A DNA stretch of 63,549 nucleotides from a virus. Its lineage: Duplodnaviria > Caudoviricetes. The notes under the pieces are model-generated. The model was not told the DNA's origin. It did not search any database and saw only the letters and a list, made by a program, of their open reading frames with translations. Both the position numbers and the translations under genes were made by a program. Shown in pieces: positions 1-63,549 of this stretch (position 1 is the first letter of the stretch; the number at the start of each line of letters is the position of its first letter). Where the stretch lies: IMG/VR virus record IMGVR_UViG_3300021598_000208, positions 1 through 63,549 of that record; one strand, given 5' to 3'.

Positions 1-2
1 AC

Positions 3-308
3 CCAACAATGCGTGGTGGTTTAAATACTACTGCTGCAACTGCAACCGGTACTATTACAGGTTTAATGGTTCCTGCAGGTTCTACTTCAGTATACGACCA
101 AATTATGGGTAAGAACGCTAAGCGTCCTTTCTTACACGTAAGATATCGTGCTTCTGAAGCTGAAGACCGCAGATACAAAACTTGGATTACAGGTTCTGCC
201 GGTGGGGCTGCTACAAGCGACCTCGATGCAATGGAGGTTAACTTCCTATCTGAGCGTTGCGTATGTACTTTAGGTGCAAACAACTTCGTATTATTCCGTT
301 ATGGATAG
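3..308 (+). CDS. Major capsid protein, C-terminal part (5' partial)
   Basis: Frame is open from the window start (PTMRGG...PFLHVRYRASE...EVNFLSERC...GANNF). A strong terminator follows. The matching N-terminus sits at the window end after portal and scaffold. Confidence 0.75.
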   Translation, partial: PTMRGGLNTTAATATGTITGLMVPAGSTSVYDQIMGKNAKRPFLHVRYRASEAEDRRYKTWITGSAGGAATSDLDAMEVNFLSERCVCTLGANNFVLFRYG

Positions 309-324
309 TCGATAGGTCTATACA

Positions 325-358
325 GGAGGGTGTCTTTAAAGACACTCTCCTTTTTTTT
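325..358 (+). terminator. Intrinsic terminator after capsid gene, built on the 16-bp palindrome
   Basis: GGAGGGTGTCTTT/AAAGACACTCTCC hairpin followed by T8. Confidence 0.85.
330..345. repeat. 16-bp palindrome copy 1 (perfect variant GTGTCTTTAAAGACAC)
   Basis: One mismatch to the dispersed GTGTCTTCAAAGACAC element. Confidence 0.9.
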
Positions 359-382
359 AAATCAAATTAAATCAAATATAAA

Positions 383-1126
383 ATGGCAAAAATTACAACA
401 CCTGTGGACAAGGTCTACAAGTTAAAAATAGGAAACCCTTTAAGCTACACTTTAGCTTCAAGAAATCACCCTCGATTCCCACTAATGTGGTTTGACGAGA
501 AGAATAATGTTAATCGTGCTCTTAGGTATTCTACCAATCAGAAGTCACCTTTTGAAGATGAGCAAGACGGAACAGCAATTATTGAACCTGTTATTTTTGA
601 AGACGGGTTTTTAAGAGTTCCAAAAAACAATCCTGTATTGCAACAATTCCTTCACTACCACCCATTAAACGGTGTTATCTTTGGAGAGGTTGACAAAGAA
701 AAGGATGCAGCAGCTGAAGTTGATGAACTTAATTTAGAGATTGAGGCAATGATGGAAGCTAAGCAATTGTCTATTGACCAAATCGAGACTCTTACAAGAG
801 TTATCTTTGGCAAGGACCCTTCTACAGTATCAACTGCAGAACTTAAGCGTGACATCCTGATATTCGCTAAGAGAGAGCCAAAAGACTTCTTGAATATCTT
901 GAATGACCCTGAATTAAAGTTCCAAGCAAAAGTTCGTTTATTCTTTGAGAATAAGCTATTGATACTCAGAAACAATGACAAAGAGGTGTGGTTTAATACC
1001 TCTACAAATAAGAAGAAAATGCTTTCAGTTCCTTTTGGAGAAGACCCATATGATATGGTTGCCCACTTCTTACAAAGCGATGAAGGTCTTGATTCCTTAA
1101 AAATGTTAGAAGCACTTTTAGGGTAA
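383..1126 (+). CDS. Hypothetical protein downstream of capsid gene
   Basis: 247 aa ORF with AAATCAAAT-type leader, lying between two terminators. Confidence 0.8.
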   Translation: MAKITTPVDKVYKLKIGNPLSYTLASRNHPRFPLMWFDEKNNVNRALRYSTNQKSPFEDEQDGTAIIEPVIFEDGFLRVPKNNPVLQQFLHYHPLNGVIFGEVDKEKDAAAEVDELNLEIEAMMEAKQLSIDQIETLTRVIFGKDPSTVSTAELKRDILIFAKREPKDFLNILNDPELKFQAKVRLFFENKLLILRNNDKEVWFNTSTNKKKMLSVPFGEDPYDMVAHFLQSDEGLDSLKMLEALLG

Positions 1127-1159
1127 TATATTTTGATTATTGATTGATGGTTAGAAAGA

Positions 1160-1188
1160 AGGGCACTTATTGTGCCCTCTTTTTTTTT
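1160..1188 (+). terminator. Intrinsic terminator
   Basis: AGGGCAC-ttatt-GTGCCCT stem followed by a T-run. Confidence 0.85.
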
Positions 1189-1191
1189 ATG

Positions 1192-1199
1192 TATATTTG
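1192..1199 (+). promoter_or_regulatory. Bacteroidota -7 promoter element TATATTTG
   Basis: Matches TAnnTTTG; lies after a terminator and before ATG 1214. Confidence 0.65.
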
Positions 1200-1213
1200 T
1201 AAAAAAAGAACTA

Positions 1214-2152
1214 ATGATAAACTCAGTTAGAAATACGGTATTGTCTGTGTTGAATAAAAACAACTACGGATATGTATCTCCTTCTGATTTCAATCTGTTT
1301 GCTCAAAATTCGCAGATGGAAATTTACGAGGAATATTTTAGCAGCTATAACAAAGTTATAAATGCTGAAAATGCAAGAATATCAGGGGTAGACTATGCTG
1401 ATATGGAGCAACCTATTGCGGAGGTGTTAGAGTATTTTTTACGTACAGATTATCTTTCAAAAATATCTGCTAATAAATTTTCAATGCCTACACCTTCAAC
1501 TACCGGTTATTTAACCTATATGTTGTTGGATGTTAAATGCAAGCCTGTAACTCTTAAAACAGGAACAAATACTTCTGTAGTTAGCAGTCAGTTAGTTGAC
1601 AGTACTGCAACATTTTTAACCAATGGTCTTTCGGCAGGAGATGTAGTTACAAATCTTACTACAGGTTTGGTATCTACGGTAGTGTTAGTTCTTAGTAATA
1701 CAGCAATTCAGTTAGATTCAAATATATTTTTGGCGGCAGGAAATGCCTATGCGATATTTTCTTCTTCAACTATTAATCAAGCAGAAAAGGTAATTAACAG
1801 TAAACTTAGTTTACTACTTAATTCTAACTTAACTCAACCAACAATAGAGTTCCCTATTTATGCATTACAAGGCGAAGAGTTAACTTTTTATCCTACAACT
1901 ATAAGCAACAAAGGGCAGGTTCTTGCAACCTATTTTAGGTATCCTAAAGTTCCAAAGTGGACATATATTACTTTGGCTAATGGTGAGCCTGTATTTGACC
2001 AATCACAATCTGATTACCAAGACTTTGAATTACCTCCTGAAGATGAATACAAATTAATTACAAGGATTCTTCAGTATTGTGGTATATCTATTCGTGAATC
2101 CGATGTTGTACAATTTAATATGGCTAAAGAGCAACAAGAAAAAAATCCATAA
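1214..2152 (+). CDS. Putative head-tail/ring structural protein
   Basis: ATG 1214 (MINSVRNTV...) is preferred over GTG 1172, which lies inside the terminator. Position in the virion module. Confidence 0.6.
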   Translation: MINSVRNTVLSVLNKNNYGYVSPSDFNLFAQNSQMEIYEEYFSSYNKVINAENARISGVDYADMEQPIAEVLEYFLRTDYLSKISANKFSMPTPSTTGYLTYMLLDVKCKPVTLKTGTNTSVVSSQLVDSTATFLTNGLSAGDVVTNLTTGLVSTVVLVLSNTAIQLDSNIFLAAGNAYAIFSSSTINQAEKVINSKLSLLLNSNLTQPTIEFPIYALQGEELTFYPTTISNKGQVLATYFRYPKVPKWTYITLANGEPVFDQSQSDYQDFELPPEDEYKLITRILQYCGISIRESDVVQFNMAKEQQEKNP

Positions 2153-2164
2153 AAAAAATAATAT

Positions 2165-3088
2165 ATGGCATATATATCACAATATCAATACTATGAGAAC
2201 GGAGGTGTACAACCTGAAGATGCCAATTGGGGGTCGTATCAATACATTAGTCTTCAAGACATTGTAAACAACTTCTTATTGATGTACTCAGGCAACCACT
2301 CATTGGTAAACAATGAGGAGCGTTTTAAAGTATTGTTCCACGCTAAGCGTGCTATTCAGGAGTTGAACTACGATGCGTTTAAAGAAATTAAAGTATTGGA
2401 GTTGACTGTACCTGATATGCTTAGATACATCTTACCTTCTGACTATGTCAATTGGGTTCGTATTTCATTATACAAAGATGGTTGGTTAAGACCATTGACT
2501 GAGAATATTCAAACGCTATCATCTAAAGCATACTTACAAGATAATACAGGTCGTATTTTATTTGACCAATATGGTAATGCATTAAGTCCTCAGTATTCTG
2601 ATATTGACTTTGATAGATTAACTAAAACTAAGAAGAGTATTTATTTAAACCAAGGCAACCAATTTAACGGACAGTTAGGTTGGAACTACGATGGTATGTG
2701 GTATTTTGACTACAACATTGGTACAGCATATGGTCTTAATACTGAGACAGCAAATTTTAATCCTACCTTTAATGTTGACAGAAAAGGTGGTGTTATCAAC
2801 TTTGATTCATCAATGTCAGGTCAGCAATGTATTCTTGAGTATGTGTCTGATGGTATGGAACAAGGAGACAACTCTTTGATTACCGTTAATAAATTATTTG
2901 AAAAATATATTTACGCTTCTATTCAATATGACATTTTAAATTCTAAATTAGGTGTGCAAGAATATATTGTTTCTCGTGCTCGTAAGGAGAAAAGTGCATT
3001 GTTGAGAAACGCAAAAATTAGAATTAGCAATATTCATCCGGGAAGACTATTAATGAATCTCAGAGGATTAGACAAGCAAATAAAATAA
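2165..3088 (+). CDS. Putative tail ring/structural protein
   Basis: 307 aa, contains an LPSDYVNWVRIS motif, tightly packed in the structural operon. Confidence 0.6.
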   Translation: MAYISQYQYYENGGVQPEDANWGSYQYISLQDIVNNFLLMYSGNHSLVNNEERFKVLFHAKRAIQELNYDAFKEIKVLELTVPDMLRYILPSDYVNWVRISLYKDGWLRPLTENIQTLSSKAYLQDNTGRILFDQYGNALSPQYSDIDFDRLTKTKKSIYLNQGNQFNGQLGWNYDGMWYFDYNIGTAYGLNTETANFNPTFNVDRKGGVINFDSSMSGQQCILEYVSDGMEQGDNSLITVNKLFEKYIYASIQYDILNSKLGVQEYIVSRARKEKSALLRNAKIRISNIHPGRLLMNLRGLDKQIK

Positions 3089-3089
3089 G

Positions 3090-6000
3090 ATGGCAAACAT
3101 TACAAGGAATTTTATAGCAGGTAGGATGAATAAGGTAATGGACCAAAGGTTATTACCTGATGGAGAATACATAGATGCTATGAATATCAGAATGGGGTCT
3201 ACAGAAAATTCTGAGTTAGGAGTTATTGAAAACACAAAAGGCAACCTGCCTTTGACTACATTAAAATATATTAATGGTACTCCACTTAGTGCTAACGCAA
3301 GATGTATCGGTTCTATTGAAGATAGTGCCAACGATACATTGTATTGGTTTGTACACGACTCAAGTTTCCCTGTTGGATTAACCGGCAAACTTGACTTGAT
3401 TGTTTCCTTTAATGTATTTACTAATATCTTAACATACCACATTATTAGTATTAATGATGGTGGCAATGTTAATACCACACTTAATTTTAATCCTACTTAT
3501 TTAATCACGGGAGTTAATATTATTGATGGTCTTTTATATTTTACCGATGACTATAACGCTCCACGTGTAATTAACGTAAGAAGAAACTACGCTAATCCTA
3601 TTAGTAACATAGACCAAATTACAGCTGAATCTATACTTGTGATTAAAAAACCACCTGTACAGTCTCCATTAGTAGAGCCTTTTGTAACTAATGGTCAGGA
3701 GAATTACTTAGATACAAGATTTATATGTTTTGCATATAGATACAGATATATAGATGGGGAGTACAGTGCTACCTCACAATGGTCTCAGCCTGCTTTCGTT
3801 CCCAATCCTTTTGAGTTTAGCGTGGAAAGTTTCCTTAACGAAGGGATGACCAACATTTGCAATGCAGCAAAAATTACATACAATTCAGGAGACTCTCTTG
3901 TAGTTGGTGTAGACTTATTGTTTAAGCAATCAAATGGCAATATCATAAAGGTTATTGAGAAACTTGACAAGTCTAATTTAGGACTTGCTAATAATACTGA
4001 CTATACTTATACGTTTACAAATAGTAAGATATTTACGGTTCTTCCTGAGTATGAAATACTTAGATTGTACGATAACGTTCCACGTTACGCTAAGGCTCAA
4101 ACAATTATGGGCAATAGACTAATGTATGGTAACTATGTAGAGGGATATGATTTGATTGATAATGATGGTGTTCCAATAAAACTTGAGTACACTACAGCTT
4201 TGGTATCCACTCCAATTGGTAATGAGGAGCTAACTGATGCAACTGTGTCAGGCAACTATACCATTAATGGAAGTGTTAATATAGCGAATGCTACTGTTAC
4301 TATAGACTTAGCAGGTAAGAATTTAGTTGCCGGCTCCGCAATAAACGTAGAGATAGCTATTGACCATTCACAATTTACAGGTCAAACTCCATTTCCTACA
4401 GAAACAACACAGAATGTTAGATTGAACTTTGCGTTCTTTTTATCTACTACATACACATCAGTGTATCAATTAGCAACAAGTGTAGAGTTCCAAAATGCAG
4501 TAGGTACGGCAGCTAATATACAAACAGTAGCAAATGCTTGTAATGGTATTACATTTACCGATTCATTTAACTGCGCTATTCCTAACAACTTAGATGCTTT
4601 TACCAAAAATGGTAGTGGTATTAGTGCTGTTGGTCAACCGGTATCTATTATAACAAGTCCTGCGAGCAGTCTGATTGGATTCCAATTTCCTGCAATGAGG
4701 TATGTAAATAATATTGTTACTCCTACTCAAACTTTTTATGAGTATTATGAAGTGACATTTGCAGAAGCTACTTTCCAAGAAATTGCAAACACACAGAGCC
4801 TACATAGCAATCGTGACTATGAGATTGGCATTGTGTATATGGATGAATTTAATAGAGCAACAACAGCACTTGTTAGTCCTAATAATACTGAGCATATTCC
4901 TTGTGGATTATCTGCTTTTAAGAATACTCTTCAAGTAACCATCCCTGCTACTCAAAGTCCTCCCGCTTGGGCAACAAGATATAAGTTTGTTATTAAGCCT
5001 GACGAAGAAAATTATGAGACAATTTATTGTAGCATATTCTTCCAAGACCCAATAACCAATAACGCATACTTCTTGCTTGAGGGAGAGAACGCACGTAAGG
5101 TAGAGGTGGGTGATAGATTGATTGTGAAAGCTGACTCTACAGGACCAACTGCAAATTGCGTATATGCAACAGTGCTTGAGAAGTCCGGTCAGACATCTAA
5201 TTTTATAGAGATACCAAGTGCATTAGACCCGGAAGTGTTTATACCAATTCCTGCAGGTATCTATATGAAGATAAATCCTAATAGCTTTAATATTATTCAG
5301 GACGAGTTAGCTATCATACAACCGGGTAAGCAAAGTGTTACTTCTCCAAGAGGAGGAGATTTCCCTATTCTGTATTATCCAATGAATAGATACGACACAG
5401 CTACATCAGCTTGGGTTGATTACAGCATACCTGCAGGTAGCAGGATTGTAATGACAATTAGCCAAACAAGAAGCGGTGTTGGAGATTCTTGCGAAAAGAG
5501 AACTAACCTTTTACAAAAAACAATAATTGCTTCAAACGATTACGACAATATGTACGAGTGGTTTGTTGGCGATAACGTTGAGCAGTTCTTAAATGACGGT
5601 GAAAGATTTGCGGATGCCGGTCAATGCGTTCCTGACAATGAATTTATTCCGGGAATTACAAATACTGCAGGAGATATATTAACTGATTTATGTATTAACT
5701 ACTATAAGTTTTATAGAAATACATCAACCAATCAACTGCAATTAATGATTACGGGTACATTACCTTGTACCGGAGTTGGATACCCTAACGCTCGTGCTTC
5801 AAGTGTAGAAGCAAACTTTGTGGTATTCAGAGCAGATAAGAACTTAATATTTGAGACTCAGCCAACAGATGCATTGCCTGATGTTTTCTTTGAAAACAAT
5901 ATGTCGTTTGCCATTACCAATGGTAACCATATGGGCAATATTCAAAACCAATCTATTGGCGCAGGTACTCCTGCAATTGTAGATACTATGTTCTTTAACT

Positions 6001-7508
6001 GTTTTGCTTTTGGAAACGGAGCAGAGAGTTATAAGATTCGTGACTCAATTGTAGGTAACTCATTTAACTTAGGCAACAGGGTTACATCTGTATCTGCTCA
6101 AGACTATCAAGAGGCTGATAGATTTGCTGACATTACATATAGTGGTGTTTATAATGCTGAGTCAAACGTAAACAAACTAAATGAGTTCAATGCAGGTCTT
6201 GTAAACTACAAGAACTTGGAGGCTTCATTTGGAGATATTTATATATTAGACGGAAGAGAGACTGACGTTCTTGTTTTACAAGAAGATAAGATTTCATACG
6301 TATTGGCTGATAAGAATTTATTATCGGACTCTACAGGAGGTGGTGTTGTATCATCTGTGCCTGAGGTATTGGGTACTCAGATTGCTCGTGTTGAGAAATA
6401 CGGTATCAGCTTTAACCCTGAGAGTTATGTGCAATGGGGTTACGACAGATTCTTTACAGATGCCAAAAGAGGTGCTGTATTACAATTAAGAGGTAACTCA
6501 TATTCTAACGAAGCCTTAAAGGTTATCTCTGAAATGAATATGAGAACTTGGTTTAGAGATGAGTTTATTACTCAGTTTAATACTCAAAAACTTGGAGGGT
6601 ATGACCCTTATATGAACGAGTATGTTCTATCTATAAACGCTCGTGAACTACCATACAGACCTGAGTGTTTGGATTGCGGTGTGTCTCAGACATTTACTTT
6701 AACCACACTTGCTGAAGAGCAAGGCTCAAATAGTTATTGCGTAGACTTAGGTCCTACGGTTGGCATTACTGATATTGAGTATACAGTATTCAGCATTAGC
6801 GAAGGTGGTACATTTGAGGTTATTGCAGAGTACGATGGAAGTACCTATACCTCAGGAGAGGTTTCTGAAAGCGGTACACTTAGCTTTGATAAAGACAATG
6901 TATCAGTAGAAACAGTAGACATTACCATTAACTATACCGGTGACATATCACTTGGTATGCTTGCTAATTGTTGTCAAGCTGATTCATTAAGTATTATTCA
7001 GATTGTTCTTACAAGCGATTACGATTCAGGAGATACTGTACACGCAGAATACAGATGGACGAATGGTTCATTTGTTTCTCCATTGCAGTCAAGTCTTGTA
7101 ACATTTGCATCAGGAACCACTAATCCTATCGTGTCAAGATACAATCTTACAACTGATAGCGTTGGTACAGGTGGATTCCCTCCTGCAGGTAGTGTAATGA
7201 GTTTGATTTCAAACAAATTCTCTACAGACACATTTGTGTTTACTCCTGCAGAAGACAAGTTTAAATACCACGTATCTAATACGTTGTACGCAAACAATAG
7301 TTCTGCTATCAATACGTTATTAGGATTGGCAACAACTGCTACTCCTAATGAGGGTGGTGGCAATTATAACTATGCTGAATTTACAGTACCTACTCTTCAA
7401 AATTATTTATATTTGATATGGGATTTTAGACAATCGGTTCCTGTAACTTTATGCTACTCAGATGAAGACATAACTGATGTGTGCTGTAATTGTACAACCC
7501 CTTCATAA
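3090..7508 (+). CDS. Tail stabilization/muzzle-like protein
   Basis: 1472 aa. N-terminus F.AGRMNK.MDQRLLPDGEY.DAMN and the YDNVP..AKAQTIMGNRLMYGNY motif resemble stabilization proteins of crAss-like and other Bacteroidota podoviruses. Confidence 0.65.
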   Translation: MANITRNFIAGRMNKVMDQRLLPDGEYIDAMNIRMGSTENSELGVIENTKGNLPLTTLKYINGTPLSANARCIGSIEDSANDTLYWFVHDSSFPVGLTGKLDLIVSFNVFTNILTYHIISINDGGNVNTTLNFNPTYLITGVNIIDGLLYFTDDYNAPRVINVRRNYANPISNIDQITAESILVIKKPPVQSPLVEPFVTNGQENYLDTRFICFAYRYRYIDGEYSATSQWSQPAFVPNPFEFSVESFLNEGMTNICNAAKITYNSGDSLVVGVDLLFKQSNGNIIKVIEKLDKSNLGLANNTDYTYTFTNSKIFTVLPEYEILRLYDNVPRYAKAQTIMGNRLMYGNYVEGYDLIDNDGVPIKLEYTTALVSTPIGNEELTDATVSGNYTINGSVNIANATVTIDLAGKNLVAGSAINVEIAIDHSQFTGQTPFPTETTQNVRLNFAFFLSTTYTSVYQLATSVEFQNAVGTAANIQTVANACNGITFTDSFNCAIPNNLDAFTKNGSGISAVGQPVSIITSPASSLIGFQFPAMRYVNNIVTPTQTFYEYYEVTFAEATFQEIANTQSLHSNRDYEIGIVYMDEFNRATTALVSPNNTEHIPCGLSAFKNTLQVTIPATQSPPAWATRYKFVIKPDEENYETIYCSIFFQDPITNNAYFLLEGENARKVEVGDRLIVKADSTGPTANCVYATVLEKSGQTSNFIEIPSALDPEVFIPIPAGIYMKINPNSFNIIQDELAIIQPGKQSVTSPRGGDFPILYYPMNRYDTATSAWVDYSIPAGSRIVMTISQTRSGVGDSCEKRTNLLQKTIIASNDYDNMYEWFVGDNVEQFLNDGERFADAGQCVPDNEFIPGITNTAGDILTDLCINYYKFYRNTSTNQLQLMITGTLPCTGVGYPNARASSVEANFVVFRADKNLIFETQPTDALPDVFFENNMSFAITNGNHMGNIQNQSIGAGTPAIVDTMFFNCFAFGNGAESYKIRDSIVGNSFNLGNRVTSVSAQDYQEADRFADITYSGVYNAESNVNKLNEFNAGLVNYKNLEASFGDIYILDGRETDVLVLQEDKISYVLADKNLLSDSTGGGVVSSVPEVLGTQIARVEKYGISFNPESYVQWGYDRFFTDAKRGAVLQLRGNSYSNEALKVISEMNMRTWFRDEFITQFNTQKLGGYDPYMNEYVLSINARELPYRPECLDCGVSQTFTLTTLAEEQGSNSYCVDLGPTVGITDIEYTVFSISEGGTFEVIAEYDGSTYTSGEVSESGTLSFDKDNVSVETVDITINYTGDISLGMLANCCQADSLSIIQIVLTSDYDSGDTVHAEYRWTNGSFVSPLQSSLVTFASGTTNPIVSRYNLTTDSVGTGGFPPAGSVMSLISNKFSTDTFVFTPAEDKFKYHVSNTLYANNSSAINTLLGLATTATPNEGGGNYNYAEFTVPTLQNYLYLIWDFRQSVPVTLCYSDEDITDVCCNCTTPS

Positions 7509-7517
7509 AAAACATAT

Positions 7518-8795
7518 ATGGCAGTAAGTTCAACATACTATTTAAACGCACCATCACTTGGGTCCGCAACAGCTGTATTCTCAAATGCAGCTTTAACTAC
7601 CCTTGCAGCCGATGGCTTTTATTCTGATGGCGTAATATCAAGAGAGCAGGTTAGTGGGGTATTATTACCACAGCAGACTTGCCCATCTTGTGCTACCCCT
7701 TGTGGAGAAACAGTTACCGCAAGTGGTGGTCAAGGCATTTATCTGCTTGATTTAGAGACCGGGACCACTGTGGGTGACGTAGGTGCTGTCATTGTAAGAT
7801 TTGAGCCTTATGGAGTCCCTGATGGCATTAGAGGAACACTTGGTGTTAACGTCTACAATAAACTTGTTTCATCTGTAGATGGCTTACATCAAAGTAGTAA
7901 TGCAGGAAGTTTTACATACGTAGGTCAAACAAGTGGAGATTGCGGAATATCAGGAACAACTTACCCTGCATTAGCAGAGTTTACTTATAATGGAACAACA
8001 TTTATTGCTACAGGCGATACTCAAAGTGTAACTGTAGCACCGGGCGATGTGTCATTAGGCGCATCTGCTCCCGGTAATTGCCTAATGGTAATACCAAAAC
8101 TTACAGCGTCTCCATCTATTATTAACTTTGAGGTAGTTGGTCCGTGTAGTGGGACAGCTTGGCAGATGTCAGTGGCTTGCCCTGAACTTCTTACAGGATT
8201 TAGTTCAAGTGTTAGTGCTGTATCATCGGTAGCTGCGTGTGCTTTATCTGAAACCACGACTTATTACAATGCTTCATTGGCTAACACTCCGGGCACAGTT
8301 GGTCTTTATGACTTGGTGTTTGCAGATGCTTACGGGGCTACCCCATTGACTGCAGGATTCTATCGTGCATCAGGCTCAATTACCGGTGGTAATGATTGGT
8401 TTCAAGTTAGTTCAGCAGGTGTAGTTGTGGCTTTAGGGGTTTGTGCTCCAACAACTGCGTCTTTAGCTTGGTCATTTACAGAAGCAGGTGGTTCGGTAGG
8501 TACTATGGATTTATATGTGAATGGCTCTATTGTTGAAAGTAGAAGTGTTACATCAAGTGGCACACGTACTGTATCTGCAGGTGACACCATTAACGTACAA
8601 GTTACTTGTGCACAATGCACAGGTGGTGGAGGAACGTATGCAAATGCATACTCTACAGGAATAAACGTTGATTCTGATTGTTCTTCAACAGGGGGTGCAA
8701 GTATATTTACATCAGTTTACACTGTAGTAAGTGGAGATTTAGGAACAACATTAAACTTAAATACATTTGCAGTATGCGATACTGCTTGTGTGTAA
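7518..8795 (+). CDS. Ser/Thr/Gly/Cys-rich virion protein
   Basis: 425 aa, beta-rich composition with an internally repeated module. Confidence 0.6.
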   Translation: MAVSSTYYLNAPSLGSATAVFSNAALTTLAADGFYSDGVISREQVSGVLLPQQTCPSCATPCGETVTASGGQGIYLLDLETGTTVGDVGAVIVRFEPYGVPDGIRGTLGVNVYNKLVSSVDGLHQSSNAGSFTYVGQTSGDCGISGTTYPALAEFTYNGTTFIATGDTQSVTVAPGDVSLGASAPGNCLMVIPKLTASPSIINFEVVGPCSGTAWQMSVACPELLTGFSSSVSAVSSVAACALSETTTYYNASLANTPGTVGLYDLVFADAYGATPLTAGFYRASGSITGGNDWFQVSSAGVVVALGVCAPTTASLAWSFTEAGGSVGTMDLYVNGSIVESRSVTSSGTRTVSAGDTINVQVTCAQCTGGGGTYANAYSTGINVDSDCSSTGGASIFTSVYTVVSGDLGTTLNLNTFAVCDTACV

Positions 8796-8806
8796 AATAA
8801 ATAATT

Positions 8807-9577
8807 ATGGCGAATAAAACATTGACATACAAGGATGACATAACAGGGTGGGTATCATTCTATTCTTATTATCCTGATTGGATGATTGGGATGAATAACT
8901 ACTTCTATACATTTAAAGGAGGAAATTTGTATCGTCATAATGTTAATCCGCTTAGAAATACATTCTATGGTACGTATACACCAAGTAGCGTACAAAGCGT
9001 ATTTAATACATCACCTCTTGAGAATAAGTTATTTAAAACCATCAACTTGGAGGGGGATGATAAGTGGGCGGTAACCTTAGAAACTGACCTGCAATATTCA
9101 GGATTTATACAATCAACTTGGTTTGAGAAGAAAGAGGCATCGTTTTTTGCCTTTATTAGGAACAATAGCGTTGGTGAACTTGCTTTAAGAAGCGTGAATG
9201 GTATAGGCAGAAGCACAAGTGTTACGGGTGGTAACGTCATTAATTTTGCTCCATCAATTGAGATTGGTAGCATTATTAGTGTTGGAGACTATTTCTACTT
9301 CTCAGTTCCTCCATATACGACCCCTGTACTTGCAGGTGCTGTAACAGCAATTACGGTAGATTTAATTAATGGTATCAACAGAATTACCATCAATACTACC
9401 ATACCGGGAACGACACCAATACCTATACAAACCGCATTTTTCTTGTACATTAAGAACTCAGTGGCAGAATCTCACGGAGTATTAGGACATTATTGTACAT
9501 TTAATATAGTAAACGGGTCTACAGACAAAGTTGAACTGTTTGCGGTGGAGTCTGATGTTATGAAAAGTTTTCCTTAA
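8807..9577 (+). CDS. Putative tail protein
   Basis: 256 aa with GWVSFYSY.PDW and K.FKTINLEG motifs; in the structural operon. Confidence 0.55.
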   Translation: MANKTLTYKDDITGWVSFYSYYPDWMIGMNNYFYTFKGGNLYRHNVNPLRNTFYGTYTPSSVQSVFNTSPLENKLFKTINLEGDDKWAVTLETDLQYSGFIQSTWFEKKEASFFAFIRNNSVGELALRSVNGIGRSTSVTGGNVINFAPSIEIGSIISVGDYFYFSVPPYTTPVLAGAVTAITVDLINGINRITINTTIPGTTPIPIQTAFFLYIKNSVAESHGVLGHYCTFNIVNGSTDKVELFAVESDVMKSFP

Positions 9578-9583
9578 ATTTAA

Positions 9584-9591
9584 TATCTTTG
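9584..9591 (+). promoter_or_regulatory. -7 promoter element TATCTTTG
   Basis: TAnnTTTG in a short intergenic gap. Confidence 0.55.
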
Positions 9592-9598
9592 TAACGAT

Positions 9599-10009
9599 AT
9601 GGCATTATACATACGAGAATTAAACGAAACCGATTACGATGATATTCTCGTTGATTGGTGGAAACAATGGGAATGGACGGCTCCGCAAAGAGACTTCCTT
9701 CCTGACAATGGTAAAGGTGGTATTATTGTTTACGATGACGATACCCCTGTGTGTGCAGGATTTATGTATTTGACCAATTCAAAAGTTAGTTGGGTAGATT
9801 GGATTATATCTAATAAAGAATATACCAAGAAGCCTGAGAGAAAAGATGCTATTGAATTATTGGTATCTGCATTGACCGAAATATCTAAGAAGTCAGGAGG
9901 TAAATATGCTTATGCTTTAATAAAAAACAATAGCCTTATAAGTACTTATGAATCTCTTGGATATATCAAAGGCGATAATTACACAAGTGAAATGATAAAA
10001 TTATTATAA
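9599..10009 (+). CDS. GNAT-like acetyltransferase-fold protein
   Basis: IREL.E.D N-terminus, PVCAGFMY strand and a LISTYESLGY C-terminal motif. Confidence 0.5.
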   Translation: MALYIRELNETDYDDILVDWWKQWEWTAPQRDFLPDNGKGGIIVYDDDTPVCAGFMYLTNSKVSWVDWIISNKEYTKKPERKDAIELLVSALTEISKKSGGKYAYALIKNNSLISTYESLGYIKGDNYTSEMIKLL

Positions 10010-10010
10010 T

Positions 10011-10826
10011 ATGGGAGTAGCAACAGGAATAGCAGCAGCTTCATTAGCATTAACGGCAGCTTCAACAGCAGGTTCTTTTATACAAGCAGGTAAGCAAAGA
10101 GACAATATGCGTCAAGCAGAAGCTGATGCTGAATTAGCAATGGAGGAAGCAAGAAAGAAATTGGAAACCAATTTCTATAAAGGCTTATCTATTAATAAAG
10201 AACCATATGAACTCCAAAGAGAAGCATTGTTATCTTCAGGAGCACAAGCTATACAGGCAGGTGTAGAAAGTGAAAGAGGTGCAGCTGCTACGGCAGGTCG
10301 TGTACAGATGGCACAGAACGAAGCGCAAGCAGGAATCAGGTCTGATATGGGAAGAGAGATGCAACAACTTGAGCAATTAACTGCACAAGAACAAAGTCGT
10401 CTTCGTGATGTTGGTGCTCAGTTAGATTTAGAAGAGGTTGCAGGTGCTCAATTGGCAGCAGCAAATTCACAAGAGTTAGCAGCGCAAGCGCAACAACAAG
10501 GAATGGAAGGTCTTATAAGTTTAGGACAACAGGGTGTTAGTCAAATACCATTGTTTCAAAAAACAAATCCTGTAAAGCCACTAATAGCTGACGTAAAAGT
10601 AGGTGCATTACCGCCTGCAATGGCTGCATTTGCTGCACAACAAAGTAGTGCTCCTATTGCTGCTCCATCAAGTCCGGCTTTTAAAGGTGCTCCTTTATTG
10701 AATAATACAACGCCTAAGCCTCCTGCAGTTCCTGCTTTTTTACAAAGTCCACAACAAAGACAACAAAATTTTAGATTTTATAGTCCATCTACGTATCAGA
10801 ATCCTTTTGATATATTTGGAAAATAA
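10011..10826 (+). CDS. Putative internal virion/ejection protein
   Basis: Gly/Ala-rich hydrophobic N-terminus and Ala/Gln-rich helical body. Confidence 0.55.
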   Translation: MGVATGIAAASLALTAASTAGSFIQAGKQRDNMRQAEADAELAMEEARKKLETNFYKGLSINKEPYELQREALLSSGAQAIQAGVESERGAAATAGRVQMAQNEAQAGIRSDMGREMQQLEQLTAQEQSRLRDVGAQLDLEEVAGAQLAAANSQELAAQAQQQGMEGLISLGQQGVSQIPLFQKTNPVKPLIADVKVGALPPAMAAFAAQQSSAPIAAPSSPAFKGAPLLNNTTPKPPAVPAFLQSPQQRQQNFRFYSPSTYQNPFDIFGK

Positions 10827-10839
10827 TAAAAATATATAA

Positions 10840-12696
10840 ATGGCAACATACTATAAATACGCAGAACGAAGTGCTGACTCGCAGATAAATTGGGCTGAGG
10901 TTGGTAAGAATATGAGCGATATGCTCCTTGAGGAAAATCGTATTCGTGAACAAAAAAAGACTGCAATTGATGCCGCTTCACGTAAGTATGGTCAGGTGCT
11001 TGCCAACTCTCCTATGGGAGAACACAGAACTGCAAGAGAAGCTACTTTAAAGTTTGCTGATGATGCTGCTAATTATATGAGAATGCAAGACCAACTTTTG
11101 AAGTCAGGTCAAATGAAATTAAAAGACTATACAATTGCTCGTCAAAATTTATTGGACGGAACTGAAAATGCATTTGCTGCAATGAAAGAGTTTCAGAATG
11201 ATTATGGTGAGTTAATGGAAAGAGCAAAGACCAATCAATCTGCTCTTCTTGAGTTAAGAAGTATGGAGCAGGTTCAAAAATTTGGCAATTGGACTAAGTC
11301 AGGTTTTTATATTAATCCAACAGACGGTAATGTTAACGTTGCTATGATGACTGAAAAAGACATTAATGGCAAAAAAGTTTATACGATGGATGACAATCCG
11401 GGTGAATTTGCATCTGTAAATTACGTAAGAGGATTAATTAAAACAAGGTTTAATAGGTACGACCCTAACGCAGCAGCTGATGGTTTTGTTAAAGCTATGG
11501 GTACTCAAATTGAAGCAGTACAGAAAGCTGTAGCTGATTTGAGGAATCAGGGATTGATTCAAACTGTTACTGACATTAGAAATAAAAAGACTATAGACCC
11601 TGTAACAAATCAAATTATATACAACATTGATATGGCTGAAAATCAAGCCGTACAAGCCGCACTTGCTAATGATTACGATAGAGCATCACTTCTTACTGAT
11701 AGTAAAAAGACTGCTCCTAATGGTAAGCTGTATGATTTTACAGACAATGCTCAAGAAGCTGCAGCTAATCCTAATTTAATACTTAAAACATACGACCCAA
11801 ATACGGGTCAAATTGCTCTTAAGTTTACTGATAAGCAGATTAAGGATTCTAACGATTATATGTTAACTGAATTTAGAAGAAGATATGATTACGAGAAAGA
11901 CATTAAAACAACTCCTCAAACTCAATTACAAGAACGTAGAGCACCTACTCCGGGAGAGATTGATGAGAAAAATAAATTAGCAGATGCTAGAAACTTTGCG
12001 CAAAATATGGCTACAGCATTAACAGGAAAAGACCCTGTTGCTGTTGGCAATGCAATTAAATATTTAGCAAATAAGTCAGGTAAGATAGTTAATAGAACAG
12101 CATCCGGAATTACTGTATCAAATACAGATGGTTCAAATGCAAGTACATACAATTTTAATGAAGCAGGAAAATTAGCTGACCCTAAAAAATTAACTACTGC
12201 GTTGGTTTCTGCTTTTGGTGTTGAGTTACCTGAAGACAAAATAGTTAACTTTGCTAATCAATTTATAGGAAACAATCCATTAGAAACAAAAACATCAGCA
12301 TCAGGATTCGCTCCTAAACCAACAAATATAAGTCCAATAGATGCGTATAATCGGGAAGTAGATGTTTCAGTTTCAAAAAGTCCTGCAGCTAAATGGGCTT
12401 CAGAGGATGCTTTTGCTAAAGAATTAAATAATGCTGTTACTAAATTTGGATATACGGCTAAGTCTTCACTTGCAACAGAAGGTGTATATTTGAGAGATAA
12501 AGATGGTAATGATTCTGAAGTTTTTGAAATAACAAAAGATGAAGCACAAAATAAAAAAGTATTGAAACGCATTTCTGATTGGATTAAAAATGACCTTAAA
12601 GGAGCGACACCTGAAGAAAAGGAAGCAAATGCAGGAAGTGCACTACAAACATTAGGTGTTACAAAACCGGGTGGGGTAGGAGCAAAATATAACTAA
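10840..12696 (+). CDS. Putative internal virion/ejection protein
   Basis: 618 aa helical protein within the ejection cluster. Confidence 0.55.
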   Translation: MATYYKYAERSADSQINWAEVGKNMSDMLLEENRIREQKKTAIDAASRKYGQVLANSPMGEHRTAREATLKFADDAANYMRMQDQLLKSGQMKLKDYTIARQNLLDGTENAFAAMKEFQNDYGELMERAKTNQSALLELRSMEQVQKFGNWTKSGFYINPTDGNVNVAMMTEKDINGKKVYTMDDNPGEFASVNYVRGLIKTRFNRYDPNAAADGFVKAMGTQIEAVQKAVADLRNQGLIQTVTDIRNKKTIDPVTNQIIYNIDMAENQAVQAALANDYDRASLLTDSKKTAPNGKLYDFTDNAQEAAANPNLILKTYDPNTGQIALKFTDKQIKDSNDYMLTEFRRRYDYEKDIKTTPQTQLQERRAPTPGEIDEKNKLADARNFAQNMATALTGKDPVAVGNAIKYLANKSGKIVNRTASGITVSNTDGSNASTYNFNEAGKLADPKKLTTALVSAFGVELPEDKIVNFANQFIGNNPLETKTSASGFAPKPTNISPIDAYNREVDVSVSKSPAAKWASEDAFAKELNNAVTKFGYTAKSSLATEGVYLRDKDGNDSEVFEITKDEAQNKKVLKRISDWIKNDLKGATPEEKEANAGSALQTLGVTKPGGVGAKYN

Positions 12697-12714
12697 TAGA
12701 TATAAACAAATAAT

Positions 12715-15700
12715 ATGAACGAGCAAGCATTACAGGACGCATACAATTTATTTGTAAGTCAAGGATACAAAAAAAGTATTGATGACTTTAAACAATTAAT
12801 TGCAACAAACCCTGAAGCGTTAAATGATTCTTATAGTTTATTTAAGTCTCAAGGTTATAACAAAAGTGTTGATGATTATAAAAATCTATTAGGAGTTTCT
12901 TCTGTTGCAGGTCAGCCTATTGTAAAAAAAAAAGTTACTACGGCTTTACCTTCGGAAGTTGGTTCTGTGGTTTCGTCAAAACCGACTGAAGATAAAGAAG
13001 TTGGATTTATTGGCAATTTAGCTTCATCTCTTGATAAGGCTGTTTTAAAAGGTTTTATTGGAGAGCCTATAAAAGCATTAGGTACATTTTTAGAATGGGG
13101 TACAAGTAAAGTTACCGGAGGTTCAGGTAAAGCGCCTATTAGCGATGCTTTAATAAAATTTGGTACAGAATACAATAAAATTATTGATGAACTTACCCCT
13201 CAGGATGAAGAGTTCAAAGGAACATTAACAGACCAATTTGGTCAAGCATTTGGGCAATTAGCATCTTTGGTTGCTACACAAGGTGCTGCAGGATTAATAG
13301 GAAATGCAGGTAAAGCTGCAACTGCATTAGAAATGGCACAGATGTCAGCGCAAGCTATCCCAAAAGCAACAGGCGCTTTTACGGCAGCTGCTAAAGAACT
13401 TGGTAAGACAATAAGCGCACCTGCTTCAGTAAGTGCAGGTCTTGCAATGGGTCAATCTGAATTTGAAAGAGCAAAAGAGGCAGGAGCAACTGATGAACAG
13501 GCTTACAATGTATTCTTAAAAAACTTATCCGTTGGTTCTGTTTTAGAAGCCATTCCTGTTATGGGATTCTTAAAAAGATTCAATAAAGCATCTGCAGGTG
13601 GTGTAGTCAATTATTTAAAAACTAAAGCAGTAGGTGGTCTTGTCGGTGGTACTGAGGAGATGACTACTGAAGTAATGCAGCAGTTGTACGCTAACCAAAC
13701 AGCAAAAGATATATATAATACGAATCAGGATTTATTTGAAGGCGTTGCTGAATCAGGAGGAGTAGGTTTTGGTGTTGGTTTCTTGCTTAACGCAATGGGT
13801 GCTAATGCTAAGATTCTTAGAAAAGAAGGAAAAAATGAAGAAGCAGATGTTGTAGAGCAACAAATAAAAGAATTTGAGCAGCAAGCAAAAAATGGCGGAC
13901 CTTCATCATATGCCTTTAATGGTATAAAAATACAACCTCTTCAAAAAGAAGACGGAACTATTGAAGACCCGACCTCGCTTATGACATCCATTATTGATAA
14001 TATGGATGGCAATGAATTAGCAAAAGCTAATATTGAAATAGTTAATGACCCTGCTCTTAAATTAAAGATGCAAGACAAAATTGTTACGGCATCTATTAAA
14101 GAACAAGTAAGGCAAGGTAATCCTGAACTTAATGAACCGAGCATTAATGCAATTACTGAATTAGAAAAAGAACTAAGAAAATTAGAAGGTAATACCACTC
14201 AGACAGGTAAGGATAAAGCTGCAGCCATACGTGCTCAGATTAAAAATATTCAAGAGAATCAGCTACAAGAAGAAGCTGTAACAGAAACAATAAAATCAGA
14301 ACAAGATGCCATTCAAAAGCAAGCAGCAGGTCAAGTACCTGTACAGCCAACAACCGGAATTAGCCAAGAAGTGGAGGGAGGAAAGCCCCAAGCAAAACTT
14401 GAAGGCATTACCGAAGAAGGTGAAACAACTGAAGTCAATCAAAAAGAAGTAATCATTGGTGCTCCTAAACAAGTGTCTTCAAAGACACTAACAGAACAAG
14501 AGCAGATTGCTCGTATGGAAGAAATGTTTGCTGAGCAGGAAGTGCCTGATGCTCCTCCTGTAAATCAAGGCACGTCAGTAACTAACAAGTCTGCATTAGA
14601 CCAAGTAAAGACTAAACTAAAAGATGATGCAAAAATATCTATTGTGGAGTCGGCACAAAGAGTCCTTACAACACTTCAATCAGTCCTTCCAAACTTTGAC
14701 ATTGTAGTGCACGATACCGATGATAGTTACGAAGCAGCTATGGGTTCAATTAATGCAACCCCGGATTCTGCAGGTAACTTCTCATATGTTAAAATGCCTG
14801 ATGGGTCATATGTTGGTCGTATTGACATCAACTTAAATAGAGCAAACCAAAGAACAGTAGGTCACGAAGTTGCCCACGGTGTTATGCTTAAAGCATTTGG
14901 AGAAAGTCCTGAGACATTTAAGAGCTTCAAGAACAGGATTGCATCTGTACTAAGTGAGAGTTCAAACAAGCAGCTATCTGACTTTGCAAGTCAATACGCT
15001 GAGATTGATTCATACGAGGAGTATCTTGCTGAATTAACTGCCGCATTAGAGCAACAGGAAGGCAAGATTGATACCACTACAATGCAGAGAATAGCTGCAT
15101 TAATTAATGAGTTGGTATCTAAAATTACTAATGGAGCATTCACTCCATTCCAAAATACGGCTGATACCAAAGAAGCAGTTGAGTTCTTTAGAAACATATC
15201 AGAGTCAATCCGTAAAGGTGAGGCTATCAAAGAAGCTGATATTGCTATTAAAAAGAAAGATACAAAAGAGGCTAAAGCTGAAAGAAAATCAAAGGCTCAG
15301 ATAATTGGTCGTAACGCACAGCTATCTGCTATTGCTAAGTTTAATTTAAACTTGGCTCGAGAGATGCAGAATAATAAGATGCCTGCTAAAGATATTAGAT
15401 TGGCTACCGGTTGGGAGAAGGGTTTAGATAAAAAATGGAGATACGAAATTCCTGATGGTAAGTTTAAAGACATTGACTTAGATGATTTAAAAAAAATAAT
15501 TGATAACGATGGTACAGCTATTAGGGTTTCTAAATTAGGAGATATATTTGATGCTCCTGATTTGTACCAAGCATATCCTGAAATTAAAGATATAAACGTT
15601 AGATTTAAAGAGTTGCCTCCAAGAAACTACGGTTCTTTTAATATTAGAGATAAAGTAATTACGGTTAATAAAGACCTGTACAATGAAAAAAGACCGGAGG

Positions 15701-16998
15701 CAGAGTTGACTATGCTTCACGAAATGCAGCACTACATTCAAAACGTAGAGTTGTTTGAGCGTGGGTCTAATCAAGCGTATGCTCCGATTATGATGAAGTA
15801 TATTATTAATGACTTCAAAAGCAAGGTTGATGCTCAAAAAAAGAATTATGATGAATTAAAAAAAGCATTCCCTGATAACAAAGAGGCTATTAAAAATTAC
15901 CGTGATTTATATAAGTCAGCTAAAGAAAAATACGAAAAGGTTAAAGACTTAGCATTACAAAAGCAAAGCAAGGAGACAAAAAAATCTCTTAAAGAAATGG
16001 GAGAAAGCGCAGGCGTAACTATTTCTACCTCTGATATATTTGGCAAGAAAGCTGCTGACGCATTTAACCTGTACTACAGAGTAGCAGGTGAAGTTGAAGC
16101 AAGAAACGTAGAGAACAGAAGCAAGTTAACTCCTGAGGAAAGAAGAAAGACAATGCTTGCTGAGACAGAGAACATTGACAGGGAAGACCAAATTATGTTT
16201 GATAACAGCGAGTTACTGTTTACCGAAGAGGTTCAAAATCTAAAAGAAGAATTTCCTGTATCAAAGGCGCAGCTTAGCAATGACAATAAGGTTTCAAAAC
16301 TAATTAAAGATGCAAGAGCGCAAGGATTTTCTGAGGCTGCCATTGAGACATTCTTAAAAGGTAAAGGTTTTAGTACTCAGCAAATCAATGCAGCAATGGG
16401 TAAAGAAACAGAAGCTGCAGGGAGAGTTGCTTTATCTGAAGAGATGCTACCGGGTTACACCAACTTAATGGCAAAGGTGGATTCATTGATTAAAAAAGGA
16501 GATTCATTAAGAGGCGTTCTTAGTTTCTTAAAAAATTCTAATGAATACATAAACGCTACTGACATCCAAAAAGAAAAGTTAGTTCGTGAACTACGTAAGA
16601 AACTTGGTATTAGAGAGAAGTCAGCGCCAACGGCTCAAAGACTACTTGGATTAATACAGGATGTTACTAAGATTACATTAACTGAAAAGCAGTTCTTTAC
16701 TAAGCAAATTAAAGACTTGGCAAGAGGGGCAAAGGATGCCAAGAAACTGTGGAGACAAGCAAGCAGTGAGTTAACCAAAGAATTAAAAGAATTAGCATCT
16801 TCAGGTAAGATTACAGCTAAGCAATTGGCTGCTGTATTACGTAAGTTTTCTTCTGTAGATATGTTCAAAGAGAAGTCAATAGAAAAGTTTGTTGACTATA
16901 TGGAGAAGGTATTCTCTGATGCAGAGTACGCAAGCAAACTTGATTTTGCAAGAAGCACGCTTAAAAGTTACCGAAGATATATTGGATGCAATTGCTGA
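12715..16998 (+). CDS. Giant ejection/polyvalent protein, N-terminal part (zincin HExxH motifs, LPD23-like domain)
   Basis: Contains GHEVAHG and LHEMQH motifs and ATGWEKG..KKWRYEI...YYRVAGEVEARNV. The reading frame breaks near 16961. Confidence 0.65.
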   Translation: MNEQALQDAYNLFVSQGYKKSIDDFKQLIATNPEALNDSYSLFKSQGYNKSVDDYKNLLGVSSVAGQPIVKKKVTTALPSEVGSVVSSKPTEDKEVGFIGNLASSLDKAVLKGFIGEPIKALGTFLEWGTSKVTGGSGKAPISDALIKFGTEYNKIIDELTPQDEEFKGTLTDQFGQAFGQLASLVATQGAAGLIGNAGKAATALEMAQMSAQAIPKATGAFTAAAKELGKTISAPASVSAGLAMGQSEFERAKEAGATDEQAYNVFLKNLSVGSVLEAIPVMGFLKRFNKASAGGVVNYLKTKAVGGLVGGTEEMTTEVMQQLYANQTAKDIYNTNQDLFEGVAESGGVGFGVGFLLNAMGANAKILRKEGKNEEADVVEQQIKEFEQQAKNGGPSSYAFNGIKIQPLQKEDGTIEDPTSLMTSIIDNMDGNELAKANIEIVNDPALKLKMQDKIVTASIKEQVRQGNPELNEPSINAITELEKELRKLEGNTTQTGKDKAAAIRAQIKNIQENQLQEEAVTETIKSEQDAIQKQAAGQVPVQPTTGISQEVEGGKPQAKLEGITEEGETTEVNQKEVIIGAPKQVSSKTLTEQEQIARMEEMFAEQEVPDAPPVNQGTSVTNKSALDQVKTKLKDDAKISIVESAQRVLTTLQSVLPNFDIVVHDTDDSYEAAMGSINATPDSAGNFSYVKMPDGSYVGRIDINLNRANQRTVGHEVAHGVMLKAFGESPETFKSFKNRIASVLSESSNKQLSDFASQYAEIDSYEEYLAELTAALEQQEGKIDTTTMQRIAALINELVSKITNGAFTPFQNTADTKEAVEFFRNISESIRKGEAIKEADIAIKKKDTKEAKAERKSKAQIIGRNAQLSAIAKFNLNLAREMQNNKMPAKDIRLATGWEKGLDKKWRYEIPDGKFKDIDLDDLKKIIDNDGTAIRVSKLGDIFDAPDLYQAYPEIKDINVRFKELPPRNYGSFNIRDKVITVNKDLYNEKRPEAELTMLHEMQHYIQNVELFERGSNQAYAPIMMKYIINDFKSKVDAQKKNYDELKKAFPDNKEAIKNYRDLYKSAKEKYEKVKDLALQKQSKETKKSLKEMGESAGVTISTSDIFGKKAADAFNLYYRVAGEVEARNVENRSKLTPEERRKTMLAETENIDREDQIMFDNSELLFTEEVQNLKEEFPVSKAQLSNDNKVSKLIKDARAQGFSEAAIETFLKGKGFSTQQINAAMGKETEAAGRVALSEEMLPGYTNLMAKVDSLIKKGDSLRGVLSFLKNSNEYINATDIQKEKLVRELRKKLGIREKSAPTAQRLLGLIQDVTKITLTEKQFFTKQIKDLARGAKDAKKLWRQASSELTKELKELASSGKITAKQLAAVLRKFSSVDMFKEKSIEKFVDYMEKVFSDAEYASKLDFARSTLKSYRRYIGCNC
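14473..14488 (+). repeat. 16-bp palindrome copy 2 (intragenic)
   Basis: Exact GTGTCTTCAAAGACAC, read as VSSKT. Confidence 0.95.
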
Positions 16999-19900
16999 AG
17001 AGCAGTCTCTTGCAGATGAATTAGCTGATAGATTTAACGAGTCTCCTAATAAATTATTTAGTGATGATGGAAAGTTAGATTTTGCTCAAAGCCTAAAAGA
17101 GATGGTTAAAGAAGGTGAGATTACTGAAGCGGAGGCTGATATAATGCGTAAGTATAAGTCAGATATACTCCCTCAAGTAGAGTCAAAAAAAATGACCGAG
17201 CAAGAAATTGCAGAAGAGAAGGAAGGTTTAATAAGAGAGATTGAAGATGCTAATGTTGATTCAAGTGGTTTGCCTACGGCAGATGAGCGTTCATTGGCAA
17301 ATCAATTAAGAGACCTAATCAAAACAAAAGCAATCGACAAGCTGAACAATACAGACTTGAAGAATTTGCTTAAAGTAATTAGCAACATCAACAATAATTA
17401 CTTGCCTCATTTTGCTCAGGTATTGGTAGAAAAAATGAATGCTATCAATGAGGGAGAGAAGTTATCTTCTGCGGTAGGGAAAGCAAAACTGCCTAAACTA
17501 TCTACATTGTACGCTAAGTTCAAAAATTTATTTACCGGTAAGGGTGCTACTCTTGAGTTGGTTAGAAGAAGTCCTCTTTACTATATAGACCAAGTGTTTG
17601 GTAACTTTAAAACTAAGGACATCTACAACTCACTATTGAAGAAAGCGGCTCAAGGTGAAGCAAGATTTACATCAGAACTAAAGAAGGTTCAGAATATATT
17701 AGAAAGAGCAGAAGAGAAGGTTGCTAAGTCATTTGACCTTGATGGGAATGACACATTGATGTCTAAATTCAAGATGATGACCTATATGATTCAGCTTGAG
17801 TATGATTCAAACGTAGGGGATAAACAAGTTAATCCTGCAGCTGATTATCTTAAAGCTACAATCAAACATATTGATGAAGGCAAATCTCAATTTGGTGAGC
17901 GTGATGCAGAGATGCTACAAGACATACTTAACAAGTACGGAAAAGTTGTAGGCAAGGATGAGAATGGTAAAGACATTATTGAGATAGACAATCAGAAGCT
18001 GTACGATTCATTTAACAAAGCAGAGAAGGATGCCATTAAGGATATTCGTGGTATCAATGAGTCATTAAGAGGTAAGGCTGAGTATACTGCAGCAATTATT
18101 CGTGGCGATAAAATCAGTCCACTAAATAACTACGTACACTTAAACGTACTTCACGAGACTCAACCTAATGAGTTGACATCAGGCTCTGCCTTTATCACTG
18201 AGTTCAACAACTCAATGAGACCATCTACAAAGGCTAAGTCTTTGATAGCAAGAACAGGTAAGGTTTCTCCTTTGAACTTTGATGTGTTTGCATCTGCTCA
18301 GCGTGGCGCTAAGTTTGTATTGATGGATTACAATTTAACTGAGCCAATCAGGACTGCTCGTAAGACGCTTAATCAGGCTCTTTTAAACTTGGAGGAGCAA
18401 GGAAGAATACCTAAGGAAAACAGACAGGTATTTAATGCCATAAGAGATGCGTTTGAAGAGGCTGTTGAGAATCTTTTGACCAACTCTTATATCTCAAATG
18501 CTTTCTTAGATAATGTCATTGATTACATAAACAAGCAAGGTTACAGAGCCGTTCTCGCAGGAACAAGCAGATTTGTATCAGAGTTAAGTTCAAACATCTC
18601 GTTTGCAATTATTTCGGACCCGAGCGCATTTAAGACAGGTTACGATAATAGAGATGTGATTATGTCTACTGATGCTCCTACTATTATGAGTAATGTAGGT
18701 AGTACTCAAACAAGTAGAATCTTCCCTACTGATACTTTATCAGGCAAGTTGATTGACACAAACGTATTGAACCAAGCGAATGGTATTAAGGGCGGTAAAG
18801 CAAAAGGATATATTGCCAATAAAATTCAACAACTATTTAACCGTACAGGTAAAAAGTATTTGAACACTGTAGAGTTAACAGCAGATGCTTTAATATCTAC
18901 ACCGGATAAGATTGTAATGCGTCCTATTTGGTTTGGTTCATTTGCAAATGAGTTTAAAAAGATTACAGGCAAAGACGTAAACTTTGATAAGATTGCTGCC
19001 AACGATGAGGCTTATATGTCTCAGAACAAAGAGGCGATTGATAAGTCAAAGAACTTTGCTGACGAGCGTTCTGTGTTTACGGGTGCTTCAGATAATGCGT
19101 TTATGGGAATCCTAAAAGGAACTCCTAAACCTAATCAAAGCGGATGGTTAAGAGCGTTTAATAACTTTAATAACTTTATGACTCGCTTCTTGATATTTGA
19201 ATATGCTACTGCACGTGCAGGTATCAATGCTGCTATAGGCAATGGCTCAATGACTAAGAAGGAAGGTGCTGCATTGGTTGCTGCGGTTACCACTCGTATG
19301 ATGGTATACAGCTTACTAACTCAGGCTTTAGGTAATGGTCTTATGGGTCTATTCTTTGATGACGAGGAGGAAGAAAATGACGATACAATCCTTCAAAACA
19401 TTGGTCAAGCATTTGCATCTGCATTCTCTTCAATAGCATTGGGTAGAGACTTTGGTAACGCTACGAAACTATTCATTAACGAAGGAGTAGAACGTGCCAA
19501 TGAAGAATACCTTGACTTTTTAAGAACAGGAGAGTACGATAGATACGAAGATAATATCCAAAACTCTTTAGTCCCTCAAGAAAAGAAAGGAAGACAAACA
19601 GGTGTTTGGGATTATGTTAAAAATATGGGAGGAGCATTTACTCCTATTTTAAAGACTACAGATTTAATCATCAAGAATAAAACTGCTGCTGAACCTAAAA
19701 CAGCAGAAGCTATAAAGAGAAGAGAGAAAGAAAGCAATATTCGTATTCCTTTAGAGATTGCCGGCAACTTAGGTCTTGTTCCTATGTATAAGGATATTAG
19801 AAAGGCGGCTATGAACGACATCTATAAAGACCTTGACAAGAATAAGGGTGTAGAGGTAGAGCCTTTAAGTGAGAATCAAAATGACCAAATTAAAGCACTT

Positions 19901-20293
19901 CGTGAATTAAAACAAACGACACAAGATGATGATGCTTTAAGAGAAATAAATAAAAAAATAAGAGAGATTCAAGCCACAGGTGAGCAAGCTAAAAAATACG
20001 AAGAGGCAAGTAAGAGAGAGTCTGAAAAAAAGAAGAGATTGCTTTATGATTCAGGTGAAGGTGTTAGATATGATAATCCATCAGAGATGAAAAGATATAA
20101 CCCAAGGTTATATAACGAAAGATTCGGTCCCGAGTCTGATTGGTATCAAACTCACAAAGCTGAAGCTGATATTGAAAAGGCTATGAACAAAGAGATTCGC
20201 AAGATGGAAGATGAAGAGTTTCAATACACTCCAAATCCTAAAAACAAATCAGGTAGAAACTCTGATGGAACAATGAAAAGAACAAGAAACTAA
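16889..20293 (+). CDS. Giant ejection protein, C-terminal part (+1 frame continuation)
   Basis: 1134 aa ORF with a weak TTG start that overlaps the previous ORF. Plausible coding sequence begins near 16961. Confidence 0.65.
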   Translation: MLTIWRRYSLMQSTQANLILQEARLKVTEDILDAIAEEQSLADELADRFNESPNKLFSDDGKLDFAQSLKEMVKEGEITEAEADIMRKYKSDILPQVESKKMTEQEIAEEKEGLIREIEDANVDSSGLPTADERSLANQLRDLIKTKAIDKLNNTDLKNLLKVISNINNNYLPHFAQVLVEKMNAINEGEKLSSAVGKAKLPKLSTLYAKFKNLFTGKGATLELVRRSPLYYIDQVFGNFKTKDIYNSLLKKAAQGEARFTSELKKVQNILERAEEKVAKSFDLDGNDTLMSKFKMMTYMIQLEYDSNVGDKQVNPAADYLKATIKHIDEGKSQFGERDAEMLQDILNKYGKVVGKDENGKDIIEIDNQKLYDSFNKAEKDAIKDIRGINESLRGKAEYTAAIIRGDKISPLNNYVHLNVLHETQPNELTSGSAFITEFNNSMRPSTKAKSLIARTGKVSPLNFDVFASAQRGAKFVLMDYNLTEPIRTARKTLNQALLNLEEQGRIPKENRQVFNAIRDAFEEAVENLLTNSYISNAFLDNVIDYINKQGYRAVLAGTSRFVSELSSNISFAIISDPSAFKTGYDNRDVIMSTDAPTIMSNVGSTQTSRIFPTDTLSGKLIDTNVLNQANGIKGGKAKGYIANKIQQLFNRTGKKYLNTVELTADALISTPDKIVMRPIWFGSFANEFKKITGKDVNFDKIAANDEAYMSQNKEAIDKSKNFADERSVFTGASDNAFMGILKGTPKPNQSGWLRAFNNFNNFMTRFLIFEYATARAGINAAIGNGSMTKKEGAALVAAVTTRMMVYSLLTQALGNGLMGLFFDDEEEENDDTILQNIGQAFASAFSSIALGRDFGNATKLFINEGVERANEEYLDFLRTGEYDRYEDNIQNSLVPQEKKGRQTGVWDYVKNMGGAFTPILKTTDLIIKNKTAAEPKTAEAIKRREKESNIRIPLEIAGNLGLVPMYKDIRKAAMNDIYKDLDKNKGVEVEPLSENQNDQIKALRELKQTTQDDDALREINKKIREIQATGEQAKKYEEASKRESEKKKRLLYDSGEGVRYDNPSEMKRYNPRLYNERFGPESDWYQTHKAEADIEKAMNKEIRKMEDEEFQYTPNPKNKSGRNSDGTMKRTRN

Positions 20294-20703
20294 ACGTACC
20301 TAACGTACTTCAATGCTTTTTGTTTATCGTAATAAACCATAAGTTCAGCATCATTTGTAGAACCAACACGGGGAGGGCGACCTCCCCATTTAATCTCTCC
20401 GGATAGTTTGTTTGCCATACCGTATATGATTCCATCATCACACGCCCATATAATTACAGGCGTGAGTCTTTTGTCTGTTAGTTTAACTAATTTTCTTGCA
20501 GCCACAGGTAAAGGATACGCATCACGGATTGTCCGTACACGTCCCTTCACTTCTGCGTATGCTATTAAATTCTTGTCCTTATCAAATACTTTGTAGTCAA
20601 CATCGTGCGGGTCCAATTTCAAATATGAACCACCAAAAATACTTACAAATAACTCTATTGCTTTTTTCTCCCTTATTAAATCAGCTTCTGTTTCAAAAGT
20701 CAT
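20290..20703 (-). CDS. PD-(D/E)XK-like nuclease
   Basis: VDYKV...YAEVKGR motif. Confidence 0.5.
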   Translation of the reverse strand: MTFETEADLIREKKAIELFVSIFGGSYLKLDPHDVDYKVFDKDKNLIAYAEVKGRVRTIRDAYPLPVAARKLVKLTDKRLTPVIIWACDDGIIYGMANKLSGEIKWGGRPPRVGSTNDAELMVYYDKQKALKYVRYV

Positions 20704-20893
20704 CGTCTTCCATTGATTTTAATATTAGTCGCAGGTCTATTATTAGGTTTCTAATATCTTTTTCTGCGGGGACAAAGTCCCTATCCACGAGATTCTCGTA
20801 GATGTTTGCTAACAGCAGATGCTGTTCATTTATTCTAAAGGCAATACGCTCCGCTCGAGCATTCTCACCATTTAAGTTCTTGTCCATAGTCAC
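20693..20893 (-). CDS. Hypothetical protein
   Basis: 66 aa ORF tiled in the minus-strand operon. Confidence 0.6.
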   Translation of the reverse strand: MTMDKNLNGENARAERIAFRINEQHLLLANIYENLVDRDFVPAEKDIRNLIIDLRLILKSMEDDDF

Positions 20894-21404
20894 TTAGTCC
20901 ATTAAACATTAAGTTAATTTTTCTAAGCACAAAAGACTCTTTGCCAATTGGTGTCCGATTTTCTATGTACTCGAGTATTTGTTCGAGCCTTTTATACTTG
21001 TCTACCTGACTTTGCAGGGTAGTGTTCTCCAAAATTAATCTTTCTATTTGATTTTTTAGACTAATATTAGACACTTGCAGTTCCTTTTCTGTTATGCTGA
21101 AGACTGTAGGTTCTTTGTCTCTCATAAACTCTGTGTAGCATTTGACATACTGATTATGGTAGTAAGGTAGTTGCGACAGCATATCATCCACCATTGAGCC
21201 ATAATGCACAATTGTCGTATGGTCTTTACCTAAGTACTTACCTATTGCTGTAGTGGTGTGTCCTCTCTCACGTAATATTTTTGCAAATAACATACGTGCG
21301 TCTACAATTTCTCTGCTTCTTTTTCTTGACTTTATCTTGATGTCAAATACTTTGTTTACTACTTCTTCTAATTCTATAAAGTCTGATGGTATATTGTCTT
21401 GCAT
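20865..21404 (-). CDS. DnaA C-terminal (domain IV)-like HTH protein with coiled coil
   Basis: KSRKRSREIVDARML...TTAIGKYLGKDHTTIVH matches the DnaA domain IV signature. Confidence 0.75.
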   Translation of the reverse strand: MQDNIPSDFIELEEVVNKVFDIKIKSRKRSREIVDARMLFAKILRERGHTTTAIGKYLGKDHTTIVHYGSMVDDMLSQLPYYHNQYVKCYTEFMRDKEPTVFSITEKELQVSNISLKNQIERLILENTTLQSQVDKYKRLEQILEYIENRTPIGKESFVLRKINLMFNGLSDYGQELKW

Positions 21405-21408
21405 AAAT

Positions 21409-21651
21409 TTATTTTCCTTTAAATACTTCTACTTTAATTCCGTGTTTTTCTAATTCTTTGTGTCTAAACTCCTGTAACTTAGATACTTTACCGTCAGGTT
21501 TTTTTACCTCAACAAATAATACGTCTGAATTTGGAGGGATAGCTATCAGGTCAGGTATACCATTCTTGTTGGTGTTAATCAACTTAATGACATAGTAACC
21601 CTCATCTTCTAACTCTTTAATCCTTTTCGACTGTATCTGTTGCTCTTTCAT
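21409..21651 (-). CDS. VRR-NUC domain nuclease
   Basis: EQQIQ...GIPDL...LFVEVK.PDGKVSKLQ. Confidence 0.85.
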   Translation of the reverse strand: MKEQQIQSKRIKELEDEGYYVIKLINTNKNGIPDLIAIPPNSDVLFVEVKKPDGKVSKLQEFRHKELEKHGIKVEVFKGK

Positions 21652-21949
21652 TTAAGTGCGTTTGCTTCATTAATTCTTTAATAGACATATTGACTTGGGT
21701 ACACTCTTGAATAAAATCAATTAGCTTTTCTAACTCTTCCTGCGTGAAGGCGAACCTATTGGCTAAGAAGAACTCGTAAGGCATACAGCTTTCATCAAGG
21801 TCAATCTCTTCCAATTGAACCGCTAAAGTTTTCTGTGGGAGAACCACAATTGTAAAGATAATCGTATACTCATTACCTTCCTTTACCCATTTGTTCGCAG
21901 GTACTTTGCTCGGGCGATTCTTGTCGTTGATGCAGGTACATTTTACCAT
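21617..21949 (-). CDS. Hypothetical protein
   Basis: ATG 21949 (MVKCTCIND...); operon tiling. Confidence 0.65.
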   Translation of the reverse strand: MVKCTCINDKNRPSKVPANKWVKEGNEYTIIFTIVVLPQKTLAVQLEEIDLDESCMPYEFFLANRFAFTQEELEKLIDFIQECTQVNMSIKELMKQTHLNERATDTVEKD

Positions 21950-22051
21950 CTTCAATTAAATTTTTTTTGTTAGATAATAACCAATCCATAAAGTCATTCT
22001 GATTAAGTGATTCAAGTTTATCAAATATTAAATCTACCGGGTTCATAAAAC

Positions 22052-22690
22052 TTATTTTACTTCGTTGATGTCGTAATAAAAAGAGTCGCTATTTGAACTA
22101 ACCCACCTATCGCTCTCAGCTTCTACGCATTGTAGTGTGGTATCCACTTTAAACTCCTTTGGACTAATAGGGAACTCATTAGTAATGAAGTTAGAGTCTT
22201 TCCAAAATATCCTGTTGTTAGGTTGGCATAATAGATACCCATCGTCAGCCAATAGTATGTGACCGCACTTATAATCGCTCGGCTCATCTGAATATGGATT
22301 ACTAAACCAATCAACTGTAAACAAATAAGTTGCCCATACAAGTGATTTATCTTTTAAAATAACCTTGCATCTTTTTTCAGCTAAGTACAAGTACTCAACC
22401 ACACTAACGTTCTCACTAAAGCAATCCCATAGTTGCTTGAAGTCTGCAGGTATATCTTTAGATGGCTCTTCGTAAAACAACTCTGAGATAGGTACTCTAC
22501 TGCGAAGCATTCCGTAGTCAGTCATAATGTGAAACGTAAGTATCTTTCCGGCTATGCTTTGTATTGCAAAGGCGTAGCAGTTGTCAAACGTTAAACTGTC
22601 GCTTTCTTTTTTGGTAAGCCAACTCCTTCTTACTTTCAGTTTAAGGTTTGGGATATTGATGTTTAATACATTTGAATCAGTCGTTGTCAT
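22052..22690 (-). CDS. Hypothetical phage protein
   Basis: ATG 22690 overlaps the helicase end. Contains RVPIS, QLWDCFS and QPNNRIFW motifs. Confidence 0.7.
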   Translation of the reverse strand: MTTTDSNVLNINIPNLKLKVRRSWLTKKESDSLTFDNCYAFAIQSIAGKILTFHIMTDYGMLRSRVPISELFYEEPSKDIPADFKQLWDCFSENVSVVEYLYLAEKRCKVILKDKSLVWATYLFTVDWFSNPYSDEPSDYKCGHILLADDGYLLCQPNNRIFWKDSNFITNEFPISPKEFKVDTTLQCVEAESDRWVSSNSDSFYYDINEVK

Positions 22691-24128
22691 AAAAATCTTT
22701 TTTAAAATGGTTAACGGTATAGTCTTTCTTCTTTGTAACAGCCTTGTAGATGTCGTATTCAATACCACCCTTAGAGAATATCCAATATACTTTATTCTCA
22801 AGGCGTTCCTTTGTGGTCATACGGTCTTTTGACTGCCAATAACTCGTTGCACTAAAGTCAATGTTGTAGAACACCAAGTACTCAGCTTGCTTCAAAGAGA
22901 TTCCTTCTCTGCCTGATACAATCTGAAGAGCGATGTTCTTATGAGTGTCTTCAAAGACACCAAGTTCAGTGGTCAACTCGTCACCAAAAACCTGCTTGAG
23001 TGCATTCAACTCTTCTTTGAACTTGTAGAAGATTCCAATCTTGCATCCCTCAAACTGCTGTTTGATAAACTCTGCTTTGCTTAGGTCAATCACCATTGAC
23101 TCACCATTCTCAAACTTAATAGTCCCTGAGCACAATTGATGAATCTTTGACATCAACTTCACAGGCGTGTCTGCTAATATGGTTTGGCTCTTACCTTCAA
23201 CCACAAGGTCTCTCTTTAGTTTCTGAATTAACTTATAAGTCAACTCGCTCATCTCAACCTGCAGAACCTCTTCGTCAGTCTTTGATAAGAAACCTGCCTC
23301 CTGCTGCGTGTAGCTTATGGTATACTTCTCCATCTCTTTAAGTATCTTATCTGTGCCTCCGCTATAGTCGTTCATCATCAACCCATTTATCTTCTTTTGC
23401 TTTACGTTGACATACTCATCGCAGAATCTGTAGAAACTTTTGTGATGGCTGAATGGACTCGTTGGTATACCATACACCTGATGGTACATCTGTGAGTAGG
23501 ACTCAGGCGTTGGCGTTCCTGATAAAAGTATAACCAATGGATTGTATTTACCTATGACTTGCTTTACCAATACGGCTCTGCCACTTGGCTTGGGAAACGC
23601 TCCCATACTATGTGCCTCATCGCAAATTATCAAATCCCATTTTGCTTTATCGGAAACAAGATGCAGGCTTTCGTAGTTGATGACCTCTATCTTATATCCC
23701 GGATTGAGCGTTGCGTAATCTGATTCAATAGATGATATGGCTTTCTTTTTGGTTACAAACAATACATTTTCAGCATTGCAAAGTTTCGCTATCCCAAGGC
23801 TCGTAAGCGTTTTACCTGTACGCACCTCCATTGCAAGATACAGGAAACGATGCTGCCGCAGGATGTCAACCGCTCGGTTGATTATATCAACCTGATAGTC
23901 CCTGAATTTGAATTTGTTTTCCATCTCGTATAAATTTTTGTAATACTCGCAACTCGTTACGATTCTTTCTATAACTTCTTTTTCTGTATTATATTTTAGT
24001 ACCCTGCGAATCTCGATAGCCTTACCTCGTCCCGTCTTTACTTCTTTGGTTTGAAGTATGATTCTCTTCAAAGACTCGCAGTACTCCAACATTGATTTGT
24101 TGTCCTGACCTGCTAATCTTTCTATCAT
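22677..24128 (-). CDS. SF2 (SNF2-like) helicase
   Basis: RDYQ, MEVRTGKT (Walker A), DEAH, LSGTP, GREGISL and QSKDR motifs. Confidence 0.9.
   Translation of the reverse strand: MIERLAGQDNKSMLEYCESLKRIILQTKEVKTGRGKAIEIRRVLKYNTEKEVIERIVTSCEYYKNLYEMENKFKFRDYQVDIINRAVDILRQHRFLYLAMEVRTGKTLTSLGIAKLCNAENVLFVTKKKAISSIESDYATLNPGYKIEVINYESLHLVSDKAKWDLIICDEAHSMGAFPKPSGRAVLVKQVIGKYNPLVILLSGTPTPESYSQMYHQVYGIPTSPFSHHKSFYRFCDEYVNVKQKKINGLMMNDYSGGTDKILKEMEKYTISYTQQEAGFLSKTDEEVLQVEMSELTYKLIQKLKRDLVVEGKSQTILADTPVKLMSKIHQLCSGTIKFENGESMVIDLSKAEFIKQQFEGCKIGIFYKFKEELNALKQVFGDELTTELGVFEDTHKNIALQIVSGREGISLKQAEYLVFYNIDFSATSYWQSKDRMTTKERLENKVYWIFSKGGIEYDIYKAVTKKKDYTVNHFKKDFYDND
22945..22960 (+). repeat. 16-bp palindrome copy 3 (inside helicase)
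   Basis: Exact match, read as VFEDT on the minus strand. Confidence 0.95.
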
Positions 24129-24460
24129 ATGCGTAATTTTTTTTCACATATTCCGCAATACATTCTCTTACTGTACTCTTCAATGAGAGGTTGAGGGCAA
24201 ACGCAGTCATCAATGATTCGTGTACCATCATCATTAAAGTTCAGAGCAATGTACTCCATCAGGTCTGCGCAATGCTCAAACATCTCAAACGATTGGAAGT
24301 AAGTCATCATCAACTGAATCAACTCAAGTGGTATCTCCTCATCAGGTAGATGCGCAAAGAGACTTATATCAGAGGAGGCAATCTCTTCCAATGTGTTTCG
24401 CTCTGTAATCAGGTTGAATGAATTAATCATCCCTATGTGTATTCTTTGCTCCTGTGTCAT
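24125..24460 (-). CDS. Hypothetical protein with C-terminal Cys cluster
   Basis: 111 aa, CVC...CGIC. Confidence 0.65.
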   Translation of the reverse strand: MTQEQRIHIGMINSFNLITERNTLEEIASSDISLFAHLPDEEIPLELIQLMMTYFQSFEMFEHCADLMEYIALNFNDDGTRIIDDCVCPQPLIEEYSKRMYCGICEKKLRI

Positions 24461-24705
24461 TTGTCTTGGTTTAAATATTCCTTAAACATATCTTCATCTG
24501 AATAATCAAGATATTTTTCTGTGTTTTCATTCATCCTCATCCACATATAAAAGTTAAGTATCTGCTCTTTTTCTTTTTCAAGTAAGTTTTCAGCTTCCAT
24601 TTTTGCAGCTCTTATACCTGATGCAATAGACATTGAATATTCATTTTCTAATATTTCAATTTTAACATCAAGCCAATCAATTAATTCTTGCATTGCTGTT
24701 TTCAT
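24457..24705 (-). CDS. Hypothetical protein
   Basis: 82 aa (MKTAMQELI...EKEKEQI); operon tiling. Confidence 0.7.
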   Translation of the reverse strand: MKTAMQELIDWLDVKIEILENEYSMSIASGIRAAKMEAENLLEKEKEQILNFYMWMRMNENTEKYLDYSDEDMFKEYLNQDK

Positions 24706-24706
24706 A

Positions 24707-27136
24707 TTAGTCTAAGTTTAATTGGTTTTGATATTCACTATCCTGTTTCTTGTTAATGATAATCCATCTACCCTGTTGGTCTCTATCCTCCTGTGGCATT
24801 GTCCCTTCTTTGTAGATAGCGTAAGCTATCAACCACTTGTAGAACTTAGTACGGCTGATTGTCATTCTACCTCTCGGTCCATAGTCAGGATACTCATCAA
24901 TGAAGTTAGAATACAACTCGTTCTTGTAAAGTCTTACTCCAACCTGAAGCATTACGTTACGCTCGTTGCTATCTACAAGTCCACACCATTCAATAAACTC
25001 GTGGCAAGTTTCTGCTGATAGCTGACGAATCTTTAGGTTTACGAATTTAGATTTAACAAGTCCGGTTCTCAGGTAATTCATCAAACACCCAATCATATAG
25101 TTATCGAACTCACACCAATCATCATCATTCCAATCGCCAAACATCAACTTGCCGAACTCATCAAGCGGAGTAAAACTCTTGTTGTAGTACTGATGTAACT
25201 CCAACTCCCACTTCCTTCGGGCAAATGAATTACCTGCACCTTTGATGGCATAGTTTGTCGTTATGGCAATCTTTGGTGAACGGCTGAATGGAATCTTAAT
25301 CGCATCCTTGTTCTTCTTCTCAAGTGTCAAACCCTCAGTCACTACGCTAAACAAACGCTCAAAGTCAAAGTGCTTACGCACATCATCGAAGCAAAGTATC
25401 TGCGTGTCTGCTGACACCAACTGATAAGCGAAGCTACGCTCGAAGGCAAATGACTTACCATCAATCACAACTAACTTTTTCATCTTACTCAGTGCGCTCA
25501 TCAATAGTCCCTTACCTGTTCCACCCTCCGGATTGTCACTAATAACCTCATCGTTCAGAATCACAGCAGGACAGAATGATAGGTTCTTGTATCCGTGAAG
25601 TAAGAATCCAATCGTGCTCTCCATTGATTTAACTCTCGCCTCATCTCCACCGTTGATATTGCTCACAAACTTTTTGAAGTCACACCTATCGGTCACGCTG
25701 CACATATTAAAGTTCCTGTCAATCACGTGGTCTTTCCACACGTAACCGCCCAAGTCCAAATAGTCAAGCGTACTTATACCTTCTTTGCTAATCTTTACTG
25801 CGCAGTTCTTGTAGTACAGATAAGATGCATCTTTGCTGTCAGCAATGAAGTATATCTCAATTGTCGATAGCATAGACAAGAACTCTTCCTTAAAAAATCT
25901 CGTGTTGTCAGCGAAGTAATTGTACACCCCGATGTCATCCAACTCCAATAGATGCGCAAGAACGAAGTCTTTAATTTCTTTCTCTGATGTATGGTCTATT
26001 AGGTTGTTTGTTACTTTTACAAAGATGTAGTTCTTTCCACCCTCAGGACAATACTTATAGAAACCGTTGTCTTCTAAGAACTGCTTGAACTGAATATGAA
26101 CTATCTTGATGACCCCACGCTCGTTTCTGTCCCAAAAGGTTTGCTTAGCATTTTCCTCCTCAACCTTATTAAGCACCGAATCGATAGTATCGCTGTCCAA
26201 ATTGGAGTCTTGCAATTGGATGCGAATCTCTTTTTTTGATACACCTCTCCTCAACTTTGCTTTGATTGAATTAACTCTCTCCTCATCCTCGTAGTACTTA
26301 GTCCCGAAGTTAGCTGTGTGCCGGTAGGCAGAGTCAATGGTTGTGCCAATCTCCCTGATGCTAAAGTCATCCGTAGCGAATTGGTTTAGTACGTATGATG
26401 CAAGGCTCTTGTTGATTCCAAAGTCATTGAACGCCATTGCAAGAACGTATGCGTTTTGATTACGCTGCCCTTCGCTCATTGGATATTTCTTTTCCCACCA
26501 TTTAACAAGTATCTCCACAATCTTATTCTCATCTGTGATAGGGATGGTAGCTTGGTCTCTTGTACGACTTACCTCAGTGTACTCAGGCTCTTCAATCGTG
26601 TCCCAAATACTACTGTTCTCATTTACGTAAATTAAGGGGTCATACGAGTCGTAACATACTCGGCTGAGGTTCTTGCTCGTTTTATCAAAATAAGGGTTAT
26701 TAAAGTACTTTTCTAAGCTATTAAAGTAGTTTGTATGGTTCTCTGCATCTGCCGGTATCTTAACTAATACTTTTAAGCCATTTCCCGAAGGGGAAATGAA
26801 TACTGAGAATACATATTTGTTTTTTGACAGGTTCTCTTTGTCCTGTAGTAATTCCTTTTGCTTTGGATACCCATCGAAGTCTAAGCAAATGATTCCTGAA
26901 TGCTCAAGTAATGACGCATCAGTTCTCTTGTTAAACGTACCACTGAAGCAAATGGCAGGCAATTGCTTCTTTAGTTCCTGTCTCTCAGGCTTACGTTTTT
27001 CTAATCGGATTTTCTTAACCAACTCCTTGGTCGTTCCTGCTCCGTCCTTTATTCTATCAAGGATTACACGCACATCTCTGAAGAATGGCGTATCAGTATC
27101 CTTAATACTTTTGAATATAGTTACGTTATGTGTCAT
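24707..27136 (-). CDS. Primase-helicase (BT4734/VirE-N-like primase, PriCT, P-loop helicase)
   Basis: KKQLPA..FSGTF, ICLDFD, FISPSGNGLK, GQRNQ (PriCT), Walker A GGTGKG and Walker B CFDD. Confidence 0.85.
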   Translation of the reverse strand: MTHNVTIFKSIKDTDTPFFRDVRVILDRIKDGAGTTKELVKKIRLEKRKPERQELKKQLPAICFSGTFNKRTDASLLEHSGIICLDFDGYPKQKELLQDKENLSKNKYVFSVFISPSGNGLKVLVKIPADAENHTNYFNSLEKYFNNPYFDKTSKNLSRVCYDSYDPLIYVNENSSIWDTIEEPEYTEVSRTRDQATIPITDENKIVEILVKWWEKKYPMSEGQRNQNAYVLAMAFNDFGINKSLASYVLNQFATDDFSIREIGTTIDSAYRHTANFGTKYYEDEERVNSIKAKLRRGVSKKEIRIQLQDSNLDSDTIDSVLNKVEEENAKQTFWDRNERGVIKIVHIQFKQFLEDNGFYKYCPEGGKNYIFVKVTNNLIDHTSEKEIKDFVLAHLLELDDIGVYNYFADNTRFFKEEFLSMLSTIEIYFIADSKDASYLYYKNCAVKISKEGISTLDYLDLGGYVWKDHVIDRNFNMCSVTDRCDFKKFVSNINGGDEARVKSMESTIGFLLHGYKNLSFCPAVILNDEVISDNPEGGTGKGLLMSALSKMKKLVVIDGKSFAFERSFAYQLVSADTQILCFDDVRKHFDFERLFSVVTEGLTLEKKNKDAIKIPFSRSPKIAITTNYAIKGAGNSFARRKWELELHQYYNKSFTPLDEFGKLMFGDWNDDDWCEFDNYMIGCLMNYLRTGLVKSKFVNLKIRQLSAETCHEFIEWCGLVDSNERNVMLQVGVRLYKNELYSNFIDEYPDYGPRGRMTISRTKFYKWLIAYAIYKEGTMPQEDRDQQGRWIIINKKQDSEYQNQLNLD

Positions 27137-27217
27137 ACTATGTCGGTTTTATGTCGGTTTAATGTCGTTTTTATTCTACTAACTCTCTGATAATCAGTAC
27201 TAATGTCAATAATGTCA
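27130..27217. promoter_or_regulatory. ATGTCR iteron array with IHF-like site upstream of primase
   Basis: ATGTCG at 27140, 27151 and 27162; TAACTCTCTGATA at 27180; ATGTCA at 27203 and 27212. Confidence 0.6.
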
Positions 27218-27318
27218 ATTTTTATCTTAGATTATAATTAAAAAAATAAAGAAGAATAGTAATTATATATATAAGAAGTATAGGAAATTAATTGTCATTT
27301 TCGTCACGGTACAGAGGT

Positions 27319-27345
27319 AAAAAAAGGGGAAGTATTACCTTCCCC
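27319..27345 (-). terminator. Intrinsic terminator after SSB gene
   Basis: GGGGAAG/CTTCCCC stem followed by T7 on the minus strand. Confidence 0.8.
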
Positions 27346-27367
27346 GTTTCTTTGTTGGGTGAATAGA

Positions 27368-27679
27368 TTAGAACGGAAGTTCATCCTCCTCAGGCTCAGG
27401 TTCAACTGCTTTTGTCCCATCCCCCTTTGGTTTAGCTTCCTGTGGTGCTTCTGCTTTCATTCCGTTTTGAGCAGGCTCGTAAGTGTCTAACTCAACGTAG
27501 TAGTTCCCGCTACGAGCAGTCTTGATGTTGAGGTTTACCCAACCATTCTTCTCGTGCTGTCTGATGAATGCAACTGCATCATCTGATTTCATTGATAAGC
27601 GACCTACTACAAAGTCGGGTGCTTTTTCGTTTCTCTTGAATGAGAATCCGTCTGCAAAGATTTTTTCGTCTTGTGCCAT
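27368..27679 (-). CDS. Putative single-stranded DNA-binding protein
   Basis: Small beta-rich domain, flexible linker and acidic EEDELPF tail; next to recombination genes. Confidence 0.65.
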   Translation of the reverse strand: MAQDEKIFADGFSFKRNEKAPDFVVGRLSMKSDDAVAFIRQHEKNGWVNLNIKTARSGNYYVELDTYEPAQNGMKAEAPQEAKPKGDGTKAVEPEPEEDELPF

Positions 27680-27754
27680 TGTTCTTGAATTTATTTGTTG
27701 CCTCAGTCTGTTTTAACCAACCATCAACCTCTGAGGCTAAGCTAATGATTAGTG

Positions 27755-27837
27755 TAGTCAGGGTAGGATTCGAACCTACAATTCGGAGACTGAGGTATTT
27801 AATCTCAGCTTTCGTCTACCATAACGACTTCCTGACT
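27755..27837 (-). tRNA. Atypical tRNA / tRNA-like RNA (Leu-like)
   Basis: Acceptor stem AGTCAGG/CCTGACT plus A; D arm GTC-GTTATGGTA-GAC; T arm GTAGG-TTCGAAT-CCTAC. The anticodon arm is non-canonical (9-nt loop ATTAAATAC). Confidence 0.7.
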
Positions 27838-27841
27838 TCCT

Positions 27842-27857
27842 GTGTCTTTGAAGACAC
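27842..27857 (-). repeat. 16-bp palindrome copy 4
   Basis: Exact match on the minus strand, 4 nt 5' of the tRNA-like RNA. Confidence 0.95.
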
Positions 27858-27882
27858 TTGCTTCGGGGGGAGCAAAAATAAT

Positions 27883-28629
27883 TTATAACAAGTACTCGTC
27901 AATGTAATAGTTTGCGATGTCATCTGATGGCTTAGAACTAAAGTACTTTTGGTATACCTCAATTGCTCTGCCAACTTTAGCCTCGCCACCCTTTACAAAG
28001 TCTTCTGTTGGTCTAAAGATACCAAGTACTCCTGTGCCCTTGTCGATTACGTAGAATACCAACGGCTTACCAAACAACTCCTGATAGATATAGCACTGAC
28101 TATCGTAGTTATATGCTTTGGCTGAATACTTAAACTTATGGATGTCTGATGTAGTCTTTAGGTCAATCACTGAATTATCTGTCACAATATCTGCCTTACC
28201 CTTCCACATCATTCCTTGAATATCTGCAACTGCCGGGGTCTCATACTGATTACCGGCTTTGTAAATCTCATCGTAGAACGCAATGTTGCCTTTTATGATG
28301 GATACAAGATTCTGAATCTCATCCTGCTCCTTCTTTAGCATACAGAATGGAAGATTGTTATCCTCGCAGAATGCTTTGTACTCTTTGGTTGTACGTGTGC
28401 TGACATCAACGAATGGCATAGACTTCGCCTTTTCAGGCTCCAAGATTAGCTGATGGAAGTATCTGCCATCCATAAACGCCTTGTTGTCTTCACGGGTCTT
28501 GCCGAAGTCTTGAGGATTGTTTAATAGAACTCCAATGTCTGAATTAGATAGGTAGTTCCTTCCAATACCATTGTAGTATTGGTTGTCATCACGCAGGAGC
28601 GTGAGCAATTCTGATTTGTTCTCTTCCAT
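27883..28629 (-). CDS. RecE/ExoVIII-like PD-(D/E)XK exonuclease (DUF3799-like)
   Basis: YLSNS, G..FH..ILEP, KGKAD...IDLKTT and Y.YDSQ..IY motifs. Confidence 0.8.
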   Translation of the reverse strand: MEENKSELLTLLRDDNQYYNGIGRNYLSNSDIGVLLNNPQDFGKTREDNKAFMDGRYFHQLILEPEKAKSMPFVDVSTRTTKEYKAFCEDNNLPFCMLKKEQDEIQNLVSIIKGNIAFYDEIYKAGNQYETPAVADIQGMMWKGKADIVTDNSVIDLKTTSDIHKFKYSAKAYNYDSQCYIYQELFGKPLVFYVIDKGTGVLGIFRPTEDFVKGGEAKVGRAIEVYQKYFSSKPSDDIANYYIDEYLL

Positions 28630-28631
28630 TA

Positions 28632-29276
28632 TTATTGGTTGATTAGATTAGCGATTTCTTTCTTCAATGCAGGACTAATGCTGTACTTACGAGTGATTTG
28701 AGCGCCAATCTTATCAATACCCAAAGACTTGTTGTCTGTTACGTATTTGACTACTGCATCCCAATTCGCTGTACCTTTCTTTAAGTCAGGCAATACATCA
28801 TCCCCAACAGCAGGCGCTGTCTTCCTAACAGGCTCAGCTTTTGCTACTGATTCTCCTTCCGGTAAATCCTCTCCTGCATAAATATAAATCCCTAATCCAA
28901 ACATTGCGAGGTTCTTAACCAAGCAACGCATAATGGTTTTGTTGATGTCGAACGTAGTCGCAGCCTCAACCTTCTTGTCGCCAAAGCGTGTGCTATAGCT
29001 ATACTCGGTCTTCTTCATTGACTTGTTCTTGCCATCCATTACAGGCAACCACATCTCAAGCGTTTCGCCTTCGATGGTTACGGTAGTGTGGCACATAAAT
29101 CCAAGAGCATCGTCATACTCAGTCTCTAAGATTTTGTAGGTAGCATCAGGGCAGGCTCTTTTAGTTTCTGACCACGCCCACGCCCAAGATAAATAAGTTA
29201 GGTTGTCTTTCTTCTCAACGTGCTCGTTCACATTGATGGCGGATAGCCTCTCGAAAACTGTCTTTTTGTTTTCCAT
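28632..29276 (-). CDS. Sak3/DUF1071 single-strand annealing protein
   Basis: EKKDNLTYLSWAWAW, WLPVMD and INKTIMRCLVKNLAMFGLG.YIYAGEDLP. Confidence 0.9.
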   Translation of the reverse strand: MENKKTVFERLSAINVNEHVEKKDNLTYLSWAWAWSETKRACPDATYKILETEYDDALGFMCHTTVTIEGETLEMWLPVMDGKNKSMKKTEYSYSTRFGDKKVEAATTFDINKTIMRCLVKNLAMFGLGIYIYAGEDLPEGESVAKAEPVRKTAPAVGDDVLPDLKKGTANWDAVVKYVTDNKSLGIDKIGAQITRKYSISPALKKEIANLINQ

Positions 29277-29309
29277 TTGATTTGATTTGATTATGATTGA
29301 TTGATTTGA

Positions 29310-29612
29310 TTAAATAAAAACTGCTCTCTCCATATCCTTCACAATAGAGACATAGTCTTTATCGTGTGTGATTCTCTGCTCAACCGCAGCGATTCCGTGA
29401 ATGATTGATGAGTGCTTGATGTCATAGCCCGCTTCATTCATAAACTTCTGTATGTATGTGATTTGCATAGGTCTCTTTGCGCATAAATAATACACCAAGT
29501 GCCGAGCATCTACGAACTCTCTCTTCTTTGATTTGGAGAATATATCCTCCTTGCTGATGCTGAATAGGTCTGCGACCCTTTCGACATACTGATTAAAAAC
29601 ATCTTGCTTCAT
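29310..29612 (-). CDS. DnaA C-terminal (domain IV)-like HTH protein
   Basis: SKSKKREFVDARHLVYYLC...HSSIIHG. Confidence 0.75.
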   Translation of the reverse strand: MKQDVFNQYVERVADLFSISKEDIFSKSKKREFVDARHLVYYLCAKRPMQITYIQKFMNEAGYDIKHSSIIHGIAAVEQRITHDKDYVSIVKDMERAVFI

Positions 29613-29634
29613 ATACCTGATTTAATTAGGGGAA

Positions 29635-29642
29635 CAAATATA
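29635..29642 (-). promoter_or_regulatory. -7 promoter element TATATTTG
   Basis: Intergenic TAnnTTTG on the minus strand. Confidence 0.6.
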
Positions 29643-29666
29643 GTGAATTTGTTCAAACATTGTTCA

Positions 29667-29912
29667 TTAATTTTTTTCTTTTTTATCAATTAGCATAGAC
29701 TCTGCCTCATCGAGTGACTTGCTTGATAAGTCTTCTGATATGTAAAACTCTCCGGTCTTTAGCAATTGGATGTAACTACCATCATAGTAGTGTACAACGT
29801 CTGTGCAGTCTTTGTGTAGGATTTCGGCAGGATTGTTTTTAAGAAATGAATCTCGTGCGGTGAACCTACCTGAATCAATAATTCTCGCTCTTTCTTCTGT
29901 TGTAATAGCCAT
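29667..29912 (-). CDS. Hypothetical protein
   Basis: ATG 29912 lies downstream of the promoter at 29965. Confidence 0.6.
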   Translation of the reverse strand: MAITTEERARIIDSGRFTARDSFLKNNPAEILHKDCTDVVHYYDGSYIQLLKTGEFYISEDLSSKSLDEAESMLIDKKEKN

Positions 29913-29964
29913 AGGATTTGATTTGTGCCCACCGAAGTGGGCGTTAATTAGATTAAATTCCGTA

Positions 29965-29972
29965 CAAATATA
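29965..29972 (-). promoter_or_regulatory. -7 promoter element TATATTTG
   Basis: Intergenic; same ACTATATTTGT context as 29635, 37120 and 45536. Confidence 0.6.
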
Positions 29973-29978
29973 GTACAA

Positions 29979-30296
29979 TTATTTGTAAAAAACAAGGTCT
30001 GAATATTTTACATACACAAAACCATCGTGAGTGATTTTGTCTGCGCTGTCCCAAGATTCTTTCGTGATGATGTGACCATCCGGAAACTTAGGATTTGATT
30101 CCAACTCCTGCTTTAACTTCTGAACGTAGAGCGTGGCATCCATCAACTCTTCTTGAAGATGGTTTAGCCATTGAATTAGCGTCAGTTCATTCTCCTCAAG
30201 TGTCGTCCCGTATTTCTTAACGCCCACATCTGAGCGACTGCTGAATTTTGAAATGACATTCTCAACGACTCTGTCTTTTTTTTCTTGATTATCCAT
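29979..30296 (-). CDS. Phage protein, possible MazG-like all-alpha fold
   Basis: G.KKYGTTL...WLNHLQEELMDATLY. Confidence 0.55.
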   Translation of the reverse strand: MDNQEKKDRVVENVISKFSSRSDVGVKKYGTTLEENELTLIQWLNHLQEELMDATLYVQKLKQELESNPKFPDGHIITKESWDSADKITHDGFVYVKYSDLVFYK

Positions 30297-30684
30297 AAAT
30301 AACCTCCCCCATAGTTAGATATTGAAATACTACATCTGCTGAACCGGCATCGCCTTCCTGACGCATATGTCTCTCCAACGCCCACCTCTCATCACTATCT
30401 GATAGCAACTGAAGACGTGCTTGCAATGTTCCACGTGTAATAATACCAACTACCTCATCTTCGTCCATTGCGTCATTGATTGGTACTTTCACATCGTGGT
30501 CTAAGATAGCCTTTACTATTGCTGTGCTCAGGTATGGGTCTTCGCTCTTAGGCACTGCCTTCCTGATTGCTGCTACTGAATCGTCAGGTAGGTAATACCA
30601 ATAGTTACTGCCACCTTCTAATGCTGTTACAAAAATGTCTTCTAAGACTTCTCTGCTTACTCCTTGAATGATTTTGATTTCCAT
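30289..30684 (-). CDS. Hypothetical protein
   Basis: TALEGGSNYW...DAGSADVVFQ...GEVIYG; operon tiling. Confidence 0.75.
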   Translation of the reverse strand: MEIKIIQGVSREVLEDIFVTALEGGSNYWYYLPDDSVAAIRKAVPKSEDPYLSTAIVKAILDHDVKVPINDAMDEDEVVGIITRGTLQARLQLLSDSDERWALERHMRQEGDAGSADVVFQYLTMGEVIYG

Positions 30685-30685
30685 A

Positions 30686-31006
30686 TTAATCTTGATTTTG
30701 AATTGATTTGATTTCTAATGTGTCGCACGCATCGTCAATGGCATTCCATATTTGCTCGATGGTTGCTGTGTTTGTAAGTGCCATATCAAGAACCTGCTGT
30801 GCCTGTTCCTGTGTGCATTCGTAGTTCTCTGTCACGTCATCTGTCATCCAAAGATTTTCTACAAAGTAGCCTTTCTTCCGGAGCAGTGCCCGTGCCTCAA
30901 GTACGTCTTTTAATTTGTTTTTTGCCTCAATTAACTGACCTCGTAGGTAGTCGATTTCAAGATTGGCGGAGGCAATTGCGCTCATCTCGTAGTGATTTTT
31001 TGACAT
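30686..31006 (-). CDS. Hypothetical protein
   Basis: 106 aa; operon tiling. Confidence 0.7.
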   Translation of the reverse strand: MSKNHYEMSAIASANLEIDYLRGQLIEAKNKLKDVLEARALLRKKGYFVENLWMTDDVTENYECTQEQAQQVLDMALTNTATIEQIWNAIDDACDTLEIKSIQNQD

Positions 31007-31164
31007 ATGGTTTTGATTAATGGTTTACTAAAACTTACTATTTCTACAACCACAAGCAGCACAATAGCTGCCGGCAGCGATATAACGAAGAACCATACCA
31101 CCTGCACAAGCAGGTAGCACACCCCGTATAATGTTTTAAAAAATGATTTCATCTGTGTCTCCAT
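30982..31164 (-). CDS. Small membrane protein
   Basis: Long hydrophobic stretch; fills the gap between genes (alternative start 31152). Confidence 0.5.
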   Translation of the reverse strand: METQMKSFFKTLYGVCYLLVQVVWFFVISLPAAIVLLVVVEIVSFSKPLIKTICQKITTR

Positions 31165-31363
31165 TGTCTGTAAGTATTACGGATTTAGGATAGGCTTCTC
31201 GTAGTGCCTGCACGTAGTCGTCATTGCTGAATACAAAGTCACTCTCCCGCTCCTCATCAATCATTGGTTGAATGACTGAACGGATTTGCTTTTCGTTTAA
31301 TTGCGTTCCGAGTATAAAACTCTCCTCGTCCCACGCTGATGTTTTGATTCTGAAGATGTTCAT
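31136..31363 (-). CDS. Hypothetical protein
   Basis: ATG 31363 (MNIFRIKTSAWDEE) overlaps the upstream stop codon. Confidence 0.65.
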   Translation of the reverse strand: MNIFRIKTSAWDEESFILGTQLNEKQIRSVIQPMIDEERESDFVFSNDDYVQALREAYPKSVILTDNGDTDEIIF

Positions 31364-31506
31364 TTGTCTTGATTTTTTTGTTTTAAAATGTGTGCGACTT
31401 TGCGTCTCACAATTACTTTTAAGAATTTGTATGTGCAATAAGAACCTAATACCATACCTGCCATTGCACTAAAGAAGCAGGATACGAATAAAACAATTTG
31501 ATTCAT
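31360..31506 (-). CDS. Small membrane protein (48 aa, not in ORF track)
   Basis: MNQIVLFVSCFFSAMAGMVLGSYCTYKFLKVIVRRK...; ATGA coupling with the next gene. Confidence 0.55.
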   Translation of the reverse strand: MNQIVLFVSCFFSAMAGMVLGSYCTYKFLKVIVRRKVAHILKQKNQDK

Positions 31507-31529
31507 AGCCAATTAAATTTAATAAAATT

Positions 31530-31581
31530 TCCGTTTCATCCTTTTAGAATCATCAGTCGGGACAACTCATCCCGATACGGA
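31530..31581 (-). ncRNA. Type III hammerhead ribozyme HHR-C
   Basis: UCCG-UA / UCGGGAU-GAGUU-GUCCCGA / CUGAUGA / UUCU-AAAA-GGAU / GAAA-CGGA. Predicted cleavage after GUA, between 31576 and 31575. Confidence 0.85.
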
Positions 31582-31586
31582 GGGCA

Positions 31587-31602
31587 GTGTCTTTGAAGAC
31601 AC
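31587..31602 (-). repeat. 16-bp palindrome copy 5
   Basis: Exact match, 5 nt 5' of HHR-C. Confidence 0.95.
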
Positions 31603-31617
31603 CACCCTGAGCCAAGA

Positions 31618-32718
31618 CTAAGGTCGGAATCGTAGAACCTCAGTCTCAGTGAACCACTCATCGCAACCACTACAATGGTAGTTCGCAAACATATCGTGCT
31701 CTAAATCGTGGAAGCAATTTACACAAAACGGCTTCTCATTCTCGATGTCGAAGTCACAATCATCGCAATCATCATCCAATATGTCAAGCAGGTTTAACTG
31801 AACGCCACTGCTCGCAGGAATAAACTCTTCACTCTCCAATTCGTCCTGCTCATCATACCAAGCAAGTTTGTTTGAATACTGCTCGTATGTCTTATGGTGC
31901 TCCTCGCCTTTGCCACTCTGCTTGCTGTTGAAATATATCCAACAGGTAACGCTCTTACCTTTGAGCATAACCTGAATTAGTTTCCTCCTGTACCAAACAG
32001 GATGTCCCTCCAATGCGTCCAACTGCGTAAGCGTGTAATTACTTACTTTGAATACATCGACATCGACATTGTGCCCTGTGCCTTTGTCCTCAATCAGATA
32101 GGGCAATCCTTTAATCACTAATGGATACTTGTCTTTTGTCTCGCCACTGCCTAAAAATTTTGAGGTAGTAAGGTAACGGTTGTAATTGCTGTAACCTTTT
32201 TTTAGCGTGCCATATACAGCAATCAAATGGTCTTCAAAGACATTGTCTTTGCTGTACCAAACGCCATCCCTGTGTGTCCACAATTCTCTGTTGTAAATTT
32301 GAAATGTCCGGCTGAATGTATTGATGGTCACGAATCTGCAATCAAACTGCTCAAGATGACTTTTCCACTTGTGACGTGGAATTTCTCCGAGGTTCTCTGC
32401 CAAATGGCGTGAGTCACTTTTCTTTGCTGTGCCTAATGTACGGATAGTCCCGTTCATCATAAGCCACTCCTGTTTGTTGCTGCCGCATCTGAATGGGTGC
32501 GTGTTCTCTTTGTTGATAGCGCCAATGGTAGCATACCTGAAATGCGCAATGTAAGGTCTGTCTGTGTAAAGTACTTTGTACTCTGTAGATTTGTGGTAAG
32601 ATACCTCAAAAGTATCCAACCAAATAACGCCAAGTCCGTGAGGGTTTATTCTCGCTGATGTCTTAGCAACTTCTTTCGGGACAACTCGTCCCTTTTGCTT
32701 GATAATGATAACGCACAT
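31618..32718 (-). CDS. Class II glutamine amidotransferase fused to gamma-glutamylcyclotransferase and Zn ribbon
   Basis: ATG 32718 gives the N-terminal nucleophile Cys2 (MCVII). NPHGLG, HFRYAT.G, NTHPF, NG and SDS motifs, then VYGTLK...LDALEG (GGCT/AIG2), then CxxC..CxxC. Confidence 0.9.
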   Translation of the reverse strand: MCVIIIKQKGRVVPKEVAKTSARINPHGLGVIWLDTFEVSYHKSTEYKVLYTDRPYIAHFRYATIGAINKENTHPFRCGSNKQEWLMMNGTIRTLGTAKKSDSRHLAENLGEIPRHKWKSHLEQFDCRFVTINTFSRTFQIYNRELWTHRDGVWYSKDNVFEDHLIAVYGTLKKGYSNYNRYLTTSKFLGSGETKDKYPLVIKGLPYLIEDKGTGHNVDVDVFKVSNYTLTQLDALEGHPVWYRRKLIQVMLKGKSVTCWIYFNSKQSGKGEEHHKTYEQYSNKLAWYDEQDELESEEFIPASSGVQLNLLDILDDDCDDCDFDIENEKPFCVNCFHDLEHDMFANYHCSGCDEWFTETEVLRFRP

Positions 32719-32738
32719 ACTGATTTGATTTGTGGGCA

Positions 32739-32754
32739 GTGTCTTTGAAGACAC
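32739..32754 (-). repeat. 16-bp palindrome copy 6
   Basis: Exact match, 20 nt upstream of the GATase start. Confidence 0.95.
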
Positions 32755-32822
32755 AGAACCCGATTATTGAACTGATATTGAACGAAGATACGACATAAAT
32801 TAGACATATCCAAATTTATTTT

Positions 32823-32984
32823 TTAATAAACTTTCTTTGCCCTGAATTTTGTTCGCTCTAAATGGGGTCTGTCCACAATGAATTTGTAGTACGCCTTGTC
32901 AACAGCCTCCCACTTTGTGTGGGCGACTACTGACCATACGCATACCTGTCCATAGAATACTTTGAAATAATGTTGACTTTCCAT
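32823..32984 (-). CDS. Small hypothetical protein (53 aa, not in ORF track)
   Basis: MESQHYFKVFYGQVCVWSVVAHTKWEAVDKAYYKF...; has an AAATCAAG leader. Confidence 0.6.
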   Translation of the reverse strand: MESQHYFKVFYGQVCVWSVVAHTKWEAVDKAYYKFIVDRPHLERTKFRAKKVY

Positions 32985-33002
32985 ATTGACTTGATTTAAA
33001 AA

Positions 33003-33284
33003 TTAATAATCATCTTCCAACCTTTCACCTGCATAGGACTCATCGAAGTACCTATCCTTCCTGTACGGATACTTGTCACTCTCGTAACAATCTCCACACC
33101 AATGCCCTGTGCTGTACCCATAGGCGTCACTCTCTTCGCTAACGTTTGCCTTAGTACCACAGCCCCTGCAAGGGACTAAGTTCTCATTGCAACGCTCACA
33201 TAGATTTTCGTCAAACCACATATCGTGGTGACCTTGGGAGCACCCACATCCTGAGCACTCCCATACATCATTTGCTCTTGTCAT
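33003..33284 (-). CDS. Cys-rich zinc-binding protein
   Basis: Four CxxC pairs. Confidence 0.7.
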   Translation of the reverse strand: MTRANDVWECSGCGCSQGHHDMWFDENLCERCNENLVPCRGCGTKANVSEESDAYGYSTGHWCGDCYESDKYPYRKDRYFDESYAGERLEDDY

Positions 33285-33285
33285 C

Positions 33286-33480
33286 TTACTTTCTTTTTGA
33301 TACGTGATAGATTCTGATGCCGTTCTCGATTTTCATATCGATGGGATACACATCCACCAAGACATTGAGGTAGTACTTATACTCCTTTAATTTGTCCTCC
33401 GGTAGATATAATAGCCTGTCGATTACATCTTGAATGGTTTCGTTTCTTTGTTGTTCGGTTGTCATTTGTTCCTTTGTCAT
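33286..33480 (-). CDS. Hypothetical protein
   Basis: 64 aa with AAATCAAATCAAA leader. Confidence 0.65.
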   Translation of the reverse strand: MTKEQMTTEQQRNETIQDVIDRLLYLPEDKLKEYKYYLNVLVDVYPIDMKIENGIRIYHVSKRK

Positions 33481-33492
33481 TTTGATTTGATT

Positions 33493-33618
33493 TTAGTTTT
33501 TTGAATTTGAAGAGATTTCATCTCTCCAATGTTGAATTAAAGTTTTAACAAACACGTATAAAACGATGACTGACAGGCTAATAACTAAAGCCTCTAAAAT
33601 TGTGATGTGTGTGCCCAT
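33493..33618 (-). CDS. Small membrane protein (41 aa, not in ORF track)
   Basis: MGTHITILEALVISLSVIVLYVFVK...; leader AAATCAAATCAAATG. Confidence 0.6.
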   Translation of the reverse strand: MGTHITILEALVISLSVIVLYVFVKTLIQHWRDEISSNSKN

Positions 33619-33637
33619 TTGATTTGATTTTATTGGT

Positions 33638-33853
33638 TTACAATTGAACGCCTAAAACGTCCTTTAATGATTTTGAAATAAATTCGTGACCTCGGCTGAA
33701 TCTATCTTTGATAGTTATTCTGCCAATTTTTAAAGTCCACGTTCCATCTGAAAATTTTGTGATGGTTGACACAGGCGCTGTCTCATCAGGAATAAATCCT
33801 TCCTGTCTGAATACTCCCTGCACTTTCATAGTAAATAAAACATCTTGTCTCAT
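33638..33853 (-). CDS. Hypothetical protein
   Basis: ATG 33853 with AAATCAAATCAAATG leader, just after HHR-B. Confidence 0.65.
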   Translation of the reverse strand: MRQDVLFTMKVQGVFRQEGFIPDETAPVSTITKFSDGTWTLKIGRITIKDRFSRGHEFISKSLKDVLGVQL

Positions 33854-33874
33854 TTGATTTGATTTAAATGGTTT

Positions 33875-33925
33875 CCTGTTTCGTCCTGTTAGACTCATCA
33901 GGCAAGGCAAACACCTTGCGACAGG
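33875..33925 (-). ncRNA. Type III hammerhead ribozyme HHR-B
   Basis: CCUG-UC / GCAAGGU-GUUU-GCCUUGC / CUGAUGA / GUCU-AACA-GGAC / GAAA-CAGG. Predicted cleavage after GUC, between 33920 and 33919. Confidence 0.93.
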
Positions 33926-33927
33926 CT

Positions 33928-33943
33928 GTGTCTTTGAAGACAC
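33928..33943 (-). repeat. 16-bp palindrome copy 7
   Basis: Exact match, 2 nt 5' of HHR-B. Confidence 0.95.
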
Positions 33944-33952
33944 AGGCTCTTT

Positions 33953-34201
33953 TTAGAATCTGTGATACATCGACCCTTTTGCATTCGGGAAAACTGACCT
34001 ATCATATTTGTTGTTTTCAACCCATTTATCGTAACCTTCTAGCAATGCTTTGAACTCTGCCTCGTGGTTTACAGGGTCAAGTTTAACGCACATCAGGTTG
34101 TCCTCAATTTTAGAAAATTTAATTTTTGATTCTGTCAGGTAGCAATCCCACACTTTACTAAAATCAAAATAGTAATGCTCTTGAACGTTTTTAAATGTCA
34201 T
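33953..34201 (-). CDS. Hypothetical protein bracketed by two ribozymes
   Basis: ATG 34201 (MTFKNVQEHYYF...), 82 aa. Confidence 0.65.
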   Translation of the reverse strand: MTFKNVQEHYYFDFSKVWDCYLTESKIKFSKIEDNLMCVKLDPVNHEAEFKALLEGYDKWVENNKYDRSVFPNAKGSMYHRF

Positions 34202-34243
34202 TTTATTTGGTTTTGTGGAGGGTTTCAAACCTCCGGTTTTAAA

Positions 34244-34296
34244 TGCTGTTTCGTTCTTTTGAACTCATCAGGCAGAGCAAACACTCTGCGACAGCA
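34244..34296 (-). ncRNA. Type III hammerhead ribozyme HHR-A
   Basis: UGCUG-UC / GCAGAGU-GUUU-GCUCUGC / CUGAUGA / GUUC-AAAA-GAAC / GAAA-CAGCA. Predicted cleavage after GUC, between 34290 and 34289. Confidence 0.95.
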
Positions 34297-34315
34297 GGAG
34301 GGCAATTTGCCCTCC
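34297..34315. other. GC-rich hairpin abutting the 5' end of HHR-A
   Basis: GGAGGGCAATTTGCCCTCC inverted repeat with no U-tract. Confidence 0.7.
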
Positions 34316-34320
34316 CTGTG

Positions 34321-35232
34321 TCAATTCTCAATCCATTTGAGGATGTCTTGGTGAACCTCTCCTGTAAGGATATATTTTTGAAATAGCTTCGACAATCTTA
34401 TTACTTCATTCACTTTGTCCTCATTCCCATTGTACATAGATTTTAAAATTGGCGTTACGATTTTAATCATCGAGTCAAATTTGCCCTTCTTATTCACTGC
34501 GAAATTCACAACCTCATACATTAACTCGTAACGCCTCATCATCTGCTTTACTGACTCAAAGCGAGACGGCAACCTGAACTCAAGGCAATTTTCTTTCACG
34601 AGCGCAACCTGATATTTGTAGTGCCAATCATAGCGACCTAAACGCCTTGCCTCATCCTCTGTTACCATCCTCTTATTTTTGTTGCAATAGCTATTTTTTA
34701 GCCTATTTCTAAACAGGGCATAGATGATGCCGGCATAATTACGAACCTCCAATCTAATCTCATTGCCTGTCATTCCCTCCACGCCTAAGGTTATGTGACC
34801 TCCGCAATTTTGAGCGGATGGGCTGAACTTGTCATCGATGATTTTCTCTGCCTTGTGCATCATATCAAAAACCTTCGTGCGCCACATTCCTGCAGGCAAT
34901 AGGGGTAAAATGTGAGTCACTGCCTCATACCCATCCACGCCCGGATGCTCGCCACAGCTTCCGTCACGCTCAAAACCGCAAAACAATTCATATTCACGTA
35001 CTGCGCCTCTGTGCAATGTGTTTTTTTCAACCTCCATTCCGATGGTAAATTTGGCGCTGTATTCCATCCCGTCAAATTTGATAACGTCCCTTTGCTGTGT
35101 CTTTTTAAGACCTGCGATGTCGATATTGCTTTTGCTCTTGTGTAACATTAGCGGAGCGGGTTTGTGATGGTATCTTGTCACTGAACCTCTCATGCTGTCT
35201 CCTGTGGTTGTGTAAACGATTCCTGTATTCAT
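34321..35232 (-). CDS. Putative amidoligase (glutamine synthetase-like carboxylate-amine ligase)
   Basis: GMEVE, RDGS, YEAVT, CGGHIT and LEFR motifs. Confidence 0.8.
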   Translation of the reverse strand: MNTGIVYTTTGDSMRGSVTRYHHKPAPLMLHKSKSNIDIAGLKKTQQRDVIKFDGMEYSAKFTIGMEVEKNTLHRGAVREYELFCGFERDGSCGEHPGVDGYEAVTHILPLLPAGMWRTKVFDMMHKAEKIIDDKFSPSAQNCGGHITLGVEGMTGNEIRLEVRNYAGIIYALFRNRLKNSYCNKNKRMVTEDEARRLGRYDWHYKYQVALVKENCLEFRLPSRFESVKQMMRRYELMYEVVNFAVNKKGKFDSMIKIVTPILKSMYNGNEDKVNEVIRLSKLFQKYILTGEVHQDILKWIEN

Positions 35233-35249
35233 TTTGATGTGGTTTTATA

Positions 35250-35265
35250 GTGTCTTTGAAGACAC
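35250..35265 (-). repeat. 16-bp palindrome copy 8
   Basis: Exact match, intergenic, upstream of the amidoligase. Confidence 0.95.
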
Positions 35266-35269
35266 AGGG

Positions 35270-35920
35270 TTAAAATTGAGAATTTAAAAAAGCTACTGCC
35301 TCCGCTACTTCACCGCTCGTGCCATTGGTTTTGATGTTTCCGTTTGCATCAATTTTTAGTGACACTTTTTTGCCGTCTGTATTTTTGTAGGTAAAGGAAA
35401 AGATGGTTTCCGCTCTTGTTTCTACCTGTGCGCCTGTGCCTTCGCCTTCGCCTTCTGCTTCGCCTTCTCCACTGCCTTCGCCTGTTTCTCCACTGCCTGC
35501 GCCTGTTGTTTCCATCTGCTTAGCGAATTTCAATAATCCCTCTAATGACCTGTTAGGCTCTTGACCTTGTGCCTCTGCCTCTTCACATTTGGTTTTGAAC
35601 GTGGCAATGGTTTCCTCCTGTAGTCTGCCTGCCTTTACAACCTTGTAGAAAAAAGACTTTTGCCATCCGAAAACTTTCTGCCCGATTTCCTCATTGCTCC
35701 AAGTGATGCCCTCTTCGTTCATTAGGCTTCTGCCCTCTTCAGAGGCAAACCAATCAACAGCAGAGGTAACCAATTTGGACAGCGCCAATGTTTGTTCAAA
35801 TTTTTTCTTCTTTGCGTTCGTGATGGTTCTTTGCACGCTGCGAATTTCTGTAAGATTCAAACCTTGTTTTACTGCAGGTAGGTTTAGGAAAGCCTGCTCG
35901 ATGTTTAGCAAATTGCTCAT
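35270..35920 (-). CDS. Hypothetical protein with GE-rich linker (first early gene)
   Basis: 216 aa with a GEGSGEGEAEGEGEG repeat. Confidence 0.8.
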   Translation of the reverse strand: MSNLLNIEQAFLNLPAVKQGLNLTEIRSVQRTITNAKKKKFEQTLALSKLVTSAVDWFASEEGRSLMNEEGITWSNEEIGQKVFGWQKSFFYKVVKAGRLQEETIATFKTKCEEAEAQGQEPNRSLEGLLKFAKQMETTGAGSGETGEGSGEGEAEGEGEGTGAQVETRAETIFSFTYKNTDGKKVSLKIDANGNIKTNGTSGEVAEAVAFLNSQF

Positions 35921-36026
35921 AACTGATTGATTTTTAATGATTTAGGTTAATTGTTGTACATTGCTAGTGCAATGCCTGTACAATATTAGTACAATACTTT
36001 GATATAAAAAACAATTATTTTAAAAA

Positions 36027-36035
36027 TGTGGATAA
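36027..36035 (-). promoter_or_regulatory. Consensus DnaA box TTATCCACA
   Basis: TGTGGATAA in the AT-rich divergent region; single copy. Confidence 0.4.
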
Positions 36036-36109
36036 CTATTTTTTGTGAGCGGAATATTTACAGGTCAAAAGATGGGGATGGGGTTACCTCTCTTCTGCAA
36101 CCTTGTGCA

Positions 36110-36125
36110 GTGTCTTCAAAGACAC
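36110..36125 (+). repeat. 16-bp palindrome copy 9
   Basis: Exact match in the divergent non-coding region. Confidence 0.95.
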
Positions 36126-36430
36126 AGGAGGAGGCAGGGAGGAGGAGCGGAGACAGGAGGAGGGATGGCAGGGAGGAGGCACGAGCGCCACAGGAACGGG
36201 AGCGGAGGCGCAATGGTTAGCGCCTCTGCTACTACATAGGCACGCTACGGAAAAGCTAAAAAATCCGGCAGGGGATTTTGAAAACGCACCCCCACCCCCT
36301 CAAAAAAAAATGACTTTCGTTTTCGGGTCGGCTGCGCCAAATGCCCCTATAACCCAAACACTACTACTATCTGAAAATTTTTTTATCTTTACTCTGAAAT
36401 ATTTCTAAAAACGTTTTAAAACAAATTATT

Positions 36431-36688
36431 ATGAAACTAAAATTCAAAGACTCGATTTACAAGAAGGATTTGAGTAATAGCATCTATCAGCAGAGTGGAG
36501 CCAATTTTGGTTTGACTGTGAATGGTGGTATGCTAATCAACAATCGTCCTGATGGTCAGACCGGTATCCAACAGGCTGCCGAGGTAAAGAAGGTAATTAA
36601 GAAAGCTGAGAAGGTTCAGATGATGTCTGAGGCTGTTTACTTGGGTAATATCCGTTCAGAGATGATGGAAGGACCTGAGATGGACTAA
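36431..36688 (+). CDS. Hypothetical protein
   Basis: 85 aa, followed by a terminator. Confidence 0.7.
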   Translation: MKLKFKDSIYKKDLSNSIYQQSGANFGLTVNGGMLINNRPDGQTGIQQAAEVKKVIKKAEKVQMMSEAVYLGNIRSEMMEGPEMD

Positions 36689-36717
36689 GTTATTTTGAGG
36701 TTAAATGTTGTTTAGAG

Positions 36718-36748
36718 GAGGGCTCAATATTGAGCTCTCTTTCTTTTT
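36718..36748 (+). terminator. Intrinsic terminator
   Basis: GAGGGCTCAATATTGAGCTCTC followed by a T-rich tail. Confidence 0.75.
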
Positions 36749-36768
36749 GTACCTACCTATGTTAAATT

Positions 36769-37006
36769 CGACATTATTGTCATTAATTTATGTCGTTTTT
36801 ATGTCGACTTGATTTTTCTAACTTATTGATTATTAATACTTTATTTCTTTAATGTCGAAAATGTCGATTTTAAAGAGCATTTACGGCACAACAGTGTCGT
36901 AAACTCAGCTAAACCCTTGATACTATTGCGTTTGAGCGAATGTCGAGTTTTGACAAACCAACATATACTTGGCATAAATCGACATCAAGATTTTAAATTC
37001 CGACAT
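36769..37006. promoter_or_regulatory. ATGTCG iteron cluster with two IHF consensus sites (candidate origin)
   Basis: ATGTCG at 36790, 36801, 36852, 36861 and 36940; inverted CGACAT at 36769, 36980 and 37001; YAANNNNTTGATW at 36819 and 36910. Confidence 0.6.
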
Positions 37007-37119
37007 TAGAACGCTTGCGTTTTAATAATCGAAGTGTAATCTCCCTACCCTTACGGGTATAATCTATTAATTGGAATAAATAATTTTTAAAAATAATGGT
37101 TAATATACCGAAGGTTGAC

Positions 37120-37127
37120 TATATTTG
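37120..37127 (+). promoter_or_regulatory. -7 promoter element TATATTTG
   Basis: Upstream of the 37163/groEL operon. Confidence 0.65.
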
Positions 37128-37162
37128 TACATCAATATTGATTAACAATTAAATTAAATCAA

Positions 37163-37411
37163 ATGAGTAATGAAATGCCTTGGGAGCCAACTTTTGGTCA
37201 GCAATTAGTAGGTATAACCTTTAATCCAAGTGGAGACCCTAAAGTTCAAAGAGCAAAAGAACTATGTGCTGAGTTAGCAGACTTGTTATATGATAATAGG
37301 CAAAAAGATATTGAAGGTTTATTTATTGAGCATTCTATATTTTCTGCTGCTATTACAGATATTTTAAAAGCACAGATGATGGTTGTAAAGTCTTTAACAT
37401 TAAAATTTTAA
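37163..37411 (+). CDS. Small helical-hairpin protein, possibly Acb2/Tad1-like
   Basis: FG..VG.TFNPSGD..V..AK..CA.L.D and AIT....AQM..VK.LT pattern (family recalled, not searched). Confidence 0.5.
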   Translation: MSNEMPWEPTFGQQLVGITFNPSGDPKVQRAKELCAELADLLYDNRQKDIEGLFIEHSIFSAAITDILKAQMMVVKSLTLKF

Positions 37412-37416
37412 ATAAA

Positions 37417-39030
37417 ATGGTAGAAACGTCAGGAGTTGGGTATTCACCCAAGGATTTGCAGTTCGGTTCGGACGGCAGAAAGAAACTTATCAGTGGTGTA
37501 GTAAAGATGTCTAAGGCTGTTAAGTCAACGCTTGGACCAAGTGGTAACACTGTACTCATTGAGAGTCCACATCACACACACGGCATTACAGTTACCAAAG
37601 ATGGTGTAACAGTTGCCAAGTCAATTGACCTCATTGACCCAAGCGAGAACCTTGCGGTTAAGATGATGAAAGAAGCGGCAGACAAGACAGCTACCGCTGC
37701 CGGTGATGGTACAACCACAGCGATTGTCTTGACTGAAGGATTGGTACTTGGTGGACTTGAGCATATCAAAGAGGATATGAACAGGACTGAGGTGCTGAGA
37801 CATATGGTGGACATTAGTAACAAGGTGGTGGACAAGTTAAGACGTAAGGCAAAGAAAGTGAGCAGCACGATGTTATTGGATGTGGCATCAATAAGTGCCA
37901 ACAATGACAGAGAGATTGGTCGCATTATTGCTGAGGTGTATAAAGACGTAGGTAAGACCGGTATTGTTACAGTGGAGAGAAGCCAAACGGCAGACACATA
38001 TGCTGAGACGACCAAGGGATTGAAGTTTGACAGGGGGTATTTGAGTCCGATGTTTATCAATGACGTGAAAAAGGACGAGTGTGTGTTTGAGGATGTGATG
38101 GTATTGGTAGCTGATATGGAGATAGCTAACATCCTGCAGATTGAAAACGTGTTGAAGCCAATCATTAGTGAGGGAAAGAAGCTACTTATCATTTCTCCGT
38201 GTAATACAAACGTGGTTAACACGCTTGCAGCGAACACAGTGAAGGGGAATTTGAAAGTGGTGGCTGTGCCTCCGCCTAATTTTGGCTACAAGCAGCACGA
38301 GTTGATGCAAGATATTGCGATTAGTGTAGGAGCAACCTACTATAGTGAGAAGACGGGTGATGATTTGAGCCATATCAACTACGGAGACTTAGGTCACGCA
38401 GGGAAAGTTATTGTGAGCAAGGACAAAACTGTGATTATTCGCAGTGCAGCCAAGGCTGACCAAGCAGCAATTGATGAAAGAGTGGCTCAATTGTGGGAGG
38501 CACATAGTCAAGCGACTAAAAAAGCGGACAAAGACTTCTTATTGGAGAGAATAGCGTCACTTACAGGTGGCATTGGTGTAATATTCGTAGGTGGTCAGAC
38601 TGACCTTGAGCAAAAAGAGTTGTATGATAGAGTTGATGATGCAGTTTGTGCAGTACGTTCCGCACTTGAGGAGGGTATTTTACCGGGTGCCGGCAAAGCG
38701 TTACTTGATGAGAGTGCTGAGATTGAAATGTTAGGCACAAGTCGTGAGTATGAGGCAGCAGTTAACATTGTTCGCAACGCTCTTATGGCTCCATTCCAAC
38801 AAATCTTGGCTAACGCAGGATTGAAACCAAGTGATGTGTACAAAGAAGGTACGCCTGTTGGTCACGGATACAACCTAAAGACCGGTCAGATGGGTGACTT
38901 GGTGCAGATGGGTGTAATTGACCCGTTAAAGGTGACACGCAGTGCGCTTCAAAACGCAATCAGTGTAGCTGTAACCATCCTAAGTACAAACGCAATTATC
39001 ACAATGGCTCGTAGCTACGAGCAACAATAG
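37417..39030 (+). CDS. groEL: Chaperonin GroEL
   Basis: TLGPSG, VTKDGVTVAK, AGDGTTTA, FDRGYLSP and GVIDPLKVTRSAL. Confidence 0.97.
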   Translation: MVETSGVGYSPKDLQFGSDGRKKLISGVVKMSKAVKSTLGPSGNTVLIESPHHTHGITVTKDGVTVAKSIDLIDPSENLAVKMMKEAADKTATAAGDGTTTAIVLTEGLVLGGLEHIKEDMNRTEVLRHMVDISNKVVDKLRRKAKKVSSTMLLDVASISANNDREIGRIIAEVYKDVGKTGIVTVERSQTADTYAETTKGLKFDRGYLSPMFINDVKKDECVFEDVMVLVADMEIANILQIENVLKPIISEGKKLLIISPCNTNVVNTLAANTVKGNLKVVAVPPPNFGYKQHELMQDIAISVGATYYSEKTGDDLSHINYGDLGHAGKVIVSKDKTVIIRSAAKADQAAIDERVAQLWEAHSQATKKADKDFLLERIASLTGGIGVIFVGGQTDLEQKELYDRVDDAVCAVRSALEEGILPGAGKALLDESAEIEMLGTSREYEAAVNIVRNALMAPFQQILANAGLKPSDVYKEGTPVGHGYNLKTGQMGDLVQMGVIDPLKVTRSALQNAISVAVTILSTNAIITMARSYEQQ

Positions 39031-39177
39031 AAAGATTATGATAAAATTTAATAATGGGTTAGTAATATTAGGCAATCCCCAAATTACCAAAAGTGGATTT
39101 GGGGTCAAAATAATAAATGACTTTGGATTAAATTTAGAATTATCAAATAATATTTGGAATATATTAATTCAAAATAA

Positions 39178-39435
39178 ATGAAACCAATAGGTAAATACAT
39201 TGTAGTCAAAGACATACACGAGACCGTGACTACGGAAAGTGGTCTGATATTGTCAGGCGAGGATACCAATCAGCTTAGATACAAGAAGGCTTCTGTTATT
39301 GCAGCAGGCACTGACGTTGAAGCAATTGAGCAGGGTGATGAGTTGTACTATGACAAGGCTCACAGCTTCACAATGCTGATTGATGATGCGCAATACACTG
39401 TCATCTCAGAACGTGACGTTGTGGTTGTGGTCTAA
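39178..39435 (+). CDS. groES: Co-chaperonin GroES
   Basis: MKPIGKYIVVK...TTESGLIL...VIAAG...GD...ISERDV. Confidence 0.85.
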   Translation: MKPIGKYIVVKDIHETVTTESGLILSGEDTNQLRYKKASVIAAGTDVEAIEQGDELYYDKAHSFTMLIDDAQYTVISERDVVVVV

Positions 39436-39884
39436 TCCTCAGCTTCAGGCTTACGATACTTATTCTCTCTTTGATAAGCGTTCATTTGGATGATAGCATT
39501 CCGGTAAACCTTGTCACTGTAGGACACATTCTTAGCAAACAATGGGTTTGCAGCAGTACTAACGGGGATTTCTTCCCCGTTTAGTATTTTATAGATAGAC
39601 CCAATTATCCTTTTGGATTTGTATGACAGGTCATACAGGGTCTTCTCTTTACCTTTTCTCTTGCGAAAAATTTCTATCCATCCTTGGCGCTTCAGCTTAT
39701 GGAAACGACCTACTTCCCAACTTACGGTCTCGTTAAACTCCAAGAATTTTTCCTGACCGAAGTATCCTTCCGAGTAAAGGAACAGTAAAATATCGAGGTC
39801 AGATTGCCCCAAACCGTATTTTGATTTGATGTAGTACCTAACTACCCTCCAAAATTTTAGGTAATCATTTGGTGGTGTTTTCAT
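39432..39884 (-). CDS. Winged-helix (MarR-like) DNA-binding protein
   Basis: YGL..SDLDILLFLY...FHKLKRQGWIE.FRKR...LYDLS; AAATCAAATG leader; lone minus-strand gene in this region. Confidence 0.55.
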   Translation of the reverse strand: MKTPPNDYLKFWRVVRYYIKSKYGLGQSDLDILLFLYSEGYFGQEKFLEFNETVSWEVGRFHKLKRQGWIEIFRKRKGKEKTLYDLSYKSKRIIGSIYKILNGEEIPVSTAANPLFAKNVSYSDKVYRNAIIQMNAYQRENKYRKPEAED

Positions 39885-39899
39885 TTGATTTAATTTTAT

Positions 39900-39907
39900 T
39901 ACATTTG
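39900..39907 (+). promoter_or_regulatory. -7 promoter element TACATTTG
   Basis: In the divergent gap before the basic-protein cluster. Confidence 0.55.
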
Positions 39908-39930
39908 TATGGCAAAGTTATAATTTTATT

Positions 39931-40164
39931 ATGGCAAAAAAGAAACCACAACCAAGTAACGCTGAAGATATTGAGTCTATAAGAGAGACTTTAGATAGTC
40001 TTAACTTTAGAAACGACCAAGCTGAACGTGTGCAATCTATGCAACGTGGTAGAGAAAGAGTTCGTGATAGAATTGGTAGAAACAAGGAGCGTAGAGTAGC
40101 TACTGCAGGTAGAACATCTTTGCAAACATTAAACAGTTCATTAGGAAACCAATTTAAAAAATAA
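39931..40164 (+). CDS. Small Arg-rich protein
   Basis: 77 aa ORF. Confidence 0.65.
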   Translation: MAKKKPQPSNAEDIESIRETLDSLNFRNDQAERVQSMQRGRERVRDRIGRNKERRVATAGRTSLQTLNSSLGNQFKK

Positions 40165-40168
40165 TAAA

Positions 40169-40389
40169 ATGGCAACGAAACAATTAGGCAATCCAAAATG
40201 TGCACCGGGTAAATCTTGCGCTGCAACTACAAGTGAAGGAATGCGTGAAGATAACAAAGTGCACGTGAAGGTGCATCGTTTCAAAAAAAATATAGTAAAG
40301 CATATGATGCTGCTGAGAAAGCTAATCCTGAGAAAGGATACAAGTGGCTTGACAGCACAGCTATGGCAAATATTTATGGTCGTAAATAA
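40169..40389 (+). pseudogene. Small protein with apparent frameshift near 40258
   Basis: The alternative frame SAREGASFQKKYSKAYDAAEKANPEKGYKW...GRK* looks native and ends before the next leader. Confidence 0.45.
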
Positions 40390-40419
40390 ATTAATTTATA
40401 ATTTTAAAAAAACAAAAAA

Positions 40420-40608
40420 ATGAAAAAGTCAGTTCCAAATCTTCCTGCATCTTCTAAGTTACAACCTCCTTCAGGTGGTGGTCCACAAATCAAGAATGCA
40501 TTAAAAGCAAAACCATTAGCAATGTCTAAAGGCGTTCCTTCTAAAGGTGCTAAAGTTGCTGTTAAAGCTGCAGGTGTAGCTAAGAAATTAGTTAAAAAAG
40601 CAAAATAA
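40420..40608 (+). CDS. Small Lys/Ala/Pro-rich basic protein
   Basis: Histone H1-like composition. Confidence 0.65.
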   Translation: MKKSVPNLPASSKLQPPSGGGPQIKNALKAKPLAMSKGVPSKGAKVAVKAAGVAKKLVKKAK

Positions 40609-40614
40609 AAAACA

Positions 40615-40791
40615 ATGGCAAAGTCAAAATTAATTGAAGAAGTAATTCAAGAAGATGTTGTGGTATCTGAAGAAGTAGCTGCTGAAGTAAAGAAAGCTGT
40701 TGCTCCTAAAGACCCATATGCAGTTCCTGAATTAAAAGAAAAAGATATTGTAACAACTCCGGGTCACACAAAGCGTGACTTTAGAAACTAA
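40615..40791 (+). CDS. Small protein (58 aa, not in ORF track)
   Basis: MAKSKLIEEVIQEDVVVSEE...PGHTKRDFRN. Confidence 0.65.
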   Translation: MAKSKLIEEVIQEDVVVSEEVAAEVKKAVAPKDPYAVPELKEKDIVTTPGHTKRDFRN

Positions 40792-40832
40792 TTTCTGTTT
40801 GCGTAGCATACAGAATTAGAAACTGTTAAGAT

Positions 40833-41123
40833 ATGGCAGACAAGTCAAAAATGCAATGTAACCGTCCTACTGCTTCGGATAGACCGGGCAAGAAGAAGAT
40901 GGTTAAAGCCTGTTCCGGAGGGGAGGAGAAACTCCTCCACTTCGGAGCCAAAGGCTATGGTAATAATTACTCTGCTGCTGCTCGTAAAAGTTTTAAAGCA
41001 AGACATAGTTGCGATACAGCTACAGATAAACTGACCCCAAGGTATTGGGCGTGTAAGAACCTATGGGCAGGACCCGGAGGTTCAACCACTTCTAATCCAA
41101 AAGGTCGTAGAGGAAAATACTAA
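40833..41123 (+). CDS. Small basic phage protein
   Basis: HFGAKGY...ARKSFKARHSC...RYWACKNLW. Confidence 0.8.
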   Translation: MADKSKMQCNRPTASDRPGKKKMVKACSGGEEKLLHFGAKGYGNNYSAAARKSFKARHSCDTATDKLTPRYWACKNLWAGPGGSTTSNPKGRRGKY

Positions 41124-41458
41124 TGAAAGACGCTTGCTATAAAAAAGTCAAAGCATCGTATGATGTATTCCCATCTGCTCGTGCATCACAAGCAATAGCT
41201 AAGTGTCGCAAGGGTTCAGGTGTGGTGAGAAAGACTGAGGCAGGCAGTAGTTTGAAAAGGTGGGAGAAAGAGAAGTGGCAGGATACAAAAACAGGTAAAG
41301 CCTGTGGTGCAGGTGGTAGCAATGAATATTGCAGACCAACAACAAGAGTGTCTTCAAAGACACCGAAAACAAAATCGGAAATAAGTCCTTCTAAACTTGC
41401 CTCTAAAAAAGCTGAGAAGTCAAGAGTTGGTATGGGTAGAAGAGTTTTAAATATTTAA
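41123..41458 (+). CDS. Small basic phage protein (DUF5872-like)
   Basis: KDACYKKVK..Y.VFPSA.AS; LKRW.KEKW; YCRP..RVSSKTPKT. Confidence 0.75.
   Translation: MKDACYKKVKASYDVFPSARASQAIAKCRKGSGVVRKTEAGSSLKRWEKEKWQDTKTGKACGAGGSNEYCRPTTRVSSKTPKTKSEISPSKLASKKAEKSRVGMGRRVLNI
41348..41363 (+). repeat. 16-bp palindrome copy 10 (intragenic)
   Basis: Exact match, read as VSSKT. Confidence 0.9.
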
Positions 41459-41468
41459 AATTAAAATT

Positions 41469-41690
41469 ATGAACAGAGATTATCCATTATCACCGACTCC
41501 TATGGCAGGATTTGTTCCTGTTTTAGATGGAGTTAAAGTAAAAAAAGGACCAAACAGAAGTGTTGCTAAAAGAACTACTGTTAACGAAGATGGCAGCAAA
41601 AAAGTTGTAAAAGAAGTTGTCAACAATCGTGGTTATAAAGTTGTAAGAAAAGTTGATGGTAAACGTACTGAACTAGGTAAGTCTTATTAA
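41469..41690 (+). CDS. Small basic protein
   Basis: 73 aa ORF. Confidence 0.65.
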   Translation: MNRDYPLSPTPMAGFVPVLDGVKVKKGPNRSVAKRTTVNEDGSKKVVKEVVNNRGYKVVRKVDGKRTELGKSY

Positions 41691-41691
41691 T

Positions 41692-41817
41692 ATGAAAAAC
41701 GTAATAAAAAAAGCAGCAAAGTACGAATCTAAGAAATCATTGGAAGGTCCAATGAAGTTTCTTAAAGGGAACGTAACTAAACCTGCAAAAACAATAACAC
41801 TTAAAAAAAAGAAATAA
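41692..41817 (+). CDS. Small basic protein (41 aa, not in ORF track)
   Basis: MKNVIKKAAKYESKKSLEGPMKFLKG...; tiles between neighbours. Confidence 0.55.
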   Translation: MKNVIKKAAKYESKKSLEGPMKFLKGNVTKPAKTITLKKKK

Positions 41818-41822
41818 TAGCT

Positions 41823-41981
41823 ATGAGCAAGTTCAAACAACTAAGCGAAAAGATTCAAAAGAAACAAGGTGTTAGTGAGAAATCAGCTAATGCTATCGCA
41901 GCTACAATTGGTCGTAACAAGTATGGTGCTAATGTTTTTTCTAAGATGGCTACTAAAGCTAATAAAGGCAAAAAGAAGTAA
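41823..41981 (+). CDS. Small basic protein (52 aa, not in ORF track)
   Basis: MSKFKQLSEKIQKKQGVSEKSANAIAATIGRNKYG... Confidence 0.65.
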   Translation: MSKFKQLSEKIQKKQGVSEKSANAIAATIGRNKYGANVFSKMATKANKGKKK

Positions 41982-41982
41982 T

Positions 41983-42159
41983 ATGCAACAACAACAAAAC
42001 AAAAGCAAAGGTCTTGGCGACACTATTGAGAAGTTTACAACTGCTACCGGTATTAAGAAGGTAGTAGATACTGTAGCGAAAGCAACAGGCAAAGATTGTG
42101 GATGTAAAGAACGCAGAGACGCTTTAAACAGAGCATTTCCTTATCAAGATAAAAAATAA
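41983..42159 (+). CDS. Small phage protein
   Basis: SKGLGDTIEKFT.ATGIKK...DCGC.ERR..LN; ATG 41983 preferred as start. Confidence 0.75.
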   Translation: MQQQQNKSKGLGDTIEKFTTATGIKKVVDTVAKATGKDCGCKERRDALNRAFPYQDKK

Positions 42160-42164
42160 AAAAT

Positions 42165-42656
42165 ATGTCAGTTTTCAAAACAACATTTACAAGAGCATTA
42201 AGAGTTATACCTACTGATAATGCTGACGTTCCTACACCATATGTTATTAGTACAGGAACAAACACTTCTGCTGTAACTAATCAATTAGTAAATACAGCAG
42301 GTAATTTTATAAACTTAAATGTAGCTGTTGGTGATATTGTTTACAATACAACTGATGGAACTGCTGCAACTGTAGTATCAGTAACAAGTGCAACTGTTAT
42401 TGTTCTTAATGCAAATATATTTGCTGCGACAGGAAAAAACTATGTTATCTATCAAGATTCTCCACAAACAAGTGGTGGTAACAACGGATGTTTCTTATTT
42501 ATAGGAGGAGCAGGCAACGTAGCAGTTACAACAATTGGAGGAGATGACATTACATTCAATGCAGTTCCTGTTGGAACAATTTTACCTGTACAAGTTTTAA
42601 AAGTTAAGGCTTCAGGCAGCGGTACAACAGCAACATTAATTAACGCACTTTGGTAA
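42165..42656 (+). CDS. Putative virion spike/base protein
   Basis: Beta-rich; LFIGGAGNV.V...F..VPVGT.LPV.V.KV. Confidence 0.65.
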   Translation: MSVFKTTFTRALRVIPTDNADVPTPYVISTGTNTSAVTNQLVNTAGNFINLNVAVGDIVYNTTDGTAATVVSVTSATVIVLNANIFAATGKNYVIYQDSPQTSGGNNGCFLFIGGAGNVAVTTIGGDDITFNAVPVGTILPVQVLKVKASGSGTTATLINALW

Positions 42657-42665
42657 TTTAATAAT

Positions 42666-42956
42666 ATGAATCACCAAGATAACAGCAGACTTGATATTAT
42701 GGCAGACGAATTAGAGTCTATCAAAGCAGAAGTTTCTGAGATGAAGGCTATGCTTAAAGATGTATATACTCTTTTAGCCGGCAATCCAATTGACAAAGAT
42801 TCAAGTGGGCTTATTGGTAATTTTAAAGAAGTTAAGAAAGAAGTATATGAGTTAAAAGCTGAGTTGAAAAGATACAAGGCTTACTTCTATGCGTTGGTTA
42901 CTTTGGTTGGATTAGGTGCATTAAAAGTTATTACTGAATTTATACTTAGAAAATAA
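42666..42956 (+). CDS. Coiled-coil protein with C-terminal TM helix
   Basis: Hydrophobic FYALVTLVGLGALKVI segment. Confidence 0.65.
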   Translation: MNHQDNSRLDIMADELESIKAEVSEMKAMLKDVYTLLAGNPIDKDSSGLIGNFKEVKKEVYELKAELKRYKAYFYALVTLVGLGALKVITEFILRK

Positions 42957-43087
42957 TGGCAAAGGCAACAAACACAAGTTCTTATATCAGAAAGCCTAAG
43001 AAAAGAGGCGTAGCTGCAAAAAATAAAACAAGTACGAATAAAGCAAGCAAACTTTATAAGAAAGCGTACAGAGGTCAAGGACGATAA
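42956..43087 (+). CDS. Small basic protein (43 aa, not in ORF track)
   Basis: MAKATNTSSYIRKPKKRG...YKKAYRGQGR; TAATG coupling. Confidence 0.65.
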   Translation: MAKATNTSSYIRKPKKRGVAAKNKTSTNKASKLYKKAYRGQGR

Positions 43088-43098
43088 ATAATACTACA

Positions 43099-43392
43099 AT
43101 GGCAGTAAAAAATTTAAACCCAATAACGAGCGTAATGGACTTCAAAACATTTGCGAAGAATCCAATTGTAGCTACGTTATTCTTGGTATTGATAGCGGTA
43201 TCGTACTTATACATAGATGTTAAATCAACATTTAAAGAGCAGATAGTTTCTCAAAGTGCAAAGGTTGATAAGCTAGAAAGCAAAGTTGAAGTTATGCAGT
43301 TGACTTTAAGAAAGACCGACTCATCATTGGCTGCAGCTACTTCTAAGCTAAGCACGTTAGAACAATTAGGTAAAATTCAAAGCATTAAGTAA
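43099..43392 (+). CDS. N-terminal TM + coiled-coil protein (i-spanin-like)
   Basis: IVATLFLVLIAVSYLYI followed by heptad repeats. Confidence 0.55.
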   Translation: MAVKNLNPITSVMDFKTFAKNPIVATLFLVLIAVSYLYIDVKSTFKEQIVSQSAKVDKLESKVEVMQLTLRKTDSSLAAATSKLSTLEQLGKIQSIK

Positions 43393-43739
43393 TGAAGTAT
43401 TTATTTTTACTTTTTCTAACAGGATGTACATTAAGTGCTCAACAGCAAGATGCAGAGCAAGAAAAAGATGCTGAGTTTAAAAAGCTAATTGAGAATGCAA
43501 AGCAAAATCATAGCAATTTTCATCAGGTACACGAAAAGGCAAAAAAGAAAGAAGACAAATTAGTTGCTCAGGCAATTACTAAAATAGTAACTTTGAAAGC
43601 AGAAGTTAAAGACCTTAAAAGCGAGATTAGTGGTATGAAGGTTAGGGTAGATACAGTGTACATACACGATACCATTCAGATTAAAGAGAAGAAGAACTTT
43701 TGGGGTAAAACTAAAGTTGACACTACAAATAACGAATAA
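43392..43739 (+). CDS. Lipoprotein with coiled coil (o-spanin-like)
   Basis: MKYLFLLFLTG-C lipobox. Confidence 0.55.
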   Translation: MKYLFLLFLTGCTLSAQQQDAEQEKDAEFKKLIENAKQNHSNFHQVHEKAKKKEDKLVAQAITKIVTLKAEVKDLKSEISGMKVRVDTVYIHDTIQIKEKKNFWGKTKVDTTNNE

Positions 43740-43969
43740 TGAAAAAAGTTTTTAATTGGTTAGGAGGTTTTTTTTCCTCAGAAAGTGGAACATCAAGTAA
43801 GAGATTAGTAGGTATAATTGGAGCGTTTGCTTTGTTTTATACCCTATATGATAACTCAAAGACTCAGGGTGACTTTGCTCCGGCAGACTCACTTGTATGG
43901 GCAACGTTTGCACTTAGTGCTGTGGCATTAGGTCTTACAACCATTGAGGCAGTAACAGGACTTATCTGA
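43739..43969 (+). CDS. Putative holin (two TM helices), possibly 3'-truncated
   Basis: SSKRL motif followed by two hydrophobic helices; adjacent to the endolysin. Confidence 0.6.
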   Translation: MKKVFNWLGGFFSSESGTSSKRLVGIIGAFALFYTLYDNSKTQGDFAPADSLVWATFALSAVALGLTTIEAVTGLI

Positions 43970-44012
43970 GTTAATCAGAAGCGAATCAGCTAAGCGTAAT
44001 GGCATTAGTAAT

Positions 44013-44420
44013 ATGCCTACAGAAGAGCATATTGCCAACTTTAAGTTATTAGCTGAGAATGTATTTGAGCCTATTCGCAATAACTTTAGATGTCCAATTC
44101 ATATCTCAAGTGGATACAGGTCTGCTGAACTTAACAAATGCATTGGTGGCTCATCTACCTCTCAGCATTGCAAAGGTCAGGCTGTTGACATTGATATGGA
44201 CGGCACTCCAAATGGTGTGACTAATAAGATGGTCTTTGATTATATCAAGGACAACTTAGAGTTCGACCAATTGATAGCTGAGTTCCCAAAACAGGGTAAG
44301 CCTGATTGGGTGCACGTTTCTTACAGTGAAGGTAAAAATAGAAAGCAAATACTTGTAGCTAAAAAGGTTAATAGTAAAACTACATACATATCTTACAGTA
44401 GTGAAAAAGACCTTTCATAA
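44013..44420 (+). CDS. Endolysin, peptidase M15 family (true 5' end apparently missing)
   Basis: ISSGYRS..LN..IGG...SQH.KGQAVDI and WVHVSY. The frame extends upstream as DLSELIRSESAKRNGISN with no start codon. Confidence 0.9.
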   Translation: MPTEEHIANFKLLAENVFEPIRNNFRCPIHISSGYRSAELNKCIGGSSTSQHCKGQAVDIDMDGTPNGVTNKMVFDYIKDNLEFDQLIAEFPKQGKPDWVHVSYSEGKNRKQILVAKKVNSKTTYISYSSEKDLS

Positions 44421-45097
44421 TGGCTTATGTATACAGGCATATTAGGTTAGATAAAAATCAACCATTTTACATTGGCGTTGGAACGTATGATACATACAAA
44501 AGAGCGTACGATAAAAAAAACAGGAATTTACATTGGAATAATATCGTCAAAAAAACTGATTATGAGGTTGATATTTTAATTGATGGGCTTTCAGAAAAAG
44601 ATGCTTTTGCTAAAGAGATTGAATTTATATCTTTATATGGAAAGTCTTGTAATGGAGGTTTGCTTTGTAATATAACTGACGGTGGAGAGGGAGGATTTTT
44701 AAGTGAAGAGGTAAATGAAAAGAGAAAATTAGCCTTATTAGGTAGGAAATTACCAAGTCATATTAAAGAAAAGATAAGAATAAAGGCTATTGGAAGGAAG
44801 GCAAGTTTTCTTACAAAAGAAAAAATGTCTGAAATACATAAGAAAAACGGAACAGGAATATGGCTTAAAAGCAAAGGTCACCAAAATGGTAATGCAAAAT
44901 CTATTTCTCAGTTTGATTTAGATGGTAATTTTATAAAAACTTGGGAATGTTCTGCTTATGCTTGCAAGGAATTATTAATAAATAAGTCTTCATTGTCTTC
45001 CGTTTTAAATGGCAATCAAAAAACAGCAGGCGGTTTTATATGGAAATTTCATAAAATCAAATCAAATGGCAAAACATCTTACCTTAATATTACTTAG
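44420..45097 (+). mobile_element. Free-standing GIY-YIG-like homing endonuclease with NUMOD3/NUMOD1-type domains
   Basis: YVYRH...FYIGVG, LCNITDGGEG, TKEKMSE and QFDLDGNFIKTW...KTAGGFIWKF; AT-rich. Confidence 0.8.
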
Positions 45098-45521
45098 TTT
45101 TTTACTATTCTCTTGTGCCTCAAGGAAGGTAGCGGTTACCAAGACACAAGTAGAGACCCATATTGACAGCACAGTTGTCGAAAAGAAGGATAGCGTTTCT
45201 GTACAGCAGAACGCTATTTCTATTAAAGAGGATATTGATGAGGTTGAGATAGTACCTATTGATACAGCTAAGCCACTCGTAATTGATGGTAAGCAGTACT
45301 TCAATGCGACAGTTAGGCTTAAGAAAACACGCAGACACGTAGTAGACTCATCAAAATCCACTGTGTCTAAGTCTATTGAGAATAAGGTTTCGGTCAAGAA
45401 GGATATTAAAGCTAAAGGCTTTGAGAAGAAGGTCGACAAGAAAGCGAACTACTCAATGTTTTTATGGATTATTTTAATCTTATTAGTGCTATGGTTAGCA
45501 CGTAAGTATCTACCAAAATGA
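45066..45521 (+). CDS. Lipoprotein with C-terminal TM helix (u-spanin-like)
   Basis: ATG 45066; LLFS-C lipobox; beta-rich middle; FLWIILILLVLWLARK tail. Confidence 0.65.
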   Translation: MAKHLTLILLSFLLFSCASRKVAVTKTQVETHIDSTVVEKKDSVSVQQNAISIKEDIDEVEIVPIDTAKPLVIDGKQYFNATVRLKKTRRHVVDSSKSTVSKSIENKVSVKKDIKAKGFEKKVDKKANYSMFLWIILILLVLWLARKYLPK

Positions 45522-45535
45522 TAATTTTTATTTAC

Positions 45536-45543
45536 TATATTTG
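45536..45543 (+). promoter_or_regulatory. -7 promoter element TATATTTG
   Basis: Intergenic, upstream of the tail fibre operon. Confidence 0.6.
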
Positions 45544-45564
45544 TATAAATTAAACTTAAATCAA

Positions 45565-45804
45565 ATGGCAAACTTAACAGCAGAAGAATTGGATTTTATC
45601 CAAAAAGGAACACAAGATTTTACTAAGATTAAAATTAGTCTTGGAGACCTTGAGTTAAAGAAACAATCCCTTATTGCTCAAGCAGAGAAAATAATGGAGG
45701 CTTTCTCAAATAACGAAAAAGTTCTTATTGAGAAATACGGTCCTAATGCTGTAATTAATACGCAAACAGGAGAAGTAAAACAAAAAGAAGATGGGAAAAA
45801 TTAA
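45565..45804 (+). CDS. Small coiled-coil protein
   Basis: ATG follows AAATCAA; contains LIEKYG...INTQTGEV. Confidence 0.7.
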   Translation: MANLTAEELDFIQKGTQDFTKIKISLGDLELKKQSLIAQAEKIMEAFSNNEKVLIEKYGPNAVINTQTGEVKQKEDGKN

Positions 45805-46057
45805 TTCATATCCTAATAATTCTACCCCGCAGTTAAATGATAAACTTGTAGGTACGAGAGTTGGTAATTCACCTCCCGATGCAACTTATAACTTTACTCC
45901 TGCGTTGTTGTTAGCATTATTTCAGGCAAACTTTAACGCTACATCAATTGTTATAGCAAACGTTCCTGTATATGCAGATAATGCAGAAGCAGTAGCAGCC
46001 GGATTAGTTGTTGGTAAACTTTATAGAACAGGCGACTATTTGAAAATAGTGCATTAA
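45791..46057 (+). CDS. Small virion-associated protein
   Basis: N-terminus (MGKINSYP...DKLVGT) parallels that of the next tail fibre; contains YADNAEAVAAGL. Confidence 0.7.
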   Translation: MGKINSYPNNSTPQLNDKLVGTRVGNSPPDATYNFTPALLLALFQANFNATSIVIANVPVYADNAEAVAAGLVVGKLYRTGDYLKIVH

Positions 46058-46070
46058 AATTTCTTAGCGG

Positions 46071-49000
46071 ATGTCAAAGATTAGTACATACGAGGTCGCC
46101 CCGGTGCCTAAACTATCCGACAAACTAATCGGAACAAGTGTTGGCGGTGAAATTGAGGACGTAACGTATAACTTTACTTTACAGGAGTTATTAGATGTAT
46201 TCCTTCCCGTTATCCCTGCAAATAACTTGCAGGGTATTTTGGATTATGGGAATACCGCTACGCAAGATATTAACTTGTTTGGTACAATAACAACTACTAA
46301 TCTTGAAGTAACTGATACCGCAAACTTATTTATAACCTATCTAAATGAGGAGACTCATATAGTAGGTAGTTTGTTTGATTCTGCTGATTCTGTTGGAACA
46401 GCAGGTCAGGTTCTTACAAGTACAGGTGAAGGAGTTGAGTGGTATACGCTTCCTCCTATCTTTACTCCTAATTTAGAACAAGTCTTAACAGAGGGTAATA
46501 CTTCTGATATTGGCATTATATTAGATGCAAATATTGAGGCAATAGGTGTTATTGCTGATACAGCAAACATAGCAACTGAGTTATCAATTCAAGGAACAGT
46601 TGTAGACTATAATGAGTCTGCAGGTTCTGCAGGTCAGGTTTTAGAAAGTACTTCAACAGGTGTTCAATGGGTTAACCTACCTGTTTATAGTGCGACATCT
46701 CCACTTCTATTTAATCCTGCAACAGGCGTATTCAGTATTCAAGTAGCTAATAGTACTCAAAACGGATACCTTAGTTCAGCTGATTGGATTACTTTCAATG
46801 GTAAGCAAAATGCAGGTTCGTATATTACAGCTCTTACAGGCGAAGCTACTGCTACCGGTCCGGGTTCAGTTCCCATTACACTTAACAATGCTTCGGTAAT
46901 AAATAAGGTTCTTACAGGACTGAATGTTACAGGAGGTAATGTACTTGCAACTGATAGTATTTTAACAGCGTTCGGTAAAGTTCAAAACCAAATAAATGGC
47001 TTAGTAGGTGGCGTTCAATATCAAGGTACGTGGGATGCTGCTACAAATACACCTACTTTAACAAGTAGTGTAGGTACACAAGGTTATTATTATATAGTTA
47101 GCGTTGATGGTAATACCAACTTAAATGGTATTACTGATTGGAAGGTAGGGGATTGGGCAATATTTAGTGGTGGTGTTTGGCAGAAAGTGGACAACACTGA
47201 CTCAGTTACATCTGTAAATGGGTTCACAGGAGCGGTAAGTCTTACGACTGACAACATACCTGAGGGTACAACAAATTTATATTTTTTAAATAGTAGAGCA
47301 AGAGCAGCTGTTAGTGCAACGTCACCTTTGTTGTATAATAATACTACGGGTGTATTCAGCATTCAGCAGGCAAGCGGTATTCAGAATGGATTTCTTTCAA
47401 GCACTGATTGGACTACATTTAATAGCAAACAAGATTACTTGGGTGGAACCGGCTTAGTTAAATCTACTGCCGGAACCATCACATATATTACTGATAACTC
47501 AAGCAATTGGAACACGGCTTATAATAGAAGCCTTACAAGTGCTGCGGTTACAGGTACGTCAACAAAGACGCTTACACTTAATCAACAAGATGGCGGTACT
47601 ATTACTGCTTCTTGGAGTGATGCTGATACAGGACTTACATCAGTAGGTCTATCAATGCCATCAGCATTTACTGTATCGAACTCACCATTGACTTCAAACG
47701 GTACAATCGGTGTTACGGGTGCGGGCACAACGGCTGAGTATATTCGTGGAGATGGTAGCTTAGCTACTTTTCCTTCAATTATATCTGAGGCGCAAAATTT
47801 AGTAACTGAGGTATATAATAGTTCAGGTGCTACATTAACAAAGGGTACTGTTGTTTATATCAATGGTGGTCAAGGTAACTTACCTACAATCACTAAGGCA
47901 ATTGCAACAGGAGACCCTACATCTGCTCAAACATATGGTGTTGTTAGAAGTGACATCACCAATATGAATAATGGGTATGTGGTAGTAACAGGTAGATTAG
48001 CAGATTTAGATACAAGAGATTACACTCCGGGTCAACAACTTTATTTAAGTTCAACTACGGCAGGTGCTTGGACTCCAACTAAACAATATGCTCCTGCACA
48101 TTTAGTGTATGTAGGTATTGTAGTAAGAGCGCATCCTACACAAGGTGTTGTTGAGATTTTAATTCAGAATGGGTTTGAGATGGACGAGTTGCACAATGTG
48201 GCTGCTCAGAATCCTGACAATAATGATATTCTGCAATTTAAGACCTCAACAAATTTATGGACTAAAGTTGCAGGTACAACAACAAATATTGCTGAGGGTA
48301 CAAACCTTTACTATACAGACTTAAGAGCGAGAGGTGCACTTAGCTTAACAACTACAGGCACGAGCGGAGCAGCGACTTACGACAATACTACGGGGGTGTT
48401 TAATATTCCGCAGTATCAAGAGGTAATTACTAATCCAATAACAGGAACAGGTACAACTAATACCTTATCAAAGTTCACAAGTGCTTCAAGCATTGGTAAT
48501 AGTAATATTACTGATACAGGTTCTTTAATTACTTTAGGTTCTAATACTTATGTGAATGGTTCAATGGGATTTGGAACATCTACTGTTGGTAGTTATATTA
48601 TAAGAATTGTATCACCATTAACAGGTGGTACTACCACTTATGGTATTAGTAATGCTCCTACTATTCAATCAGATGTTACGGGGGCATCTATTTTGTTTAG
48701 GACTGCACCTTCAACTGTTGCTTCTACTTTTACTTTAGGAAGTTTACAACATTTTACTGCTGGTACAACAACAATAGGTGCAGGTTCAACAGTTACAAAT
48801 CAGTTTGGGTTTTTAGTATTATCAACTGCAATTGGTGCAACTAATAACTATGCCTTTTCAGGTCAATTATCTGCTGCAACAAACACTTGGAACTTACATA
48901 TGTCAGGTACTGCTAATAACTATATGGCAGGTGCTTTAGGTATAGCTAGGACATCTCTGCCTAATATGAATTTAGGTATTGATAGAAATATTACAGGCTC

Positions 49001-50675
49001 AACTGTTTCTTATGGTATTTTTAATGGAGGTGCTATTCAAAGTGATGTTACAGCTACAGGTGTGTATTATACCACTTCTGCTGCTACTGCTGCCGCCACT
49101 TTTACATTAAATGCTCTTAATCATTATAGTGCAGTACAAAGTACTTTTGGTGCAGGCTCAAGTGTTACTACCCAAACAGGTTTCTTGGTTAATGCAAGTT
49201 TAATTGGAGCTACAAACAATTGGGGTTTTAGAGGAGCAATTCCAAGTGGTACAAATCGCTTTAATTTATATATGGATGGTACTGCTAATAACTATTTAGC
49301 AGGAGATACAGGAATAGGTGGTGTTGCAGCATATATTTCAAGTGGTCCAATTTTAACTTCAACATTAACAAATGGTGGTAGTGGGTATGTAGATGGTACT
49401 TATACTGATGTAGCAACAACACTTATATCTTCAACAGGTGTAGGTGCATTATTTACAATAGTTGTAAGTGGTGGAATAGTAACATCTGCTACTTTAACTT
49501 GGGGAGGTGTTTTTTATAAAACAAATGATACTATATCTGTATCTAATACTTTATTAGGTGGAACAGGTAGTGGGTTAATCATTACAGTAAACACAGTTGA
49601 TTCATCTCAATTAACTATTGCAAATGCAAATGGTGGTGATATTTCTTTATTTAGAATTGATACAGGATTGGTTACAGGAGACAATCTTGGAACTATTAAA
49701 TTTTTAAGTAATGATGCAAGTACAAAGGCAAGCGGCATTCAAGCTGAAATAGGTGCTTATGCAGCAGGTTCTGCAGGTGGTGCTTATTTATCATTTTTAA
49801 CTTCAACAGGAGCAGGTGGTGCATTAACAGAGCAGGTAAGAATAGGTAACGGAGGTCAAGTAGGAATTGGTGGTGCTTATTCTTTGACAGGATATTCTTT
49901 AAGAGTTTCTAAAAATATTACAGGTGCAGTAAACTCATATGGAATTGCATCTGATGGAGAAATTCAATCAGGCGTAACAACAAGTGCCAATTTATTTTAC
50001 ACATCAGCAACAACTGCAGCTACTACATTTACATTAACAAGTTTAAATCATTTTGCTGCAGTACAAGGTACATTTGGCGCAGGTAGTACAGTTACTAATC
50101 AGTATGGATTTATAGCAGGTTCTTCATTAATAGGAGCAACTAACAACTATGGCTTCTTTGGTAACATAGCAAGTGGCACTAATCGTTGGAACTTATATAT
50201 GAACGGAACTGCTAATAACTACTTAAATGGAAATACAGGCATAGGTAGTACTATTCCAAGTGGAAAATTAGAAGTTAACGTAGGTTCAAGTGCTGCATAT
50301 TTTACAAGGACTGCAGGAGACAATGGTGCAATTAATCCTGCTTTAGCAATTTTAACATCATCAACTGCATCAAGGATTTATTCTTATGGTACTGCTTTAG
50401 AATTTTTTACTGCAGCGGTTGGTGGTACTGCTACCGAAAAAATGCGTTTAAGTGACATTGGGTCATTTGGAATTGGCACAGGCTCGTCAATTAATGCTTC
50501 AGCTAAAGTACAAATAGATAGTACCTCTCAGGGCTTCTTGCCTCCGAGAATGACATTAGCACAAAGAACAGCAATAGCTTCTCCTGCAACAGGATTAATA
50601 GTATATCAGACTGATGGGGTTGAAGGATTATGGGTTAATACAAGCACAGGTTGGCGTGAATTGACAGTAGTATAA
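46071..50675 (+). CDS. Long tail fibre protein 1
   Basis: 1534 aa, Thr/Gly/Ser-rich, internal repeats, C-terminal GFLPPRMT..QR..I.SPATGLIVYQTD. Confidence 0.8.
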   Translation: MSKISTYEVAPVPKLSDKLIGTSVGGEIEDVTYNFTLQELLDVFLPVIPANNLQGILDYGNTATQDINLFGTITTTNLEVTDTANLFITYLNEETHIVGSLFDSADSVGTAGQVLTSTGEGVEWYTLPPIFTPNLEQVLTEGNTSDIGIILDANIEAIGVIADTANIATELSIQGTVVDYNESAGSAGQVLESTSTGVQWVNLPVYSATSPLLFNPATGVFSIQVANSTQNGYLSSADWITFNGKQNAGSYITALTGEATATGPGSVPITLNNASVINKVLTGLNVTGGNVLATDSILTAFGKVQNQINGLVGGVQYQGTWDAATNTPTLTSSVGTQGYYYIVSVDGNTNLNGITDWKVGDWAIFSGGVWQKVDNTDSVTSVNGFTGAVSLTTDNIPEGTTNLYFLNSRARAAVSATSPLLYNNTTGVFSIQQASGIQNGFLSSTDWTTFNSKQDYLGGTGLVKSTAGTITYITDNSSNWNTAYNRSLTSAAVTGTSTKTLTLNQQDGGTITASWSDADTGLTSVGLSMPSAFTVSNSPLTSNGTIGVTGAGTTAEYIRGDGSLATFPSIISEAQNLVTEVYNSSGATLTKGTVVYINGGQGNLPTITKAIATGDPTSAQTYGVVRSDITNMNNGYVVVTGRLADLDTRDYTPGQQLYLSSTTAGAWTPTKQYAPAHLVYVGIVVRAHPTQGVVEILIQNGFEMDELHNVAAQNPDNNDILQFKTSTNLWTKVAGTTTNIAEGTNLYYTDLRARGALSLTTTGTSGAATYDNTTGVFNIPQYQEVITNPITGTGTTNTLSKFTSASSIGNSNITDTGSLITLGSNTYVNGSMGFGTSTVGSYIIRIVSPLTGGTTTYGISNAPTIQSDVTGASILFRTAPSTVASTFTLGSLQHFTAGTTTIGAGSTVTNQFGFLVLSTAIGATNNYAFSGQLSAATNTWNLHMSGTANNYMAGALGIARTSLPNMNLGIDRNITGSTVSYGIFNGGAIQSDVTATGVYYTTSAATAAATFTLNALNHYSAVQSTFGAGSSVTTQTGFLVNASLIGATNNWGFRGAIPSGTNRFNLYMDGTANNYLAGDTGIGGVAAYISSGPILTSTLTNGGSGYVDGTYTDVATTLISSTGVGALFTIVVSGGIVTSATLTWGGVFYKTNDTISVSNTLLGGTGSGLIITVNTVDSSQLTIANANGGDISLFRIDTGLVTGDNLGTIKFLSNDASTKASGIQAEIGAYAAGSAGGAYLSFLTSTGAGGALTEQVRIGNGGQVGIGGAYSLTGYSLRVSKNITGAVNSYGIASDGEIQSGVTTSANLFYTSATTAATTFTLTSLNHFAAVQGTFGAGSTVTNQYGFIAGSSLIGATNNYGFFGNIASGTNRWNLYMNGTANNYLNGNTGIGSTIPSGKLEVNVGSSAAYFTRTAGDNGAINPALAILTSSTASRIYSYGTALEFFTAAVGGTATEKMRLSDIGSFGIGTGSSINASAKVQIDSTSQGFLPPRMTLAQRTAIASPATGLIVYQTDGVEGLWVNTSTGWRELTVV

Positions 50676-50697
50676 AATAAATAATTAACTTTGGATT

Positions 50698-53600
50698 ATG
50701 GCTTTAGCTAACATAACAAATAACATCTTAACAGACACCGGAGTTAACGTATCAAGTTTAACTCCTACGTCTACTACTATATCTACAACTGCACCTTTAC
50801 AAGGTGGCGGAGACCTTAGTGCGAACAGAACATTATCAATAACACAATCAGGAACATCTGCAAATGGATTCCTTTCTTCAACTGATTGGAATACATTCAA
50901 TAATAAGCAAGCGGCAGGTAACTATATGACCTCACTTACAGGTGAGGCTACGGGAACGGGTCCGGGTGCGACTGCAGTAATTTTAAATAATGCATCAGTA
51001 ACAGCTAAGGTTCTTACGGGTGTTAATATTACCGGTGGTTCAATTAGTGCTTCTGATAGCATTCTTACAGCTTTTGGAAAAGTACAGAACCAAATCAACG
51101 GATTAATCGGCAGTTCAATATACCAAGGTGTATGGAACGCTGCAACTAACACACCTACTTTACAGAGTGGCGTTGGTGTAAGAGGTTACTACTACATTGT
51201 AAATGTGGCAGGTACTACAAATCTTGATGGAATCACAGATTGGTTTGTGGGCGATTGGGCGATATTTGACGGAACAGCTTGGCAGCAGGTAGATAATACT
51301 GACGCTGTAGTAAGTGTTAATGGTCAAACAGGTGCTGTTAGTTTAACCACTGACAATATTCCTGAAGGAGCAACCAATCAATACTTCTTAAATAGCAGAG
51401 CACGTGCAGCATTAAGTTTTGCTGCAGGCAGTGGTGCGTATAATAGCACTACAGGTGTTATTACTATACCAACTAATACAAGTCAGTTAACCAATGGTGC
51501 TAACTTTATTACATTAGCATCACTTAGTGGAACGGCTCCTATTCAATATAATAGTAGTACAGGTGCTATCAGCATTACCCAATCAGGTACATCTTCAAAC
51601 GGGTTCTTGTCAAGTACTGATTGGAACACGTTTAATAATAAGCAAAGTGCTTTAACTAATCCGGTAACAGGTACAGGTACTACAAACTACCTACCTAAGT
51701 TTACAGGTACAAGTACAATAGGGAATAGTAGTTTACAAGATGATGGTAGCAATGTTTTTTTAAGTAATGGTTATTATATCTCAACAAGAACAGATAATAC
51801 TTCTGTTTTAAGAACGCATTTATTAATGCAAAGAGGAAGCGGTGCAGGAACTTACGCTGATATTTTTACGGCAGGAGATACTGCAAATGGAGTAGCTTCT
51901 ATGCAATTTGGATTTAATTCAAGTGCAAAAATGATACTTACCGCTTCAGGCAATTTAGGTTTAGGAGTAACACCAAGTGCGTGGGGTAGTGGTTCAACTG
52001 CGTTTGAAATTGGTAATGGTGCTATTTGGAAATCTGGTAGCCGTTCAGTTGATTGGATTGCAAATGGTTATTATGATGGTACGAATTATATATATAATCT
52101 AACTAATGCTGCAACATTTTATAGGCAATATGACGGTCAGCATCAATGGCATCAAGCTCCTTCAGGAACGGCAGGTAACGCTATATCCTTTACCCAAGCA
52201 ATGACGTTAGATGCGAGTGGGAATCTTTTGTTAGGTGGTACAAGCACCAATAGCGGTAGGTTGCAAGTTACGGGAACTGCAAATAATTGGACACAAACTA
52301 TTTTAGCGTCAACTACTTCAGGACAATCTTATGGTTTATTAGTAACAGCAGGAACAACTTCTACAGATGCTTCTTTTTATGTTAGAAATGCAGCAGGAAC
52401 ATCTCCTTATTTATATATTAGAGGAGATGGTAATGTGGGTATAGGTACTACAAGTCCAACGGCTAAATTAGAGGTAGTTGGTGGAACAATAAATAACCAA
52501 ATAGCAAGGTTCATAACTGCTGATTTTCCTACACATAGCATTGGACTTGGTGTAGATGGCGCAGGTTCGGAATGGGGTGCTTCTATATTCCAAGATGATG
52601 TAAAAAGATTTACTATTGATGGGAATGGTGGTATATTAGTTGGTTCAAGTTATCAAAGTAGTAATGCTCCTGCAAATGGTGCTATCATTCAAGGTAACGT
52701 AGGTATAGGTACTTCATCGCCCGGAACTAAATTACAAGTTAATAGTACAGCAGGAACTTATGGAATAACAAATACTAACGGAACTGTAACTATTGGAACA
52801 TATATTGAAGCGTCAAATACTTATGCATCATTTGGTACTTCATCAAACCATCCTATTGGATTTTTTACTAATAACAATGCTCCGCAGATGTATATTAATA
52901 CATCGGGCAACGTAGGTATAGGTACTACATCGCCAAACAATAATACAATATCAGCTTTTGATGCCTTAACTATTGGTAAGACATCTACATCGTCATCGGC
53001 TTTAGTATTTACAAACGGAAGTTCGACTATATGGGGCTTTAATTATGCCAATGCTTCAAAATATACATTATCTTCTTCTACTGATTTAGCATTTGAAACA
53101 GGCGCAAGTTGGAGTGAAAAGATGCGCATAACAAGTGTGGGGAATGTACTTGTGGGAACAACAACTGCTACGGGTTCATTAAATACTGAAATAACAATTA
53201 ATAACTCAAGTGCGGGGAACTATGCAGGTATTGGATTTAAAACGGCAGACACTAATAGAGGATACATTGGAGCAACAAGTACAAGTATTGAAATAGGAGC
53301 AATAGGTTTTACTTCATTCTACACAGGCGGTGGCTTTGAACGTATGCGCATAACAAGTGGAGGTAATGTAGTAATTGGAAATACAGTTCCATCAAATGTT
53401 GGATTAACAATATACGGCTCAAATGCAGCAACTATTTATCAAACTGCAAACACAGGAACGGGAGCAGCAAATGGTTTTTATGTTGGGCATACAGGAGATA
53501 TAAGCTATATATGGAATTATAATAATTACCCAACTGTTTTTGCTACTAACAACACCGAACGTATGCGCATAACAAGTGGGGGGCAGGTGTGTATTAATAC

Positions 53601-55347
53601 AAGTGGTGGGACAAGTGGTGGTGTTTTCCATCCATTTATAGTTAAAGCAACTGCATCATATTCACAAGGAATTTGGGTTGAGGCTGCTACTAATGATTCT
53701 GCAATATTTTTAGATAATAATGGTTCAGTTCCAACTATAGGTGTTTCATATAGAACATCGGCAGGGTATTTGCCACTAGCGTTTTCAACAAACGGCACCG
53801 AACGTATGCGCATAACAAGTGGGGGGAGTTATGAATTAAGAAATACAGTATTCTCAACATCAACAGATGTAACAACTACAACATACAAGCAATTATATCC
53901 AAGCGAATATAATATAGCTCAGATTGCAGTAAGAACTGATGGACAATTTTATACAGGTGCTTTTAGTTTTAGAACCGCAGATGCTTCTAATGCAAATGTT
54001 CTTTTAGAACGTATGCGCATTCAATCTGATGGAACTATTAGATTAAACGCAGGGGGAGAAACAACATCAGCAACTTTACAATTTTATGCTGACCCAACAC
54101 CATCTAATGGAGCAAGCATAGCAGTTAGTTATTTAGGTTCAGGTTCTTATGGTCCTTTGACATTTGGCACAGGCGGAAGCGAGCGTATGCGCATAACCTC
54201 AAGCGGTAACATAGGTATAGGCACTACGAGTCCTGTAACTCGTTTAAATTTAGCAGGAAGTTCAACACAATACATTACATTAACAAACGGTGGTGCAGAC
54301 GGTGTTCCAAATGCAGTTCAAGGTGGTATAATAGGACAAGCAAGATTGTCTAATAATAACCTTGCTCAAATGGCTTCTATTCTATTTAGAAATCAAAATA
54401 GCGCTGCTTGGTATCTAGGTGAAATTACTTTTAACACTAATGGTACAGATGGTACTAATCCAAGTGTTTCACCTACCGAAAGAATGAGAATAAATTCTGA
54501 TGGCTTGGTAGGTATAGGTACTACATCGCCAAGTGCAAATTTAGAAGTTGTTGGAGGAAGTAATACCGCAACAAGTTTTGGTAGTTTTATAGTTAGGAAT
54601 AGTTCTAATGCAGGTATGTCTTTTGGTGCATCTTCTACTTCTTACGCTTGGATACAAGGGAATATTTATGGCACAGGAATAGCGCCTATTGTTTTACAAT
54701 CTAATGGCGGTAACGTAGGTATTGGAATCACTAACCCTAATGTGCCTTTAGATGTTCAAGGGAATATTCGTATTAGAGGAGCAAGTTCTTCAAGCTATTT
54801 ACTTTTTAATACTGATGGTTCAACAAATAATTATGGAGGCATAGAAGTTAATAATGACATTTCAAATGGAACTTCAATGCGTTTTTATAATCTTACATCA
54901 GGGAGTTTAACTGAGAAAATGCGTGTAACAAGTGGTGGTGATTTATTAGTAAATGCAACAGCAACCACTCAAGGAGCTAAGTTCTATGTAAATGGGATAG
55001 GTGCATTTGGAAGTGTATATGTTGGAGCATTAGGTACAGGAACTGTTTACTCAAATGCAGGATTCCTAACCAATACCAACCCTTCAGACAGAAGATTAAA
55101 AAACAATATCATACCACTTACCTATGGTCTATCTGATATATTAAAATTAAATCCTGTTTCATATAATTGGAAAGATGGAACCAATGGTAAGCAATTTGGA
55201 TTCATAGCACAAGAAGTACAAGAAATAATGCCTGATGCAGTAAAGCAAGGAGAGTATCTTGGACTTGAAAAAGACGCTATCTATTCAGCTTTGGTAAATG
55301 CAATTAAAGAACTTAAACAAGAATTAGACACTTTAAAAAACAAATAA
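50698..55347 (+). CDS. Long tail fibre protein 2 with C-terminal intramolecular chaperone (peptidase S74)
   Basis: GNVGIGTTSP and ERMRITS repeats; SDRRLKNNI...LNPVSYNWK...GFIAQEV. Confidence 0.9.
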   Translation: MALANITNNILTDTGVNVSSLTPTSTTISTTAPLQGGGDLSANRTLSITQSGTSANGFLSSTDWNTFNNKQAAGNYMTSLTGEATGTGPGATAVILNNASVTAKVLTGVNITGGSISASDSILTAFGKVQNQINGLIGSSIYQGVWNAATNTPTLQSGVGVRGYYYIVNVAGTTNLDGITDWFVGDWAIFDGTAWQQVDNTDAVVSVNGQTGAVSLTTDNIPEGATNQYFLNSRARAALSFAAGSGAYNSTTGVITIPTNTSQLTNGANFITLASLSGTAPIQYNSSTGAISITQSGTSSNGFLSSTDWNTFNNKQSALTNPVTGTGTTNYLPKFTGTSTIGNSSLQDDGSNVFLSNGYYISTRTDNTSVLRTHLLMQRGSGAGTYADIFTAGDTANGVASMQFGFNSSAKMILTASGNLGLGVTPSAWGSGSTAFEIGNGAIWKSGSRSVDWIANGYYDGTNYIYNLTNAATFYRQYDGQHQWHQAPSGTAGNAISFTQAMTLDASGNLLLGGTSTNSGRLQVTGTANNWTQTILASTTSGQSYGLLVTAGTTSTDASFYVRNAAGTSPYLYIRGDGNVGIGTTSPTAKLEVVGGTINNQIARFITADFPTHSIGLGVDGAGSEWGASIFQDDVKRFTIDGNGGILVGSSYQSSNAPANGAIIQGNVGIGTSSPGTKLQVNSTAGTYGITNTNGTVTIGTYIEASNTYASFGTSSNHPIGFFTNNNAPQMYINTSGNVGIGTTSPNNNTISAFDALTIGKTSTSSSALVFTNGSSTIWGFNYANASKYTLSSSTDLAFETGASWSEKMRITSVGNVLVGTTTATGSLNTEITINNSSAGNYAGIGFKTADTNRGYIGATSTSIEIGAIGFTSFYTGGGFERMRITSGGNVVIGNTVPSNVGLTIYGSNAATIYQTANTGTGAANGFYVGHTGDISYIWNYNNYPTVFATNNTERMRITSGGQVCINTSGGTSGGVFHPFIVKATASYSQGIWVEAATNDSAIFLDNNGSVPTIGVSYRTSAGYLPLAFSTNGTERMRITSGGSYELRNTVFSTSTDVTTTTYKQLYPSEYNIAQIAVRTDGQFYTGAFSFRTADASNANVLLERMRIQSDGTIRLNAGGETTSATLQFYADPTPSNGASIAVSYLGSGSYGPLTFGTGGSERMRITSSGNIGIGTTSPVTRLNLAGSSTQYITLTNGGADGVPNAVQGGIIGQARLSNNNLAQMASILFRNQNSAAWYLGEITFNTNGTDGTNPSVSPTERMRINSDGLVGIGTTSPSANLEVVGGSNTATSFGSFIVRNSSNAGMSFGASSTSYAWIQGNIYGTGIAPIVLQSNGGNVGIGITNPNVPLDVQGNIRIRGASSSSYLLFNTDGSTNNYGGIEVNNDISNGTSMRFYNLTSGSLTEKMRVTSGGDLLVNATATTQGAKFYVNGIGAFGSVYVGALGTGTVYSNAGFLTNTNPSDRRLKNNIIPLTYGLSDILKLNPVSYNWKDGTNGKQFGFIAQEVQEIMPDAVKQGEYLGLEKDAIYSALVNAIKELKQELDTLKNK

Positions 55348-55349
55348 AA

Positions 55350-55706
55350 ATGGCAACAACAGTATTTGAATGGGTAATCAGCCAATTAAATTGCGCTGTA
55401 GAATCAGAAGGTTTACCTGACGTTATCAATGTAATACATTGGCGTTATAACGCAACACAAGTAGATGGAGACAAAACTTACTTCGCTGACACCTATGGTG
55501 CATCAAGCGTAGCACAACCAAATCCACAAGACTTTATCCCTTACGCTGATGTAACTGAGGCTGAAGTTATTGGATGGTTAGAAGAAATCCTTCCTGTGGA
55601 AGCTATGCAGGCAAGTCTTGAGGCTAACATTGCGCTACAAATTAACCCTGTTGAGGTGACATTACCATTACCTTGGTTACCACAACCTACACCTCCAACT
55701 TTGTAG
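55350..55706 (+). CDS. Tail-fibre-associated protein
   Basis: IHWRY...FIPYADVTEAEVIGW...LPLPW. Confidence 0.7.
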   Translation: MATTVFEWVISQLNCAVESEGLPDVINVIHWRYNATQVDGDKTYFADTYGASSVAQPNPQDFIPYADVTEAEVIGWLEEILPVEAMQASLEANIALQINPVEVTLPLPWLPQPTPPTL

Positions 55707-55754
55707 TTCAATAAATATTTATTACTTTTACATTATTAAATCAAATCAAATAAA

Positions 55755-56141
55755 ATGAAGTACAAAGACCTAAACATTTTAGTAGCATCTATCAATGCTG
55801 TTATTGGCGGACAAGAAACAAAAGTTCAGAAGAAGTTATTCAAGTTGTACGAAAAGGTTAAGCCTTTCCACGAATCTTATAACGCTCAGCGTGATGAGTT
55901 ACGTTTGGATAATGCCGCAACGGATGACAAGGGTATTCTTTTAATGGACGAAAAAGGTGAATACAAATTCAATAAGGAAGGCGTAAAGAAGCTGACCAAA
56001 GACATTGAAGCCTTAAACGAGAAAGAATTTGACTTCAAACCTATTGAGGTTATCAATACCAATGGATTAGAGAAGTTTACGTTTCTTGAAGATTGGACTA
56101 CAGGAATCACTTTTGTTAAGGAAGAAGAGGAAGAACTCTAA
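55755..56141 (+). CDS. Hypothetical protein
   Basis: 128 aa with AAATCAAAT leader. Confidence 0.7.
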   Translation: MKYKDLNILVASINAVIGGQETKVQKKLFKLYEKVKPFHESYNAQRDELRLDNAATDDKGILLMDEKGEYKFNKEGVKKLTKDIEALNEKEFDFKPIEVINTNGLEKFTFLEDWTTGITFVKEEEEEL

Positions 56142-56368
56142 TGGATATTCGTAAAATATCAATAGGACCGGACTACAAAGGAGGTGCTATGCACTATCTT
56201 GTAGGGCAAAAAGTCCTTGGCGATACTAACGAGATTCACCTTATCAAATTTGATACAGAGAAACAATCTGTTAAGATTTACATCATAAACGAGAAGGCGG
56301 AAGTTGTACTTTGGAAAGAGTTTAACTCCACCATTCCTATATCCATTGAATATAACATCAACATCTAA
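56141..56368 (+). CDS. Hypothetical protein
   Basis: IRKISIGPDYK..AMHY.VGQ; TAATG coupling on both sides. Confidence 0.75.
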   Translation: MDIRKISIGPDYKGGAMHYLVGQKVLGDTNEIHLIKFDTEKQSVKIYIINEKAEVVLWKEFNSTIPISIEYNINI

Positions 56369-56931
56369 TGAGGTCTCCATTCTATTTCATAGCCAAGCCG
56401 GTTAATGGAAAGAGATACGACAACACAAAAGAGATAGGAGGTATTGAACTTATTGTCAGTACATCTGAGGAGGACCACAAGTTCTCTAATCGATTTGCAG
56501 AGGTCGTTGAACTTCCATTGGGGTATAAAGGACCCATTAAACGAGGTGACACTTTACTTGTGCACCATAACGTATTTAAGTTTTATAATGATATGCGGGG
56601 TAGGCAAAAGAGTGGCAAGTCTTTTTTTAAAGACGACCTATTCTTTATAGAGACGGAGCAGTTTTTTATGTATAAGCAGGACTCCACGTGGAACGCTTAT
56701 GATAGATTTTGTTTTGTCAAGCCTATCCCCACTACACAAAGCTATATCAAGAAGCCATTTACCAATGAGCCACTTGTTGGTATAATGAAGTACCCCAATC
56801 AATATTTGATTGATAAAGGCATTAAAGCAGGTGATATGGTTTGCTTTTCTCCGGATAGTGAATACGAGTTTACCGTAGATGATGAGAAGTTATATCGGAT
56901 GTATGACCATCAAATAACAATCAAACTATGA
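56368..56931 (+). CDS. GroES-like protein (two tandem GroES-like halves)
   Basis: FIAKP...AEVVELP...IKRGDTLLV and FCFVKP...GIKAGDMV.F..EYEFTVDDEKLYRM. Confidence 0.55.
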   Translation: MRSPFYFIAKPVNGKRYDNTKEIGGIELIVSTSEEDHKFSNRFAEVVELPLGYKGPIKRGDTLLVHHNVFKFYNDMRGRQKSGKSFFKDDLFFIETEQFFMYKQDSTWNAYDRFCFVKPIPTTQSYIKKPFTNEPLVGIMKYPNQYLIDKGIKAGDMVCFSPDSEYEFTVDDEKLYRMYDHQITIKL

Positions 56932-57401
56932 ATCTAATCACATTCGACAATATTATCAAAGACCCAATATCCTATGTATCAGATATACACTTGCACGGGT
57001 TTCAAGACGTGGCAGATGGTGACAACGTTTTCAAAAACATTCAGCCAAGAGACGCTAACGATGAGTTTGCCGTATACTGCCGTGAACTATTTAATGGTTA
57101 TAAAGTAGCATTCAATTTTGTTAGAAAGTCTCCTGAGGGTCAGAAAGAACCCAACTTTATCCATACGGATGAGATGATGGGTGACCTTACTTGCATTCTC
57201 TATCTAAACGAGGAGTCACCAAATGCAGATGGTACAACAATATATGACAATGATGAAAAGCCTATATTTACAATGTACTCTAAGTTCAATCGTATGATAG
57301 CATTCAGTTCGGTTCTTCCGCACTCGAGGAATATTTTTGAGAATTTTGGACAGGGTGAAGATGCAAGATTGGTTCAGGTAGTATTTTTAAAAGCTAAGTA
57401 A
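56928..57401 (+). CDS. 2OG-Fe(II) oxygenase-like protein
   Basis: IHTD (HxD), ILYLN...GT, FNRMIAF...PHS and RLVQVVF. Confidence 0.75.
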   Translation: MNLITFDNIIKDPISYVSDIHLHGFQDVADGDNVFKNIQPRDANDEFAVYCRELFNGYKVAFNFVRKSPEGQKEPNFIHTDEMMGDLTCILYLNEESPNADGTTIYDNDEKPIFTMYSKFNRMIAFSSVLPHSRNIFENFGQGEDARLVQVVFLKAK

Positions 57402-57688
57402 TGAGAGATACTAAAGAAATAAAACTACGAATTATTGAAGCGGGTTACAAAGCTGTCAACCATCTTGTAAAGGTGGCTGAAGAGGATATTATTAATACCG
57501 AGTCAGATACAGATGTGTCTGCCGATAAGATGAAGAATGCAGCAGCAGCTAAGAAGTTAGCCATCTTTGATGCGTTTGAGATACTGAGTAGAATAGAAGC
57601 GGAGAAAGAAAATCTTGAGTCCGTTGAAAGAGGAATAAGTAAAACAGATACAAAACAAGGATTTGCAGAAAGAAGGTCAAAACAATAA
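57401..57688 (+). CDS. Hypothetical protein, possible small terminase subunit
   Basis: Helical protein directly upstream of the large terminase. Confidence 0.45.
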   Translation: MRDTKEIKLRIIEAGYKAVNHLVKVAEEDIINTESDTDVSADKMKNAAAAKKLAIFDAFEILSRIEAEKENLESVERGISKTDTKQGFAERRSKQ

Positions 57689-59912
57689 TCTATGCCGTAT
57701 AGTCGATAATCATATACCGGCTGCCGTTATCTCTAACAAAAATAGAGTGAGGTCGTGGCTATATGGGTATAACGACCAATACGATGTTGTTGTAATTTCA
57801 AAGACCGGACAGATAGGACAGATAGTAGAGATAGCAGGATTAATTATTGCTCTTCCACTTGCTCCTGATAAGTGTCTTCAAAGACACTCCGCTAAAGCCG
57901 AACAGTATTGGGAGCGTCAGCCATTACCCCGTGAGTTAGCCAAGATACAATCCATATTTCAATGGAATGAAAAGCCAAAAGATTTTAAAGACCGTTGGGT
58001 CGATTATATAGAGCAGGAGTTTGACTACCGTGAACAGGGATATTGGTTTATGAACAATGGGGTCAAAACCTACATAACCGGCTCGCATTATATGTACTTG
58101 CAATGGTCAAGTATTGACGTGGGTTATCCTGACTTTCGTGAAGCCAATAGAATCTATTGGATATTTTGGGAAGCCTGTCGTGCAGACCCAAGGTCATTTG
58201 GTATGATATACCTAAAGATTAGACGTTCGGGGTTCTCGTTTATGTCATCCTCAGAGTGCGTGAACATAGGTACGCTCGCACGTGACGCACGTATAGGTAT
58301 CTTATCTAAGACGGGTTCCGATGCTAAGAAGATGTTCACCGATAAGGTTGTACCTATCAATAGCCGTCTACCATTCTTTTTCAAACCGGTGATGGATGGT
58401 ATGGACAAGCCAAAAACTGAGTTGGCATATAGGGTACCGGCAGCAAAGATTACCAAGAAGAATATGTATGAGACTGACGACAATGATGTCGATGGACTTG
58501 ATACATCAATAGATTGGAAGAATACTGAGGATAACTCATACGATGGAGAGAAGCTACTATTCTTGGCTCACGATGAGTCTGCTAAATGGACTAAGCCTGT
58601 AAACATTAAAGAGAATTGGCGTGTAACCAAAACCTGTCTTCGCTTGGGTAGTAAGATTATTGGCAAGTGTATGATGGGTTCAACGTCCAATGCTTTAAGC
58701 AAAGGCGGGCAGAACTATAAAGATATTTACGAGGACTCAAATGTAAAAATCCGTAACGCCAACGGGCAGACCAAGAGTGGTCTATATGCCATATTTATTC
58801 CGATGGAGTGGAATATGGAGGGATTCATTGACAAGTATGGTCATCCTGTGTTTCGTAAACCTGAGGAGCCTATTATGGGTGTGGATGGTGTTATGATAAA
58901 GAACGGAGCCATTGACTATTGGGAAGCGGAGGTTGACTCATTGAAAAATGATGCTGACGCACTGAACGAGTTTTACCGTCAGTTCCCACGTACAGAGTCT
59001 CACGCTTTTCGTGATGAGAGCAAGCAAGCCTTGTTTAACCTGACCAAGATATATCAGCAGATTGACTATAACGACTCAATGATTAAAGAGCATTACCTTA
59101 CTCGAGGAATGTTTTCTTGGAAGGATGGTATTAAGGATACGCAGGTAGTTTGGACCCCGGACCCAAGAGGTAGGTTCAATATAAGTTGGGCACCACCTAA
59201 GCATATGCAAAACAACATACACATCCGAAATGGGATAAAGTATCCCGGTAACGAGCACCTTGGCTCTTTTGGATGTGACTCTTATGACATATCAGCGGTT
59301 GTTGGAGGCAGGGGGTCTAATGGCTCTTTGCACGGTATGACTAAGTTCCATATGGACGATGCGCCTGTCAATGAGTTTTTCTTGGAGTATATTGCCCGTC
59401 CACAAACAGCAGAAATATTTTTTGAGGAAGTATTAATGGCTTGTGTTTTCTATGGAATGCCTATCTTAGTAGAGAATAACAAACCGAGACTTTTGTATCA
59501 TTTGAAAAACAGAGGTTACAGAGGTTTCTCAATCAATAGACCTGACAAGCAAATGGCAAAGCTGACAAAGACTGAGCGGGAGTTAGGTGGTATACCAAAC
59601 TCATCTGAGGATGTTAAGCAAGCGCACGCTGCAGCCATTGAGTCGTATATTGAGAAGTTTATAGGATTTGATTTAGAAGCTAAATATAGAGACCCGGAAC
59701 AAATGGGTACAATGCCGTTCACAAGAACGCTTGAGGATTGGGCAAAGTTTGACATTTCTGATAGAACTAAATTTGATGCCTCTATTAGTTCGGGTTTAGC
59801 CATTATGGCTAACCAAAAGCATCTATATGTTTCTGAGAAAAAAGAATCAAAATTAATTATTAACTTCGCTAAATATAAGAACGAAGGTACAACAAGTCAA
59901 TTGATTAGATGA
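57663..59912 (+). CDS. terL: Terminase large subunit
   Basis: KIRRSGFS (Walker A), LAHDE (Walker B), GST coupling motif and FGCDSYD nuclease motif. Confidence 0.9.
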   Translation: MQKEGQNNNLCRIVDNHIPAAVISNKNRVRSWLYGYNDQYDVVVISKTGQIGQIVEIAGLIIALPLAPDKCLQRHSAKAEQYWERQPLPRELAKIQSIFQWNEKPKDFKDRWVDYIEQEFDYREQGYWFMNNGVKTYITGSHYMYLQWSSIDVGYPDFREANRIYWIFWEACRADPRSFGMIYLKIRRSGFSFMSSSECVNIGTLARDARIGILSKTGSDAKKMFTDKVVPINSRLPFFFKPVMDGMDKPKTELAYRVPAAKITKKNMYETDDNDVDGLDTSIDWKNTEDNSYDGEKLLFLAHDESAKWTKPVNIKENWRVTKTCLRLGSKIIGKCMMGSTSNALSKGGQNYKDIYEDSNVKIRNANGQTKSGLYAIFIPMEWNMEGFIDKYGHPVFRKPEEPIMGVDGVMIKNGAIDYWEAEVDSLKNDADALNEFYRQFPRTESHAFRDESKQALFNLTKIYQQIDYNDSMIKEHYLTRGMFSWKDGIKDTQVVWTPDPRGRFNISWAPPKHMQNNIHIRNGIKYPGNEHLGSFGCDSYDISAVVGGRGSNGSLHGMTKFHMDDAPVNEFFLEYIARPQTAEIFFEEVLMACVFYGMPILVENNKPRLLYHLKNRGYRGFSINRPDKQMAKLTKTERELGGIPNSSEDVKQAHAAAIESYIEKFIGFDLEAKYRDPEQMGTMPFTRTLEDWAKFDISDRTKFDASISSGLAIMANQKHLYVSEKKESKLIINFAKYKNEGTTSQLIR
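57872..57887 (+). repeat. 16-bp palindrome copy 11 (inside terminase)
   Basis: Exact match, read as CLQRH. Confidence 0.95.
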
Positions 59913-62344
59913 AAAATGTAACAATCAACATAAACACGGCAGTATTTCCAAGTCAAATGGCAACTGATGCTGAAAAAGCAACTGATGCATTTGGGTTGCA
60001 AGTCGGGCAAGCCATCCAATATGAGTGGTTCCGTAAAGATGGTAACTCGTGTAGATACTATGGTCAATGGAGAGATTTTCGTAGACTTAGATTGTATGCA
60101 CGTGGAGAACAATCAATTGCTAAATACAAAAATGAATTAGCGATTGACGGAGATTTATCTTATCTAAATTTAGATTGGACTCCTGTTCCTATCCTTCCAA
60201 AGTTTATTGATATTGTTGTTAACGGAATGTCTGACCGTTTATTTAAAGTAAAAGCATATGCGCAAGATGCGATGTCTCAATCAAAGAGAAGTAAGTATCA
60301 AGAAATGCTTGAGACACAAATGGCAGGTAAACCTGTTCTTACAAAGATTCAAGAGTTAACAGGAGTAGACCCATTTATGATGGACCCTGAAGAACTTCCT
60401 GAAACAGACGAAGAGTTATCATTATATATGCAGCTTCATTATAAGCCTGCAATTGAAATAGCCGAAGAAACTGCAATCAATACAATCTTTGATGACAATC
60501 ATTATGATGACATCAGAAAGAGATTGGATTATGATATTGCTGTTATTGGTATTGGTGTAGCTAAGCACGAGTTCTTACAAGGAGAAGGCGTTAAGATTTC
60601 TTACGTAGACCCTGCTAACATTGTATACAGCTATACAGAAGACCCATTCTTTAAAGATTGTTTTTATTGGGGTGAAATTAAAACGCTTCCAATAACAGAG
60701 TTAATGAAGATTGACCAATCATTAACAAGAGAAGATTTACAAGAGATTACACAATACAGTCAATCGTGGTATGACTACTACAACGTAGCGCAGTTCTACG
60801 AGAATGATATGTTCTATAGAGACACTTGCACTCTTATGTATTTCAATTATAAAACGACTAAAAAAGTTGTCTATAAAAAGAAGTATCTTGAGAATGGTGG
60901 TACTCGTGTAATTGAGAAAGATGAAAAGTTCAACCCTCCGACTGAAATGATGGAGGAAGGTAACTTTGAAAAGATTGAAAAAACAATTGACGTTTGGTAT
61001 GAAGGTATTATGGTAATGGGTACTAACATCCTATTACAATGGAAGATGTCTGAGAATATGGTTCGTCCTAAGTCAGCGTCTCAACACGCTTTACCAAACT
61101 ATGTAGCTTGTGCTCCTCGTATGTACAAAGGAGTTATTGAATCACTATGTCGCAGAATGATACCATTCGCTGATTTGATTCAGGTTACGCACTTAAAACT
61201 ACAACAAGTTATTGCACGTACTGTACCTGATGGTGTATTCATTGATGCTGATGGCTTAAATGAAATTGACTTAGGTACGGGTAACGCATACAATCCTGAG
61301 GATGCACTTAGATTATATTTCCAAACAGGTAGTGTAATTGGTAGAAGCTATACTCAAGATGGTGACTTTAACAATGCAAGAGTGCCTATCACTCAGTTGA
61401 CATCTAACTCAGGTGCAGCTAAAACGCAGATGTTAATCACCAATATGAATCACTACATTGATATGATTAGGTCGGTGACCGGTCTTAACGAAGCAAGAGA
61501 TGGTTCTACCCCTGACCCTAACGCATTGGTTGGTGTTCAGAAGTTAGCTGCATTAAGTTCTAATACAGCAACAAGACATATCCTTGACTCTTCATTGTTT
61601 ATATATCGTTCATTAGCTGAAGCTATTACTTACAGGGTTGGCGATATATTAGAGTACTCAGACTTTAAGGATGAGTTTATCAATCAAATTGGTAAATACA
61701 ACGTGTCAATCTTAAACGAGATTAACGACTTATACATTTACGACTTTGGTATATTCATTGAGGTTTCTCCTGATGAAGAGCAAAAAGCACAACTTGAGGC
61801 TAACATTCAGATGGCACTTTCTAAAGGTGACATCAACCTTGAGGACGCTATTGACATCCGTGAGATTCGTAATCTTAAATTGGCTAACCAATTACTTAAG
61901 GTTAAGAGAGTTAGAAACCAAGAACGTGAAGAGAAGATGGCTATGCAGAAGCAATCAATTATTGCTCAGCAACAATTGAAGTCTCAAGAGATGGCTTCTC
62001 AAGCTGCAATGCAAAAGATTGAAATGGAGACAAACTCTAAGATGCAGATTAAGCAAGCTGAAGTGGCATTTGAAATTCAGAAACTTGAGAAGGAAGCTGA
62101 AATGAAAGCGTTACTTATGAGAGAAGAGTTCCAATACAATATGCAATTGCAAGGAATAGAGGTTGGCAATTTAACTGAAAGAGAGAAAATGAAAGAAGAT
62201 GCGAAAGCAAAAAGAATTAGTCAACAAAATACCGAGCAATCCAAATTAATCAATCAAAGAAAAAATAATCTACCTCCAATGAACTTTGAGTCAAATGAGG
62301 ATAGTTTAGATGGCTTTGATATGGCGGAATTTGAACCTCGATAA
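59909..62344 (+). CDS. Portal protein
   Basis: 811 aa after terL; PILPKFIDIVV, TGLNEARDG and a Gln-rich helical C-terminus. Confidence 0.85.
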   Translation: MKNVTININTAVFPSQMATDAEKATDAFGLQVGQAIQYEWFRKDGNSCRYYGQWRDFRRLRLYARGEQSIAKYKNELAIDGDLSYLNLDWTPVPILPKFIDIVVNGMSDRLFKVKAYAQDAMSQSKRSKYQEMLETQMAGKPVLTKIQELTGVDPFMMDPEELPETDEELSLYMQLHYKPAIEIAEETAINTIFDDNHYDDIRKRLDYDIAVIGIGVAKHEFLQGEGVKISYVDPANIVYSYTEDPFFKDCFYWGEIKTLPITELMKIDQSLTREDLQEITQYSQSWYDYYNVAQFYENDMFYRDTCTLMYFNYKTTKKVVYKKKYLENGGTRVIEKDEKFNPPTEMMEEGNFEKIEKTIDVWYEGIMVMGTNILLQWKMSENMVRPKSASQHALPNYVACAPRMYKGVIESLCRRMIPFADLIQVTHLKLQQVIARTVPDGVFIDADGLNEIDLGTGNAYNPEDALRLYFQTGSVIGRSYTQDGDFNNARVPITQLTSNSGAAKTQMLITNMNHYIDMIRSVTGLNEARDGSTPDPNALVGVQKLAALSSNTATRHILDSSLFIYRSLAEAITYRVGDILEYSDFKDEFINQIGKYNVSILNEINDLYIYDFGIFIEVSPDEEQKAQLEANIQMALSKGDINLEDAIDIREIRNLKLANQLLKVKRVRNQEREEKMAMQKQSIIAQQQLKSQEMASQAAMQKIEMETNSKMQIKQAEVAFEIQKLEKEAEMKALLMREEFQYNMQLQGIEVGNLTEREKMKEDAKAKRISQQNTEQSKLINQRKNNLPPMNFESNEDSLDGFDMAEFEPR

Positions 62345-62363
62345 AAATGTCAAAATTTTTGTA

Positions 62364-62371
62364 TAAGTTTG
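62364..62371 (+). promoter_or_regulatory. -7 promoter element TAAGTTTG
   Basis: Intergenic, before the scaffold gene. Confidence 0.55.
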
Positions 62372-62391
62372 TATAAATTAAATTAAATCAA

Positions 62392-63326
62392 ATGGAATTA
62401 AAAGTTAGAGCATTAGACATTATTGAACCTAAAAGTGTTCAAGAGGTCGAAAAGGAATTACTTGATAAACACGAAGAATCTTTAAGTCAAGATAACAATC
62501 CGGAACCGGAGCCAATACAAAATGACCCGGAGCCTGAACCCGAGCCTCAACCTCAGGAAGTTGGTATTGATTTAAAAGATGAAGACGTTCTTTCATATAT
62601 TGGTAAGAGATATAATAAGCAAATAAACTCTTTAGATGATTTAGTGGCAGAGCGAGAAGCATCTGAACCACTACCTGAAGATGTGGCTGCTTATATGAAA
62701 TATAAAAAGGAGACAGGGCGTGGCTTTGAAGACTTTCTTAAATTAAAGAAAGACTTTGACGCAATGGACCCTGACCAACTTTTAAAAGAATACTTAACTT
62801 CTACACAGGAGGGTCTTGATAGTGATGACATTGAGACATTAATGGATGAGTACAGATACGATGAGGATTTGGACGAAGAAACAACCATTAAAAGAGTAAA
62901 AATCGCAAAAAAGAAAGTTCTTGCTGAAGCAACGATGTATTTAGCGGAGAGTTCAAAGGTTTTGAGTTCAATGTAAATGACAAAAAAATTGTTTTTAATC
63001 CGGGAGATGCCAACGAATTAAAGAAAAACCAATCTACGCCACAGAACTTTATTAATAAGTTCTTGGATGAGCAAGGGTTGATTAAAGACGCAGTTGGTTA
63101 TCATAGGTCTTTAGCTATGGCAATGCAACCTGAGAAGTTTGCCAAGTTCTTTTATGAACAAGGATTGGCTGATGCGACAGACGATGTAACTCGTAAAATC
63201 AAGAACATCAATATGTCCACCAACCGAGCACCTGAAATTGGTAAATCTACAGAGGGAGTGCAGGTGAAAGCGATAAACCCTGATTCAGGACGAAACCTGA
63301 AAATTCGCAGCATAAAAAGAATTTAA
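62392..63326 (+). CDS. Putative scaffold protein, broken by a frame change near 62930
   Basis: Acidic protein between portal and capsid. A second frame is open from 62928 (NDVFSGEFKGFEF...) to 63326. Confidence 0.65.
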
Positions 63327-63347
63327 AACAATTAAAAATCTAAAACA

Positions 63348-63549
63348 ATGGCAGGTTCATTATTGAGTAATCCTACCTTTGCGTTGCAGCCAAGTGCTGA
63401 GCAGGTAGCGTTACAGACAAACTACATTACCAACTTCAACTTCTTGAATCAGTATCTTCCTGATACATACGAGAAGGAATTTGAGCGTTATGGTAACAGA
63501 ACAATCGCATCTTTCTTACGTATGGTAGGAGCAGAGATGCCTTCTAACT
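63348..63549 (+). CDS. Major capsid protein, N-terminal part (3' partial)
   Basis: MAGSLLSNPTF...QYLPDTYEKEFERYGNRTIASFLRMVGAEMPSN; open to the window end. Confidence 0.8.
   Translation, partial: MAGSLLSNPTFALQPSAEQVALQTNYITNFNFLNQYLPDTYEKEFERYGNRTIASFLRMVGAEMPSN

Follow-up and report, generated by a model that had tools for sequence, protein, structure and literature searches.

Organization of the minus-strand block

The window analysed here, the whole stretch of 63,549 nt, comes from an uncultured freshwater phage, an IMG/VR podophage record with kinship to Flavobacterium Elemovirus and Cellulophaga phages. Its minus strand carries three type III hammerhead ribozymes (HHR-A, HHR-B and HHR-C) and one tRNA-like RNA, and the minus-strand genes are tightly spaced over 8 kb. 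In all likelihood this phage infects Flavobacteriia, and the block from approximately 35920 down to 27326 is transcribed as a single long early/replication RNA. A scan for terminator-like sites on the minus strand between approximately 36000 and 27000 returned a sole strong hairpin with a T-run, at 27345–27326, and two weaker matches at 31121–31094 and 31073–31057. As the only strong site in this interval, 27345–27326 is where the processed operon probably ends. The processing elements, their adjoining hairpins and this site are listed below.

34297–34315, minus strand: GC-rich hairpin before HHR-A, not the signature palindrome (sequence; 9-bp stem in the fold)
34242–34298, minus strand: HHR-A, hammerhead ribozyme type III (RF00008 42.3 bits, E 1e-6; family model R1 72.5 bits; covariation)
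33926–33945, minus strand: signature hairpin before HHR-B, 8 bp, core 33928–33943 (fold)
33872–33928, minus strand: HHR-B, hammerhead ribozyme type III (RF00008 37.9 bits, E 1.7e-5; R1 70.5 bits)
31582–31607, minus strand: signature hairpin before HHR-C, 11 bp with G·U pairs in the extension, core 31587–31602 (fold)
31527–31584, minus strand: HHR-C, hammerhead ribozyme type III (RF00008 32.1 bits, E 7e-4; R1 73 bits)
27842–27857, minus strand: signature hairpin before the tRNA-like RNA, 6-bp stem, no extension (sequence; fold)
27755–27838, minus strand: tRNA-like RNA (cloverleaf fold; tRNA-Sec 21 bits, E 1.6)
27326–27345, minus strand: unrelated hairpin, then seven T (terminator-like site scan)

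Hammerhead ribozymes and their adjoining hairpins

Type III hammerheads were defined by a CUGANGA … GAAA core, an A15.1–U16.1 pair, an NUH triplet, closed stems I and II and an open stem III. All three hammerheads have the full catalytic core (CUGAUGA, GAAA and an NUH triplet). HHR-A has a GUC triplet, stem III from 34295 and predicted cleavage after C34290; the corresponding features are GUC, 33925 and C33920 in HHR-B, and GUA, 31581 and A31576 in HHR-C, which has a non-canonical U/U at positions 10.1/11.1. None of the three reaches the RF00008 gathering score of 48.5, and a gathering-mode search gives zero matches; their RF00008 E-values are still significant (1e-6 to 7e-4), and a family-specific model scores them at 70–73 bits. 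In an alignment of 18 family members, 96.3% of the helix cells are paired and 83 cells are changed on both sides, a level reached by 0 of 500 shuffles; two-sided changes affect 12 of the 15 pairs. This covariation strongly supports all three hammerhead helices, and self-cleavage of the three hammerheads is predicted from their sequences. Stem III comprises only five pairs, A15.1–U16.1 included.

The original prediction had placed a hairpin immediately 5′ of every processing element, and all four pairings were found on the minus strand, each hairpin lacking a U-tract and ending 0–4 nt from its hammerhead or tRNA-like RNA. The hairpin before HHR-A, GGAGGGCAAATTGCCCTCC in the minus-strand reading, is indeed unrelated to the palindrome (the letters first quoted for it are the plus-strand reading); it lies 4 nt past the stop codon of ORF 34321–35232 and 1 nt short of stem III. 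At HHR-B, the 16-mer core GTGTCTTCAAAGACAC occupies 33943–33928, and two extra nucleotides (AG) pair with an upstream CT, so that the resulting 8-bp hairpin at 33945–33926, which begins 8 nt past the stop codon of ORF 33953–34228, abuts stem III. The HHR-C hairpin follows the stop codon of the GATase/GGACT gene and likewise abuts stem III. The hairpin at 27842–27857 comes 25 nt after the PDDEXK exonuclease stop codon, and 4 nt separate it from the tRNA-like RNA. In minimum-free-energy models, hairpin and ribozyme fold side by side, and no alternative pairing of the hairpin with the ribozyme core was seen.

No T-run follows any of the four hairpins, which therefore do not qualify as intrinsic terminators. 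The contrast with the copy at 330, which has eight T after a 12-bp stem, had also been anticipated correctly. The hairpins share their architecture with the T-tract copies, and could be imagined as weak terminators or pause sites of the host polymerase, with the ribozyme only trimming read-through. We regard this as highly improbable, given the absence of a T-run at all four sites and the difficulty of reconciling frequent termination with 8 kb of tightly spaced genes.

The tRNA-like RNA

The fold of the tRNA-like RNA is a cloverleaf. Its acceptor stem (AGUCAGG/CCUGACU, from 27837) has 7 bp, D and T arms are present, the latter reading GGTTCGAATCC, and a 9-nt loop lies where the anticodon loop is expected. 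ARAGORN made zero tRNA calls at this site, and the best Rfam match was tRNA-Sec (21 bits, E 1.6). The RNA is kept in nine relatives, where it spans 72–118 nt with “anticodons” that are inconsistent or impossible, and in one of which it has an encoded GCCA end. On these grounds (no ARAGORN call, an anticodon loop of 9 nt and not 7 nt, and the relatives' anticodons), true tRNA identity was rejected, and it is probably not a decoding tRNA. In the fold, the acceptor stem stacks on the T arm, which contains the motif GTTCGAATCC, as in tRNA-like processing signals, which makes the RNA a candidate substrate of RNase P or RNase Z. A hairpin of at least 6 bp lies within 8 nt of it in five of the nine relatives, and one more relative carries a signature copy of 5 bp; the hairpin link is thus looser here than for the hammerheads.

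The hairpin–ribozyme cassette in related phages

Eighty related loci, fetched regardless of hairpin, were compared with 2660 random positions as a control. The family model detected 153 hammerheads in these loci, all on the gene strand and 133 of them unique. A hairpin of at least 6 bp ending no more than 6 nt from stem III accompanies 122 of the 133 unique hammerheads (92%), versus 11% of random positions, and hairpins of at least 10 bp occur at the same place in 55% versus 0.6%. In 109 of these 122 cases, the hairpin adjoins stem III with a gap of 0 nt. Across the 133, the median distance from stop codon to ribozyme is 31 nt (IQR 27–34), and that from ribozyme end to the next ATG is 24 nt. 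The order of the cassette is stop codon, hairpin, ribozyme, approximately 24 nt and ATG, with tight geometry; the relatives agree with the modular cassette, and with the co-occurrence of hairpin and ribozyme, that had been proposed from the window.

The signature arms of the respective locus are used by 111 of the 133 hammerhead hairpins, and unrelated GC-rich hairpins by approximately 19. Beside the ribozyme, it is thus structure that matters and not sequence, the signature being dispensable there.

The signature palindrome across the genome

The signature core in the window is GTGTC-N6-GACAC. This 16-mer occurs at 11 sites with at most two mismatches, against 0.03 expected. A processing element follows only three of the 11 copies, and four lie inside long ORFs (14473, 22945, 41348 and 57872). 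The copies away from the processing elements are as follows.

330–345, plus strand: variant signature with a TTTAAA centre atop a 12-bp hairpin plus eight T, upstream of ORF 383–1126 (fold)
14473–14488, plus strand: signature palindrome in the 1427-aa ORF 12715–16998, LPD23 domain (sequence)
22945–22960, plus strand: signature palindrome in the SNF2-type helicase gene 22677–24128, antisense to the gene; 9 orthologous contexts
32739–32754, minus strand: stand-alone signature hairpin, without ribozyme, 20 nt before the start codon (ATG) of the GATase/GGACT gene
35250–35265, minus strand: stand-alone signature hairpin, 4 nt past the stop codon of ORF 35270–35920, with the ATG at 35232 17 nt downstream
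36110–36125, plus strand: signature palindrome in the divergent region separating the two gene blocks, with a GGAGG-type, purine-rich tract after it
41348–41363, plus strand: signature palindrome in the DUF5872 gene 41123–41458, frame VSSKT; 17 orthologous contexts
57872–57887, plus strand: signature palindrome in the terL coding sequence, peptide CLQRH, variable linker

The copy at 330–345 is an intrinsic-terminator-like site; 26 orthologous-type terminators with covarying flanks were found, and another class carries the genome's own signature there. The sites at 32739–32754 and in terL are found in relatives with each relative's own signature, and the G-rich tract after the 36110-type copy is similar in relatives. 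The earlier supposition that the palindrome belongs to the processing elements is not supported: it is a genome-wide signature, mostly ribozyme-free (78 of 338 unique signature copies in relatives precede a hammerhead, 200 stand alone and 51 are in ORFs), that occurs in coding sequence and evolves in concert.

The stems of these copies differ according to context. Counting extra sense-strand pairs past the core, with G·U allowed, the mean gain is 4.5 in hammerhead-adjacent copies and 3.8 in T-tract copies, against 1.2 in stand-alone and 0.4 in in-ORF copies. Of the hammerhead-adjacent copies, 88% gain at least three pairs, and the same copies read antisense gain 1.2 versus 4.5 in the sense direction. 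A repeat on 159 exact 16-mer contexts gave 4.7 extra pairs for terminators, 4.25 for hammerheads and 0.5 for terL. Stem lengthening by sense-strand pairs is limited to copies beside a hammerhead or a T-tract. The proposal that the hairpin protects the 3′ end left by cleavage is supported indirectly by these values, since the hammerhead hairpins are reinforced like T-tract terminators and the predicted tail is 6–7 nt. It does not extend to the signature at large, most copies of which (200 stand-alone plus 51 in-ORF of 338) have neither a cleavage element nor a T-tract, so that 3′-end protection is not their general role.

The hairpin might instead mainly help the ribozyme, by stacking coaxially on the short, open stem III (4–5 bp), shielding the ribozyme from upstream coding sequence and allowing fast cotranscriptional folding and cutting. 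A zero gap to a stem III of merely five pairs suits this folding role equally well, as does the replacement of the signature by unrelated GC-rich hairpins beside the ribozyme. A single hammerhead was detected in a cultured relative (elemoA, n = 1), in the 5′ UTR that opens an operon. It has neither a gene nor a hairpin upstream, in line with 3′-end protection, and its stem III is longer, in line with the folding role. We consider a mainly ribozyme-assisting hairpin possible but rather unlikely, because T-tract terminators without a ribozyme are equally reinforced and because the tRNA-like RNA, too, has a hairpin in front of it, both in the window and in five of nine relatives. Assistance to the ribozyme and 3′-end protection are compatible with one another.

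Concerted change of the signature core

Each related genome has its own version of the signature, and orthologous sites have changed in concert, the terL coding site included, so that the encoded peptides shift along with the signature (CLQRH, SLQRD, QLVDEP). Several genomes have a 5-N6-5 core with constant arms and a variable centre. Signature copies inside genes use all of three reading frames and both orientations, and single-mismatch core variants comprise 19 G·U versus 25 A·C, with no sense-strand G·U bias. Many genome-specific sites changing in concert are the mark of dispersed operators, and each of these observations favours the core being a double-stranded DNA site of a dimeric protein (a global operator or “stoperator”), with ribozyme adjacency arising only from the sharing of few intergenic gaps. 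This may be true of the core itself. It does not explain the adjacency, since the hairpins beside 92% of hammerheads with their 0-nt gap, the lengthening of stems by sense-strand G·U and the approximately 19 non-signature hairpins are RNA-level features. Moreover, Pfam and PHROGs scans of approximately 65 ORFs revealed no cognate binding protein: the recognition helix of a DnaA_C-like HTH protein is identical between the GTGTC and GTCCG classes and so does not follow the signature class, and the 150-aa ORF 39432–39884 has only a weak PHROG match to “transcriptional regulator”. Taken as a whole, the operator explanation is distinctly unlikely.

An RNA-binding factor that recognizes the signature hairpin and switches cleavage, termination or decay genome-wide would account for an exact, genome-specific core common to ribozyme-linked, terminator and stand-alone copies. 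It is very unlikely, however, in view of the other hairpins at approximately 19 of the 133 ribozymes, the variable signature loop (UCAA, UUGA, UUAA, UCGA), folds without alternative pairing between hairpin and ribozyme core, and the lack of an RNA-binding protein in the ORF scans. The exact, genome-specific signature nonetheless implies a second, sequence-specific role for a putative factor acting on DNA or RNA, and the constant core points to such a factor being separate from the function of the hairpins beside ribozymes.

Comparison with known systems

In phage T7, RNase III processing of the early mRNA leaves 3′ hairpins. As in T7, a polycistronic early transcript would be cut between cistrons, with the upstream product ending in a stabilizing hairpin; the T7 cut is made by a host enzyme in a long irregular hairpin, whereas a cis-acting ribozyme is proposed here to cut beside a short one of 8–12 bp. 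RNase III sites of the T7 type were rejected, as they need a duplex of approximately 20 bp or more and the stems here, at 6–12 bp, are too short. The REP/BIME elements of enterobacteria are palindromes that recur downstream of genes and can shield the mRNA before them from 3′ exonucleases; they belong to the chromosome, lie outside genes and are associated with RAYT transposases. The palindromes described here are also repeated, but they are phage-borne and occur in ORFs as well, and no RAYT was found. Membership of the REP/BIME class was rejected on the basis of the four copies in long ORFs, the absence of any transposase in the Pfam/PHROGs scans and a GTDB scan in which the matches listed were only chance-level singles, multiple copies occurring on two phage-like contigs only.

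The stoperators of cluster A mycobacteriophages and the KorB OB sites of plasmid RK2 are dispersed operators that co-evolve with their binding protein. They resemble the signature in that each genome has its own version of the site, in ten to thirty near-identical copies of which most lie between genes and some within. They differ in that the ORF scans revealed no binding protein for the signature, and part of its copies, judging by their terminator and ribozyme contexts, clearly appear to act as RNA hairpins. In Neisseria, inverted pairs of DNA uptake sequences double as terminators. This is likewise a sequence-specific DNA signal that occurs within genes as well as between them and can form terminator hairpins, but it belongs to another process (DNA uptake) in another organism and is a precedent for dual use only. 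RiboJ, an engineered synthetic ribozyme insulator, also combines a hammerhead-type ribozyme with a hairpin and standardizes mRNA ends between genetic parts; its hairpin is downstream of the ribozyme, whereas the cassette here is natural and has the hairpin upstream.

For clusters of hammerheads that flank phage and prophage genes, a role in cutting long transcripts to the length of single-gene mRNAs has been put forward (Perreault et al., 2011; PMC3088659). Those clusters are similar in having several hammerheads between phage genes on one strand, but are mostly of type II or other arrangements, whereas the hammerheads found here are of type III and, in 92% of 133 cases, abut a hairpin. A term search of that paper gave zero uses of “terminator” and no description of an obligatory upstream hairpin.

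Proposed role in transcript processing

We lean, with modest confidence, towards self-cleavage 6–7 nt past a terminator-like hairpin generating a protected 3′ end on the upstream mRNA while leaving transcription unstopped. The ribozyme would cut itself 6–7 nt beyond the hairpin base, and the upstream end would then resemble an intrinsically terminated RNA, in which the hairpin is followed by a short tail that carries a 2′,3′-cyclic phosphate. PNPase, RNase II and RNase R are slowed by a stable 3′ hairpin whose tail is short, and tailing is prevented by a cyclic phosphate. Such an end would be a poor substrate for both 3′–5′ exonucleases and polyadenylation, and the downstream mRNA would begin with a 5′-OH and a compact ribozyme fold. 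The tRNA-like RNA could do an equivalent job via RNase P or RNase Z.

The signature palindrome itself forms the core of most hairpins beside ribozymes, and it is also found on its own between genes, at the top of a true terminator and within several genes. The cassette lies between some cistrons of the minus-strand block, and since transcription would go on past each cut, the cistrons could differ in stability. The pairing of hairpin and hammerhead thus suggests that the long early message of these phages may be cut into end-protected pieces.

Hammerhead ribozymes and hairpins in the early region

The window (63,549 bp) corresponds to one complete virus record of IMG/VR, whose large terminase (57663–59912) and portal match PHROG families. 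Its kin by tblastn are Flavobacterium Elemovirus, Cellulophaga and Tenacibaculum phages (31–44% identity). Among GenBank records, the uncultured ‘Podoviridae sp. ctfjg026’ (MW202828.1) is nearest, at 78.5%. Megablast of a 12-kb segment against the GenBank phages returned no match. Gene orientation switches twice: plus strand up to ~20.3 kb, minus strand between ~20.3 and ~35.9 kb, and plus strand beyond ~36 kb. The minus-strand block contains the following features.

34321–35232 (−), Amidoligase_2-like protein (Atlas lead only)
34298–34242 (−), type III hammerhead HHR-A, Rfam score 42.3 bits, triplet GUC
33928–33872 (−), type III hammerhead HHR-B, Rfam score 37.9 bits, triplet GUC
31618–32718 (−), GATase/GGACT fusion protein (GGACT gene)
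31584–31527 (−), type III hammerhead HHR-C, Rfam score 32.1 bits, triplet GUA
27838–27755 (−), cloverleaf-like, tRNA-like RNA, starting 4 nt after an unextended signature copy
Further genes (−): DnaA_C-type HTH protein, Sak annealing protein, PDDEXK exonuclease, primase-helicase and SNF2 helicase

The Atlas places ORF 34321–35232 near Amidoligase_2-like phage proteins; its presence with the GATase/GGACT protein within the ribozyme-punctuated block suggests a small-molecule- or peptide-modifying pathway that is expressed early. On the plus strand, the overlapping large ORFs 12715–16998 and 16889–20293 take the place of a single 3860-aa gene (741–12320) of MW202828.1. Similarity to that gene is found in ORF 12715–16998 only (36% over 96 aa), with no match for ORF 16889–20293, and the counterpart in the window may be split, frameshifted or misassembled. 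K-mer counting picked out repeated 12–22-mers, ACGTATGCGCATAACAAG (three copies) and AGTACCTATACC (five copies, one at 6840 and the other four at 52449–54522). Nearly all copies lie at 52449–54522, inside the tail-fibre gene (50698–55347), and have the appearance of ordinary protein repeats.

All three hammerheads contain the complete CUGAUGA...GAAA core. Their Rfam scores fall under the gathering score of 48.5 (E-values 1e-6 to 7e-4), and a search of the window at the gathering threshold returned no match. In an alignment of 18 family members, 96.3% of cells are paired and 83 cells show changes on both sides; 500 shuffles gave no value as high, and slid controls were 35–44% paired. HHR-C, like several other members of the family, has a non-standard pair at the stem II closing position 10.1/11.1, frequently combined with a GUA or GUU triplet; 6 of the 18 seed sequences have U/U or A/A there.

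Re-examination of the window sequence reproduced the coordinates and spacings originally proposed for the pairs of hairpin and processing element. At HHR-B and HHR-C, flanking nucleotides lengthen the 16-mer GTGTCTTCAAAGACAC, the core of the palindrome repeated throughout this genome (its signature), to 8 and 11 bp, such that the hairpin abuts stem III. The hairpin of HHR-A is 9 bp long, GC-rich and unrelated to the signature. No T-run follows the hairpins 5′ of the three ribozymes and the tRNA-like RNA; the copy at 330 does have one, as had been noted, and it is eight T long. Ribozyme cleavage is predicted to leave a 3′ tail of 6–7 nt. A second hairpin (34216–34235, minus strand; GGAGG...CCTCC with a TTTGAAAC centre) lies directly 3′ of HHR-A, before the next ATG, and resembles the signature of another class of genomes, GAGGGTTCAAACCCTC.

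Conservation of the cassette among related phages

An unbiased sample of 80 related loci was fetched via the GATase/GGACT protein, ignoring the hairpin, and searched with a covariance model built from 18 hammerheads. The model found 153 hammerheads, every one on the gene strand, and also recovered the three window hammerheads plus one from Flavobacterium phage elemoA. No hammerhead was found in the first 50 kb of MW202828.1, and the cultured Cellulophaga phages phi19:3, phi46:3 and phi38:1 and Tenacibaculum phage Gundel_1 gave no match to the model. An Rfam search of 10 related loci yielded one ordinary tRNA only and no other ribozyme class.

Adjacency was scored as a perfectly paired hairpin ending no more than 6 nt from stem III, for the 133 unique hammerheads with full upstream sequence. 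A hairpin of at least 6 bp is present at 122 of them (92%), versus 11% of 2660 random positions in the same loci; the corresponding values are 72% versus 1.7% for at least 8 bp, and 55% versus 0.6% for at least 10 bp. At 109 of these 122 hammerheads, hairpin and stem III adjoin with no nucleotide between them. Most of the 11 remaining hammerheads have displaced or imperfect hairpins, and three (in related loci L171–L173) have a weak 5-bp stem only. The median distance from stop codon to ribozyme is 31 nt (IQR 27–34), and from ribozyme end to the next ATG 24 nt. These tight spacings, together with the adjacency, identify the succession of stop codon, hairpin, ribozyme and gene as a conserved unit, in line with the modular cassette of the original prediction. 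The hairpin has the signature arms of the locus at 111 of the 133 hammerheads; at ~19 it is GC-rich and unrelated to the signature, frequently with a GAAA- or TTCG-type loop. Beside the ribozyme, therefore, it is structure that is kept.

Distribution and concerted change of the signature

The window contains 11 copies of the 16-mer, where 0.03 would be expected. The original prediction placed a hairpin immediately 5′ of every RNA-processing element; this adjacency is confirmed, but most signature copies are elsewhere, and only 3 of the 11 precede a processing element. The others are:

35250 and 32739, stand-alone copies, each located between a stop codon and the ATG that follows
36110, copy in the divergent region
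330, variant atop a 12-bp hairpin, followed by eight T
Four copies within long ORFs (terL, DUF5872, LPD23 protein and, antisense, SNF2 helicase), spread over three reading frames

Directly after the divergent-region copy are purine-rich GGAGG/GGGAGG repeats (36126–36215, plus strand), and G-rich tracts also follow the equivalent copy in related sequences L016, L024 and G004:24779. A scan of IMG/VR for the exact 16-mer retrieved at least 118 stretches; among the matches listed, 159 unique contexts can be sorted into orthologous classes that recur.

Contexts of the exact 16-mer among the IMG/VR matches listed
terL: 35
T-tract terminators with covarying flanks: 26
DUF5872: 17
Before hammerheads: 12
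Antisense in helicase: 9
Upstream of the GGACT gene: 6
Others: 54

Each related genome repeats its own palindrome. The commonest, found in most genomes, is GTGTCTTCAAAGACAC; others are GTGTCTTTAAAGACAC, GTGTCCTCAAGGACAC, GTCTCTTCAAAGAGAC, GTCCGTTCAAACGGAC, TCCGTTATAACGGA, GTCTGTTCGAACAGAC, GAGGGTTCAAACCCTC, GAGAGTTCAAACTCTC, ACGCCTCAAGGCGT, GCTCGTCAACGAGC and GTGTACACATGTACAC. MW202828.1 lacks any copy of the window 16-mer at up to two mismatches and has its own signature, GTGTCGTTAACGACAC, in 14 copies, 11 of which lie between early genes, 14–37 nt upstream of start codons and without a hammerhead. In four classes, the terL linker carries the signature of its own genome: GTGTCTT... (peptide CLQRH), GTCTCTTCAAAGAGAC (SLQRD; three of four genomes), GCTCGTTGACGAGC (QLVDEP) and GAGAGTTCAAACTCCC (one mismatch). 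The peptide CLQRH is not conserved as protein, since MW202828.1 has CYARS at this position. terL is without a signature in six other classes, and in GTGTCCTCAAGGACAC-class genomes it retains the older form or a hybrid. In genomes of two other classes, the local signature is also found at two further sites: upstream of the GGACT gene, and at the terminator that precedes the homologue of ORF 383–1126. Orthologous sites, both intergenic and coding, have changed in step. This pattern requires selection for identity among copies and is a strong sign of a putative sequence-specific factor.

Candidates for the origin of the palindrome or for this factor were sought. The possibility of a host REP element was rejected, as, among the matches listed, a 16-mer scan of GTDB gave scattered single bacterial matches at about the number estimated for chance, and more than one copy on two phage-like MAG contigs only. 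A DnaA_C-like HTH protein was rejected as the factor because it does not track signature class. Pfam and PHROGs searches of ~65 ORFs detected no RNA polymerase, ParB, RAYT/HUH, Cas6-like protein or clear repressor, and Atlas placement of the candidate ORF 39432–39884 yields no name.

Evidence for action as DNA or as RNA

Core and flanks of the palindrome point different ways as to whether it acts as DNA or RNA. In several genomes, only the 5-bp arms GTGTC/GACAC stay fixed, and the 6 nt between them vary among copies (6–7 such sites per locus versus 0.0075 by chance). Single-mismatch core variants have no preference for sense-strand G·U (19 versus 25), and core copies occur inside ORFs and on either strand. 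On these grounds, a dimeric protein on duplex DNA would explain the core no less well than an RNA hairpin does. The orientation of asymmetric loops relative to the gene strand is biased (221 versus 45), with ORF calling being rough there.

For the flanks, additional pairs beyond the core were counted, allowing sense-strand G·U, in 338 unique signature copies from the unbiased loci.

Extra flanking pairs by context
Before hammerhead: mean 4.5; three or more in 88%
Before T-tract: mean 3.8; three or more in 56%
Stand-alone: mean 1.2; three or more in 17%
Inside ORF: mean at most 0.4; three or more in 0–3%

Read as antisense, hammerhead-linked copies have just 1.2 extra pairs. Values in the exact-16-mer set are 4.7 for terminators, 4.25 for hammerhead-linked copies and 0.5 for terL. 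The flanks clearly point to RNA: the reinforcement into a strong RNA hairpin is specific to contexts in which termination or predicted cleavage creates an RNA 3′ end.

The tRNA-like RNA

The tRNA-like RNAs of relatives share the acceptor stem AGUCAGG/CCUGACU and the T arm, with central regions of 72–118 nt. The anticodons that ARAGORN proposes for them are inconsistent or impossible, and one of these RNAs has a GCCA end. The element is best treated as a putative tRNA-like processing signal. A hairpin of at least 6 bp lies within 8 nt upstream in five of nine unique relatives, a sixth has a 5-bp signature copy, and two have no upstream hairpin, so that the link is weaker than for the hammerheads. 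In eight related loci (L168, L171, L176, L184, L187, L191, L206 and L040), true tRNA-Arg(TCT) genes of the early region have no upstream hairpin; an A-run and a GC-rich hairpin come after these genes. Directly 3′ of the tRNA-like RNA, upstream of the SSB-like gene (27368–27679), is the motif CTTAGCCTCAGAGG(T) (27700–27752, minus strand). It has a possible CCTCAG...CTGAGG stem, recurs at this position in seven of nine relatives, and could act as a translational operator or form another structured RNA.

Proposed function of the cassette

Between ~36.0 and 27.0 kb on the minus strand, the sole strong hairpin followed by a T-run is at 27345–27326, which fits a single long transcript with processing sites at the three ribozymes and at the tRNA-like RNA. 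Hairpin protection of 3′ ends created by intercistronic cutting has long been known from T7/RNase III and REP elements, and work in E. coli indicates that such an end resists 3′ exonucleases and tailing. Cleavage in vivo is predicted, and a protective function of the hairpin is plausible. In the best-supported reading, the cassette would give the upstream cistron a terminator-like, protected 3′ end while the polymerase runs on.

Alternatively, the hairpin may stack coaxially on the 4–5 bp stem III and aid ribozyme folding. The elemoA hammerhead (L128 4946–5004, equal to MT497017.1 19082–19140, minus strand; CUGAAGA core, 39.5 bits) is located in the 5′ UTR at the head of an operon, ~20 nt upstream of the ATG. 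It has no upstream gene and no upstream hairpin, and its stem III is longer; this single case fits protection and folding aid alike. The two are compatible, as such stacking may assist folding and yet allow the short 5′ product to depart once cleavage has taken place.

A broader and rather unlikely reading is a genome-wide RNA ‘punctuation’, in which a short hairpin co-evolving with a putative phage or host factor would mark 10–20 sites per genome, some forced into coding sequence (terL). What follows it (hammerhead, tRNA-like RNA, U-tract or nothing) would decide between mRNA 3′ ends, termination and factor-dependent control. Such a system would resemble a boxB/N pair grown into a whole regulon and coupled to ribozymes.

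Hammerhead clusters that flank phage genes have been described, and processing of long transcripts has already been proposed for them (PMC3088659); a review states that the purpose of bacterial and phage hammerheads is still to be defined (PMC6765202). Searches of openly readable full texts found no description of an obligatory hairpin–hammerhead cassette or of such signature palindromes. The co-evolving, genome-wide signature identity of the hairpin is the more surprising result, and its concerted change strongly suggests a putative sequence-specific factor in a widespread group of aquatic Flavobacteriia phages. More than 150 ribozymes of this phage family share one fixed context with a clear testable prediction, namely that ribozyme cleavage would produce a terminator-like, protected 3′ end without ending transcription. 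The cultured phage elemoA is a possible experimental entry point, and the cassette may serve as a natural gene-insulating part in Bacteroidota.

Follow-up and report, generated by a model that had tools for sequence, protein, structure and literature searches.

The minus strand of the window (the whole 63.5-kb stretch of phage DNA analysed here) carries three type III hammerheads, at 34297-34243, 33927-33873 and 31583-31528, all located between genes and each preceded by a hairpin. These hairpin-hammerhead modules probably act as host-independent, self-cleaving punctuation of a leftward, promoter-proximal and presumably early multi-gene transcript. The source appears to be a lake phage that has not been cultured and whose relatives include podophages of Flavobacteriia. 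According to a review from 2019, the purpose that hammerheads of bacteria and phages serve is still undefined (PMC6765202).

Three hammerheads in a presumed leftward transcription unit

Read along the minus strand, the three elements have the same order of parts: the 5' strand of stem III, the cleavage triplet (GUC in hammerheads 1 and 2, GUA in hammerhead 3), stem I closed by its loop, CUGAUGA, stem II likewise closed, GAAA and finally the 3' strand of stem III. The core, comprising C3 U4 G5 A6 N7 G8 A9, G12 A13 A14, A15.1-U16.1 and an H17 that is not G, is present in all of them. Rfam model RF00008 (Hammerhead_3) aligns with each element over model positions 1-54 of 54. In a search of 4 kb, hammerhead 1 (34243..34297) scored 42.3 bits (E 4.9e-07), hammerhead 2 (33873..33927) 37.9 bits (E 8.4e-06) and hammerhead 3 (31528..31583) 32.1 bits (E 3.6e-04); a search of the whole window yielded E-values of 7.8e-06, 1.3e-04 and 5.7e-03, respectively. 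The first-pass annotation had reported type III hammerheads at these places and proposed the RF00008 search. The search returned full-length matches, all of them below the gathering score of 48.5 bits, which is a cut-off for automatic annotation and no biochemical criterion. Because all three score below it, a default Rfam scan comes out empty, which means that this cut-off misses the compact hammerhead type altogether. Compared to the model, the elements have 5-6 extra bases in stem I and its loop, and loop II is 4 positions short.

The same annotation had assigned all three stems to each element. In hammerheads 1 and 2, the 10.1-11.1 foot of stem II is G-C; as a correction, stem II of hammerhead 3 opens with a U10.1-U11.1 mismatch. 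A recount on the sequence placed the predicted cleavage sites between 34290 and 34289, 33920 and 33919, and 31576 and 31575, exactly where they had been predicted before. The pattern CTGATGA-N8-30-GAAA occurs only at these three places on both strands of the 63.5 kb, with 5 overlapping matches versus 1.19 expected, a number reached in one of 100 shuffles. The minimum free energy (MFE) fold of each element alone is the three-way junction. By sequence and structure, the three elements are confirmed as real type III hammerheads, for which self-cleavage is predicted.

The following ORFs around the elements are located on the minus strand. The leftward unit starts beside a divergent intergenic region of 0.5 kb (35921-36430) with a 216-aa ORF (35270..35920), followed by a 303-aa ORF (34321..35232), both without family match. 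The stop codon of the latter is found 23 nt ahead of hammerhead 1. An 82-aa ORF (33953..34201) has hammerhead 1 on one side and hammerhead 2 on the other, and the ATG of a 71-aa ORF (33638..33853) is located 19 nt past hammerhead 2. Further downstream, a gamma-glutamyl cyclotransferase-like GGACT-domain protein of 366 aa is encoded (31618..32718; PF06094, E 1.1e-22; phrog_2520). Its stop codon lies 34 nt ahead of hammerhead 3, and 21 nt past this element a small ORF of 48 aa begins (31360..31506). Counted on the sequence, the distances from stop codon to element are 23, 25 and 34 nt and those from element to the next ATG 41, 19 and 21 nt for hammerheads 1, 2 and 3, in agreement with the earlier description (after a stop codon, 20-45 nt before the next start). 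All three copies lie within 2.8 kb on the gene strand. Between ~36000 and 31121-31094, no terminator-like site was found on the minus strand. A weak one is present at 31121-31094, and the first strong one downstream, a hairpin with a T-run, was detected by the terminator scan at 27326..27345.

Hairpin-hammerhead modules in related phages

Using the GGACT-domain protein (31618..32718), 80 related IMG/VR phage loci were collected. Model R1, built from the three window elements, revealed 157 further copies in these loci; the total was 160 matches from 83 sources, with E <= 8.9e-06 for 158 of the matches. The window itself contributes three matches in all. Every match (160/160) is on the strand of the GGACT gene, and 72 of the 80 loci are represented among the best 150 matches. 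Five complete relatives contain 2-4 copies each, on a single strand and within 1.2-4.1 kb, and no copies were found elsewhere in their ~60 kb. Every copy has the same compact 55-nt type III form. The phage family that carries them is of lytic type, has genomes of roughly 60 kb and comes from aquatic metagenomes.

Covariation was analysed on 116 distinct sequences among the relatives. Pairing was found in 96.8% of the cells, compared to 73.0% in shuffled data and 34-45% with partners slid. Both-side changes were observed in 514 cells (141.9 in shuffles) and affect 12 of 16 pairs. C3, G5, A6, G8, G12, A13, A14, A15.1 and U16.1 are invariant (116/116), U4 and A9 are kept in 115 of 116 and N7 varies. 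H17 is C in 66, A in 46, U in 4 and G in none of the sequences. At 10.1-11.1, G-C was found in 81 and G-U in 1 case, and 34 sequences have no standard pair. While the stems vary, loop bases are kept: U in column 16 (116/116), G in column 17 (109/116), A in column 43 (112/116) and A in column 45 (116/116). In hammerheads, a tertiary contact between loop I and loop II is needed for fast cleavage at physiological Mg2+. As a model-independent check, 35 of the 160 matches were aligned with MAFFT and folded with RNAalifold. This unfitted alignment gave the same three helices and compensatory changes in 11 of 15 pairs. The previous proposal that the elements are under selection for structure is, on these comparisons, well supported.

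The position of the copies is equally regular. The distance from stop codon to element has a median of 32 nt (quartiles 27-35, 124 contexts) and that from element to the next ATG-ORF a median of 24 nt (quartiles 19-47, n = 129). When ORFs are called by simple criteria, 34 of the 129 elements overlap with an ATG-ORF of at least 40 aa on their own strand; these ORFs are mostly short, some have 100-130 aa.

The near-constant hairpin ahead of the ribozyme had been missed by the first-pass annotation. For the 43 nt upstream of the element, the folding energy is <= -10 kcal/mol in 112 of the 124 contexts versus 13 of 120 coding controls. In 108 of 118 cases the hairpin ends 0-1 nt ahead of stem III, so that a tail of 5-6 nt is left. 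The hairpin of hammerhead 1 (34297..34316, minus strand; -16.1 kcal/mol by RNAfold of the 43 nt upstream) is unlike the 16-mer hairpin of the other two in sequence, and it overlaps with its final bases the model positions 1 and 2. Those of hammerheads 2 (33926..33945) and 3 (31582..31607), likewise on the minus strand, hold the 16-mer GTGTCTTCAAAGACAC at 33928-33943 and 31587-31602, respectively. With up to 2 mismatches allowed, the 16-mer is present in 84 of the 124 upstream contexts, and its hairpin occurs in 11-14 copies in four of the five complete relatives. It is also found without a ribozyme and inside long ORFs; therefore, its role may be other than 3'-end protection. This regular pairing of hairpin and ribozyme adds modestly to the known picture.

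Proposed processing of a polycistronic transcript and its precedents

The module consists of a stop codon, a stable hairpin, the 55-nt hammerhead, an A-rich leader of ~20-40 nt and the next ATG, and would work as follows. The ribozyme would fold as RNA polymerase passes and cut after H17, with no host RNase involved. This would leave the upstream mRNA with the hairpin and a 5-6-nt tail carrying a 2',3'-cyclic phosphate, an end that should be poorly handled by 3' exonucleases. The downstream mRNA would have a 5'-OH, then stems I and II, and after them the uniform leader. Both types of RNA ends are expected from established hammerhead chemistry, and the 5'-OH ends may resist decay. As a net effect, one transcription unit would be converted into pieces that are separately stable and separately translated, and the 5' context of each piece would no longer depend on the upstream gene. 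We infer that the unit is transcribed, and this at an early stage, that cleavage takes place in vivo, and that RNA stability and translation are affected.

Two well-known systems can be compared. In the early region of T7, host RNase III cuts double-stranded intergenic sites of one long early transcript and leaves a 3' stem-loop on the upstream mRNAs. Intergenic cuts and upstream mRNAs with a 3' stem-loop would be common to both phages, with self-cutting being a prediction for the window phage. In contrast to T7, which employs host RNase III, the window elements would cut themselves and generate 5'-OH and 2',3'-cyclic phosphate ends; the two kinds of site do not form one family. RiboJ is an engineered insulator composed of a hammerhead and a hairpin before a gene, which makes the leader independent of the upstream sequence. 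Its hairpin comes after the ribozyme, whereas that of the window module comes before it and would remain part of the upstream RNA.

The closest precedent, which the first-pass annotation had also overlooked, was published in 2011. Clustered hammerheads were reported to flank prophage genes in Clostridium scindens, Azorhizobium caulinodans and Agrobacterium tumefaciens (Perreault et al., 2011; PMC3088659). Native polycistronic RNAs of ~2 kb from three loci were cleaved in vitro, and the A. tumefaciens ribozymes cleaved in vivo after cloning (Perreault et al., 2011). The role proposed by the authors, the cutting of long transcripts of the phage down to mRNAs of one gene or of operon length, was thus partly demonstrated in other phage-like loci (PMC3088659). 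As described there, these clusters share with the window phage several closely spaced hammerheads of the same orientation in one transcription unit between varying small phage genes. The window phage differs by the single compact 55-nt type III form, the ~60-kb lytic-type family and the adjoining hairpin (112/124). In the passages of the 2011 paper used here, an upstream hairpin is not mentioned; the alignment dataset of that paper may already list these sequences. Arrangements of this kind have been known since 2011; here, one recurs across a large phage family of great regularity. In haloviruses HF1 and HF2, an early polycistronic transcript has the HHphage hammerhead 13 nt ahead of its first gene, and a mapped 5' end is at most three nucleotides away from the cleavage site (PMC3088659). 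HHphage differs in that it is a structurally unusual variant, presented in that paper beside a high-salt variant, and occurs as a single copy in an archaeal virus. Taken together, the earlier interpretation that hammerheads cut an early polycistronic mRNA is partly supported: the structure is well supported, and polycistronic cutting fits the orientation, the intergenic position, the terminator scan and the precedent of Perreault et al. On the opposite side, the modules are dispensable: a copy follows the GGACT gene in only 37 of 79 loci, MW202828, the closest GenBank relative (terminase 78.5% identical), gave no significant match to the element, and Cellulophaga phage phi38:1 has no copy. The missing 10.1-11.1 pair of hammerhead 3 and the loss of stem III when hammerheads 1 and 2 are folded with their hairpins also speak against this interpretation.

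Approximately 120 distinct, strictly placed copies with a fixed hairpin neighbour allow concrete predictions for the processing of polycistronic RNA. The 3' end should be capped by the hairpin and carry a tail of 5-6 nt, the leader should start with 5'-OH and have a constant length, and cutting rates should differ between G-C and U-U sites.

Alternative readings, distribution and the Pseudomonas phage type

The elements could instead be regulated or attenuating cutters, tuned by competition with hairpin folding, by a binder of the UUCAAA loop or by Mg2+, and lower or time the expression of neighbouring genes rather than stabilise their RNAs. This is rather unlikely. When hammerheads 1 and 2 are folded together with their upstream hairpins, the MFE structure gives up stem III for other pairings, as regulation would suggest; however, these alternative folds are nearest-neighbour predictions that penalise multiloops. 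Conservation of the 16-mer in sequence, not just in shape, suggests a specific binder, and one site is rich in the U-U variant (22 of 38 copies after the GGACT gene versus 13 of 102 at upstream sites), as if sites needed different cutting rates. Regulated cleavage was also raised for phage variants by Perreault et al. (PMC3088659). On the other hand, no ligand- or protein-binding extension was seen in the elements, which are minimal (55 nt) and have conserved loops.

The modules might instead be important mainly as DNA or as selfish cassettes. According to this explanation, which has a low probability but is compatible with RNA processing, the ~90-nt module bounds exchangeable small-gene cassettes and provides homology for recombination, and the ribozyme spreads with or drives the shuffling. 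In fact, mosaic breakpoints coincide with module ends. Window positions 33497-33003 are 91% identical to positions 5807-6301 of locus L084, with flanks at 74-79%; this block starts 3 nt past a hammerhead of L084 that the window does not have, and loci L004 and L006 display the same breakpoint pattern. Copy number and position vary between close relatives. In addition, contigs of bacterial MAGs contain the same compact type in at least 120 stretches, and 65 records of Pseudomonas phages, whose G+C content is very different, hold elements ~92% identical to hammerhead 3 over 47 nt. Intergenic breakpoints are, however, expected anyway, and a role of the DNA alone predicts neither freely covarying stems with kept pairing and core nor a sense orientation in 160 of 160 matches.

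It is very unlikely that pairs of hammerheads excise the RNA between them, e.g. the 370-nt piece with the 82-aa ORF between hammerheads 1 and 2, and that the ends are rejoined to yield circular or spliced RNA. The inner part of stem III is near-uniform (C in column 5 in 112/116, G in column 7 in 114/116), so that pairing would be possible between the 5' strand in one copy and the 3' part in a second one. Excision was mentioned as a possibility by Perreault et al., who did not detect its products (PMC3088659). Moreover, a short G+C-rich stem III is expected for stability alone, and no sign of ligation was seen here. That the elements are inactive chance look-alikes or decayed relics, as Rfam scores below the cut-off and the U-U mismatch of hammerhead 3 might suggest, is least probable of all in view of E-values of 5e-07 to 4e-04, an invariant core with compensatory changes in 116 distinct copies and the strict strand and position.

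Self-cleaving punctuation of the leftward transcript may tentatively be extended to a portable cassette, which would provide a hairpin-capped, terminator-like 3' end while transcription goes on and a standard 5' end for the next gene. The UUCAAA-loop hairpin, with 11 or more oriented copies scattered per genome, might serve as a docking site for a factor, encoded by phage or host, through which cutting is linked to the course of infection. Such a cassette could be passed on among phages whose hosts are unrelated (Flavobacteriia-type phages and Pseudomonas Bruynoghevirus, with further elements in Patescibacteria MAGs), and its borders could become starting points for the exchange of gene cassettes.

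The type represented by hammerhead 3 links the window to Pseudomonas phages. Hammerhead 3 is 91.7% identical over 47 nt to the PaP4 element and, among the matches listed, to that of 25 other records. PaP3 has the same element. The Bruynoghevirus elements (PaP4/PaP3) resemble hammerhead 3 in stem I, the U10.1-U11.1 mismatch, the GUA site and the type of loop II. They are present in one copy just ahead of the ATG of an end-proximal gene, whereas the window phage has a series. The PaP3 hammerhead was reported to be active, among the active core variants (Perreault et al., 2011; PMC3088659). This gives indirect support to the predicted self-cleavage of hammerhead 3. Judging from the PaP3 sequence and the text of that paper, the active element tested appears to be the U-U variant. 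Two testable systems are available: Flavobacterium phage vB_FspP_elemoE_6-9C with its single copy, and the Pseudomonas Bruynoghevirus phages PaP4 and PaP3 with the hammerhead 3 type. For LUZ24, a member of the genus Bruynoghevirus, full-length transcript data have been published; the element is known here from PaP4/PaP3-type records.

Hammerheads of the leftward gene unit

Three hammerhead ribozymes with the full type III plan are present on the minus strand: hammerhead 1 (34297-34243), hammerhead 2 (33927-33873) and hammerhead 3 (31583-31528). Their coordinates, stems and predicted cleavage-site positions in the first-pass annotation are correct when read on the minus strand, except that stem II of hammerhead 3 opens with a U-U mismatch. 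The default Rfam scan at the gathering threshold (48.5 bits) yielded no matches in the window, because all three elements score below this value. When the scan was repeated in E-value mode, the Hammerhead_3 comparison suggested by that annotation gave sub-gathering alignments over the whole model length for all three, with E-values of 4.9e-07, 8.4e-06 and 3.6e-04 in 4 kb for hammerheads 1, 2 and 3, respectively. Other ribozyme families were not found in the window at E <= 1, and the hammerhead core pattern is absent from the remainder of both strands. Folded alone, each element has a three-way junction as its minimum-energy structure; the structures predicted in context break stem III of hammerheads 1 and 2. 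A second hairpin is located at 34216-34235 between hammerhead 1 and the next ATG. With 41 nt, the leader that follows hammerhead 1 is therefore longer than those of hammerheads 2 and 3, and also more structured.

With its 63,549 bases, the window corresponds to a complete-length virus record of IMG/VR. Among its products are a large terminase, a portal and virion proteins; it further encodes GroEL, a Sak-type annealing protein, a PDDEXK exonuclease, a BT4734-N/DUF5906 primase-helicase-like protein and an SNF2 helicase. tRNA or tmRNA genes were not found in the window. The terminase is 78.5% identical to that of the closest GenBank relative MW202828, an uncultured spring-water podovirus. Since it also shares 31-44% identity with terminases of Flavobacterium, Cellulophaga and Tenacibaculum phages, the host is probably a member of Flavobacteriia; Maribacter is named only in the tally of the terminase search. 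A scan of bacterial genomes for a host clue was uninformative, its listed matches being mostly Patescibacteria MAG contigs.

The leftward genes span 20.8-35.9 kb and start at a divergent intergenic region of 0.5 kb (35921-36430). Small ORFs without family match and a GGACT-domain protein (366 aa, 31618..32718, minus strand) occupy the initial 4.4 kb, followed by recombination and replication genes. Among ten ORFs submitted from this unit, the GGACT protein was the only one with a family match: PHROGs assigned no family to the other nine (seven around the ribozymes, two further downstream), nor did Pfam to the two largest of these. From this layout, the earlier designation 'early operon' is a reasonable inference, not a result. 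No promoter was located, because a sigma-70 scan performed no better than shuffles (34 vs 26.3 expected) and its consensus is ill-suited to the likely Bacteroidota host. In a scan of the window, the minus strand shows no terminator-like site from about 36000 down to 31121-31094, where a weak candidate lies; a strong one is first encountered at 27345-27326. Near the divergent region, six of the 13 window copies of TCGACAT cluster within 218 non-coding bp (36768-36985). The iteron-like appearance of this cluster could indicate an origin of replication or an array of operators. In the rightward late region, a 225-aa ORF (44420-45097) matches a homing-endonuclease family (phrog_314, E 1.9e-19).

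Conservation and module architecture in related phages

Using the GGACT protein as bait, 80 related IMG/VR loci were collected (48-76% protein identity, mostly on ~60-kb contigs; two additional loci duplicate contigs already included). The window and these loci were searched with R1, a covariance model built from the three window elements and one element of Pseudomonas phage PaP4. The scores of these four were left out as evidence, since they would be circular. R1 yielded 160 matches, 158 of them at E <= 8.9e-06 and all 160 in the same orientation as the GGACT gene; 72 of the 80 loci are represented among the best 150 matches. All five complete relatives carry two to four copies on one strand within 1.2-4.1 kb.

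Among 116 distinct sequences, standard pairs occupy 96.8% of the cells compared to 73.0% in shuffles and 34-45% with slid partners. Both sides changed in 514 cells vs 141.9 in shuffles, and stem I displays every pair type. As this alignment had been fitted to the model, the covariation test was redone on a separate one: MAFFT and RNAalifold applied to 35 of the 160 matches returned the same three helices with compensatory changes in 11 of 15 pairs. The catalytic core shows little or no variation in the 116 sequences apart from position 7, which also varies in known hammerheads. At the cleavage site, C, A or U is found, but never G. Several loop bases are conserved despite varying stems, which would fit a loop-loop contact without proving it. 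The hammerhead observation is real and highly non-random.

Each element is part of a module composed of stop codon, hairpin, hammerhead, leader and next ATG. In 129 distinct contexts, the element follows the nearest upstream same-strand ORF at a median distance of 32 nt (quartiles 27-35) and precedes the next ATG-ORF by a median of 24 nt. According to a crude ORF call, 34 of the 129 overlap a same-strand ATG-ORF of at least 40 aa; these ORFs are mostly short, with a few of 100-130 aa. The fixed spacer of ~30 nt before the hammerhead is a hairpin: In 112 of 124 contexts, the folding energy of the upstream 43 nt is -10 kcal/mol or lower, compared to 13 of 120 coding controls. In 108 of 118 cases, the hairpin ends 0-1 nt from the conserved part of stem III, so that cleavage would leave an upstream RNA with the hairpin and a 5-6 nt end. 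In 84 of 124 contexts, the hairpin matches the near-palindromic 16-mer GTGTCTTCAAAGACAC with at most two mismatches; in the others, including hammerhead 1, it is formed by unrelated sequences. Outside the family, hairpin and ribozyme are associated less strongly, both in other IMG/VR contigs (26/40 vs 6/40 controls) and in MAG contigs (21/41 vs 10/41).

The 16-mer with its UUCAAA loop occurs 11 times in the window within two mismatches (0.03 expected), at 330-345, 14473-14488, 22945-22960, 27842-27857, 31587-31602, 32739-32754, 33928-33943, 35250-35265, 36110-36125, 41348-41363 and 57872-57887. Its loop orientation matches the local gene direction in 10 of the 11 copies; the copy at 22945 is antisense. 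It is also found without a ribozyme; four copies, among them that at 57872, reside inside long ORFs, and a terminator-like T-run follows the one at 330. Four of the five complete relatives have 11-14 copies (reversed control: 0), and more distant relatives retain the UUCAAA loop on a different stem. The 16-mer may be a binding site for some factor. Beside the copy in the divergent intergenic region, the minus strand contains a C/T-rich low-complexity stretch (36120-36200).

Phages of this kind can do without the modules: MW202828 lacks them altogether, and only 37 of 79 loci carry one behind the GGACT gene. A block with a 64-aa ORF at window 33497-33003 is 91% identical to positions 5807-6301 of the related locus L084, while the flanks reach 74-79%; counterparts are present at 3382-3598 of L004 and 3384-3603 of L006. 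In these three relatives, the block starts right after a hammerhead that the window lacks, which indicates that ribozymes come and go along with gene cassettes.

Proposed transcript cleavage and alternative explanations

Because all copies are sense, their placement between stop and start codons is strict, pairing and core are under selection and terminators are lacking, we consider it likely that the hammerheads cut a multi-gene transcript as it is made, without the need for a host enzyme. Hammerhead cleavage generates a 2',3'-cyclic phosphate upstream and a 5'-OH downstream. With cutting during synthesis, the hairpin would remain at the new 3' end of the upstream RNA; stem-loops slow 3' exonucleases. 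In addition, the hairpin may shield the ribozyme from coding sequence further upstream and stack on its short open stem III. Stems I and II would form the start of the downstream RNA, ahead of a uniform A-rich leader. RNase III sites in the T7 early region have a similar outcome, but the hammerhead route needs no host enzyme. Judged from sequence, processing of polycistronic mRNA, as put forward in the first-pass annotation, is plausible and consistent with published proposals; its attribute 'early' is drawn from layout. Against processing speak the dispensability of the modules, the disruption of stem III of hammerheads 1 and 2 in context folds and the 16-mer copies without ribozyme or inside ORFs. 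A search for sequencing runs that cover 31400-34500 listed no RNA run.

The main alternative is regulated or attenuating cleavage. The sequence conservation of the hairpin hints at it, as does the uneven distribution of the U-U variant, found in 22 of 38 elements after the GGACT gene vs 13 of 102 upstream. A role at the DNA level or as selfish cassette may coexist with processing. It is suggested by mosaic breakpoints located exactly at module ends and by hammerhead 3 being nearly identical to elements from 65 records of Pseudomonas phages, but leaves covariation and strand bias unexplained. Excision and circularisation of RNA are possible in principle; however, such products were sought and not found by Perreault et al. 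(2011; PMC3088659). Chance look-alikes are excluded by single-strand placement, covariation and the near-invariant core among relatives.

Known hammerheads and further occurrences

Perreault et al. reported that multiple prophage hammerheads flank single genes or short gene blocks and proposed that long phage transcripts are processed to operon- or gene-length mRNAs. Native polycistronic RNAs of ~2 kb from three bacteria were cleaved in vitro, and A. tumefaciens ribozymes were active in vivo after cloning (Perreault et al., 2011). As gene-flanking phage hammerheads were thus described in 2011, the present case is of a known kind and its novelty modest. A 2019 review calls the purpose of such ribozymes still undefined (PMC6765202). 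The present case adds a large, regular aquatic phage family with hammerheads, the adjoining hairpin and the link of hammerhead 3 to an element of Bruynoghevirus: The single copy in PaP3 and PaP4 has the stem I, the U-U mismatch and the GUA site of hammerhead 3. Figure S6 or Dataset S1 of Perreault et al. may already include the present elements or the PaP3 structures. For hammerheads combined with LUZ24, PaP3 or Bruynoghevirus, that study was the only one among the matches listed, and 'ribozyme' is absent from the accessible part of the LUZ24 transcriptome paper (PMC10914365). No paper was found on hammerheads in the phage group studied here, though the supplements of Perreault et al. may list such metagenomic sequences. 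Among the matches listed, hammerhead surveys since 2018 included none on clusters in DNA phages, and no prior description was found for Elemovirus, Cellulophaga or Flavobacterium phages.

The cultured Flavobacterium phage vB_FspP_elemoE_6-9C carries on the minus strand one good type III hammerhead in which position 7 is A (L093 1501-1557, i.e. NC_055854.1 18097-18153; 38.7 bits). A weaker core match that lacks stem I (23.5 bits) is present in Cellulophaga phage phi19:3 (L094 1501-1545, NC_021789.1); phi38:1 showed no hammerhead match. At least 120 stretches of bacterial MAG contigs (L155-L234) contain the same compact hammerhead core with a stem II of the type GUYC-AAAA-GRAC; among the matches listed, most are labelled as Saccharibacteria, Paceibacterota or other Patescibacteria. 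All 30 MAG loci examined gave full-length model matches, often two to four on one strand. Three other IMG/VR contigs (L105, L109, L142), retrieved with the U-U pattern and outside the GGACT-based set, carry up to five same-strand hammerheads within ~5 kb, which suggests that operon-wide hammerhead series are common in environmental phages.
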